This document shows, piece after piece, positions 1 to 24,000 of a stretch of 24,000 nt of DNA. The translations under genes were made by a program, and so were the position numbers. The notes beneath the pieces are model-generated. The model searched no databases. It saw only the letters and a program-made list of their open reading frames with translations, and had not been told where the DNA came from. The stretch lies in assembly GCA_964497435.1 (NCBI GenBank), contig CAZCCD010000004.1, positions 93,922-117,921 on the forward strand. The letters run 5' to 3'. Numbering within the stretch: position 1 is the stretch's first letter; every line of letters begins with the position of its first letter. This DNA is from Candidatus Woesearchaeota archaeon (lineage in GTDB: Archaea; Nanobdellota; Nanobdellia; Pacearchaeales; GW2011-AR1).

Positions 1-1
1 A

Positions 2-3000
2 CATTACGTAAGGGTTACTTTTGAAAAGAATTTAACAAATGAAAATGATATAACAATTTATCCAAGAATTGTAAATGGAGCTCCGAGAATAGAGGTATAT
101 GAAAAAGATTTAAATGAAATTGTAGCTGAATTTAATGTCATAAATGATAGTCAATACAATAAAGTATTTTTGATCAATCTAATTGGAGAACAAGATGTTT
201 TTGATTTGCTTATTTTAAATGGAGATTTAGAATTTGATCATATAATTGATCCGACAAAAACAGCAGGGCCAAATATCTCTGTTTTTAATACTTATTTAAG
301 ACCAACATCATGTCAAGGAGAAGATGGTGATGTTGGAGATAATTTCACTGATGCTTGTGATGGAACATACCCCAGTTCATCATGTGGTGTTGGAGCAGAT
401 TTTGTTAGTTGTGATGACTCTGTAAATGAATCAATGACAGCAACAGCAGTAGCTGGAACTAGTTATGCTGGGGTAAAGTTAAACATCTCTAATTCTTCGA
501 TAACTAATTGTGCTAGTATAACTCAGGTAGTTGTTTGTTATGAATGGTGGATTACTGGAGGAACATCTCAAAATTGCAGAGTGACTGTTTCTAATGGAAC
601 CCATGAAAGCAATGCAAGCACTTTCTGTCCCGGCTCATCTTTTAACCCTGGAGTGAATTGTTCAACTGTAACCTCAAATTTAAGTTGGGGATGTGGAAAC
701 TTTTTTAATCCTACAAATACAGAATCTTATATCGAAAGCGAGTTCCAAAAAGGTTCTGGACTTGGATCGAGAACTGGGTGGTGGGATGTTCTTTATTATA
801 ATGTTACTTACACAACCTCTAATACTCTTCCAACACATGACACACCAAGCATAACTCCTTACCCTACCGCAACTACTGATAATAATCTTACAGCATCTAA
901 TGTTTCAACAAGCGATGTTGATGGAGATTTAGTAACTAACATATATAACTGGAAAGTAAATAGCACTCTTTTAACAATCCTTAACATGCCATTTGACACA
1001 AATATTTCAGTAACAACCCCAAATCTTGTTAAAGATTATTCTGGAAATGGAAACAACGGGACATTAAATTCAAGCAATGTTACATGGGTTAATAATGGCA
1101 GGGTTGGAGGAGCCTATAACTTTTCTAGATCTGTTGACTCACTTATAACAATTAATGATTCAGCTAGTTTAAGGCTTACACAGAATTTAACTGTTATGGC
1201 ATGGATAAATCTTTCAGATAATGTTACTGACTCTAACACAAATCATTATACCATCTTAGCTAAGAAGAATGGAGCAGGAGACGCTAATTATTGGTTTGCT
1301 CTAACTGGACAGGCAGGGAATCTTGGGAAACTTCATCTTTATATGACGGGCCCTGGATATAATTTTGGTAGTAAGAATAACTGGAATGAAAATCAGTGGT
1401 ATTTTGTTGCAGCTACTTATAATAATACCCATGTTGCTTTTTATGTCGACGGAGTTGTTGATAATATAGTTGCTGAAACAGTTGCAATAGGTGCATATAA
1501 TGCAGATGCATTAAATATTGGTGCATGGACACAAACACTGCATTGGTTTAATGGAACATTAGATGAGATCAAAGTTTTTAATAGGTCTTTATCAGCAAGT
1601 CAGATTTATCAGATTTATCTTGATACGAGAAATGGAACAAGTATGAATAGCAATATGACTAGTAGCGAGATAAGAGCAGGTGAAAATTGGACAGTAGAAG
1701 TGACTCCAAATGATGGAATTGGGGATGGGACTTTAAAATTAAATTGGACAGTCATAGTATCTGACAACATTCCAACTGTAACTTTATCAAACCCAAGCGA
1801 TGGAGCTAGTGGCGTTGACTTAACGAGTTTTATATGCAATACAACAGATGATATTAATCTTAAGAATGTAAGTCTATACGGAAATTGGACAGGAAGCTGG
1901 CATTTGAATCAAACAACAAACATTTCTGGGACAAGTAACAGCACTAATTTTACGAATATTGACCTACCTGATGGGACTTTTGTCTGGAATTGTCTTGTTT
2001 ATGATAATAGTTCTCAGTCAGCATTTGCCTCTTCTAATTTTACTGTTACAAACGATAGATGCGGATTAACTCAGGTTTCCTCAACTACAACATTGACAAA
2101 GAGTCAGTGTGAACATTATAATATAACTTCTAATAATGTTGTTTTTTCGTGTGGAGGATATACTGTTTTTGGACATACAGGACTTATAGGAAATGTATCA
2201 ATAACAGCCAAGGATAGAAATAATATAACTGTAAAAGACTGTATTTTGACAAATTGGAGTCATGGAATTTCTTTTTCAAATGTGACAAATTCTTTGATAT
2301 TTAATTCAACGTTATTAAATTTAAGCGATATTAGCGAAGGAAATGTCTATTCTTTAGGAATAAACCTTACTAGTTCTAATTATAACAACATCACTAATGT
2401 TAATATAACAAATATGACGACTCAATCAACATCTGGCTCTGGATGTTATGACGGTAGTTTAAGAGGAGTTAGCCTATCTTCTTCGGAAAATGTTACAATA
2501 AATAATTTAAAAGAAAACTTTATTAATGGAACTTTTAGATTAGATGGAGATACAGAAAATCCAGGATGTCAACTTGTAATTACTACTACTGGTGATGGAG
2601 TTATTATTTCATCATCTTCTCACAACTTTACTATATTTAATTCTACATTTAATACTATAGGTGCTGAAGCAATAGATGGAGATTCTTCAGGAAGATTAAA
2701 TATTACTTTAAATACAATAACTAATGCAGCCACTGGAATAGAGACAACCAATGAAAATACAGGAGGATATGCTGTTGGAAATAATATAAGTAAAAGTAGT
2801 GTTGGTATTGACATCTCTTCTTCTGGTAGCTGGACTGTTCAATATAACAATGTGAATTTTGTAAGTAGTAAAGGAATTTCTGTTTCAGGCATAGGAGGAT
2901 ATGTTGATCATAATGTTGTTAATCATATCAATTCAAGTAGTAGTAGTGTTGGAGGAATAACAATGGGCATATTAAACACAAACTCATTTGACAACAATAC

Positions 3001-5179
3001 TGTTTACAATGCTTCTTTTTCAACTCCTTCAAGCTCTGCTATTTATGTGACAAGAAATTTTAATGGCACATACATAAATGTAACAAATGCAACAAATGGA
3101 TTTTACTTTTCTGGCTCTAATGCAGATAATTCTAACTTAACAAATTCATCTATATCTGAAACATTGTGGAATTCTACTTATATAAGTGGGGCTTCAAATG
3201 TTAATTACTACAATGTGACCCATGATACATCGAAAATAAACATTTCTTCTGGGAGTTTTTTTAATTATTATTATTTACAAGTTAATGTTACTGATCATAA
3301 TTATGCAGCCTTAAATGTAGCCAGTGTTAATGTCACTAACAATACTGGGAGTGGATCTCCGGAAATCCAAACAACGACAGGCTCTAATGGCTTAACACAA
3401 CAACTTGTTATATTGACATTTAATCAAAGTTCATCAGGTGTTGCAAATCACACTCCCCACAACATTTCAGCATCCAAGACAGGATACTCTTTAAACTGGA
3501 CAAGAGAAGCTTTAGACAGGTCAAGATTAATATGGCTTCTTATTCATACTCCTGAAATTCTTTCTTATATACCTACAACAGATACATTTTCAATTGCAGA
3601 ACCAAGTAATCAGACATTTAGCATAATATATACTAATCAGACTCCTGTCCATATAAGATGGTTTGTAAATAATACTGAGAATACAACAATAACAAACACA
3701 AGTCAGTTTATATGGTATGGAAATTATACACAGCAAGGAACCTATCAAATAAAAGTAAATATATCTAATGCCGATGGTTTTGATGAGCAAATATGGACAA
3801 TGACAGTAAATGATACTAATCCTGCTCCGACTCACACAACTCCTTTATTTGATGTATTTCCCCCTGCGAATTCTCAAAATTTTTCCTGTTTAAATCAATC
3901 AACGAGTGATGCTAACGGAGATAATGTAACTAATATTTACAATTGGCTTGTTAATGGAAATTCAACAACTGTCTTGAATATGCCATTTGACACAAACATT
4001 TCAGTAACAACCCCAAATCTTGTTAAAGATTATTCTGGAAATGGAAATAATGGAACTTTGAATAGCAGCTCTGCTTTAATTTGGACATCAAATGGAAGGG
4101 TTGGAGGAGCTTATAATTTCTCTGGAAATTCTGGTTCAATAATTAGAATTAATGATTCTTCTAGTCTAAGTTCAACTCAAAACTTAACTGTCATGGCTTG
4201 GATAAAACCAGCATTGAATTTTACAGGAGCAGGCCTTGTTCGTACTATTTTAGTCAAGAGAAACTCAACAACTTTTTCTTACAGGTTTAATATAGATGAT
4301 ACTGTATTTGAAGATGGTAAGTTAGATTTTCTTATTATGGGAGTTTCTCATAAATCTGTTAGAAATAACTGGACAAAAGATACTTGGTATCATGTTTCAG
4401 CAACTTATAATAAATCACATGTAGTTTTGTATGTTGATGGAGTTGTTGATAATACTGTTGCTGAGACAAGAAGCATTTCTTATGATGGAAACCCTCTTGA
4501 TATTGGAGGACAAAATAACAATTCTTTGTTATTTAACGGAACAATAGATGATGTAAGGATTTACAACAGGTCTTTGTCTAGCAGCCAAATTTATCAGATT
4601 TATTTAGATACTCAAGATGGTTTAAGCAATAAAAGTGTTATTGTTGGTGATGAAACACTAGTCAACGAGAATTGGACATGTCAAGTTACTCCAAACGATG
4701 CTTATCAAGATGGAACAACTCTTTCAAATTCAACAAATATAACAAGTGCTGCAATTGCTATGTCTCTTTCATCTAAATTAGCTCAACAAATAAATTGGAC
4801 TCTTACAGTCCTTCCTACTGTTAATCAATCAGCAGAAGGGAATAATGGGACAGACATCACAGAATATTACATAAATGTTACAGCAACAGGAGGAACAGCC
4901 GATGTTTACATTAGGGCTAATGATAATCTAAAAACTTCTGGAGGAGATATTCTTGGACTTGGGAATGAAACCTTTAATTATAATTTAACTAATTCAACTG
5001 TCCCTGGAGAAAGTAGGATACAATTAACCACTAATTTTTCAGACAATAAAATAGGCAGCAATATTGAAAGCGGAATTATCTATCTTAAATTTTATTTAAA
5101 TGCGCCTGCTGCACAGCCTGCCGGAATTTATAATAACACACTGGAATTTAAAGGAGTCGCAAGTGGTGAATCTCCTTAA
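2..5179 (+). CDS. Giant secreted/cell-surface protein, 5'-partial. Contains two LamG/ConA-like lectin modules, an Ig-like domain, a parallel beta-helix region and a C-terminal ~143-aa domain shared with the next gene.
   Basis: The frame is open from base 2. The track start at 170 is a TTG with no signal peptide after it, and the first in-frame ATG is near 433, so the CDS probably continues upstream of the window. The LamG-like signature occurs twice: NMPFDTNISVTTPNLVKDYSGNGNNGTLNSS..GRVGGAYNFS..LTVMAWI..ATYN..HV.YVDGV..FNGT.D...NRSLS.SQIYQIYLD. Residues ~630-1000 (nt ~2057-3170) show short N/I/V/T/S-rich periodic turns typical of right-handed beta-helix (PbH1/NosD-like) proteins. N-x-S/T sequons are very dense. 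Confidence 0.85.
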   Translation, partial: HYVRVTFEKNLTNENDITIYPRIVNGAPRIEVYEKDLNEIVAEFNVINDSQYNKVFLINLIGEQDVFDLLILNGDLEFDHIIDPTKTAGPNISVFNTYLRPTSCQGEDGDVGDNFTDACDGTYPSSSCGVGADFVSCDDSVNESMTATAVAGTSYAGVKLNISNSSITNCASITQVVVCYEWWITGGTSQNCRVTVSNGTHESNASTFCPGSSFNPGVNCSTVTSNLSWGCGNFFNPTNTESYIESEFQKGSGLGSRTGWWDVLYYNVTYTTSNTLPTHDTPSITPYPTATTDNNLTASNVSTSDVDGDLVTNIYNWKVNSTLLTILNMPFDTNISVTTPNLVKDYSGNGNNGTLNSSNVTWVNNGRVGGAYNFSRSVDSLITINDSASLRLTQNLTVMAWINLSDNVTDSNTNHYTILAKKNGAGDANYWFALTGQAGNLGKLHLYMTGPGYNFGSKNNWNENQWYFVAATYNNTHVAFYVDGVVDNIVAETVAIGAYNADALNIGAWTQTLHWFNGTLDEIKVFNRSLSASQIYQIYLDTRNGTSMNSNMTSSEIRAGENWTVEVTPNDGIGDGTLKLNWTVIVSDNIPTVTLSNPSDGASGVDLTSFICNTTDDINLKNVSLYGNWTGSWHLNQTTNISGTSNSTNFTNIDLPDGTFVWNCLVYDNSSQSAFASSNFTVTNDRCGLTQVSSTTTLTKSQCEHYNITSNNVVFSCGGYTVFGHTGLIGNVSITAKDRNNITVKDCILTNWSHGISFSNVTNSLIFNSTLLNLSDISEGNVYSLGINLTSSNYNNITNVNITNMTTQSTSGSGCYDGSLRGVSLSSSENVTINNLKENFINGTFRLDGDTENPGCQLVITTTGDGVIISSSSHNFTIFNSTFNTIGAEAIDGDSSGRLNITLNTITNAATGIETTNENTGGYAVGNNISKSSVGIDISSSGSWTVQYNNVNFVSSKGISVSGIGGYVDHNVVNHINSSSSSVGGITMGILNTNSFDNNTVYNASFSTPSSSAIYVTRNFNGTYINVTNATNGFYFSGSNADNSNLTNSSISETLWNSTYISGASNVNYYNVTHDTSKINISSGSFFNYYYLQVNVTDHNYAALNVASVNVTNNTGSGSPEIQTTTGSNGLTQQLVILTFNQSSSGVANHTPHNISASKTGYSLNWTREALDRSRLIWLLIHTPEILSYIPTTDTFSIAEPSNQTFSIIYTNQTPVHIRWFVNNTENTTITNTSQFIWYGNYTQQGTYQIKVNISNADGFDEQIWTMTVNDTNPAPTHTTPLFDVFPPANSQNFSCLNQSTSDANGDNVTNIYNWLVNGNSTTVLNMPFDTNISVTTPNLVKDYSGNGNNGTLNSSSALIWTSNGRVGGAYNFSGNSGSIIRINDSSSLSSTQNLTVMAWIKPALNFTGAGLVRTILVKRNSTTFSYRFNIDDTVFEDGKLDFLIMGVSHKSVRNNWTKDTWYHVSATYNKSHVVLYVDGVVDNTVAETRSISYDGNPLDIGGQNNNSLLFNGTIDDVRIYNRSLSSSQIYQIYLDTQDGLSNKSVIVGDETLVNENWTCQVTPNDAYQDGTTLSNSTNITSAAIAMSLSSKLAQQINWTLTVLPTVNQSAEGNNGTDITEYYINVTATGGTADVYIRANDNLKTSGGDILGLGNETFNYNLTNSTVPGESRIQLTTNFSDNKIGSNIESGIIYLKFYLNAPAAQPAGIYNNTLEFKGVASGESP
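830..1732 (+). repeat. Intragenic module A (~300 aa): DxDGD strand, LamG domain, W.V.VTPNDG strand.
   Basis: Runs from PTHDTP.. to ..WTVEVTPNDGIGDGT and aligns end to end with module B. Its core at nt 986-1053 matches 3980-4047 with a single mismatch. Confidence 0.8.
3827..4717 (+). repeat. Intragenic module B (~297 aa), a paralog of module A.
   Basis: Runs from PTHTTP.. to ..WTCQVTPNDAYQDGT with the same motif order as module A. The shared stretch atgccatttgacacaaa(t/c)atttcagtaacaaccccaaatcttgttaaagattattctggaaatggaaa is almost identical at nucleotide level. Confidence 0.8.
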
Positions 5180-5249
5180 TTTTTAATGTAATAATATGGA
5201 AATATTTAAAAGAAAAGATGTATTTTAGATTGCATATAAAGAGGTTAAA

Positions 5250-5846
5250 ATGAGGATTGAAAATATAATAGTTTTAATTTTTGGTTCGGTTTTTTTATTT
5301 TCAATTATAATGTTTATGACTCAAGGAATAAGGATGACAGGCTATGCAACAACAAGCACAACAGTTTCAAATGTGACCATATCAACTTTTTTTGCTATTG
5401 CCATGTCAACAAATCTTTCAGATGGAATAAGATTTGGAAATTTAACAACTTTACCTGTAACAAATCAAAATGCAACCCACAATTTTGATGGAACAAACAC
5501 GACAATGTCTGGAAATGGGACATCTATGTGGGTTAATGTTTCCACAGACAGTAATACAGCTGTTGATTTTTGTTTGAAGGCAGACGACAACTTAAGAACT
5601 AGTGGTGGAGATGTTTTAACTTTGGCAAATGAATCATATCATAATTCTAGTGTTACTAATTTAACACAACCAGATATGGGAAGCGAGATTGCATTTACGA
5701 GTTCTTATGTTAAGGCAGGTCCTAATGTTGCCGCAGGAAGTCAGCATTATTACAGATTCTGGTTGGATGTTCCAGCAGGACAGGCTTCAGGAACATATAA
5801 TAATACAATTAGTGTTAAAGGAGTGTCAACAGGAGGTTCATGTTAA
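5250..5846 (+). CDS. Small secreted, probably N-glycosylated protein; paralog of the C-terminal domain of the giant protein.
   Basis: An SD-like aaagaggt lies 5 nt before the ATG. It has an N-terminal hydrophobic signal/anchor (IIVLIFGSVFLFSIIMFM). Residues 49-198 align with giant-protein residues encoded at 4748-5176: AIAMS, ADDNLRTSGGDVL vs ANDNLKTSGGDIL, FWLDVPAGQASGTYNNTISVKGV vs FYLNAPAAQPAGIYNNTLEFKGV. I counted 11 N-x-S/T sequons by hand. Confidence 0.85.
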   Translation: MRIENIIVLIFGSVFLFSIIMFMTQGIRMTGYATTSTTVSNVTISTFFAIAMSTNLSDGIRFGNLTTLPVTNQNATHNFDGTNTTMSGNGTSMWVNVSTDSNTAVDFCLKADDNLRTSGGDVLTLANESYHNSSVTNLTQPDMGSEIAFTSSYVKAGPNVAAGSQHYYRFWLDVPAGQASGTYNNTISVKGVSTGGSC

Positions 5847-5906
5847 ACCTTTTTTGAAAAGGTTTCCAAAACCAAACCTTAAAATAAATTAAAACCAATA
5901 CAAAAA

Positions 5907-6584
5907 ATGAAAAATAAACTCTGCTTTGTTTTGTATTTAATCATTATTTTAAATGTTTATTTTGTTTCAGCAGAATCTGGTGTTGGGATTAGGTCTTATC
6001 AAGAATCAATACTTCTTAGAGAAAATCAAGAAGGATGCGTGTCTGTTGGAGCTTATAATCCTTTCAATGAAGATACAAAAGTCATAGTTGGCATTTCTGA
6101 TGAACTGAAAGAAGTCCTTATTTTACAAGAGGCGGAATCAAAATTACTTCCTGCTTTTACCTCAAGTAATGATGCAATACCTTTAAAGTTTTGTTTTAAG
6201 GTCCCTAAATTCTATCAAAGAGATTGTTCTATAGGGAGTTTTATTTGTGAACTTACTTGTAATGAACCTCAAAAAGAATACTCTGGAGAAATTTCTCTTA
6301 CAACTCAACCTTCAAGTACAGATATTGGGGGGGCTGGTGGCTCTGCAACAAAATTATCAGTTTCTACAAAATTAAATGTCAGGGTTGAATGTATTCCTCA
6401 TCCCAGGGAGTATACTGCTGTTTATGTTTCTCTGGCTTTGATTTCAGTGTTTGTTGTAGGATTTGTATTATTCAAGAGATATAGAAAGCCTAAAGTTCAG
6501 AGGGACAGGGAGAAGTTAATGAAACTTAAGGCAGAGATAGCTAAGGAAGAGAGTAAAGGTAAAGGCAAATCTAAAAAAAGATAG
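5907..6584 (+). CDS. Membrane-anchored surface protein: signal peptide, beta-rich ectodomain, C-terminal TM helix and K/R-rich tail.
   Basis: N-terminal signal LCFVLYLIIILNVYFVSA|ES. The ectodomain is Cys-containing and has a GGAGGS linker. C-terminal TM segment AVYVSLALISVFVVGFVLF is followed by KRYRKPKVQRDREK...KGKGKSKKR. Confidence 0.75.
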   Translation: MKNKLCFVLYLIIILNVYFVSAESGVGIRSYQESILLRENQEGCVSVGAYNPFNEDTKVIVGISDELKEVLILQEAESKLLPAFTSSNDAIPLKFCFKVPKFYQRDCSIGSFICELTCNEPQKEYSGEISLTTQPSSTDIGGAGGSATKLSVSTKLNVRVECIPHPREYTAVYVSLALISVFVVGFVLFKRYRKPKVQRDREKLMKLKAEIAKEESKGKGKSKKR

Positions 6585-6857
6585 TTATCTTTTTTAAAAA
6601 TTAAATTATTTAATATCTAATTCATGATAAATATTTTTTATATGATTGTACATTTTTAGACTCTGGAATATATTAGTGTTGGCATTTAATAATAGGTTGA
6701 AGTTAAATAAGATAACTAAAATTAACAAGAAGTCTGACTTGTTAATAATAATTTATAACGAGGGGTCATAATACTCTAAATTTGGGCAATTATATCAAAT
6801 TAAAGATTCATTTTATATAAACTAAAGAAATAAAAATATAGGATAATTATTCTTTTT

Positions 6858-8786
6858 ATGATTAGATTAAAAAGAGGTTGGTTATTATTATCTATATTTT
6901 TAACTATAGTGGCAATTTTCTTCAATATAAGATTTTTGGGATTTGCAATAAATGCAACCACTCCATCAAACGTCACTATTTCTGCAGGAAATTCTTTTCC
7001 TGTTATAGGGCCAATTAACAGCTCTTTATTTATTTGTGAGAGTCAGAGCATGTTTTATCAATTTAATGCTACAGATATTGACGGAGATGTTTTAACAGGA
7101 AGGATTTCTCCTCAAGATCCATTTTTTGTATTTTGGGTCTCTCAAGAAAGTCCTAATACTCATAATTTTGCAATAGTTTCCGGGACTCTAGACAAGGGAG
7201 ATGTCGGAGGAGTTAACAATGGCTTTCAGTTATACCAGGAAACTGTTTTTATTAGCGATAATTTTAATTCAAGCTGCTGTGAAGATTCTGAAAAGGTTAA
7301 TATAACTGTTGTGGAAAAGAACAATGTTCCTGTAGTTGAAGACATAGGAGTTAAAACAATCTATACACAAGGAGAGAATTCAACTTTGTATGAGGTTTGG
7401 AGTGTTAATGATACAGAGTTTAACCTTGGTTATGGCGGTTTGACTTATAACATATCTATTAAAAATTCTTCTGGCTCTGCAGTTAATTTATTTAATATAA
7501 GTTCTTTAGGAGTCATTAATTTTACAGCAAATACTTCTACGACTTTAGGAGTTTATAATGTAACTGTTTGTGTTAATGATACAGGACTTTCTAACCCTCA
7601 TCAAAATATAAGTTCTATATGTGGTAACTCTGGAAATTCTCAATCTGTTTGCGACTCTTTCAGTTTAACAATAACAGACGAAAATAGGCCACCAAATATT
7701 ACTTCTTATTATCCTACTAGTTTGGAATTTAGTAGCTTAGGAACTTCGTCACTTTTTTTCAATATAACAAAGCATGATCCTGATGGAACAATTCCTGATG
7801 CTTATTGGTATCTGGATGGTGTATTTAGGGAGCTTGATTCAGGAAGTTTTGTTGACACATTTAGTTATACTTTTGGATGTGGTATTTCAGGAATTCATAA
7901 TATTAGTGTTGAGATTACAGATGGTTTGCTTAATGATTCATTACAATGGAATGTAACTATTAATGAAGTTTCATGTGCCGCTCCTCCACCAGTTGTTGGT
8001 GGGGGCGAGGGTGGAGGAGGTGGATTTGCCGGGTTTAAGGAATTCAGTGTCTATCCAGAATTTATAACAACAACTGTTTTACATCAACAAGGAAAGAGCT
8101 TTGATATTAATGTTACAAATACAGGAACAGCAATCATAGATATTTCAATGGCAATAGAGAATTTAACAGATAAGGCAATTTTAAGTGAAGAAAATTTCAA
8201 TCTAATACCAGGCAAATCAAAAATTGTTAGACTTTATCTTTATGCCCTAAGTGAGACAACTCCAGGAGTTTACTTTGGGAGAATTATGGTGAGCGACGGT
8301 GCATCAACAAAATATGTAAAGATAGTTTTAGAAGTTAAAGAGAGAGAGCCTTTGTTTGATTTGAAAGTAATAGTTCCTCCTGAATACAAAGTAGTTAATC
8401 CTGGAGAAAATATAGGAGTCATAGTTAAAATGTTAAATATTGGTTTATATGGGACAGCTGTTGACGTGGATCTTGTTCTTTATATTGTTGACCTTGAAAA
8501 AGTAATACTTTATGAGTCTTCTAAAGAAGTCATTGCTGTTGAAACTAATTTATCAATTGAAAGAACTTTATATGTTCCTATAGATGCAACAAGTGGGACT
8601 TATCTTGTTTTAGGAGAGGCTAAATATACAAATATAAGTATTAGCACTTATGACACTTTTGTTGTTGTGCAAAAGAAATTCTTGAAGATAAGTTATATAT
8701 TGTTGATATTGTTGGTTTTAATTTTGATATTATTTATAATATTTATTTTATATAAAAGAAGGAAGAAAAAGAAGGAATGGGAATAA
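6858..8786 (+). CDS. Membrane-anchored surface protein with Ig/cadherin-like repeats, a Gly-rich hinge, two CARDB/NEW3-like beta-sandwich domains, a C-terminal TM helix and a basic tail.
   Basis: N-terminal signal/anchor WLLLSIFLTIVAIFF. DxDGD-type motifs (NATDIDGDVLTG, KHDPDGTIPDAYWYLDG). Hinge PPPVVGGGEGGGGGFAGF. Two repeats of the pattern ..V.V.N.G......v......pG.s..v....vp....GtY.g.i.. typical of archaeal surface beta-sandwich domains. C-terminus ISYILLILLVLILILFIIFILYKRRKKKKEWE. Confidence 0.8.
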   Translation: MIRLKRGWLLLSIFLTIVAIFFNIRFLGFAINATTPSNVTISAGNSFPVIGPINSSLFICESQSMFYQFNATDIDGDVLTGRISPQDPFFVFWVSQESPNTHNFAIVSGTLDKGDVGGVNNGFQLYQETVFISDNFNSSCCEDSEKVNITVVEKNNVPVVEDIGVKTIYTQGENSTLYEVWSVNDTEFNLGYGGLTYNISIKNSSGSAVNLFNISSLGVINFTANTSTTLGVYNVTVCVNDTGLSNPHQNISSICGNSGNSQSVCDSFSLTITDENRPPNITSYYPTSLEFSSLGTSSLFFNITKHDPDGTIPDAYWYLDGVFRELDSGSFVDTFSYTFGCGISGIHNISVEITDGLLNDSLQWNVTINEVSCAAPPPVVGGGEGGGGGFAGFKEFSVYPEFITTTVLHQQGKSFDINVTNTGTAIIDISMAIENLTDKAILSEENFNLIPGKSKIVRLYLYALSETTPGVYFGRIMVSDGASTKYVKIVLEVKEREPLFDLKVIVPPEYKVVNPGENIGVIVKMLNIGLYGTAVDVDLVLYIVDLEKVILYESSKEVIAVETNLSIERTLYVPIDATSGTYLVLGEAKYTNISISTYDTFVVVQKKFLKISYILLILLVLILILFIIFILYKRRKKKKEWE

Positions 8787-8807
8787 AGTAAAAAATGAAA
8801 GTCAAGG

Positions 8808-9302
8808 TTAAACTAAATGTCCTGGGCATAAATATTTATATTTTATTTTTTTTATTTTCTCAAGGCTTTCTTGCATTTTTTTAGGATCGCTTTCTGGGAG
8901 ATCTGTCCTACCTATATAGCCATCATTAAAAATACTGTCTCCTGAAAAAAGAACATTTCTATACAATATACATATACTGTCTCTAGTATGCCCTGGAGTT
9001 TCAATTACTTTTAACATTGGAAATTCTTGTTCTAATTCTTTTATGTTGTGTTTTGAATATATTTTTGCATTAGGAAAAACATTTAAATTTCCTACATGAT
9101 CCCAATGAGTATGGGTCAGTATAATTGAATTTATGCCCTCTTTTTTAAAACCAATTTTTTCAATATCATTGATTAACTCATGTTCGTTTTCTTTAGATGA
9201 TGTATCAATTAATATCGGATTTTTTAAATCTATGAGATAAACACAAGAGCCGAATTCTTTAAAATTTAATTGCCAGACATCTTTTTTTATTTTTTTTATC
9301 AT
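8808..9302 (-). CDS. Short MBL-fold metallo-hydrolase (beta-lactamase/glyoxalase-II-like superfamily).
   Basis: HxHxDH motif in ILTHTHWDHVGN. Downstream TPGHT and a C-terminal GH fit the MBL metal-ligand order. Confidence 0.75.
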   Translation of the reverse strand: MIKKIKKDVWQLNFKEFGSCVYLIDLKNPILIDTSSKENEHELINDIEKIGFKKEGINSIILTHTHWDHVGNLNVFPNAKIYSKHNIKELEQEFPMLKVIETPGHTRDSICILYRNVLFSGDSIFNDGYIGRTDLPESDPKKMQESLEKIKKIKYKYLCPGHLV

Positions 9303-9353
9303 TATTTGAAAGTAGAAGATAATGTATATAAATAGTTTTTTGTTTATAGGAGA

Positions 9354-9743
9354 ATGAAGTATGAATTTGCGTTAGATATACAATTAATAGCCGAGGAAAT
9401 CTCAAAAATGCTGTATCCTCATATTAGACTTGAGAGGATTAAATGCTATAGAAGTTATGGCTCTTCAAGCAGAGGAACAATAGCCAGATGCCATGCACTT
9501 GGAAAGATTATGCAGAAAGCCATAGGAGTCAATGCATTCTATACTCTTGAATTTTTATCAGAGAGGTTTGATAAATTAGACAAAGAAGAACAGATAAAAG
9601 TAATAATCCATGAATTAATGCACATACCAAAAAGCTTTGGAGGAGGTTTTAAACATCATGATTATGTTTGTCAAAGAAATGTGAATTTGCATTATAGGGA
9701 ATATAATAGGAGAAAAAATGAAAACCAAAAAAGTTTATTTTAA
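9354..9743 (+). CDS. Predicted small zinc metallopeptidase (HExxH; SprT/COG4900-like).
   Basis: HELMH motif in VIIHELMHIPKSFGGGFKHHD. The size (~130 aa) and layout resemble archaeal predicted metallopeptidases. The family assignment is from memory only. Confidence 0.5.
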   Translation: MKYEFALDIQLIAEEISKMLYPHIRLERIKCYRSYGSSSRGTIARCHALGKIMQKAIGVNAFYTLEFLSERFDKLDKEEQIKVIIHELMHIPKSFGGGFKHHDYVCQRNVNLHYREYNRRKNENQKSLF

Positions 9744-10065
9744 CCTTAATGGAAAGAAATTCAAATTTGATGCAGAGATTTGTGAGGGTTTAAAGGCTGG
9801 TAGAGGATTGATGTTTAAATCTAAAAATACAAACGCCTTATTGTTTGAATTTGATAATCAATCTAAAACCCCTTTAACCTCTTTATTTGTGTTTTTCCCT
9901 TTTGTTGCTGTATGGCTTGATGGAGAAAGGATTGTTGACATAAGGCTGATAAAGCCGTTCAAGCCTCTAATAAGAACAAAAAAGAGATTTAACAGGATTT
10001 TAGAAATTCCAGTAAATCACAGATATAAGCGTGAGATTAAATTTCTCTGCTCGAAACCCCACTAG
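9718..10065 (+). CDS. DUF192-like (COG1430) protein.
   Basis: GRGLMF...ALLFEF...VAVWLDGERIVDI...ILEIP matches the DUF192 pattern GLM..GMLF..fwM..D..f.d..g.i...vLE. It overlaps the upstream gene by 26 nt, suggesting translational coupling. Its stop codon lies inside the first copy of a 45-bp tandem duplication. Confidence 0.6.
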   Translation: MKTKKVYFNLNGKKFKFDAEICEGLKAGRGLMFKSKNTNALLFEFDNQSKTPLTSLFVFFPFVAVWLDGERIVDIRLIKPFKPLIRTKKRFNRILEIPVNHRYKREIKFLCSKPH

Positions 10066-10131
10066 CTTATGGATTATTTCGTGAAGTTTCTCTGCTCGAA
10101 ACCCCACTAGCTTATGGATTATTTCGTGAAG
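10042..10131. repeat. Perfect 2 x 45-bp tandem duplication.
   Basis: The unit tttctctgctcgaaaccccactagcttatggattatttcgtgaag occurs at 10042-10086 and again at 10087-10131. It is followed by tttctc (10132-10137), which is the start of a third copy and provides junction microhomology. Confidence 0.95.
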
Positions 10132-10216
10132 TTTCTCGTCGGATAACAAAAGATTTAAAAAGATGTTCCGATTGATTTTATCATTACACTATGAAAGGAG
10201 GTATAGAAAATTAAAT

Positions 10217-10345
10217 ATGGGAAAAGTTCTTGTTAGAAATGTGGTTAAGAGAAAACACGGCTATCTTTATTATGTAGATGGAAAAGGAAATGTTTGTGAG
10301 GCAAAGATGGCTAGAGGTGGAAGAAAGAAAAAGAAAAAGAGATAA
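10217..10345 (+). CDS. Small basic hypothetical protein (42 aa from the internal ATG; the track ORF begins at 10163).
   Basis: GGAGGT at 10197-10202 precedes the ATG at 10217. Product: MGKVLVRNVVKRKHGYLYYVDGKGNVCEAKMARGGRKKKKKR. The 10163 start would add a non-conserved-looking leader that contains the SD itself. Confidence 0.4.
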   Translation: MGKVLVRNVVKRKHGYLYYVDGKGNVCEAKMARGGRKKKKKR

Positions 10346-10392
10346 AGATTTTTATTTTTATAGTTTTTATTTTTAATTAATATTTATTTAAA

Positions 10393-10605
10393 ATGACAAA
10401 AGGGAAAAAGAATAAGAGATGGAGTATAGCATTTCTTTTTTCTATTTTTTTAGGTTTTTTTGGAGTTGATAGGTTTTATTTGGAATACATATGGACTGGA
10501 ATATTGAAATTGATAACGCTTGGGGGTCTAGGAGTGTGGTATCTTATTGACATAATACTCATAGCTACAAGGTATCATTTTTCAAGAGTGAGATGGATTG
10601 ATTAG
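10393..10605 (+). CDS. TM2 domain-containing small membrane protein.
   Basis: [39 protein letters not shown] matches the TM2 pattern (G.fG.hrFYlG......kl.t.gg.giW...D). Confidence 0.75.
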
Positions 10606-10846
10606 AAATATTTTTGCATACTCCAAAATAATTGTTTAACTTTGTTTAATTAATAACTTATTTGCTCAGATTCAGACTCTATCAAGAATCTTTGCTATAA
10701 ATAATATTAATAGATAAACTAATTATGGAATATTTAGATTACTAACTTGTTATTACATTAACACCAAGATAATTATTACGAATTAAAAATAAAGCGTTTT
10801 ATTTTAACATCAAACAATTTATAAAATATTGATTCTAGTGAAGTGA

Positions 10847-11725
10847 ATGGATAAAAATGAAATTATAAAGGCTGGGAAAATAGCTGTTGAGGTTAAGAAA
10901 TATGCAAGGGAAATTTTGAAGAAAGACGTTAGCTTATTGGAAATTGCTGAAAAAGTAGAAAGCAAGATTTTTGAGTTAGGAGGAAAACCTGCTTTCCCTG
11001 TTAATCTTTCAATTGATAATATTGCTGCACATTACACTCCTTCTCACGATGATAAAAGTAAAGCTCGTGGCTTATTGAAGGTTGATTTTGGAGTCCATAT
11101 TGATGGATGGATAGCTGACACTTCTTTTAGTGTTGATTTGGAAGATAATGAAGAAAACAAAAAACTCGTTATTGCATCTGAAAAAGCACTTGAAAATGCT
11201 TCAAAAAAAGTGAATAGTGGAATAAAAGTCGGAGAGATTGGAAAAGTTATTCAGGAGACAATTGAAGACGAAGGTTTTTCTCCAATTGTAAATCTTTCAG
11301 GACATCAAATAAATCATTATGAGTTACATTCCGGAGTAACAATACCTAATATTGATGATAATAGGAATGTTAAATTTGAAGAAGGTTTGTATGCTATCGA
11401 GCCCTTCACATCAACAGGTCTTGGTAGAGTTCATGACGGAAAACCCTCTGGAATTTATGAATTAATTAGCGAGAAGAATGTTAGGAGTACAATCGCCAGA
11501 GAAGTCTTGAGTTTTATTATTGAAGAATATAAAACCCTGCCTTTTTGCTCAAGGTGGCTCTTTAAGAAATTTGGAGCTAAAACATTTTTTGCGTTAAGAC
11601 AGCTAGAAGAAAATGGAAATTTAAGACAATTTAACCAGTTAGTTGAAATTCAAAATGCGAAGGTTAGTCAGGCAGAAAATACTTTCCTTATTGAGAAAGA
11701 TAAAGTGACAGTTATAACTCAGTAG
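10847..11725 (+). CDS. map: Methionine aminopeptidase, type 2 (archaeal).
   Basis: The length (292 aa) fits. Metal-ligand and substrate motifs are in the right order: AHYTP, DFGVHIDGWIADTSF, SGHQI..YELHSG, YAIEPF, SQAENT. Confidence 0.9.
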   Translation: MDKNEIIKAGKIAVEVKKYAREILKKDVSLLEIAEKVESKIFELGGKPAFPVNLSIDNIAAHYTPSHDDKSKARGLLKVDFGVHIDGWIADTSFSVDLEDNEENKKLVIASEKALENASKKVNSGIKVGEIGKVIQETIEDEGFSPIVNLSGHQINHYELHSGVTIPNIDDNRNVKFEEGLYAIEPFTSTGLGRVHDGKPSGIYELISEKNVRSTIAREVLSFIIEEYKTLPFCSRWLFKKFGAKTFFALRQLEENGNLRQFNQLVEIQNAKVSQAENTFLIEKDKVTVITQ

Positions 11726-12119
11726 ATTCAAATTCCTCTCTTTCTAACAATTGCTTTACATGATAAGCAAGATCAGGATGACTAAATGGTTTTTTATAAA
11801 AACCTTCTGCACCAACTTCTAAAACTCTATTTTTTACATGGTCATCATCATCCCAGCAATAGAATATAGATGGAAAACTGACCTTTCTTGAGATTCTTTG
11901 AATAATTTCTGTTCCTTTTGGTCCATAATCCAAGTCTTCTTCTGTAATTAATAAAACAACGTTGCTTGAATCTTCTCCAATCAATCTGCTACTAAGATCC
12001 ATTCCATTATTAAAATGCTCATAATGATAATTTCCAGAAAGGGTTTTTTCTAACCATTCTTGTGTTGCCTCTCTTGTAAACTTGCTAGGGTCAGCTATTA
12101 TAATAGATTCCTTTGTCAT
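11712..12119 (-). CDS. CheY-like receiver-fold protein, probably a pseudo-receiver.
   Basis: Alternating beta/alpha pattern with KKPF (the conserved Lys-Pro of beta5) and IIIADPS at beta1. The expected phospho-acceptor position reads VVLLITEED, with T where the Asp is expected. It lies 30 nt downstream of cdc48 on the same strand. Confidence 0.5.
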   Translation of the reverse strand: MTKESIIIADPSKFTREATQEWLEKTLSGNYHYEHFNNGMDLSSRLIGEDSSNVVLLITEEDLDYGPKGTEIIQRISRKVSFPSIFYCWDDDDHVKNRVLEVGAEGFYKKPFSHPDLAYHVKQLLEREEFESTEL

Positions 12120-12149
12120 TTCATTAACTCTAAAAAAGAATATTTAAAT

Positions 12150-15100
12150 CTATCCAAGATAACTGCTTTCTGCAGGAACAGCTGCTTTGACTGCTTTTAG
12201 ATAATTGTCTTCGACTTTTTTGTATACTTCTATTGTTGATTTTGTGATGCTTGGTTTTATTTTTTTCAATGCTTCTTCAAAGTGAGAAAGCTTTACTTGC
12301 TTTGCTTCTTTTGATTCTCTCAAGGCGAGCATTCCTGCCTCTCTCACTACAGCCTCTAAATCAGCTCCGGTATATCCTTCTGTTTTCTTTGCGAGTTCTT
12401 TTAATGAGATGTTTTTTGCCAGAGGCATTTTTTTTGTATGAATCTCAAGTATTTTTAATCTTCCTTCTTCTGTTGGCGCAGTGACTAAAAGTATTTTGTC
12501 AAACCTCCCTGGTCTTAATAATCCAGGATCTAGCAAGTCTGGCCTATTAGTTGCACCTATTACTAAAACATCTTTTAGATCTTCTAAGCCATCCATTTCA
12601 GCAAGCATTTGATTTAAGACTCTTTCTGTAACTTTTGTTCCTGCTTCTAGGCCTCTTCTTCCTGCAAGTGCATCTATTTCATCAAAAAATACTATACAAG
12701 GAGCAACCTGTCTTGCTCTTTCAAATACTTTCCTCATTCCTTCCTCACTTTCACCAACCCATTTACTTAGCAATTCAGGACCCTTAATCTGGATAAAATT
12801 AGCCTCTGATTCTTTTGCGACAGCCTTGGCCAAGAGTGTTTTTCCTGTTCCAGGAGGGCCATAAAGAAGTATTCCTCTAGATGGTCGTATCCCCATTCTG
12901 TCAAAACCCTCTGGAAATTTAAGAGGCCATTCAACAGCTTCTTTCAATTCTTGTTTTACTTTTTCTAGACCACCAACATCTTCCCAACCAATATTTGGGG
13001 TTTCAACTAAAACCTCCCTCATTGCACTTGGCCTTACTACTTTTAAAGCATCCATAAAATCATTATGTTTGATAATTAATTTTTCCAGCATTTCAGGAGG
13101 AATCTGCTCTTCTTTGTCTAATTTCATTTCAGGAAGCAGTTTTCTTAGAACATTCATTGCAGATTCTTTTGCGAGAGCTTCAAGATCGGCTCCAACAAAA
13201 CCATGTGTTAATGAAGCTATTTCATATAACACTGCTGGGATTGACTCTTTTCTTACTATATCAAAATATTCTTTAGATAACACGTTTGAATCCTGTAGGT
13301 CATTTAAAATCTCAAAAACTTGTTTCTCACTTTCAGACAAATTTCTTTTTAAAAAAATGCTTCTAGGATCATTTTGTCCTCTTTTAGCGAGAGAATCCTT
13401 TAATACACATATCTCTTTTATCAACTCAATTAGAAGTTGTTTATTATTCTTAAATTCATCACTTCTTTTCCTAACTACTAATATGTCTTTCCTTATTTTA
13501 TCTATTTGACTTTCAGAATCTTTTACATCTTTGGTAATTGTTTGTATACGCTTTTCTAAAGTAAGAATTTGATCGTTCAAATCATCTATATTTTCTCTTA
13601 GTTTTTTTAATTCACTTTTTTTTAGTCTAAACAGCTCTAATACTTCTGAGAGGTGAAATTTTCTTTCATATTCTCTTTCTAACGTTCTAAATTCATTCTC
13701 TAATCTTTTTAACAACAGACTTTTTCCTTCAGAATCAGAATTTAAATCCTTTAATTCTTTACTTTTATCTTTTTTCTCTTTAGAAATCTTCTCTATTTTT
13801 TCTGCTAACTTTGATATCTTAATATTTGAATTTTCTTCAAAAGAAGATAATTCATTTAAGAAAACTTTTTTAGAGATATTAATATCCCAAAAATCAAGAG
13901 GCATTCCTCTTGTATGAATTTGCAAAATTTGTAACCTTCCATTTTTATCCGGGACTCCTACTTCAATCTCTCTATCAAATCTCCCAGGCCTCCTTAAAGC
14001 AGGGTCAAGTGCATTTACTCTATTTGTTGCCCCAATTACAATTACTTTTCCTCGAGATTTTAGGCCATCCATCATAGTTAATATCTGGGAGACGACTCTT
14101 CTTTCGACTTCTCCAGAAACATCTTCACGTTTTGGTGCAATGGCATCAATCTCATCTATGAAAACTATTGCTGGTGCTGTTTTCTCAGCCTCTTCAAAAA
14201 CATCTCTAACTCTCTTTTCACTCTCTCCATAGAACTTAGAATTATGCATTAAAAAATAAGGAGAAGCAGTAAAGCTGTCTTTATCAACGGTAAAATCATA
14301 CAATTCCATTTTGCCGAGAGGAGTTAAATTATCTACTCTCTCCCATGCAATATCATTTCTAAGCAAAGTGTTAAACTCTTTTTTCACAGCATCATTTACA
14401 ATGTTGTGTTCGACCGCCAAATCATAAAGAACTTTTAATGAATGTTTTGTAGCCTTATCAGTTTTATAAATATAATAATCTTTATTTCTATAATTTTTAT
14501 AAGGAATTCTTTTTATCTCTTCTATTAATAAGGAAGGGTGAGGTATATTCTCATACTCTTTCACTCTTATAACTTTTTCTATTTCTTTCAAAGCAGCTAA
14601 TTTATGTTTGCTTACTGCACCAATTTGCAAAAATTTAACTCTTCCTTCATTACCCCTAACAACTAACTTATACATTAATCCTTTTGGTGTATGATGTTCT
14701 GCTAATTTAGTACTTATACCTAATTTTAATAGCATCAATGACTGTAATTGGGATAAAAACTCCTTTTTAACGCTATAAAGATAAGGTGTTGGATAGATCA
14801 TATTCTTTACTTTTATTTTCATAACTGTTCCATCCCCATCAAAATATCCTCTAATAAAAGACTCAATTTCATTTTTTGGAAGGGTGAAGAAATAACTAGG
14901 AATATGTTCCTTATTTTCACTCGTAAACTTTAGTAGTCTTAGATATTCTACTAAAAGTTTTGAATAAACTATAACCCCAAACATCTTCCCCTTATTTTTT
15001 TCCTTAAAATTATCAATATTGAAAACCCTCTTAACGAGAAACTTAAAACGTTCTATTAATTCAATATTATTGTTATAAAAACCAATCGAGTCATCTTTTC

Positions 15101-16493
15101 CAGAGATATTCCCATCAGAAACTATTAAACCTAACAATTCTAAAAGCTCTGAAGATGTTTTTTTGGGAAGCTTGATAAAATTACTTCTTGAAAGGTTTAT
15201 ACTTTTAATAGCGAAATTACCATCTTTCTCTGTTAAGCTGAATTTTTGATGCAGTTCACTTAACGGGACATTAAAACTAGATTCCTCTAAATCTATTTTA
15301 TTTAACCTGGCAACAAAATCTCCTTTATTTAGGTTTCTCACAGCCTCCCAAACTAACTCTCCGTTTCTATAAACCAAAAACGGCTGATTTTCAGAAGCAA
15401 TAATTTCGTTTCCGTCGCTTAATTCTAATTTAAAAGACTCTGCCTCTAATTTCGTAACATGTGTGATGTTGGCTTTCTCTATTTTGCCGTCCTTAAATGA
15501 ATATGTGCTGATTGGCTTATCAAGTTTTTTTAGAATATAATCTCTAAATTTTTCATCTTTTCCTTCTTGTAGATAAATCTGTTTAGCCTTTATATATCCA
15601 TCAGGATTTGTTAAGACTTGTGTTTCTCCAGAAACACACATTACTTCTGGCCCGTTTAACAAAATAAAATTAGCATCTGTTTCGTTTGCGACTGCCTTGG
15701 CCAAGAGTGTTTTTCCTGTTCCAGGAGGACCATGGAGTAAAACTCCTTTTGGAGGCTCTACACTTAACCTTTCAAATATTTCAGGATGTTTCATAGGTAT
15801 CTCAACCATTTCTCTTATCTTTTTGACCTCATCATCTAATCCACCAATGTCTTCATAAGTTATTTCAGGGATTTTTTCTTCAGAGATTTCGACTGCTTTT
15901 GGATTTAATGTTACTTCTGTGTTTTCTGTGACAATACATGGCTGGCTTGGAGAGATATTCACTACGAGAAATTTTATTTGTGTTATTCCTCCTCCAAGAT
16001 TTCCAAATCCCATATTGTTTAACATTTCTCCAAACAATCCGCTGAATTCATCATCCATTGACTCAGAGAAGAGATCTCGTCTTCTTTGGACTCCGCCAAG
16101 GACAACTATATCTCCTTTAACTATTGCCCTTCCTAAAAGCCCTCTTCTTAAACTATTAGAGTCAGCCTGAATCATTATGCCTTTTTGAGCAGGAGCAATA
16201 ATTACTTTTTTAGCTTCTTTAATTTCAACTTTAGAAACAGAGACAACATCTCCTATACCTGTCCTTGCATTTCTCCTTAGTATTCCATCTATTCTTATTA
16301 TTCCTTCTCCAACATCTGCAGGATAGGCCCTATCAGCTATTGCAATTGTTTCTTTATTTCCTTTAATCAAGATTACATCTCCTCTTTTTATACCTAGTTC
16401 TCTCATGATTTCAGAATCTATTCTTGCTATTCCTTTGTATGCATCATCTTGCAATGCTTCAACAACCTTTAACTGAACTTTTTTTTCTGTCAT
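12150..16493 (-). CDS. cdc48: Cdc48/VCP-like AAA+ ATPase (N-D1-D2) interrupted by an intein and carrying a coiled-coil insertion.
   Basis: N-domain present ([28 protein letters not shown]). D1 has Walker A GPPGTGKT (aa 255-262) and Walker [11 protein letters not shown]2 has [37 protein letters not shown]. The 1447-aa length is explained by a 466-aa intein plus a ~220-aa insertion. Confidence 0.95.
13230..13895 (-). other. ~220-aa K/E-rich coiled-coil insertion in the Cdc48 D1 alpha-helical lid subdomain.
   Basis: Canonical Cdc48 reads HTR.MPL(~10 aa)[11 protein letters not shown]. Here HTRGMPL (aa 860-866) and [13 protein letters not shown] (aa 1091-1103) are separated by heptad-like sequence: [23 protein letters not shown]...[42 protein letters not shown]... 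Confidence 0.8.
14241..15638 (-). mobile_element. Full-length intein with a LAGLIDADG homing-endonuclease domain, in Cdc48 D1.
   Basis: The extein junction NGPEVM|C...HN|SKFYGESE restores the conserved AAA motif GPE.MSK.YGESE. Block A is CVSGETQVL and blocks F/G are [19 protein letters not shown] followed by +1 Ser. The two LAGLIDADG motifs are [12 protein letters not shown] and [12 protein letters not shown]. Length is 1398 nt (466 aa). Confidence 0.9.
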
Positions 16494-16501
16494 GTTATAT
16501 T

Positions 16502-16849
16502 TTATCCTCTTTTATATCCAGCGAAGATTTGCGTGGATTGATATTTAAATCCTTTTGGAGATATTTCTTTTTCTTCTGATAATTTTACTAGTTTAAATTC
16601 CTTTGTTTTCTCATTATATTTTATTGTATATCTTTGCTTTAAAAAACCTTTAGAGTCATCTCCTTTTTTTATAAGGATTATCTCTTTAGTTCCTGATTTA
16701 TCTCCTGTCTTTTCATTATACTGGGTGTTAATATTAAAATCCTCAACTAAATATTCTTTTCCGTTAATCTCTATTTTATCTCCTTTCTTTAGTTTAGATA
16801 GATTTGGGCGAATTTTCTTCAACCTTTTTTGTTTTATAGTTTCTAACAT
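16502..16849 (-). CDS. Hypothetical Lys-rich 115-aa protein, immediately upstream of cdc48.
   Basis: There is an 8-nt gap to the cdc48 start on the same strand. A GGAGGA SD sits inside the end of the preceding small ORF. I recognise no motif. Confidence 0.6.
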
Positions 16850-16850
16850 T

Positions 16851-17027
16851 TTAATTTCCTCCTAAATTATACACAATATTGTAACAACTTTTACATGTTT
16901 GTCCTGCTCCTTCTACATATCCTTCTCTTAACCTTATTGGGGTTTCTATAAGTATATTTATTGGATTATGACATAAGACACATTCTTCAAATCCTAATTC
17001 TTCAAAGATTCTGTTTTCTTCTTTCAT
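16851..17027 (-). CDS. Small zinc-ribbon protein (58 aa) that is absent from the ORF track.
   Basis: My translation: MKEENRIFEELGFEECVLCHNPINILIETPIRLREGYVEGAGQTCKSCYNIVYNLGGN. It has a CxxC...CxxC pattern. A strong SD (atcAGGAGGaaaaATG) precedes it. Its stop codon lies 1 nt before the ATG of the next gene, and it overlaps the 3' end of the upstream gene by 26 nt, so packing is operon-like. Confidence 0.6.
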   Translation of the reverse strand: MKEENRIFEELGFEECVLCHNPINILIETPIRLREGYVEGAGQTCKSCYNIVYNLGGN

Positions 17028-17379
17028 TTTTCCTCCTGATTATTTCTCCAAAACTCAATGAAAGTCTGCCAGCTTCTTCAAAACATAGTTTAACCATGTC
17101 ATCCATTATTTTTTCCTGTTCTCTTATAAATGAGACTATTTCTTTTGGGATAGAGACAGCGTAACTGTTGCCTACTATCCTCATTTTTACTTTAAATTCT
17201 CTGTTTTTAAGGTTCATAAATTTATTGTATTCATCCTCATCAACAGGATGGATTATCTTACTTGAGCATTTAGGACATTCAATTGCCCTTAAATTGAAGC
17301 CGTTTTTAGAAATATTTATCTTTTGCATTTTCTCTTCGCAGTCTTTGCATAGTATTGCGTTGTCGAATATATCGGCCAT
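17002..17379 (-). CDS. Zinc-ribbon plus AbrB/SpoVT-like DNA-binding protein; putative transcriptional regulator or antitoxin-like protein.
   Basis: N-terminal CKDC...CPKC zinc ribbon. C-terminal KVKMRIVGNSYAVSIPKEIVSFI matches the swapped-hairpin AbrB/SpoVT pattern (r.vG.S..v.iPk.i). An SD aaggag precedes the ATG. Confidence 0.7.
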   Translation of the reverse strand: MADIFDNAILCKDCEEKMQKINISKNGFNLRAIECPKCSSKIIHPVDEDEYNKFMNLKNREFKVKMRIVGNSYAVSIPKEIVSFIREQEKIMDDMVKLCFEEAGRLSLSFGEIIRRKNERRKQNL

Positions 17380-17398
17380 TTTACTCCTTAATTATGAA

Positions 17399-17577
17399 GG
17401 CTGTATCTTTAGATACAGCCAGTGGGGTTGAAAAGAGGTTATTCCTCTACCTCCGTCTAAGCGTAGCCGGAGAAAAGAGGTTATTCCTCTGCCATCGTCA
17501 ATAAATTGCCAATGGGAAGAGGTTACTTATGAAGTATATACCTCATGTGTATACATAAGGTGTATACTATTTAAATG
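17399..17577. promoter_or_regulatory. Structured intergenic region: a perfect hairpin, 42/43-nt-periodic hairpin repeats, GTATAC-type repeats and a TATA-like box.
   Basis: Hairpin ggctgtatc-ttta-gatacagcc at 17399-17420. The motif gaaaagaggttattcctct occurs at 17430-17448 and 17472-17490, with a degenerate third copy (aagaggtta at 17518-17526). Each copy folds as AGAGG-TTATT-CCTCT. gtata[tc] repeats lie at 17534, 17549 and 17562. A tatttaaat box lies at ~17568-17576. Confidence 0.6.
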
Positions 17578-17657
17578 TTTTGGTTAATTTGTTATAATTA
17601 TAAAGTAATCATTAAAATTGTAGAATATTTTTAAAATCAAAACCAATTTATAAAATC

Positions 17658-18038
17658 ATGTTAAAGTGGTTTGAAAAAAATAATAAATTTTCTTGGATTA
17701 TTACTTTATTGATAGCTTCAACTATTTTTTACCTATCATCTCTAAATTTTGGGAAAACAAACACACAAGGAAATTTTCCATCAATCATTTATCATTTTTT
17801 TGCATTCTTTTTTTTATCTTTTTTTCTTTCAATTTCATGTATAAAAGGAGATTTTAAGAAAAAACATTTAATCATTTTAGTTATAATTGTATCAGTTGTT
17901 TATGGAATTCTTGATGAACTTCACCAATATTTTACACCAAATAGATTCATGTCTTTTTATGATATCATGATAAATACATCAGGAATCTTTGTAGCTTCTT
18001 TAATTTATTTCATAAGGATTAATGGGAAGGAAAAATAA
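17658..18038 (+). CDS. VanZ-like membrane protein.
   Basis: Four predicted TM segments. YGILDELHQYFTPNRFMSFYDIMINTSGI matches the VanZ-like signature (DE..Q.f.p.R..s..D...N..G). Confidence 0.7.
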   Translation: MLKWFEKNNKFSWIITLLIASTIFYLSSLNFGKTNTQGNFPSIIYHFFAFFFLSFFLSISCIKGDFKKKHLIILVIIVSVVYGILDELHQYFTPNRFMSFYDIMINTSGIFVASLIYFIRINGKEK

Positions 18039-18041
18039 AAA

Positions 18042-18113
18042 CGCCTCTACAAGGAATTGAACCTTGATTTTACCGACCGCAACGGCACGTTCTATCCATT
18101 GAACTATAGAGGC
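18042..18113 (-). tRNA. tRNA-Arg (anticodon GCG), no intron, CCA not encoded.
   Basis: Minus-strand read: GCCTCTA TA GTTC AATGGATA GAAC G TGCCG TTGCGGT CGGTA AAAT CAAGG TTCAATT CCTTG TAGAGGC G. The cloverleaf is complete (7/4/5/5 bp stems) with a T-loop of TTCAATT. Confidence 0.9.
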
Positions 18114-18447
18114 ATTTATCTGCGATAAATGGTTCAAAAAATTGAACAAAAATTTACTTTTGTAAATCTTTCCACCCATCCGAAATTTCAGTTTCGAATG
18201 GGGGCATTATTATTTATAGTAAAAAGGATTTATGAAATTAACTGATGATAATAATACTCTAACAAAAGATGCTAGCTCTTAAAATCGCTAGTTATTTAAT
18301 AAATTAATAATAAAAAAGCTAAAATTAATATTGGTTAAATTATAAATGAAATCGGACGAACAGCTAAATTTAATTGATATCTAGAGAGTAAAGACTAAAC
18401 AAAAATATTTTAAAAACCCTTATAAACCAAGATAAATTATTCACTTT

Positions 18448-19083
18448 ATGAGTTTTAAAGAGAATCTAAAGAAATACTGGAGTAAATTCTGGTTTATTGT
18501 CTGGAAAGATAATAGTGTCAAAGGATGGTTAATCTCTATAATATTTCTTTTTGTCGTTATAAAATTTATATTTTTTCCTATATTGAATTTAGTTACCGGA
18601 ACATCTTTACCTTTGGCAATTGTTGAATCTTGCTCAATGTATCATAAAGGAAATTTATTTTCTGATTTTGATGCATGGTGGAATAGACATGATGAAAAAT
18701 ATTTAGATTTTAATATAAATATAAATGATTTTGAAAATTATAAGTTCAAAAATGGCTTTAATAAAGGAGATATTTTATTTATTGTTGGAACAGATCTTGG
18801 TAAAATAAAAAAAGGAGATATTATAATATTTGATGCTGGAAAGCAAAATCCATTAATTCATAGAGTCGTTGATATAGAAACTGATTTGGAAACTAGTGAG
18901 AAATCCTTTTCAACAATAGGAGATAATAATAACGGCCAATTGTCTGTTGAAAAAGATATAAAAGAAAATCAAATTATAGGTAGGGCCGTCTTTAAGTTAG
19001 TGCCTTATATTGGATGGGTGAAGCTAATATTTTTTGAGGCTAATAGAGTGTCTAATGAAAAAGGTTTTTGTCATGAAAATTGA
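18448..19083 (+). CDS. Signal peptidase I, archaeal/eukaryotic Sec11 type (S26B).
   Basis: N-terminal TM anchor. The Ser box is VESCSM, the His box PLIHRVV and the Asp box TIGDNNNG. About 42 aa separate the Ser box from GDILF, versus a handful in Sec11-type enzymes as I remember them. Confidence 0.85.
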   Translation: MSFKENLKKYWSKFWFIVWKDNSVKGWLISIIFLFVVIKFIFFPILNLVTGTSLPLAIVESCSMYHKGNLFSDFDAWWNRHDEKYLDFNININDFENYKFKNGFNKGDILFIVGTDLGKIKKGDIIIFDAGKQNPLIHRVVDIETDLETSEKSFSTIGDNNNGQLSVEKDIKENQIIGRAVFKLVPYIGWVKLIFFEANRVSNEKGFCHEN

Positions 19084-19329
19084 TAACTTATTTGAGCAAT
19101 AGAAAGATTTAGGTAAATTAGATATGATAAAAATTATAATAGTTAATAATAAAAAGGTTTGTGTTTGGTTAGTATTTGAGAAAATAACTACGAGTAAAAC
19201 GAGTAGCAATTTTAAATAGTGGAAAAGTTTTTAAATAAAATAAATAGACATTAAATAAAAACAAAGATAACATGGAATTTTGCCCTAAATACGAAGATGT
19301 GAGTATTTTCAAAATTCAATAAAACTAAA

Positions 19330-19638
19330 ATGGAATTTTGCCCTAGATGCGGTGCAGTCCTTGTACAAAAAAGGAAGAGAGATGGATGCCCTAGATGTAA
19401 TTACTCTGCTAAAGGGAGAGTTAAGATAAAAACCTCTGAGAAAATCAATGGAAAGAGAGAAGTGGTTGTTGTTTCTGAAAGAGAAGCAGAAGTTCATCCT
19501 ATTGTTGCAGAAACATGTAAGAAGTGTGGAAATGAGAAAGCATATTTTTGGTCTGTTCAAACAAGGGCAGGAGATGAGGCAGAAACAAAGTTTTTCAAAT
19601 GCACGAAATGCCAGCATACCTGGCGAGATTATAGGTAA
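19330..19638 (+). CDS. tfs: Transcription factor S / RNA polymerase subunit M family (TFIIS-type zinc ribbon).
   Basis: N-terminal ribbon CPRCG...CPRC. C-terminal ribbon CKKCGNEKAYFWSVQTRAGDEAETKFFKCTKCQHTW includes the acidic-loop motif QTRAGDE. Confidence 0.9.
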   Translation: MEFCPRCGAVLVQKRKRDGCPRCNYSAKGRVKIKTSEKINGKREVVVVSEREAEVHPIVAETCKKCGNEKAYFWSVQTRAGDEAETKFFKCTKCQHTWRDYR

Positions 19639-19640
19639 AA

Positions 19641-19811
19641 ATGGTTAGAAAGGCAGGAGTTTATTGCGATAAAGATTGCAGGTTTTACGATTCTCAACAC
19701 GGAATGTGTACTTATAGAGAGTCAATATTCTCACAAGAGATAGGTAAGTCTGAATTAATAATTTTAGGAAATCTTGTATACATGTTGAAGCAAAAAGCAC
19801 AGAAGGTTTAA
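19641..19811 (+). CDS. Hypothetical 56-aa protein (not in the ORF track).
   Basis: The ATG lies 2 nt after the tfs stop. My translation: MVRKAGVYCDKDCRFYDSQHGMCTYRESIFSQEIGKSELIILGNLVYMLKQKAQKV. Support is only tight coupling and an open frame. Confidence 0.3.
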   Translation: MVRKAGVYCDKDCRFYDSQHGMCTYRESIFSQEIGKSELIILGNLVYMLKQKAQKV

Positions 19812-19859
19812 GCGATAGAATTAGACAAGATGCTATAAAAAAATTGTTTAGAGATTAAA

Positions 19860-20035
19860 TGGTCCCGAGGGGATTTGAACCCCCGACACCTGGATTTCTT
19901 TTTTGACTTCTCCTTGCGATTTTATCAGAGGCAATTTGAAAATAACCTTTCTGCCTAAAGGAGATGGTCCAAGGAAGAACCTTGGTTCTTCTTGATTAAG
20001 AGTCCAGTGCTCTAACCAGACTGAGCTACGGAACC
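19860..20035 (-). tRNA. tRNA-Lys (anticodon CTT) with a 101-nt intron at the canonical 37/38 position.
   Basis: Exon 1 (20035-19997): GGTTCCG TA GCTC AGTCTGGTTA GAGC A CTGGA CTCTTA. Exon 2 (19895-19860): A TCCAG GTGTC GGGGG TTCAAAT CCCCT CGGGACC A. The acceptor pairs 7/7 with one G-U. Loop bases TCTT can pair with the intron-terminal AAGA to form the central helix of a BHB motif. Confidence 0.85.
19896..19996 (-). other. tRNA-Lys intron (101 nt, structured).
   Basis: Contains the hairpin CAAG(A)AGAACC-AA-GGTTCTTCCTTG and a long-range pair TCTCCTT...AAGGAGA. The boundary can shift by 1 nt because an A flanks both junctions. Confidence 0.75.
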
Positions 20036-20066
20036 ACAATTCCCAGTATGGTTTGGCATTAGCCTT

Positions 20067-20090
20067 TAACCAGACTGAGCTACGGAACCA
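20067..20090 (-). repeat. Duplicated tRNA-Lys 5' end (acceptor 5' strand plus D-arm), 54 nt upstream of the real 5' end.
   Basis: taaccagactgagctacggaacca at 20067-20090 is identical to 20013-20036. The sequence after the copy (AAGGCTAATGCCAAACC...) forms neither a D-stem closure nor an anticodon arm. Confidence 0.85.
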
Positions 20091-20140
20091 TCAATTATGA
20101 TAATTTTATATATTAATGACTGGTTTAAAAATATGTTGAA

Positions 20141-21430
20141 ATGGTAATAATCTTAGGCATAGAATCAACAGCCCACACATTTGGAGTAGGAATTGTTAGG
20201 AATGGAAAAATATTAAGCAATGTAAAAAGTATGTATTCTACTGAAAAAGGAGGCATAATTCCTATAGAATCTGCCAAGCATCATTCTTTAGTTGCCCAAG
20301 AAATTTATAACAAAGCTATTGAAGAAGCTAACTCGTCCAAGCTTGGCCAAGTTAAAGAAAAAGATATTGATGCTGTTGCTTTTTCACAAGGTCCGGGTTT
20401 ATCTCCTTGTCTTCTTGAAGGAATGAAATTTACAAAGCATATTTGTAAAAAATTAAATGTCCCTTTAGTTCCTGTTAACCATTGTGTCGCGCATTTAGAA
20501 ATTGGGAAAATTACAGGAGCTAAAGATCCTGTTTTGCTTTATGTTTCAGGAGCAAATACACAAATCATTGCCTACGAATCTGGAAAATACAGGATTTTTG
20601 GCGAGACTCTTGATTTAGGAGTTGGAAATTTTATTGACACATTCGCAAGATATCTCAGCCTAGGATTTCCAGGAGGCCCTCAGATTGAACAACTAGCTTT
20701 GAAAAGCAAAAATTATATTGAATTGCCTTACACTGTTAAAGGAATGGACATTGCTTTATCTGGAATATTGACTAATTTAAGGCAGAAGATTGAGAAGATG
20801 AATAGACCTGGAAATTCTTCCCACCTCCTAACCCCCACCACCAACCCTAACAACCTCCGACCCGTTCATAATTTGCACTCGTTCAACACTCGTGATATTA
20901 ATGGCTCAGAACAGACTTTGTCAAGTTCTTCGCTTAAAAAAATTGTTAAGGTTAAAAGTCTCGGAAGTTTAGATAAACAATCACCTCAAAATTTTTCTAT
21001 TAACAATTTAAATAAAATTCGAGCGAGCGATAGAAAAATTCGTCCAAGCTTGGCCAAATTAGAGCGAGACAATTTAATAAATTTTACAAAAGAAGATTTA
21101 GCATTCAGCATGCAGGAAACTGTCTTTGCAATGCTAGTTGAAGTTGCTGAAAGAGCTCTTGCTCATACAGGAAAAAAAGAGCTTGTCCTTGGAGGGGGTG
21201 TTGCATGCAATTCAAGGCTTCAAGAAATGTGCAAGATAATGTGCAAAGAAAGAGAAGCTAAAATGTTTGTTCCAGAAAAATCTTTGTTAATTGACAATGC
21301 TACGATGATTGCTTACCTTGGTGAAATTATGTTTAAGTCAGGAATAAAAATTATGCCCAAAAATTTAGATAAAGTTGATATAAAACCAAGACAACGAACT
21401 GATGAAGTGGAAGTTAGTTGGAAAGTTTAA
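20141..21430 (+). CDS. kae1: Kae1 (tRNA N6-adenosine threonylcarbamoyltransferase, KEOPS catalytic subunit) with a ~95-aa insertion.
   Basis: ILGIESTAHTFGVGIV, FSQGPGLSPCL, VPVNHCVAHLE, LYVSGANTQ, GETLD.GVGN..D, GGP.IE, SGILT, AFSMQETVFAMLVEVAERALAHTGKKELVLGGGVACN. The 429-aa length compares with the ~330 aa I remember for stand-alone Kae1. No Bud32 kinase is fused. Confidence 0.9.
   Translation: MVIILGIESTAHTFGVGIVRNGKILSNVKSMYSTEKGGIIPIESAKHHSLVAQEIYNKAIEEANSSKLGQVKEKDIDAVAFSQGPGLSPCLLEGMKFTKHICKKLNVPLVPVNHCVAHLEIGKITGAKDPVLLYVSGANTQIIAYESGKYRIFGETLDLGVGNFIDTFARYLSLGFPGGPQIEQLALKSKNYIELPYTVKGMDIALSGILTNLRQKIEKMNRPGNSSHLLTPTTNPNNLRPVHNLHSFNTRDINGSEQTLSSSSLKKIVKVKSLGSLDKQSPQNFSINNLNKIRASDRKIRPSLAKLERDNLINFTKEDLAFSMQETVFAMLVEVAERALAHTGKKELVLGGGVACNSRLQEMCKIMCKEREAKMFVPEKSLLIDNATMIAYLGEIMFKSGIKIMPKNLDKVDIKPRQRTDEVEVSWKV
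20795..21085 (+). other. Low-complexity insertion within Kae1 (aa ~219-315).
   Basis: It sits between SGILTNLRQKIEK and TKEDLAFSMQET, which are separated by only ~10-15 aa in Kae1 sequences I remember. It is S/N/P/L/K-rich and starts with a locally C-rich tract, cccacctcctaacccccaccaccaaccctaacaacctccgaccc. Confidence 0.75.
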
Positions 21431-21451
21431 GCAATTTTCTTTTTGAAATTG

Positions 21452-21976
21452 TTAAATTTTATCCAGTCTATAATTAAGAAGATAATTGTTGGAATACCTA
21501 AAAATAATATCACACCCACTATTAACATAAGAGTAAACCCTTCCCCACCCCCGTTGAACCTCTATTCCTGTTAGAACTATCACTATTGTTGCAGAGATTG
21601 TTGTTATTACTGAGAAGAATATTAACAAATAGGTTGAAAATGAGAGAGCATATTTATGTTTGGTATATGTTCTATACAGAAACCCTAAGATTATAAAAGG
21701 AGCAAGGTATAATATCGGTAGAAACACTACTCTTGAAATATATATCAAAAAAATTATTACAAGTACAAAAAACATTGTTCCAACACTAAAATAAAACTTT
21801 GACAAGAAATTATAGGAATTCTCATCCTCTGCTTTTTTAAAGGTATAGATTAGAAATGGAATAACTATCGCGCCAAATATTATTAATGGAATTAAAAATT
21901 GATTTCTGGACCAAAAATAAAGGTATGTAATCCATGCTAAAGAACCTAAAATATATACCTTTAACCAAGTATTCAT
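21452..21976 (-). CDS. Hypothetical polytopic membrane protein (about 5-6 TM segments).
   Basis: A long ORF with successive hydrophobic segments (LGSLAWITYLYFW, LIPLIIFGAIVIPFLIY, MFFVLVIIFLIYI, ILYLAPFIILGFLY, LLIFFSVITTISATIVIVL). No recognisable motif. Confidence 0.6.
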   Translation of the reverse strand: MNTWLKVYILGSLAWITYLYFWSRNQFLIPLIIFGAIVIPFLIYTFKKAEDENSYNFLSKFYFSVGTMFFVLVIIFLIYISRVVFLPILYLAPFIILGFLYRTYTKHKYALSFSTYLLIFFSVITTISATIVIVLTGIEVQRGWGRVYSYVNSGCDIIFRYSNNYLLNYRLDKI

Positions 21977-22020
21977 ATTATTTTTAGTTGATTTATCTTT
22001 AAATAAGTTTTGTAAAATTC

Positions 22021-22036
22021 GTTAATGTTAGTTGGA
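22021..22036. repeat. Left copy of the 16-nt direct repeat flanking the toxin-antitoxin pair.
   Basis: gttaatgttagttgga is identical to 22700-22715. Partial similarity continues for ~10 nt (agcgaatcat vs gatgaattat). Confidence 0.8.
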
Positions 22037-22042
22037 AGCGAA

Positions 22043-22405
22043 TCATATATTCCTAACTCTTATCTGGCCTTCAGTTACTACAACAAAACTTGAATTTAGT
22101 TTGTTCCCTAAAATTTTTATAGTTTGTTCAATGTATTTCTGTCTTTTAATGGGCAAGTCTTCTTTTAATCTTAAAAGAATAACTCCTGAAGAAGGCTTTT
22201 TTATTCTAAAAATAAGTTTGCCAAAATCTTTATCATTAGTTATTAAAATTCTTTTTTCTTTTTCTGCAAAATAGAGCACTCTTTCATCAGAAACTCCTGG
22301 CATAATGTCTCCTATGTATTTAGAATCAAATCCATTTTTTACAAGATAATTATGTAATTTTTTACCAGAGCTTTCATCTATTAAAAAAGAAAGCATTTTA
22401 TTCAT
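22043..22405 (-). CDS. DUF5615-like PIN-fold protein; putative toxin partner of DUF433.
   Basis: LSFLIDESSG..L...L...G.D.......PG.SDERVLYFAEKEKRILITNDKDFG matches the DUF5615/Mut7-C-like PIN pattern (acidic D/E near the N-terminus, T.D.DF near the C-terminus). It overlaps the upstream DUF433 gene by 8 nt. Confidence 0.7.
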   Translation of the reverse strand: MNKMLSFLIDESSGKKLHNYLVKNGFDSKYIGDIMPGVSDERVLYFAEKEKRILITNDKDFGKLIFRIKKPSSGVILLRLKEDLPIKRQKYIEQTIKILGNKLNSSFVVVTEGQIRVRNI

Positions 22406-22634
22406 TTAATGGAAATATATTTTCATCATTAACTATTTCAGCTACATAAGCCAGTGCAGCTCTTATATCTTCTTTTGTTAGATTGGGATAATCTTCAATT
22501 ATTTCTTCCTCTGTCATTCCTTGAGCTAGAAGTCTTATAATTGTATCCACAGGTATTCTTGTCCCTTTTATTATAGGTTTACCTATCATTATCTTTGGGT
22601 TCATTATAATTCTTTTTTGTAATCTTGCTTCCAT
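22398..22634 (-). CDS. DUF433 protein; putative antitoxin/DNA-binding partner.
   Basis: IMIGKPIIKGTRIPVDTIIRLLAQGMTEEEIIEDYPNLTKEDIRAALAYVAE matches the DUF433 signature (GkP.ikGTRipV..il..l..G.s.eeI...YP.Lt.edI.aAL.Ya). Confidence 0.85.
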   Translation of the reverse strand: MEARLQKRIIMNPKIMIGKPIIKGTRIPVDTIIRLLAQGMTEEEIIEDYPNLTKEDIRAALAYVAEIVNDENIFPLNE

Positions 22635-22699
22635 GCAAAAACTATAGATTTTTTACTTATAAATTTATTGGTGGCACTTGTGTTTATAGAACCGATGAA

Positions 22700-22715
22700 G
22701 TTAATGTTAGTTGGA
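22700..22715. repeat. Right copy of the 16-nt direct repeat flanking the toxin-antitoxin pair.
   Basis: gttaatgttagttgga is identical to 22021-22036. Confidence 0.8.
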
Positions 22716-22844
22716 GATGAATTATCAAGATGTTAGTGAAGTTAGAAATAGGTTAGGATTGAGGTGTTGAGATGTATTAAAATAAAAAGATAACAACTAC
22801 AATAATTACATAATTCTTAAAAACAAACTAAATTAATTGTTTTA

Positions 22845-23327
22845 ATGGCTGGACAACTTGTTAGATTAGAAAAAATTTTTGATTATTCTCCTGATTTGGC
22901 TGCTGTATTAAATCTTCCTAATTTTCAGATTCCTTCCAGAATTTACATTTCCAACGAATTTTTAGAAGAGGTTTATGAAAATGTCGTGAAAGCTTCTCAA
23001 AATGTGGCAGAAAGAATAGAAAAAATTCCAAGAAATAATATAGAATTTATAATAGGTTTCGTCTACGGAATGGTTCCGGGCATAGGAGAGGATGGTAAAG
23101 ATAGGGACTTTTTCATGTTTCCATATGAAAAATCGAGGCAGGGAAATTTAGTTAAAGCTCTTCCAATTCATATAAAAAACAATATTCAACGAACAGGCAA
23201 ATCCACTTTTAAGGGGGATTTTGGAATTATTTTAGGAGACGAAGAAGCCCATAGAAGAACCTCTCCTAGTTTAGAAGAATACATGAGGACTCTTCCAGAA
23301 TTACGATTGAATAGATATGTTAAATGA
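22845..23327 (+). CDS. Hypothetical protein (160 aa).
   Basis: A long ORF with normal composition. I recognise no motif. Confidence 0.55.
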   Translation: MAGQLVRLEKIFDYSPDLAAVLNLPNFQIPSRIYISNEFLEEVYENVVKASQNVAERIEKIPRNNIEFIIGFVYGMVPGIGEDGKDRDFFMFPYEKSRQGNLVKALPIHIKNNIQRTGKSTFKGDFGIILGDEEAHRRTSPSLEEYMRTLPELRLNRYVK

Positions 23328-23348
23328 ATATCAAGATGCATTGAAGAA

Positions 23349-23444
23349 CGCGAAAGGCCCATAAGTAAATCCGTAGGATTTCCATTCCTACGTGTTACAC
23401 ATAGGAAACTCTGAGATCGTGTGGTTCAAATCCCACTCCCACTA
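23349..23444 (+). ncRNA. Candidate structured small RNA ending in a tRNA-like T-arm/acceptor-like 3' element (unclassified; possibly a tRNA fragment or half).
   Basis: GC-enriched start cgcgaaaggccc. Three mutually exclusive hairpins: aaatcc/ggattt (23367-81), cgtagga-tttccat-tcctacg (23372-92) and ttccta/taggaa (23385-23408). It then reads GTG(T)GG TTCAAAT CCCAC TCCCACT A (23419-23444), followed directly by T8. No complementary 5' acceptor strand ([AG]GTGGG[AG]) occurs upstream. Confidence 0.4.
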
Positions 23445-23452
23445 TTTTTTTT
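23445..23452 (+). terminator. Oligo-T (T8) archaeal termination signal.
   Basis: Eight consecutive T residues follow directly after the tRNA-like 3' element. Confidence 0.5.
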
Positions 23453-23804
23453 AGGAAGATTTAAAATTGTTGGATTCTTAAATTTAGTACGGGGAAAGGG
23501 CATAGAAGAAAACGTTTCAGAGAACCCAGAAAGAGAGGTTTTAAACTTAAAACTTCTTATATTTTTATTGGAATTATCTTACTTATCGCTTATACTTATT
23601 TTAAGAGCATACATTATTTTGCCTATAATATGATTTGGAATATTAGTCCTTTTGTTTATTGGGCTATTATTGGAGGTATATGTTTATTAATTTGGTTTAA
23701 AGGAAAATAAAAATTAAATCATTTTCCCCTCTTCTCCTCAATAATTCTTTTAATCTAAATTTTTGCAATAGTAAGTCATTCTCAACATCTTGGTCAATTT
23801 TCTT

Positions 23805-24000
23805 CTACTTTCCTTTTTTATCTTTTTCTTTCAAGATTCCCTTAATTAATTCTCGTGCTATCTGAACATCTTCCTCTTTGTAGGAATAAGGGCCAAATAT
23901 TCCTTTAAAGCTGTCATCAAACTGCTGTTTGTTCAGGAAAGAGGATTGCTTTCTCATTGATTGTTTAAGCTTCTTAACATCCCCTTTTAACAAGTGCTGT
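23805..24000 (-). CDS. Hypothetical protein, 5'-partial (the frame is open to the window edge).
   Basis: The track start at 23993 is a TTG and the frame stays open through base 24000. The C-terminal sequence is K/E-rich. No motif recognised. Confidence 0.35.
   Translation of the reverse strand, partial: QHLLKGDVKKLKQSMRKQSSFLNKQQFDDSFKGIFGPYSYKEEDVQIARELIKGILKEKDKKGK

What the first reader, a model, noticed from the sequence alone, without database searches (positions are those of the whole stretch)
2..8786. Four-gene co-directional surface locus with the architecture of a cell-surface complex
All four consecutive + strand genes encode exported proteins. They are a 5'-truncated giant lectin/beta-helix protein, its small domain paralog, a 225-aa protein and a 642-aa protein. 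The last two both have a signal peptide, beta-sandwich ectodomains, a single C-terminal TM helix and a poly-K/R tail. This composition mirrors the Csc (WxL/DUF916-DUF3324) clusters of Gram-positive bacteria: large ligand-binding protein, small paralog of its anchoring domain, and membrane-anchored beta-sandwich proteins. Two signal-anchored proteins also share a post-signal motif: ATTSTTVSNVTIS in the 198-aa protein and ATTPSNVTIS in the 642-aa protein. The giant protein has SNSTNITS just before AIAMS. This suggests a common processing or glycosylation site. In a putative episymbiotic small-genome archaeon, such a locus is a prime candidate for host attachment.
Basis: inference. Interest (0 to 1): 0.72.

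Follow-up and report, generated by a model that had tools for sequence, protein, structure and literature searches.

The report
DPANN strand-linked surface adhesin cassette
Four neighbouring genes of a tiny, probably host-dependent archaeon form a cassette conserved in its relatives. It most likely builds a sugar-coated surface stalk or fibre, with a huge variable adhesin at one end and a membrane anchor at the other, joined by swapped beta-strands; it resembles bacterial pili but belongs to no described family.

Summary
Window 2..8786 carries four co-directional genes:
- a 5'-truncated giant protein with two LamG modules;
- a 198-aa paralogue of its last ~155 residues (42% identity, E 2e-26);
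- a 225-aa protein and a 642-aa protein, each with an N-terminal signal segment and a C-terminal TM helix.

The order large protein, ~195 aa, ~200 aa TM protein, 400-640 aa TM protein recurs in 8 of 8 DPANN loci inspected, several with unrelated flanks.

The Csc/WxL comparison fits the architecture but not membership. There are no WxL, DUF916 or DUF3324 matches and no dual WxL motif.

The AlphaFold model of the 198-aa protein (pLDDT 84) weakly but consistently matches donor-strand pilins: Csu, TLP-1, archaeal bundling pilus, Saf, Fim, Pap.

The shared post-signal motif S-x-[VI]-[TS]-[IV] is near-invariant in 120 pilin homologues. It is present in all 36 anchor orthologues and in three diverged anchors. 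In both AlphaFold models it is the unplaced segment.

I read it as an N-terminal donor strand. The chain would run membrane anchor (donor only), then pilin(s), then the acceptor domain of the giant adhesin. This mechanism is inferred, not shown (confidence ~0.45). The 225-aa protein's role is unknown. I rate it a new variant of a known kind.

The parts
2..5179 (+). Giant surface protein, 5'-truncated (1725 aa in the window; about 550 aa are missing by analogy with the L004 orthologue). It is the variable adhesin or 'cargo' component.
   Evidence: Open frame. Two LamG modules. 113 N-x-S/T sequons against 52 expected from composition. Orthologous first genes vary widely: 518 aa, 711 aa, 1906 aa, 2368 aa (S8 + LamG), 2777 aa, >3098 aa and >8193 aa.
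782..1681 (+). LamG (concanavalin-A-like lectin) module 1, giant aa ~261-560.
   Evidence: Internal duplication, 48% identity, E 1e-94. Pfam Laminin_G_3 matches in 2 stretches.
3779..4669 (+). LamG module 2, giant aa ~1260-1556.
   Evidence: Best Pfam Laminin_G_3 stretch at aa 1379-1530. A sub-threshold NCBIfam TafC hit covers the LamG part only (96 bits against a cutoff of 410).
4715..5176 (+). C-terminal pilin-like domain of the giant (aa ~1572-1725), the proposed strand-acceptor domain.
   Evidence: 42% identity to the 198-aa protein, E 2e-26. The same domain ends the first-gene product in L004, L005, L006, L007 and L021. In the representative library it lies at the extreme C-terminus of long proteins. 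It lacks the two Cys conserved in the free pilin.
5250..5846 (+). 198-aa pilin-like subunit.
   Evidence: 168 homologues, all DPANN where named, no Pfam family. 597 representative clusters at E<=1e-3. AlphaFold pLDDT 84. Most of the 50 listed Foldseek PDB hits are donor-strand pilins or fibre subunits: CsuA/B E 4e-3, TLP-1b, ABP, SafA, CfaB, FimA, PapE, Caf1.
5250..5348 (+). Signal or hydrophobic segment of the 198-aa protein, ending in the conserved T-G-[YFH]-A (aa 30-33); predicted cleavage after A33.
   Evidence: Hydropathy. Column counts are T 114/120, G 118/120, A 98/120. Cleavage itself is inferred.
5349..5396 (+). N-terminal extension of the mature 198-aa protein (aa 34-49) with the core S40-N-V-T-I44; the proposed donor strand.
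   Evidence: S40 118/120, V42 120/120, I44 115/120. pLDDT averages 46 for aa 31-40 and 70 for aa 41-50, and the segment is not assigned to a strand in the monomer model.
5907..6584 (+). 225-aa accessory membrane protein: signal peptide, ~145-aa Cys-rich ectodomain, TM (aa 171-189), and a conserved cytoplasmic tail YRKPKxERDKEKLxKLK.
   Evidence: 25 homologues found, no Pfam family. Alignment A2. Present as the third gene in the seven loci whose third-gene product could be read or matched to an A2 family member. Zero sequons and 7 Cys. No detectable similarity to the pilin or anchor families. Fold not modelled.
6858..8786 (+). 642-aa membrane anchor or stalk protein.
   Evidence: 212 homologues. 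AlphaFold pLDDT 85 shows a string of beta-sandwich domains. Foldseek matches tandem-Ig proteins at E 1e-17 to 1e-12.
6858..6947 (+). Signal segment of the 642-aa protein, ending G28-F-A30.
   Evidence: Helix 2-26. Hydropathy. G-hydrophobic-[ASNG] is conserved in 36 of 36 orthologues.
6948..6986 (+). N-terminal extension of the 642-aa protein (aa 31-43, INATTPSNVTISA); proposed donor strand matching that of the pilin.
   Evidence: pLDDT is below 50 for aa 27-43. S-x-[VILF]-x-[VI] is present in 36 of 36 orthologues and in diverged anchors of L006 (SSISV), L007 (SRITI) and L021 (SSMTI).
6996..7979 (+). Distal Ig-like/cadherin-like domains of the anchor (aa ~47-374). Cys-rich; 19 of the protein's 25 sequons lie in this span.
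   Evidence: Weak Cadherin_4 hits in 6 family members.
7980..8033 (+). Gly-rich flexible linker (aa 375-392).
   Evidence: Sequence PPVVGGGEGGGGGFAG. pLDDT below 50.
8034..8672 (+). Two membrane-proximal beta-sandwich domains (aa ~393-605), sparsely glycosylated.
   Evidence: Only 4 sequons. Weak hits to Ig-like domain families (Cep192_D3/D6, MSP, HYDIN) in some family members, not mapped to this region.
8679..8783 (+). C-terminal TM helix and K/R tail (YKRRKKKKEWE).
   Evidence: Helix 608-641. Hydropathy peak at aa 613-631.

Best explanation
The four genes encode one Sec-exported, heavily N-glycosylated surface assembly held together by beta-strand complementation.

**Proposed chain (inferred).**
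- The 642-aa protein sits in the membrane by its C-terminal helix and projects a stalk of Ig-like domains. Its free N-terminal extension (…TTPSNVTIS…) inserts as a donor strand into the pilin-like fold of a 198-aa subunit.
- That subunit's own, nearly identical N-terminal extension inserts into the next 198-aa subunit, in one or many copies.
- The last extension fills the acceptor domain at the C-terminus of the giant LamG protein. The giant thus ends up at the distal tip as a variable, exchangeable adhesin.

**Polarity.** The anchor is donor only, the pilin is donor plus acceptor, and the giant is acceptor only. This combines the logic of TapA-nucleated TasA fibres with that of FimH-type two-domain tip adhesins.

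**The 225-aa protein.** It is unglycosylated, Cys-rich and membrane-tethered, with a conserved cytoplasmic tail. It is a core accessory factor. My guess is an assembly chaperone or platform.

**Likely function (inferred).** Attachment of the episymbiotic cell to a host or a surface.

**Shown.** Gene content, paralogy, cassette conservation, motif conservation, topology, sequon bias and fold resemblance.

**Inferred.** Cleavage, strand donation, polymerisation, polarity and function.
For: **1. Fold.** The AlphaFold model of the 198-aa protein (pLDDT 84) gives Foldseek PDB hits dominated by donor-strand subunits: CsuA/B 7zl4/6fqa (E 4e-3 to 6e-2, TM up to 0.53), TLP-1b 9ikk, Pyrobaculum bundling pilus 7ueg, SafA, CfaB, FimA, PapE, Caf1. 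The only recurrent Pfam hit is sub-threshold DUF4402, in 8 of 39 members.

**2. The extension in the pilin.** It is the best-conserved stretch of the family (S40 118/120, V42 120/120, I44 115/120). It is also the low-confidence, unassigned part of the monomer model.

**3. The same motif on the anchor.** It sits at the same distance from a G-aromatic-A site at the N-terminus of the 642-aa anchor. It is conserved in 36 of 36 orthologues and in diverged anchors whose first domains differ. It is likewise unplaced, with pLDDT below 50 for aa 27-43.

**4. Position of the pilin-like domain.** It is always either free-standing or the very last domain of a large protein.

**5. Cassette order.** It is conserved in 8 of 8 loci, while the first gene's passenger domains vary (LamG, S8 protease, NosD/beta-helix, WD40_RLD) and the flanks differ.

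**6. Sequon density.** Giant 113, pilin 11 and anchor 25, against 0 to 1.4 per 100 aa in cytoplasmic neighbours. This marks surface exposure. The 225-aa protein has none.

**7. Precedents.**
- TapA donates its N-terminus to TasA (PMC10151520).
- Tafi has a LamG tip protein and a TM anchor (PMC11821415, PMC12337348).
- A strand of WxLIP is predicted to insert into WxL (PMC10599100).
Against: - Structural matches are weak: best E 4e-3, TM 0.3-0.5, no hit at E<=1e-3.
- No multimer model could be run, so no groove or strand insertion has been seen.
- The giant's pre-domain segment still resembles the donor strand in some loci (L005 'NVTIT'). The 'acceptor only' status of the giant is therefore not secure.
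- The orthologous giant in L004 has an N-terminal cytoplasmic segment and a TM helix. It may be membrane-tethered itself, which would make a separate anchor less necessary.
- The N-terminal hydrophobic segments are long (19-25 residues) and could be uncleaved signal anchors.
- No signal peptidase, chaperone or usher homologue lies in the window.
- The motif contains a conserved N-x-T sequon in the pilin (113/120 and 119/120), so a glycosylation role is not excluded.
- The 225-aa protein's role is a guess.
Confidence: 0.45

Rival explanations
1. A Csc/WxL-like non-polymeric surface complex, essentially the first reader's view. The membrane-anchored Ig-like protein binds and stabilises the C-terminal anchoring domain of the giant and of its small paralogue in roughly 1:1 stoichiometry, possibly by inserting a strand. 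It displays the lectin protein at the surface, and no fibre forms.
For: [quoted passage not shown]
- Most loci carry a single pilin-size gene. Only one locus has extra ~195-200 aa genes.
- The anchor's own stalk of 5-6 Ig-like domains could provide the length without a polymer.
Against: - No WxL, DUF916 or DUF3324 sequence similarity and no dual WxL motif.
- From general knowledge, archaea lack the peptidoglycan that WxL domains bind.
- The free pilin keeps its own highly conserved N-terminal extension. This is unnecessary if it is only a bound ligand.
- The fold hits are to polymerising pilins.
Confidence: 0.27
2. A set of membrane-tethered envelope glycoproteins. The N-terminal hydrophobic segments are uncleaved signal anchors, so the pilin-like protein and the giant stay tethered by their N-termini. 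The conserved post-TM motif is a juxtamembrane glycosylation or packing element. The proteins together form a glycocalyx or S-layer-like coat rather than a strand-exchanged chain.
For: - The hydrophobic segments are long (helix 3-24 in the pilin, 2-26 in the anchor).
- The L004 giant has a cytoplasmic N-terminal segment before its TM helix.
- N41-x-T43 is conserved in the pilin, and sequon density is extreme.
Against: - The (-3, -1) small-residue pattern G-x-A is strictly conserved at the end of the hydrophobic segment in both families, which is typical of a cleavage site.
- In the anchors the sequon at the motif is often lost while the alternating S/hydrophobic/hydrophobic pattern is kept.
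- A 642-aa protein tethered at both ends would be unusual.
- It does not explain why the pilin-like domain is always the last domain of the large protein.
Confidence: 0.15
3. There is no functional unit. Four unrelated secreted or membrane proteins are adjacent only because these closely related small genomes are collinear.
For: In L004, L005 and L006 the surrounding housekeeping genes are also syntenic with the window: YchF-like GTPase, PF1765-like, MBL hydrolase, PhageMetallopep, DUF192, Kae1, L7Ae, S28e.
Against: - The cassette persists with unrelated flanks in L007, L021 and two JGI contigs.
- Genes 1 and 2 are paralogous in one domain.
- Genes 2 and 4 share a conserved N-terminal motif.
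- At least about two thirds of pilin homologues on contigs of 5 kb or more share a contig length with a listed anchor homologue (my tally, a proxy).
Confidence: 0.05

Closest known systems
Csc / WxL gene clusters of Firmicutes (CscA = WxLIP with DUF916-DUF3324 and a TM helix; CscB small WxL; CscC large WxL; CscD LPXTG)
   Same: - Four co-directional genes for surface proteins.
- A large protein with N-terminal lectin, beta-helix or Ig domains whose anchoring domain is always C-terminal.
- A small protein consisting only of that domain.
- An Ig-like protein with a C-terminal TM helix.
- A small separately anchored protein.
- A predicted strand insertion from the TM protein into the anchoring domain (PMC9772566, PMC10599100).
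   Different: - No sequence membership and no dual W-x-L motif.
- No peptidoglycan to bind and no sortase/LPXTG.
- The anchor here has 5-6 domains plus a free N-terminal extension that copies the small protein's own N-terminus.
- The hosts are DPANN archaea.
Haloarchaeal Tat-fimbriae (Tafi: TafA/TafE pilins, TafC LamG tip protein, TafF membrane anchor, TafD signal peptidase)
   Same: An archaeal strand-donation filament with a LamG-bearing minor subunit that also has a pilin-like domain, small pilins, and a TM-anchored component encoded together (PMC11821415, PMC12337348). The giant gives a sub-threshold TafC hit over the LamG region.
   Different: - Sec-type rather than Tat signals (no twin arginine).
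- No TafA, TafE or TafF model hit and no signal peptidase in the cluster.
- In TafC the pilin-like domain is N-terminal and LamG C-terminal; here the order is reversed.
- The proposed polarity is opposite: in the tafi model TafF accepts a strand, while here the anchor would donate one.
TapA-SipW-TasA fibres of Bacillus and TasA-like archaeal bundling pili (ABP)
   Same: - Chaperone/usher-free, Sec-exported beta-sandwich subunits polymerised by an N-terminal donor strand.
- A low-abundance, cell-associated protein (TapA) that donates its own N-terminus to start the fibre (PMC10151520).
- ABP 7ueg is among the Foldseek hits.
- A conserved small-aromatic-Ala cleavage motif precedes the strand. 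The TasA side of this comparison is from my own knowledge.
   Different: - No camelysin/TasA Pfam or NCBIfam hit and no dedicated signal peptidase gene nearby.
- TasA fibres have no giant tip adhesin.
- TapA is not an integral membrane stalk.
Chaperone-usher pili, especially archaic Csu pili and the FimH two-domain adhesin
   Same: - The best structural matches are CsuA/B 7zl4/6fqa, with Saf, Cfa, Fim, Pap and Caf1 subunits also listed.
- The tip adhesin is an N-terminal lectin part plus a C-terminal pilin domain.
- There is an N-terminal extension on the subunits.
   Different: - No periplasm, no usher and no detectable PapD-type chaperone in the cluster.
- The organism is a monoderm archaeon.
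- The fibre base would be a TM protein rather than an usher.
- Similarity is in fold only and weak.

Membership tests
Csc / WxL cluster | WxL domain (Pfam PF13731) with two W-x-L motifs at the C-terminus of both the large and the small protein | tested here: not met
   No WxL hit at E<=1 for the window proteins or for 39 family members. The only Trp-containing C-terminal motif is F-W-L-D-V-P in the pilin, and it is Y/F-L in the giants.
Csc / WxL cluster | WxLIP protein: DUF916 (PF06030) + DUF3324 (PF11797) + C-terminal TM helix | tested here: not met
   The TM helix is present, but there is no DUF916 or DUF3324 hit in the 642-aa or 225-aa proteins or their families.
Csc / WxL cluster | Cluster of at least one WxLIP and at least two WxL-domain proteins, one large and one small | tested here: inconclusive
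   An analogous arrangement is conserved in 8 of 8 loci, but it is built from unrelated sequence families.
Csc / WxL cluster | Non-covalent binding to peptidoglycan | not testable with these tools
   From general knowledge, DPANN archaea have no murein.
Tafi (Tat-fimbriae) | Twin-arginine (Tat) signal peptides on the pilins | tested here: not met
   The N-termini MRIENIIVLIF… and MIRLKRGWLLL… lack an S/T-R-R-x-F-L-K type motif. Homologues begin MK(R/G)E(N/D).
Tafi (Tat-fimbriae) | TafA/TafE/TafF/TafC family membership (NCBIfam) | tested here: not met
   Only TafC NF052521 hits the giant, at 96.5 bits against a cutoff of 410, and only over the LamG region. Nothing hits the other three proteins.
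Tafi (Tat-fimbriae) | Dedicated signal peptidase I (TafD) and a DUF5305 protein (TafG) in the cluster | tested here: not met
   No peptidase S26/S24 or DUF5305 in the window or in the gene tables of related loci.
TasA / camelysin / ABP bundling pili | Peptidase_M73/TasA-type sequence family | tested here: not met
   No Pfam or NCBIfam hit. A profile search of PDB sequences found nothing.
TasA / camelysin / ABP bundling pili | Beta-sandwich subunit completed by the N-terminal strand of the neighbour | tested here: inconclusive
   Fold hit to ABP 7ueg at E 0.013, TM 0.37-0.40. The N-terminal extension is conserved and unplaced in the monomer. No multimer model was possible.
Chaperone-usher pili | Pilin with an incomplete Ig fold plus an N-terminal extension | tested here: inconclusive
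   Most of the 50 listed Foldseek hits are chaperone-usher or other donor-strand subunits, but with E 4e-3 to 0.3. Sub-threshold DUF4402 hits in 8 of 39 members.
Chaperone-usher pili | Outer-membrane usher and periplasmic PapD-like chaperone genes | tested here: not met
   None in the window or related loci. Only faint hits to Ig-like domain families (Cep192, MSP, HYDIN) appear in a few members of the anchor family.
Type IV pili / archaella | Class III (prepilin) signal peptide and a PilB/PilC-type assembly ATPase and platform | tested here: not met
   The hydrophobic segment is followed, not preceded, by the conserved site. No ATPase or platform gene is nearby.

The most novel reading that the evidence does not exclude
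DPANN archaea of the Pacearchaeota, Woesearchaeota and Nanoarchaeota carry a previously undescribed class of Sec-dependent surface filament that needs neither chaperone nor usher. In it a membrane-embedded Ig-stalk protein carries the same donor strand as the pilin and so nucleates or terminates the fibre. A hypervariable giant adhesin of up to more than 8000 aa is plugged onto the distal end through a C-terminal acceptor domain. This would be a modular 'socket' letting tiny episymbionts swap host-binding tips. A second, related cassette type (L010, L011) suggests a whole family of such plug-in systems.
Probability: 0.35. Interest if true: 0.8.

Novelty: new variant of a known kind. Interest (0 to 1): 0.62.

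Why it matters
DPANN archaea of the Pacearchaeota and Woesearchaeota type are uncultured. How their cells hold on to hosts or surfaces is unknown. Three of the four proteins have no family in Pfam or NCBIfam. Yet the pilin-like domain alone has about 600 representative clusters at 50% identity.

A conserved cassette that couples a variable giant lectin or protease protein to a membrane stalk through a common plug-in domain gives three things:
- a concrete molecular candidate for the attachment organelle;
- a genomic marker, the first gene of the cassette, for finding host-specificity determinants;
- a further, independently evolved or very distant example of donor-strand assembly in archaea, with a polarity and anchor design not seen in Tafi, ABP, threads or TasA.

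It also gives the Csc/WxL clusters of Firmicutes a structural counterpart in another domain of life.

Tried and rejected
1. **Recovering the giant's true N-terminus.** The look-up of encoding contigs returned only 2.5-3.8 kb Logan contigs for the 198-aa protein and nothing for the 642-aa protein or its paralogue. The genome-contig scan did not contain the source genome. I inferred about 550 missing residues from the L004 orthologue.
3. **Sequence links of the pilin family to solved structures.** None by phmmer or profile search.
4. **The 225-aa family.** No link to the pilin family (hhalign), the anchor family, PDB sequences or Pfam, apart from TM-plus-basic-tail look-alikes such as Vpu.
5. 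**Beta-helix in the window's giant.** Not supported by Pfam or PDB sequence search.
6. **Co-variation between pilin and anchor motifs across genomes.** The pilin motif is too invariant to give signal.
7. **Type IV pilus, archaellum, archaeosortase (PGF-CTERM-like) and S-layer readings.** I considered and rejected these. Reasons: signal-peptide type, no assembly genes, and a long conserved cytoplasmic tail on the 225-aa protein.
8. **Bacterial sigma-70 promoter scanning.** Not used, because the organism is an archaeon.

Full report
**1. What is in the sequence**

The window is AT-rich, with a GC fraction of 0.27-0.37. Bases 2..8786 of the + strand carry four consecutive genes:
- a frame open from base 2 to the stop at 5179 (1725 codons, no start in the window);
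- 5250..5846 (198 aa);
- 5907..6584 (225 aa);
- 6858..8786 (642 aa).

Everything downstream is housekeeping: an MBL-fold hydrolase, a PhageMetallopep-family protein, DUF192, a TM2 protein, methionine aminopeptidase, a receiver domain, an intein-containing CDC48, VanZ, a TFIIS-like zinc-ribbon protein and Kae1. No signal peptidase, ATPase, usher or chaperone homologue is present.

- The giant has two Laminin_G_3 modules (E 1e-41), which are an internal duplication at 48% identity.
- The 198-aa protein is a paralogue of the giant's last ~155 residues: 42% identity, E 2e-26.
- Hydropathy finds one N-terminal hydrophobic segment in the 198-aa protein. It finds an N-terminal plus a C-terminal segment in the 225-aa and 642-aa proteins, each followed by a K/R-rich tail. 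It finds none in the giant fragment.
- The quoted motifs are present.

Three statements remain unverified:
- a beta-helix in this giant, although homologous giants carry NosD/Beta_helix domains;
- the fold of the 225-aa ectodomain;
- export of the giant, whose N-terminus lies upstream.

In the syntenic orthologue L004 (2777 aa), the window's first residue corresponds to residue ~550. That N-terminus is a ~75-residue cytoplasmic segment, a TM helix and a long S/T/E-rich spacer.

**2. It is a conserved cassette**

*Size of the families.*
- The 198-aa protein has 168 homologues, all from DPANN archaea where named, and no Pfam family.
- A profile search of 1.84 billion representatives finds 597 clusters at E<=1e-3 and 406 at E<=1e-10. 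The domain is either a free ~190-210 aa protein or the extreme C-terminal domain of long proteins such as 545, 1755 and 3174 aa.
- The 225-aa protein has 25 detectable homologues.
- The 642-aa protein has 212, including a paralogue (P0203) elsewhere on the same 117,921-bp source contig.

*Gene order.* In all eight loci whose gene order I could read, the order is: large variable protein, then ~195-aa pilin-like protein, then ~195-231-aa protein, then 401-642-aa protein.

| Locus | Gene sizes in order (aa) |
|---|---|
| window | >1725 → 198 → 225 → 642 |
| L004 | 2777 → 203 → 214 → 642 |
| L005 | 2368 (S8 + LamG) → 203 → 231 → 638 |
| JGI contig | 711 (LamG) → 195 → 203 → 195 → 498 |
| L006 | 518 → 198 → 195 → 451 |
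| L007 | >8193 → 192 → 207 → 462 |
| L021 | 1906 (NosD/beta-helix) → 200 → 219 → 401 |
| second JGI contig | >3098 (WD40_RLD, LamG, beta-helix) → 198 → 216 → 469 |

*Flanks.* L004, L005 and L006 share the window's housekeeping flanks, so collinearity alone could explain those three. L007, L021 and the JGI contigs have different flanks.

*Translations.* In the diverged loci the first protein still ends in the pilin-like domain. The third is a 225-family member: signal peptide, the motifs 'SAG[IV]G[IL]' and 'FCF[KN]VP', then a TM helix. The fourth keeps the Gly/Ser linker, two beta-sandwich domains, a TM helix and a basic tail, even where its N-terminal domains are of a different type.

So the first gene's 'passenger' is hypervariable. 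Its last domain and the three partner genes are the constant core.

**3. Structures**

*The 198-aa protein.* The AlphaFold model, built on a 39-sequence alignment, has mean pLDDT 84. It consists of an N-terminal helix (3-24), a low-confidence stretch (mean pLDDT 46 for residues 31-40 and 70 for 41-50), and a seven-stranded beta domain.

Foldseek against the PDB gives no strong match: best E 3.7e-3, TM 0.3-0.5. The list is nonetheless one-sided. It includes:
- archaic chaperone-usher Csu pilin (7zl4, 6fqa, 6fq0, 6fm5);
- the environmental donor-strand fibril TLP-1b (9ikk; PMC11494351);
- the Pyrobaculum bundling pilus (7ueg);
- SafA, CfaB, FimA/F/G/I, the FimH pilin domain, PapA/E/H and Caf1.

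The main exception is a beta-sandwich domain of GH123 enzymes.

The only recurrent Pfam signal in the family is sub-threshold DUF4402: 8 of 39 members, best E 0.013.

*The 642-aa protein.* The model has pLDDT 85. In order it shows:
- a signal helix (2-26);
- an unplaced segment (27-43, pLDDT below 50);
- beta-sandwich domains up to residue ~374;
- a Gly-rich linker (375-392, pLDDT below 50);
- two more sandwiches;
- a TM helix (608-641).

Foldseek finds only generic strings of Ig-like domains: HYDIN/ASH proteins, titin, contactins, complement MG domains, cadherin and an RTX adhesin extender, at E 1e-17 to 1e-12. It is a stalk, not an enzyme.

**4. The shared motif**

*In the pilin family.* Across 120 aligned pilin homologues the segment after the hydrophobic helix reads T30 G31 [YFH]32 A33 T34 … T38 x S40 N41 V42 T43 I44. 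The counts are T30 114, G31 118, A33 98, S40 118, V42 120 and I44 115 out of 120. G at -3 and A at -1 fit a type I signal peptidase site after A33. That reading is my inference.

*In the anchors.* All 36 anchor orthologues have G-[FLW]-[ASNG] at residues ~26-30, followed 4-6 residues later by S-[NEQS]-[VILF]-x-[VI]. The diverged anchors keep the same pattern: 'SSISV' in L006, 'SRITI' in L007 and 'SSMTI' after 'SGFA' in L021.

*Sequon or strand.* In the anchors the N-x-[ST] sequon at this spot is lost in 9 of 36. The alternating S/hydrophobic/hydrophobic residues are never lost. That is the signature of one face of a beta-strand rather than of a glycosylation site. In the pilin both faces are conserved, so glycosylation of N41 is not excluded.

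*The key observation.* In both AlphaFold monomers this conserved segment is the part that is not placed. A highly conserved N-terminal strand-like extension that does not belong to its own domain, attached to a pilin-like sandwich, is what donor-strand systems look like.

*In the giant.* The homologous position is polar in the window (LSNSTNITS) and in L004 (KQNSTVIANA), but is NVTIT in L005. Loss of donor capacity in the giant is therefore suggested, not proven.

**5. Glycosylation bias**

| Protein | N-x-S/T sequons observed | Expected from composition |
|---|---|---|
| giant | 113 | 52 |
| pilin (198 aa) | 11 | 4.5 |
| anchor (642 aa) | 25 | 7.8 |
| 225-aa protein | 0 | 1.1 |

Cytoplasmic proteins of the window have 0 to 1.4 sequons per 100 aa. 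Of the anchor's 25 sequons, 21 lie in residues 32-365 and only 4 in the membrane-proximal domains.

This fits a heavily N-glycosylated, outward-projecting assembly. It also sets the 225-aa protein apart. That protein has 7 Cys and a conserved cytoplasmic tail, YRKPKxERDKEKLxKLK. It looks like a non-displayed accessory factor.

**6. Most likely mechanism (inferred, confidence about 0.45)**

- After Sec export and cleavage, the anchor stays in the membrane and offers its N-terminal strand.
- That strand completes the sandwich of a pilin.
- The pilin's own equivalent strand completes the next pilin, in one or several copies.
- The final strand is accepted by the giant's C-terminal domain.

The giant, a lectin/protease/beta-helix adhesin, then sits at the distal end of a glycosylated stalk or fibre.

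Donor-only anchor, donor-plus-acceptor pilin and acceptor-only tip give a unique polarity. It is consistent with two precedents: TapA donating its N-terminus to start TasA fibres (PMC10151520), and FimH-type adhesins with an N-terminal lectin part and a C-terminal pilin domain.

Three points remain open:
- whether the 198-aa protein polymerises or is a single adaptor;
- whether the giant is additionally held by its own N-terminal TM helix;
- what the 225-aa protein does (my guess is a chaperone or platform).

**7. Comparison with known systems**

WxL clusters have a large protein whose WxL domain is always C-terminal, a small WxL-only protein, a TM-anchored Ig-like WxLIP and a small anchored protein (PMC9772566). 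AlphaFold2 predicts that a WxLIP strand inserts into WxL next to its N-terminus (PMC10599100). Membership fails, however. There are no WxL, DUF916 or DUF3324 matches, no dual WxL motif, and no peptidoglycan in archaea.

*Haloarchaeal Tafi.* It shares the LamG tip protein, pilins and TM anchor (PMC11821415, PMC12337348). It differs in using Tat signals, encoding its own signal peptidase, and having the reverse domain order and polarity. NCBIfam Taf models do not match apart from LamG.

*TasA/ABP and chaperone-usher pili.* They share the fold class and the principle only.

*Literature.* I found no description of this cassette in the searchable literature. That search is limited.

**8. Verdict**

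The locus is a DPANN-specific, widely conserved four-gene cassette. It most likely encodes a strand-complemented surface stalk or fibre with an exchangeable giant adhesin. I rate it a new variant of a known kind, with interest 0.62. The mechanism rests on weak fold similarity and conservation logic. It needs multimer modelling and experiment.

Noticed in passing
window 12150..16493 (- strand): The CDC48/VCP AAA ATPase gene (1447 aa) is interrupted by an intein with a LAGLIDADG homing endonuclease, in the first AAA domain just after the Walker A region (Pfam Intein_splicing 319-750, LAGLIDADG_3 543-621).
   Followed up: partly
window 5337..5348 and 6939..6947; also L004 1459..3300, L011 8567..20076: A short motif follows the N-terminal hydrophobic segment of many DPANN surface proteins: 'TG[YFH]A' or 'G-hydrophobic-A'. 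It occurs in the pilin, in both anchor types ('ITGESVTG…', 'ITGKA…') and in the L011 giant ('GFTGFA'). A similar 'FFTG[LF]T' lies ~30 residues after the TM helix of the orthologous giants in L004 and L005. This may be the recognition site of a dedicated processing enzyme.
   Followed up: partly
L011 8567..20076 and L010 8771..14097: There is a second, related cassette type.
- A giant that shares the window giant's first domain ('HYVRVTFEKNLTNENDITIYPRI', 64-73% identity) but has an N-terminal cytoplasmic coiled segment plus a TM helix, a different last ectodomain, a C-terminal TM helix and a cytoplasmic tail of repeated segments.
- A 307-350 aa paralogue of that last ectodomain.
- A small TM protein.
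- In L011, a 569-aa anchor of the same broad family as the 642-aa protein.
   Followed up: partly
outside the window, same source contig (protein P0203): A 679-aa paralogue of the 642-aa anchor (50% identity over about half its length) is encoded elsewhere on the same 117,921-bp contig. The genome therefore probably carries at least two such cassettes.
   Followed up: no
window 5907..6584: The 225-aa protein has no N-x-S/T sequon at all and 7 cysteines. Its three partners are saturated with sequons (113, 11 and 25). Its cytoplasmic tail YRKPKxERDKEKLxKLK is conserved across the family, which hints at an intracellular binding partner.
   Followed up: partly
window 5847..5863, 5180..5184, 6589..6595: Each of the first three genes is followed by a T-run. 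Right after the pilin stop there is a perfect hairpin, ACCTTTTTTGAAAAGGT. The 225-to-642 spacer is 273 bp here against ~90-100 bp in L004 and L005. This is possible internal termination or promoters giving unequal expression of the four genes.
   Followed up: no
window 20141..21430: The Kae1/TsaD homologue is 429 aa. The 264-position Pfam profile is stretched over residues 24-392, implying an insertion of roughly 100 residues.
   Followed up: no
window 19309..19638: Two fully overlapping ~102-aa ORFs lie on opposite strands. Only the + strand ORF (19330..19638) has a family match (TFIIS/RPB9-type zinc ribbon), so the - strand ORF is probably spurious.
   Followed up: partly
L016 (contig CAZUAA010000016.1, labelled Candidatus Saccharibacteria), 10001..10258: A contig binned as a CPR bacterium encodes the DPANN-type 'HYVRVTFEKN' giant-protein domain (43% identity over residues 1-88). 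It is either a misbinned DPANN contig or a transfer between the two groups of episymbionts.
   Followed up: no

Follow-up and report, generated by a model that had tools for sequence, protein, structure and literature searches.

Among the described systems closest to the locus analyzed here are the haloarchaeal Tafi (Tat-fimbriae), together with the DUF1102 relatives of Thermococcales and Archaeoglobales, which are Sec-dependent (PMC11821415; PMC12337348). In the Tafi model, a LamG-bearing tip, an adapter, a major subunit and a transmembrane anchor are linked by donor strands (PMC11821415), and cryo-EM has resolved the donor-strand assembly (PMC12337348). For Mth60, too, the AF2 monomer is reported to leave the N-terminal strand 'open' and unpacked (PMC11821415).

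Four genes in the window, the 24,000-nucleotide stretch of Candidatus Woesearchaeota DNA analyzed here, form a single conserved DPANN cassette (Table 1) that encodes a giant surface protein (BIG), a small subunit (PIL) and two further proteins, p225 and p642. A total of sixty-eight DPANN loci carrying the four-gene cassette were found in our genome locus survey, almost everywhere in the order large protein, one or two PIL, p225 and p642. The large and small proteins were observed to be paired in 47 of the 51 informative loci, to which this count is confined, from Woese-, Pace-, Nano- and Aenigmatarchaeota MAGs. The small gene is therefore not solitary, and the logic put forward in an earlier sequence-only reading, that of a large protein sharing a terminal domain with a small subunit, is upheld. 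The p225 family (about 220 aa) adjoins PIL in nearly every locus, and most loci encode a p642 homologue (337-699 aa) further downstream. We found no published description of the four-gene cassette. Both p225 and p642 had been overlooked by the sequence-only reading, and they bear on the mechanism.

Table 1. Positions of the cassette features in the window, with the basis or proposed role of each.
Feature	Position	Strand	Basis or proposed role
Giant surface protein (BIG)	2..5179	+	Open frame from base 2; proposed tip adhesin
Second Laminin_G_3 (concanavalin-like lectin) domain of the giant	4136..4591	+	Best Pfam stretch, residues 1379-1530 of the partial protein
C-terminal pilin-like module of the giant	4706..5176	+	Paralogue of the small subunit; proposed strand-acceptor domain
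Small subunit (PIL, 198 aa)	5250..5846	+	Proposed shaft subunit
PIL signal peptide, residues 1-32	5250..5345	+	Hydropathy and -3/-1 rule; cleavage site inferred
PIL mature N-terminus (TTSTTVSNVTISTFF)	5346..5393	+	Candidate donor strand; conservation and AF2 disorder
p225	5907..6584	+	Proposed membrane-tethered chaperone-like assembly factor
p642	6858..8786	+	Proposed donor-only terminator and membrane anchor
p642 N-terminal motif (GFAINATTPSNVTIS)	6939..6983	+	Matches the end of the PIL signal peptide and the first mature residues
p642 C-terminal transmembrane anchor	8673..8765	+	Hydropathy, residues 606-636; followed by KRRKKKKEWE

The homology between the tail of the giant and the small protein, noticed earlier by eye, was borne out by BLASTP of window positions 4748-5176 (143 aa) against the 198-aa protein (5250-5843). 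Residues 3-142 of the tail align with residues 48-197 of the small protein (E=6e-27; 61/152 identities, 40%; 62% positives), and the blocks previously listed (AIAMS, LP..NQ, (K/R)A(D/N)DNL(R/K)TSGGD(V/I)L, (F)(W/Y)L(D/N)(V/A)PA and YNNT...KGV) are all seen in the alignment. A profile of the small-protein homologues matches residues 1569-1724 of the partial giant ORF (nt ~4706-5173; E=1.9e-42), so the shared module, which accounts for the giant's final ~157 aa, reaches the last residue as claimed but starts some 40 nt upstream of the position 4748 first given. By these scores the similarity is far beyond chance, and it recurs in other genomes: the same C-terminal module was found in 45 distinct large proteins of other DPANN genomes. 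Of 47 large proteins, 45 have the module ending 1-4 aa before the stop. The copy in the window has no Cys pair and terminates in ...GESP.

Modules of large proteins from different genomes are 55-60% identical, but identity falls to 40% between the copy in the window and the small protein next to it. The median identities are 46.5% between large proteins, 46.2% between PIL proteins and 33.8% between the two groups. Since large-large identity exceeds large-PIL identity, the module of the giant and the small protein are, on sequence grounds, ancient paralogues of one Ig-like module. One aligned position is W in 100% of the large-protein copies and F in 100% of the small proteins; INWTL, singled out in the sequence-only reading, is therefore a motif of the large-protein copies only and is not common to both.

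The reading frame of the giant is open as far back as base 2 of the window, so its 5' end is cut by the window edge and its length is at least 1725 aa. The TTG at 170 is an artefact as a start, the frame being open upstream of it. A Cys-rich region, two Laminin_G_3 lectin-like domains (Pfam E=9.6e-42, two stretches), Ig-like and beta-helix-like stretches and the pilin-like module make up the protein, with the second Laminin_G_3 domain lying directly upstream of the module. The region of residues 1379-1530 also aligns with positions 181-367 of the NCBIfam TafC fimbrial protein profile (E=1.7e-27), a match that covers the LamG part only and stays below the cut-off. Across the DPANN loci the large proteins range from 387 to >3,300 aa (2777 aa in the relative L004), with variable heads and a constant C-terminal module, and full-length giants in related loci start with a cytoplasmic motif and a transmembrane helix.

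The 168 homologues of PIL are all about 190-225 aa long, carry DPANN labels and have no Pfam assignment; the family comprises 639 clusters at 50% identity. A Sec-type signal peptide is followed by a conserved N-terminal strand and an Ig-like beta-sandwich with a Cys pair (C108 and the C-terminal C198) found in 75-76 of 80 family members, and the mature protein has only ~165 aa. The hydrophobic core of the signal peptide spans residues 2-27 by hydropathy (AF2 helix 3-24), and the c-region, ...TGYA, obeys the -3/-1 rule with T30 and G31 conserved in at least 90% of sequences. In the strand SNVTI, S40 is invariant and N41, V42, T43 and I44 are at least 90% conserved; its columns have a mean top-residue frequency of 0.69 against 0.60 in the remaining domain. 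The variants SQVTI, SEAVI and SKVNI retain the x-V-x-I pattern and lose the glycosylation sequon. The AF2 model of PIL has a pLDDT of 86.3, and in it the strand (pLDDT 51-68) is coil without secondary structure. Judged from conservation and the predicted monomer together, the mature N-terminal strand is the most constrained element of the subunit and is left unpacked. The corresponding columns are degenerate in the large-protein modules (mean top-residue frequency 0.28), with 20-60% gaps in the region, and a weak x-[FV]-x-[IV] strand is still present ahead of the module.

Profile comparison shows that the PIL strand recurs where mature p642, a membrane-anchored protein, begins. The two families match by hhalign (Prob 89%, E=2.2e-6) with 60% identity over only 20 common columns. 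A 22-column PIL-only profile at a threshold of at least 8 bits recovers 20 of 56 p642-family ORFs, none of 2826 other ORFs and none of 70 p225 ORFs, and a [ST]-x-S-x-V-[ST]-[IV] segment is recognisable at the p642 N-terminus in most of ~45 loci. Behind its signal peptide and this strand, p642 has Ig/cadherin-like ectodomains unrelated to PIL, a Gly/Pro linker, a C-terminal anchor and a KR tail; hydropathy places the hydrophobic segments at residues 6-31 and 606-636, and no pilin-like domain was found.

The p225 protein consists of a signal peptide, a Cys-rich Ig-like ectodomain, a transmembrane helix and a basic cytoplasmic helix (AF2 pLDDT 88; strands 27-161, helices 170-192 and 196-222). Its Foldseek matches are generic Ig-like domains, among them MSP domains and two chaperones of chaperone-usher systems, Caf1M and SafB; the chaperone matches are marginal and rank below complement MG domains. 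No relationship between p225 and PIL was found by hhalign. The density of N-glycosylation sequons is high in the giant (113 sequons, about twice the composition-based expectation), PIL and p642, unlike p225, where it is near zero.

When the PIL model was compared with the PDB by Foldseek, the list was dominated by donor-strand pilins: CsuA/B (7zl4; E 3e-3), FimA (5oh0), SafA, CfaB, Caf1 and the FimH pilin domain, with archaeal AbpA (7ueg) at rank 8. The fold comparison suggested in the sequence-only reading thus points to pilins, but weakly, as no match reaches E<=1e-3 and the TM-scores are 0.3-0.5. Searches for sequence membership found no pilin family, no PDB sequence relative of the PIL family and no DUF1102 or TafA/TafE match. 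DUF4402, another candidate named earlier, recurs in 8 of 41 family members but remains sub-threshold (best E 0.013).

We favor, with confidence a little better than even, the reading that the cassette builds a Sec-secreted, heavily N-glycosylated donor-strand surface fibre of chaperone-usher-like polarity on a single membrane. We infer donor-strand exchange among the PIL subunits that would form the shaft: after cleavage of the signal peptide, the N-terminal strand of each PIL (…SNVTIS…) would enter the sandwich of the subunit secreted just before. The giant would accept but not donate a strand, which would place it at the distal tip, where its lectin-like and Ig-like heads, which differ from genome to genome, would be displayed. 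As p642 would donate a strand but could not accept one, it would stop growth by the logic of PapH in P pili, and its C-terminal helix would hold the fibre at the membrane. The sequon-poor, disulfide-rich, membrane-tethered and Ig-like p225 may act outside the fibre as a chaperone or platform at the membrane, the chaperone role being suggested by its predicted structure. In loci that encode a second small subunit, one of the pair may serve as an adapter. Alternatively, the conserved N-terminal motif of PIL could be a processing or recognition signal. If the N-terminal transmembrane helix of full-length giants is uncleaved, their N-terminus would be anchored, in conflict with a free distal tip. 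If the fibre reading is true, tiny symbiotic (DPANN) archaea would carry a hair-like surface fibre with a huge tip adhesin.

An arrangement without a fibre, which is unlikely, would make the module an envelope or lattice domain, with PIL forming a coat or S-layer-like array, p642 a stalk and the giant docking onto or co-assembling with it. All four proteins are envelope proteins, two of them membrane-anchored; the pairing by itself fits one- and two-dimensional assembly alike, and the large/small-pair logic is that of WxL or SlaA/SlaB-type systems, without homology. The weak evidence for a pilin fold also counts for a coat, as does the fact that DPANN S-layers are poorly characterised. However, the fold list is led by linear donor-strand pilins and not by S-layer proteins, the mature subunit is small, and the conserved unpacked strand is reused in the otherwise unrelated p642, which is the signature of strand donation.

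Also improbable is a donor-strand fibre of Tafi-like polarity, in which the giant would initiate assembly by donating the strand ahead of its module (a role suggested for TafC or TapA), the subunit strands would face the cell, and p225 would be a TafF-like acceptor anchor. For Tafi, strand donation is modelled as starting at the LamG-bearing tip and ending in an acceptor that combines an Ig-like domain with a C-terminal transmembrane helix (PMC11821415), which is exactly the architecture of p225; since a weak beta-strand pattern survives just ahead of the module, giant-type proteins might be able to donate it. Against this polarity, the strand is poorly conserved in these proteins (0.28 against 0.69 in PIL, with many gaps), p225 shows no profile similarity to PIL and is almost sequon-free compared with the three proteins expected to be exposed, and the PIL-like strand and membrane anchor of p642 are left unexplained.

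We consider it very improbable that PIL is type IV pilin-like, with its hydrophobic N-terminal helix retained to form the core of the filament, as happens in archaella and archaeal adhesive pili. A hydrophobic helix followed by a beta-sandwich is superficially like an archaeal type IV pilin, but a class III signal motif ([KR]-G/A ahead of the helix) is not conserved, the residue there being I, G, R, K or S, and behind the helix comes a conserved -3/-1 site (TG[YF]A). The module of the giant has no such helix, and the neighbours of PIL in the surveyed loci are the large protein, p225 and p642, with no gene resembling an assembly ATPase, a platform protein or a prepilin peptidase seen beside them. 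Hardly credible at all is the WxL/Csc-like or TasA-like membership raised in the sequence-only reading: an aromatic-x-L-like motif near the start of the giant's module, F/Y-W/Y-L-D/N-x-P near the end and the rank of AbpA, a TasA-like archaeal bundling pilin, speak for it, but the 41 family members gave no WxL or Peptidase_M73 Pfam match at E<=1, TasA is outside the top 50 fold matches, the first motif is missing in the small proteins (GI.F there), the second is F-W-L-D and not W-x-L, PDB sequence relatives were not found, and the organisms are archaea without the peptidoglycan that WxL binds.

Among known systems, the WxL/Csc clusters of Firmicutes resemble the cassette in that large and small secreted proteins of one cluster have a common C-terminal domain, although the WxL Pfam match is absent here and WxL motifs are not common to the giant and PIL paralogues. 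The AbpA pili of Pyrobaculum, TasA fibres, Sulfolobus threads, Mth60 fimbriae and Pyrodictium cannulae have Sec-secreted, beta-rich subunits that assemble by N-terminal strand donation with no chaperone-usher machine, as proposed for the DPANN fibre; no sequence relationship of these to PIL was detected, and none is described as having this cassette or a giant tip adhesin whose C-terminal end has the subunit fold.

Chaperone-usher pili (type 1 and P pili, FimH-FimG-FimF-FimA and PapG...PapA-PapH, and archaic Csu pili) are alike in fold and logic only (E >= 3e-3). They have a tip adhesin with an N-terminal binding part and a C-terminal accept-only pilin domain, a major subunit with an N-terminal extension and, in PapH, a terminator that donates but cannot accept a strand, as proposed for p642; the best fold matches of PIL are theirs, and PapD-like chaperones are among the fold matches of p225. 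Unlike them, the DPANN case has no outer membrane, usher, two-domain periplasmic chaperone or Pfam Fimbrial or SCPU membership; its anchor is an integral membrane protein and its subunits are rich in N-glycosylation sequons.

Tafi are an archaeal precedent for the fibre favored here. Like Tafi, it would be an archaeal fibre on one membrane, with a tip protein combining a Laminin-G lectin and a pilin-like domain, small Ig-like subunits (~170-200 aa) numbering one or two as major subunit and adapter, a terminal subunit with a C-terminal transmembrane anchor and usher-free N-terminal strand donation. The differences are that the pilin-like module of the DPANN tip protein is C-terminal, whereas it is N-terminal in Tafi, that this protein can exceed 3300 aa whereas TafC is 38 kDa, that the signal peptides are Sec and not Tat, and that the likely polarity is opposite. 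The cassette is also without the TafD signal peptidase and TafG/DUF5305, and has p225 and the putative donor-strand-only anchor p642 instead.

The giant surface protein at the left edge of the window was found to have no stop codon back to base 2, so the gene is cut by the window edge and encodes at least 1725 aa. Its last 143 residues align with residues 48-197 of PIL, the 198-aa small secreted protein encoded by the next gene, at 40% identity (BLASTP E = 6e-27). This confirms the sequence-only reading, in which the last domain of the giant was seen to be re-encoded by its neighbour, and the shared blocks described there were also seen in the family alignment. A profile of PIL homologues matches giant residues 1569-1724 with E = 1.9e-42, hence the shared unit is about 157 aa long and reaches the very C-terminus.

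Median identity was 46.5% among large-protein modules, 46.2% among PILs and 33.8% between the two classes, and the module of the window giant shares 55-60% identity with those of giants from other genomes as against 40% with the adjoining PIL, which points to an old duplication of which both copies were kept. A cysteine pair (C108 and a C-terminal Cys) is present in 75-76 of 80 PILs, whereas 42 of 51 large-protein modules are Cys-free. The C-terminal residue is Cys in PIL and Pro in 46 of the 51 modules, and the invariant position at HMM column 30 is F in 100% of PILs and W in 100% of large-protein modules. This position is that of the motif INWTL, noted earlier in the giant, which therefore marks the large-protein subfamily and is not common to both proteins. 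PIL and the large-protein module are two ancient paralogues with differing constraints. Tandem modules within one polypeptide were sought as a natural 'donor-strand-complemented' construct and none were found, the large proteins having a single C-terminal module.

One genome per species was scanned, and ORFs were called in all of the 68 loci obtained, which span at least four DPANN lineages, and searched with profiles. The genes recur in one order, with a large protein that ends in the module (387 to >3316 aa) first, then one or two PIL genes, then a homologue of p225 (~195-250 aa, sometimes lying between two PIL genes) and last a homologue of p642 (337-699 aa in the cassette), p225 and p642 being the next two cassette genes in the window; the close relative L004 has the same four genes with a giant of 2777 aa. 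A large protein is present in 47 of the 51 loci with enough upstream sequence (the exceptions being L039, L058, L065 and L069), so that the small gene keeps its large partner across relatives, and in 45 of these 47 proteins 1-4 residues separate the end of the module from the stop codon. The large proteins of L009, L011, L012, L041 and L043 were missed by the HMMER filters and recovered only with hmmsearch --max. These genes almost certainly form one conserved surface-assembly cassette around the shared module.

L069 belongs to a MAG labelled Methanosarcinales and has a subunit and p225 with no large partner within 2 kb upstream, which could be due to mis-binning or horizontal transfer. In P0128 (698 aa), a member of the PIL family, the small subunit reads through into a p642 homologue, either as a gene-call fusion or as a real one. 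P0210 (1201 aa) consists of a complete subunit (signal peptide, strand and domain) with a C-terminal extension of ~1000 aa, so a TafC-like domain order also exists in the PIL family. A hairpin after the PIL stop codon was considered as a possible means of raising the subunit:tip stoichiometry; this attenuator was rejected, as it is not better than shuffles (z = -1.15) and no terminator-like sites were found.

PIL has 168 homologues in a 90%-clustered database, all of ~185-225 aa, all annotated as 'hypothetical' and with no Pfam domain found among them; the labelled ones all come from DPANN MAGs (Pacearchaeota, Nanoarchaeota, Woesearchaeota and Aenigmatarchaeota). The PIL-family profile matched 639 clusters of a 50%-clustered library at E<=1e-3, in three size classes: proteins of ~200 aa, proteins of ~290-300 aa in which a cytoplasmic coiled coil and a transmembrane (TM) segment precede the pilin-like domain, and large proteins with one module copy at the extreme C-terminus. 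The ~290-300-aa class (for example P0154) stands in for the ~200-aa subunit in L060 and L066.

The AlphaFold2 model of PIL (mean pLDDT 86.3, from a 41-sequence alignment) is confident and shows a signal-peptide helix (residues 3-24) and a beta-sandwich of seven strands (pLDDT ~90), with residues 33-48 between them unstructured (pLDDT 51-68). Its Foldseek matches in the PDB are mostly CsuA/B, FimA, SafA, CfaB and Caf1, with a best E of only 3e-3 and TM-scores of 0.3-0.5; the match to the AbpA bundling pilin (7ueg_A) reaches only E 6.6e-3 and TM 0.31. Single sequences and profiles of PIL, p225 and p642 gave no meaningful PDB relatives, and neither Fimbrial (PF00419) nor SCPU (PF05229) matched the window proteins or 41 family members at E<=1. 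These two families and DUF1102 were ruled out as assignments, as were TafA/TafE for PIL, by the lack of any Pfam or NCBIfam match. The sole recurrent family signal is DUF4402 (PF14352), which scores 12.9 bits (E 0.17) against the window protein, below the Pfam gathering threshold of 25.2 bits, and gives sub-threshold matches in 8 of the 41 members (best E 0.013). We regard it as a possible lead to remote homology, not as membership; a literature search on DUF4402 found nothing. By sequence comparison, the PIL family showed no link to a solved structure or curated family.

The best-conserved stretch of PIL is a short N-terminal strand. The hydrophobic core is followed by a conserved ...TG[YFH][AV] site, in agreement with the -3/-1 rule, and about 6-8 residues further on lies SNVTI, where S40 is invariant and N41, V42, T43 and I44 are at least 90% conserved. 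The mean top-residue frequency is 0.69 in this stretch versus 0.60 in the domain. The natural variants SQVTI, SEAVI, SKVNI and SRVQI lose the N-x-T sequon and keep the alternating x-V-x-I, which favours a beta-strand buried on one side over a glycosylation signal. Though conserved, the strand is the part that the monomer model does not place; the strand-donating Mth60 fimbrin shows the same 'open' monomer behaviour (Galeva et al., PMC11821415). The peptide TTSTTVSNVTISTFF is a candidate donor strand. The equivalent columns of the large proteins have a top-residue frequency of 0.28 with 20-60% gaps, while the rest of their module (0.58) is as conserved as that of PIL.

The same strand recurs in p642. 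This protein begins with a signal peptide and continues through Ig/cadherin-like ectodomains and a Gly/Pro linker to a C-terminal TM helix (606-636) with a KR tail. With clean family alignments, hhalign returned a single 20-column match between p642 and PIL, covering the end of the signal peptide and TT.SNVTIS (Prob 89%, E = 2.2e-6, 60% identity). A 22-column profile made from PIL only scored at least 8 bits in 20 of 56 p642-family ORFs, always right after the hydrophobic core of the signal peptide, and in none of 70 p225 ORFs and 2826 other ORFs. A [ST]-x-S-x-V-[ST]-[IV] segment is recognisable in the p642 proteins of most of ~45 loci. Co-variation of the PIL and p642 strands, compared locus by locus, was not convincing by eye, and a DUF5305 match in p642 was not found at E<=1. 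A 125-residue similarity between p642 and PIL given by jackhmmer was discarded as profile contamination, since pairwise BLASTP and hhalign leave only ~20 residues.

In the AlphaFold2 model of p225 (pLDDT 88) a signal helix precedes an Ig-like sandwich of 11 strands (27-161), in which six or seven cysteines are conserved, and the chain ends with a TM helix (170-192) and a basic helix on the cytoplasmic side. Foldseek returned generic Ig-like matches (complement MG domains, archaeal Fsx1 and MSP domains), with the chaperones Caf1M (E 2.4e-3) and SafB (E 1.2e-2) as lower-ranked, marginal ones, and profile comparison found p225 and PIL unrelated. Unlike the giant, PIL and p642, p225 is almost sequon-free: N-glycosylation sequons per 100 aa number 0 in the window protein, with a family median of 0.47 (40% of members have none), against 5.6 and 4.9 for PIL, 3.9 and 2.2 for p642, and 6.6 in the window giant.

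The heads of the large proteins vary, with Laminin_G_3 in some (two such domains in the window giant), Ig-like domains in others and nothing recognisable in the smallest. The TafC model matches only the LamG part of the giant, below cut-off. Six related full-length giants (see table) start with a conserved cytoplasmic motif of ~40-60 aa, YKRY.YRNGK.FGPYYY.SYRD..GK..KRYVG, after which come a single TM helix and an (I/S)(T/S)G(Y/F) site resembling the one in PIL, whereas the small 'large proteins' (387-756 aa) have instead a plain signal peptide ending ...VSADIISINSGG. The motif and TM helix may serve giant secreted proteins as an extended signal peptide, or else anchor them at the N-terminus. 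If this segment is uncleaved, the N-terminus of the giant would be membrane-bound, a caveat that applies to every model with the giant at a tip.

With moderate confidence we favour a donor-strand fibre, and with less confidence a chaperone-usher-like polarity for it on one membrane. Homology, gene set, strand conservation, the motif common to PIL and p642 and the membrane topologies are observed; that the subunits polymerise, that strands insert and in which direction, and what p225 and p642 do are inferred. The giant, having no constrained strand of its own, would accept a strand through its C-terminal module, as in FimH/PapG; PIL would both donate and accept, forming the shaft, with second PIL paralogues perhaps serving as adapters. 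As p642 would donate the same strand and has no pilin-like domain, it would end elongation and fix the fibre in the membrane, following the logic of PapH but with a true TM anchor, and the tethered, unglycosylated p225 may act as a chaperone or platform at the membrane. Taken to its full extent, this would be a previously undescribed DPANN pilus that re-creates complete chaperone-usher logic on a single membrane (acceptor-only tip adhesin, donating shaft subunit, donor-only TM terminator/anchor and PapD/MSP-like tethered chaperone) and holds out interchangeable giant adhesins of 387 to >3300 aa to capture hosts, a proposal we offer tentatively.

The weak evidence for a pilin fold leaves some room for a two-dimensional coat or docking module in place of a fibre, which we consider improbable. 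It is likewise unlikely that the same fibre has a Tafi-like polarity, in which the giant would be the donor and p225, like TafF, the accepting anchor; the architecture of p225 is indeed that of TafF, but the strand of p642 and the degenerate strand of the giant would be left unexplained. A type IV pilin-like system is unlikely given that no conserved [KR]-G/A (class III) motif was found, the module of the giant has no hydrophobic helix and no assembly ATPase was noted adjoining PIL in the surveyed loci. Membership in the WxL (PF13731) or TasA/camelysin families, to which the domain had first been likened, was rejected, as the 41 members gave no WxL match, the motif W occurs only in giant-type copies and is F in PIL, the second motif is F-W-L-D, and neither a Peptidase_M73 match nor a peptidase gene in the cassette (a SipW-type one was sought) was found.

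The window has a G+C content of ~31% and, outside the cassette, contains archaeal housekeeping genes for CDC48, TFS, Kae1, type-2 methionine aminopeptidase and archaeal signal peptidase I. The gene for the CDC48/VCP AAA ATPase (1447 aa) is split by an intein that contains a LAGLIDADG homing endonuclease (Pfam Intein_splicing, LAGLIDADG_3); further along, roughly 230 aa of K/E-rich, coiled-coil-like sequence are inserted ahead of the second AAA domain. The Kae1/TsaD homologue reaches 429 aa because about 100 residues of low-complexity sequence (~222-320) interrupt its TsaD domain. A single signal peptidase I, of archaeal type (TIGR02228, E 8.4e-18), is present in the window; it lies 9.6 kb from the cassette among housekeeping genes and outside the conserved gene set, and is likely to cleave the TG[YF]A sites. 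A toxin-antitoxin pair may be formed by a DUF5615 protein (E 8.8e-19) and the 78-aa ORF that precedes and overlaps it. A 102-aa ORF exactly antisense to the TFS gene is almost certainly spurious because the Pfam support lies with the TFS frame.

Coordinates of features in the window and in cassette loci of other genomes
Feature	Sequence	Coordinates	Strand
Giant surface protein	window	2-5179	+
Module of the giant	window	~4706-5173	+
PIL	window	5250-5846	+
p225	window	5907-6584	+
p642	window	6858-8786	+
CDC48/VCP AAA ATPase	window	12150-16493	-
Signal peptidase I	window	18448-19083	+
ORF antisense to TFS	window	19309-19617	-
TFS	window	19330-19638	+
Kae1/TsaD homologue	window	20141-21430	+
DUF5615 protein	window	22043-22405	-
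78-aa ORF	window	22398-22634	-
Full-length giant	L004	1459-9792	
Full-length giant	L007	4416-9812	
Full-length giant	L008	1504-8013	-
Full-length giant	L016	1521-9773	
Full-length giant	L021	681-9947	
Full-length giant	L059	2412-9794	
~290-300-aa subunit	L060	9665-10564	
~290-300-aa subunit	L066	9665-10579	
Locus without large partner	L069	2000-2563	

DPANN archaea are ultra-small, mostly uncultured and thought to live attached to host cells, and to our knowledge the mode of attachment is not known for most of them. The cassette couples highly variable giant lectin-like and Ig-like proteins to a conserved, polymerisable-looking small subunit and a membrane anchor. It is widespread, with 68 loci in species-representative genomes and 639 clusters at 50% identity, and several hundred 'hypothetical proteins' also receive a family-level annotation. 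A donor-strand fibre would extend strand-donation pili to a third major archaeal group, after Thermoproteota (bundling pili, threads) and euryarchaeal lineages (Tafi, Mth60, cannulae), and, needing no usher, would be an independent design in which a terminator/anchor is explicit. It would also supply an expressible subunit of ~165 aa and a strand peptide of 15 aa with which host attachment could be tested and DPANN cells labelled. The full pilus system put forward tentatively above would, in addition, be a candidate attachment organelle, of the kind long sought in episymbiotic Woese-, Pace- and Aenigmatarchaeota.

The cassette differs from chaperone-usher pili in having no two-domain PapD-like periplasmic chaperone, as p225 is TM-anchored and has one Ig-like domain only, and no outer-membrane usher, as no usher-sized beta-barrel candidate was found among the PIL-flanking genes (large protein, p225 and p642) of the surveyed loci. 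The closest described system in logic is haloarchaeal Tafi with its Sec-dependent DUF1102 relatives. In Tafi a LamG-bearing tip and an adapter are combined with a major subunit and a TM anchor, and cryo-EM has confirmed strand donation (PMC11821415, PMC12337348). Published surveys of its relatives cover Halobacteria, Thermococcales, Archaeoglobales and Sulfolobales but not DPANN, and no description of such a system in DPANN was found within the limits of the literature searched. Like Tafi, the cassette combines a pilin-like domain and Laminin-G in one putative tip protein and has C-terminal TM helices in p642 and p225. Unlike Tafi, it has subunits with no sequence relationship to those of Tafi, lacks TafD (two-domain signal peptidase) and TafG (DUF5305), contains p225 and a putative donor-only anchor (p642), and would have the opposite polarity. 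The giant is also far larger than TafC and its domain order is reversed, so the likeness is one of analogy and not of membership. We would place the cassette with the archaeal strand-donation fibres, as a variant of them.

What the first reader, a model, noticed from the sequence alone, without database searches (positions are those of the whole stretch)
13230..13895. ~220-aa coiled-coil insertion in the D1 lid of Cdc48, independent of the intein
HTRGMPL and [13 protein letters not shown] are normally separated by about ten residues. Here they are separated by ~220 aa of K/E/L/I-rich heptad-like sequence. It has no intein, nuclease or repeat-protein motifs. A long antiparallel coiled coil projecting from each protomer of the hexamer would form a crown at the D1 periphery. 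That could be a built-in adaptor or substrate-recruitment arm, or a docking site for a partner such as the co-operonic small proteins. I do not recall this in characterised archaeal Cdc48/VAT.
Basis: partly seen in the sequence, partly recalled or inferred. Interest (0 to 1): 0.62.

Follow-up and report, generated by a model that had tools for sequence, protein, structure and literature searches.

The report
Coiled-coil arm inserted in archaeal Cdc48
The only Cdc48 protein-unfolding motor of this tiny DPANN-type archaeon carries a real, selected 225-residue helical arm in the rim of its first ATPase ring, at the spot where the substrate-binding N domain docks; related archaea carry it patchily, and no function has been tested or, as far as I could find, described.

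Summary
In the 1447-aa Cdc48/VAT gene (12150..16493, minus strand), HTRGMPL and [13 protein letters not shown] are 225 aa apart (window 13221..13895); canonical relatives have about 8.

The insert is an open, heptad-periodic, all-helical segment with native codon usage. It has no Pfam, PDB or intein signature. It is independent of the LAGLIDADG intein further upstream in D1.

It replaces the loop equivalent to p97 residues 391-395, four residues after the N387 equivalent, at the N-D1 interface.

It is not unique:
- About a fifth to a quarter of Cdc48 genes in 200 sampled genomes of the same phylum are over-long. Of 19 fetched, 18 carry an insert of 34-268 aa at this loop.
- Methanoperedens, Archaeoglobaceae and Thermococcus also carry inserts there.
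- The window's type has a conserved aromatic N-anchor, a length-variable coiled-coil stalk and an 'RGxxDPR...YFxxVRxxS' base. It occurs in Woese-, Pace- and Aenigmarchaeota and in Methanoperedens.
- It is scattered over the Cdc48 core tree: a single clade is rejected, and an insert-less relative is 84% identical in the core.

The insert does not co-occur with the upstream small genes.

This scan has flagged the same kind of arm in at least six other genomes. I found no paper describing it.

Most likely it is an optional regulatory or recruitment arm beside the N domain. Function is inferred only.

The parts
12150..16493 (-). Cdc48/VAT gene, 1447 aa, the only CDC48_N gene in the 0.97-Mb genome
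   Evidence: ORF. Pfam hits to CDC48_N, CDC48_2, 2x AAA and 2x AAA_lid_3. Single CDC48_N match in the genome.
15885..16475 (-). N domain (aa 7-203: CDC48_N plus CDC48_2)
   Evidence: Pfam.
14241..15638 (-). LAGLIDADG intein (aa 286-751) splitting D1 after GPEVM. A separate feature, not part of the arm.
   Evidence: Intein_splicing and LAGLIDADG_3 hits. Extein junction NGPEVM|C...HN|SKFYG.
13896..13955 (-). First D1 lid helix, ending in HTRGMPL. G863 aligns with p97 N387.
   Evidence: Motif position. The HMMER alignment places query residues 244-321 on p97 396-472, which gives the p97 numbering.
13818..13895 (-). N-terminal anchor of the insert (aa 867-892, DFWD + [17 protein letters not shown]). 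Conserved 'xxW[DE]..IA..L...L.SFE' motif.
   Evidence: Alignments A1 and A3: W is invariant in A1; some relatives have Y or F instead.
13386..13817 (-). Length-variable coiled-coil stalk (aa 893-1036). Possible turns at NSDSEG (aa 918-923), HLS (aa 947-949, approximate) and KDSES (aa 991-995).
   Evidence: Heptad test. AlphaFold helices aa 871-916, 921-989 and 994-1036, or aa 871-944 and 948-1037. The whole block is absent from M. nitroreducens L026 and expanded by repeats in P0009.
13221..13385 (-). C-terminal base of the insert (aa 1037-1091): RGQNDPRS, two short helices, then [12 protein letters not shown] running into lid helix IASLTHGF.
   Evidence: Consensus 'RGxxDPRxxF...GVISxDYFxEVxxES'. 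The D of DPR is invariant in A3 and A4.
12153..13220 (-). Rest of the D1 lid, the D1-D2 linker, D2 (with a canonical lid loop) and the C-terminal ...SYLG.

Best explanation
The segment is a translated, selected accessory domain: a helical 'arm' inserted in the loop between the first and second helices of the D1 lid of Cdc48.

Shown:
- It is in frame, heptad-periodic and predicted all-helical.
- It has a conserved base: an aromatic N-anchor helix plus an RGxxDPR...YFxxVRxxS C-terminal module.
- Its coiled-coil middle varies in length, and relatives shorten, delete or expand it.
- It emerges four residues after the equivalent of p97 N387. In p97 that residue touches the N domain in the coplanar 'down' state.
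- The genome holds this one Cdc48 and 20S alpha and beta subunits, but no PAN-like ATPase and no Hsp70.

Inferred:
- Six arms project from the D1 rim beside the six N domains.
- Because the arm replaces the loop that helps hold the N domain down, it most likely tunes N-domain position. That would tune the ATPase and unfoldase activity.
- It may at the same time give the sole proteasomal unfoldase a built-in surface for capturing substrates or partners. Soluble cofactors play that role in eukaryotes.
- The arm is optional. Near-identical Cdc48 cores lack it, other lineages carry unrelated inserts at the same loop, and the loop behaves as a permissive hot spot where arms are gained, resized and lost.
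For: - Frame, composition and heptads.
- Native codon usage: GC3 of two-fold codons is 20.0% in the insert and 20.6% in the exteins (p=1.0).
- Helical models: pLDDT mostly 66-93 over most of the insert, falling to 42-62 near aa 1012-1051, and 51-89.
- Insert-only homology, composition-corrected: window vs G023 E=3e-20, vs P0007 3e-13, vs P0006 4e-11, vs the Woesearchaeota insert L103 (= P0002) 8e-11.
- Conserved edge motifs.
- Central block deletable (L026) or repeat-expanded (P0009).
- Mapping to p97 391-395. An R155C/N387C disulfide locks the N domain coplanar with D1 and lowers ATPase activity (PMC3318706).
- Sole Cdc48. 20S alpha and beta present. No Hsp70. No strong second classical AAA; the others are RFC small and large subunits and one divergent 440-aa AAA.
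- Distribution.
Against: - No experiment, no hexamer model and no partner.
- The two AlphaFold runs disagree on topology.
- Very close relatives do without the arm: the core is 84% identical to insert-less L033.
- The insert sequence is only 28% identical between two genomes of one family whose cores are 81% identical. That would also fit weak constraint.
- The N-domain link rests on transfer from p97, not on an archaeal structure.
Confidence: 0.5

Rival explanations
1. Tolerated passenger. The D1 lid loop is a permissive surface site where helical, low-complexity sequence accumulates and is lost without specific function. Only folding compatibility is selected: open frame, amphipathic helices, ends that meet.
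For: - Presence is scattered on the core tree: 19 changes among 93 rows, no more clustered than shuffled labels.
- At least four insert classes at the same loop have no detectable similarity to each other.
- Spacings range from 17 to 292 aa.
- Insert identity is saturated near 30% whatever the core identity.
- An unchecked first-reader note reports a low-complexity insertion in Kae1 of the same window.
Against: - Edge motifs are conserved from DPANN to Methanoperedens.
- The two Methanoperedens inserts are 61-65% identical, as conserved as their cores at 62%.
- A 675-nt insert is kept in a reduced 0.97-Mb genome, in its only Cdc48.
- All three Thermococcus homologs retain an insert at this loop.
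Confidence: 0.25
2. ClpB/Hsp104 M-domain analogue. A coiled-coil propeller on the first AAA ring would form a repressing belt round the hexamer and couple the motor to an Hsp70-type partner for disaggregation.
For: - Comparable position: the lid of the first AAA module of a double-ring unfoldase.
- Model 1 gives three long helices (46, 69 and 43 aa), which could form a two-bladed arrangement.
- Homologues share a turn motif at the first break.
- Archaea generally lack Hsp100 disaggregases (general knowledge).
Against: - No Hsp70 in this 92%-complete genome.
- Foldseek on both models aligned only the AAA and lid parts to p97/Cdc48/VAT/Drg1 chains; no ClpB/Hsp104 chain was among the 50 listed hits of either search. 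The insert profile hit only generic coiled coils.
- The insertion point (between lid helices 1 and 2) differs from where I recall the M domain lies.
- Model 2 gives a simple two-helix hairpin.
Confidence: 0.1
3. Laterally exchanged cassette. This concerns origin and is compatible with any function. The arm would spread between Cdc48 genes by homologous recombination in the near-invariant flanks, rather than being ancestral and repeatedly lost.
For: - A single clade of class-A bearers on the core tree is rejected (delta lnL 653, p-AU 0.0005).
- L025 (207 aa) and L062 (82 aa, unrelated insert) have nearly identical cores (support 100, branch lengths 0.07).
- Insert-less genes all keep the same canonical 11-12-residue loop, not ragged deletion scars.
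Against: - Synonymous codon usage here is native.
- There are no terminal repeats or intein motifs.
- Window plus G023 as one clade is not rejected (p-AU 0.38), and G023 is the window's best insert match. Local vertical descent is therefore enough.
- The rows for the AU test were chosen after seeing the first tree.
Confidence: 0.15
4. Assembly chimera, frameshift artefact or untranslated intervening sequence.
For: None found. Reads could not be checked.
Against: - The frame is continuous.
- Collinear homologous inserts occur in independent assemblies from NCBI, JGI, ENA and Logan.
- Conservation is at the protein level and codon usage is native.
Confidence: 0.02

Closest known systems
VAT / archaeal Cdc48 (Thermoplasma acidophilum; PDB 5g4f, 5g4g, 5vc7) and eukaryotic p97/Cdc48
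   Same: N domain (CDC48_N + CDC48_2), two classical AAA modules with lids, and the same flanking motifs. These are the best PDB matches by sequence and by fold.
   Different: VAT has 17 residues and p97 about 12 where this protein has 229. No solved structure contains an arm at this loop.
Cdc48 homologues of Thermococcus (record LT900021.1; organism recalled from memory, no tool named it), Archaeoglobaceae and Methanoperedens nitroreducens
   Same: Insert at exactly the same loop. Spacings are 72-75 aa in all three Thermococcus genes, 76 aa in one Archaeoglobaceae paralogue and 113 aa in one of four M. nitroreducens paralogues. The M. nitroreducens insert is the same class as the window's.
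   Different: They are much shorter. The Thermococcus/Archaeoglobaceae class shows only a marginal similarity, confined to the C-terminal helix (hhalign P=0.005). The M. nitroreducens copy lacks the whole coiled-coil stalk.
ClpB/Hsp104 middle (M) domain
   Same: A coiled-coil accessory domain inserted in the small subdomain of the first AAA ring of a double-ring unfoldase, lying on the outside of the ring (general knowledge).
   Different: No sequence or fold match. The insertion point within the lid differs. No Hsp70 in this genome. Different AAA clade.
Vps4 beta-domain (lid insertion that binds the cofactor Vta1)
   Same: A lineage-specific insertion in the lid of a classical-clade AAA ATPase that serves as a cofactor docking site (general knowledge; an analogy for the recruitment reading).
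   Different: That is a small beta domain at another lid position. No homology was tested or expected.

Membership tests
Cdc48/VAT/p97 (type II classical AAA) | N-terminal double-psi-barrel plus beta-clam N domain | tested here: met
   CDC48_N 92.5 bits and CDC48_2 36.6 bits, both above their cut-offs.
Cdc48/VAT/p97 (type II classical AAA) | Two AAA modules with Walker A and B, each followed by AAA_lid_3 | tested here: met
   GPPGTGKT at aa 255 and 1212. DEID at aa 780 and 1271. AAA 306 bits over 3 stretches and AAA_lid_3 over 2 stretches. D1 is intact only after intein splicing.
Cdc48/VAT/p97 (type II classical AAA) | C-terminal HbYX motif for docking on the 20S proteasome | tested here: inconclusive
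   The protein ends ...ESSYLG, with Tyr at -3 rather than -2. Relatives end YLG, YFG or YVG. 20S alpha and beta genes are present.
Cdc48/VAT/p97 (type II classical AAA) | Hexameric double ring with unfoldase activity | not testable with these tools
   No multimer modelling or assay was available.
ClpB/Hsp104 M domain | Sequence or fold similarity to the M-domain coiled coil | tested here: not met
   Foldseek on both models aligned only the AAA and lid parts to p97/Cdc48/VAT/Drg1 chains; no ClpB/Hsp104 chain among the 50 listed hits of either search. The insert profile hits only generic coiled coils such as GCN4 fusions, Rad50, keratin and SMC.
ClpB/Hsp104 M domain | Hsp70 partner present | tested here: not met
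   No HSP70 match in the genome, which is 92% complete.
ClpB/Hsp104 M domain | Two-bladed helix arrangement around one long central helix | tested here: inconclusive
   Model 1 gives helices of 46, 69 and 43 aa. Model 2 gives 74 and 90 aa.
Intein | N-terminal Cys/Ser/Thr, C-terminal His-Asn, +1 nucleophile, splicing blocks | tested here: not met
   The insert starts at D867 and ends at E1091, followed by Ile. The insert alone gives no Intein_splicing or Hint hit.
Class-A D1-lid arm (provisional group defined here) | Same loop; aromatic N-anchor 'xxW/Y/F[DE]'; variable coiled-coil middle; 'DPR' turn; 'YFxxVRxxS' helix into the lid | tested here: met
   Alignments A1, A3 and A4. Insert-only BLAST E=3e-20 to 8e-11 against G023, P0007, P0006 and L103.

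The most novel reading that the evidence does not exclude
The D1 lid loop of archaeal Cdc48 is a cassette site. Interchangeable built-in adaptor arms would be swapped between lineages by recombination. The long class-A arms would form a six-fold crown that gates the N domains and selects substrates for the Cdc48-20S machine. That would be the archaeal counterpart of the soluble p97 cofactors, and a convergent parallel to the ClpB M domain.
Probability: 0.15. Interest if true: 0.75.

Novelty: new variant of a known kind. Interest (0 to 1): 0.48.

Why it matters
How archaeal Cdc48/VAT chooses substrates, and how its N domain is regulated without ubiquitin adaptors, is an open question.

This arm is large, conserved and optional. 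It sits exactly at the N-D1 interface, where human disease mutations act in p97. It occurs in an organism where Cdc48 appears to be the only proteasomal unfoldase. That gives a direct handle: natural arm-plus and arm-minus orthologues with more than 80% identical cores already exist for comparison.

It also shows that public annotation ('CDC48 family AAA ATPase') hides a widespread structural polymorphism.

Tried and rejected
- Pfam on the insert alone and on 13 homologous inserts: nothing above any cut-off.
- PDB by sequence, single and profile: only generic coiled coils.
- Foldseek on both models: only the AAA and lid parts aligned.
- phmmer against 1.84 billion representatives: about ten true hits plus one spurious repeat protein, P0005. 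The insert is too divergent for a sequence census.
The bacterial hits with long tblastn matches turned out to have the canonical 12-residue loop.
I repeated it on subsets of 40 and 30 rows.
- hhalign between insert classes: no significant relation.
- DNA repeats or terminal inverted repeats at the insert borders: none.
- Foreign-DNA signature: none in synonymous codon usage.
- Co-occurrence with the upstream small genes: rejected.
- Literature: six searches found no description.

Full report
**What is there.** The minus-strand ORF 12150..16493 encodes a 1447-aa protein. Pfam finds CDC48_N, CDC48_2, two AAA modules and two AAA_lid_3 lids. It also finds a LAGLIDADG intein (Intein_splicing and LAGLIDADG_3) in D1.
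- The intein runs from C286 to N751, with extein junction GPEVM|SKFYGESE.
- Further downstream, HTRGMPL (aa 860-866) and [13 protein letters not shown] (aa 1092-1104) are separated by 225 residues, at window 13221..13895.
- In 70 of the 93 Cdc48 rows compared in the core tree, the distance from MPL to THGF is 11-12 residues; here it is 229.
- The finding's coordinates and description are therefore correct.

**Is it real and selected?** Five lines of evidence say yes.
- The frame is open for 225 codons in a composition (45% A, 29% T on the coding strand) that predicts a stop every ten codons. P is about 1e-11, none of 20000 shuffles is open, and the other five frames hold 3-35 stops.
- Hydrophobic residues follow a heptad pattern. 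The a/d score is 0.50 against 0.27+-0.03 in shuffles (0 of 500 reach it), and power at period 3.5 has p=0.002.
- Synonymous codon usage matches the rest of the gene. GC3 of two-fold codons is 20.0% against 20.6% (p=1.0). The low GC of the segment therefore comes from its amino-acid composition, not from foreign DNA.
- No tandem or terminal repeats flank it.
- Collinear homologous inserts exist in independent assemblies. Insert-only BLAST with composition correction gives E=3e-20 to G023 (same family), 3e-13 to P0007, 4e-11 to P0006 and 8e-11 to the Woesearchaeota insert L103 (= P0002).

An artefact is excluded on this evidence.

**Anatomy.** Alignments of the long inserts (A1, A3, A4) show three parts.
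1. An N-terminal anchor, 'MPL-xxW[DE]xxIAxxLxxxLxSFE'. Some relatives have Y or F in place of W.
2. A central coiled coil of very variable length. It is wholly missing in Methanoperedens nitroreducens L026. It is 50 residues shorter in Methanoperedens L024. It is expanded by internal repeats in the Aenigmarchaeota protein P0009.
3. A C-terminal base, 'RGxxDPRxxF ... GVISxDYFxEVRxxS', which runs into the lid helix.

AlphaFold2 predicts the insert as all helix, but the two runs disagree on where the helices break.
- With 53 sequences (aa 752-1204, mean pLDDT 79.6), the helices are aa 871-916, 921-989 and 994-1036.
- With 9 insert-bearing sequences (aa 846-1166, mean pLDDT 75.5), they are aa 871-944 and 948-1037.

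The first break (NSDSEG, then SLLLKRL) matches a turn motif shared by homologues. The topology is still unresolved. It could be a single hairpin of roughly 100 Å or a two-bladed arrangement.

Foldseek aligned only the AAA and lid parts of either model to PDB chains. An insert profile hit only generic coiled coils. No Pfam family fits.

**Where it sits.** HMMER aligns the residues after the insert ([12 protein letters not shown]...) to p97 396 onward, and HTRGMPL corresponds to p97 HTKNMKL 384-390.
- The arm therefore replaces p97 residues 391-395, and G863 corresponds to N387.
- In p97, an R155C/N387C pair forms a disulfide that locks the N domain coplanar with D1 and lowers ATPase activity (PMC3318706).
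- The arm thus leaves the ring at the N-D1 interface.
- From memory, D395G and N401S are further disease positions in this loop.

**Distribution.**
- Among 60 relatives, G023 has the full-length collinear arm (226 aa). G054, G049 and G029 have inserts of 161, 86 and 97 aa. The other Cdc48 loci retrieved from these relatives have the canonical loop.
- In a sample of 200 further genomes of the phylum (all of the same class), 199 have a Cdc48. Of 144 listed full-length frames, 19 are 830-899 aa, 11 are 900-1100 aa and 10 are over 1100 aa.
- Of 19 over-long genes fetched, 18 carry an insert of 34-268 aa at this loop.
- Named records with inserts include Woese-, Pace-, Aenigm- and Micrarchaeota, Methanoperedens, uncultured Methanosarcinales and Archaeoglobaceae. 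Bacterial Cdc48-like genes have the canonical loop; one Patescibacteria gene has 23 residues.
- A complete genome that I recall as a Thermococcus (record LT900021.1; no tool named the organism) has 72-75-aa spacings in all three homologues. M. nitroreducens has the class-A insert in one of four paralogues.
- At least four insert classes show no significant similarity to each other.

**Evolution.**
- On a tree of the Cdc48 core with the insert removed, presence or absence needs 19 changes among 93 rows. That is no better than shuffled labels.
- The window's core is 84% identical to the insert-less L033.
- Holding the eight class-A bearers together costs 653 log-likelihood units (p-AU 0.0005). 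The caveat is that I chose the rows after seeing the first tree.
- Window plus G023 as a clade is not rejected (p-AU 0.38).
- Insert identity does not track core identity. Window and G023 are 81% identical in the core and 28% in the insert. The two Methanoperedens genes are 62% and 61%.
- L025 and L062 have nearly identical cores but unrelated inserts of 207 and 82 aa.

The pattern needs either many losses or lateral exchange of the segment. I cannot tell which.

**Context.**
- The upstream Zn-ribbon/AbrB gene and the downstream methionine aminopeptidase gene flank Cdc48 in more than 25 relatives whatever their insert state.
- The receiver-domain gene also follows Cdc48 in G023.
- P0002 has different neighbours. 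The arm does not co-occur with the small genes.
- The genome has a single Cdc48 and 20S alpha and beta subunits, but no Hsp70.
- It has no PAN-like AAA. The other AAA hits are RFC small and large subunits and a divergent 440-aa protein.

**Interpretation.** The best-supported reading is an optional accessory arm on the D1 rim beside the N domain. Its position makes a role in N-domain positioning, partner recruitment or substrate recruitment most likely.
- A ClpB-like Hsp70-coupled M domain is unlikely here.
- A merely tolerated passenger remains a serious rival.

**Prior knowledge.** Six literature searches found no description. Public records call these proteins 'CDC48 family AAA ATPase'.

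This scan has already flagged the same kind of arm on other DNA in at least six genomes, with similar verdicts. My tests here agree with those notes on patchiness and on the several unrelated inserts at one loop. They do not reproduce a foreign-DNA signature in this genome.

Noticed in passing
window 14241-15638 (-): Full-length LAGLIDADG intein splitting D1 just after the P-loop (GPEVM|C...HN|S). Ten of the 144 full-length frames listed in the phylum sample exceed 1100 aa (up to 2573 aa), which suggests inteins are frequent in these genes.
   Followed up: partly
window 17002-17379 (-) and 10847-11725 (+): The Zn-ribbon/AbrB-like 125-aa gene upstream and the methionine aminopeptidase gene downstream are syntenic with Cdc48 in more than 25 relatives (40-77% identity), independent of the insert. 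A conserved Cdc48 neighbourhood worth its own look.
   Followed up: partly
P0006 (1022 aa, Logan contig), D2 lid: Besides the D1 arm, this homologue has an insertion of about 90 aa at the equivalent D2 lid loop, between HTKDMPL and TEGFSGAD. It contains CxxC...CxxC (GNCRKCKK...HKCKKCGS), a probable zinc ribbon.
   Followed up: no
P0009 (Aenigmarchaeota, 1038 aa): Its 292-aa arm grew by internal tandem repeats (INSDKKKLLLELDR x2-3, NNIGGIENKLRSLE x3) near both predicted helix turns. This shows how arm length changes.
   Followed up: no
L025 vs L062: Two Cdc48 genes with almost identical cores (sister rows, support 100, branch lengths 0.07) carry unrelated inserts of 207 and 82 aa at the same loop. 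L025 is labelled 'Methanosarcinales' but groups with DPANN sequences, so it may be mis-binned.
   Followed up: partly
L022 / L129 (record LT900021.1, which I recall as a Thermococcus): A 495-506-aa Cdc48-like protein with an N domain and a single D1-like AAA module with a degenerate core. It carries the 75-aa lid insert and sits next to a MazE/PIN pair.
   Followed up: no
G000 contig C5 52632-53951 (L139): A divergent 440-aa single-module AAA protein with an altered Walker A (GVYGVGKT) and a Cdc48-like lid motif (EIHTRQRPI...TEGFSNRAIEE). The genome lacks a PAN-like ATPase and Hsp70.
   Followed up: partly
window 12153-12170 (-), C-terminus: The protein ends ...ESSYLG. Relatives end YLG, YFG or YVG. 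This is a Tyr-Hb-Gly tail rather than the textbook HbYX with penultimate Tyr.
   Followed up: no
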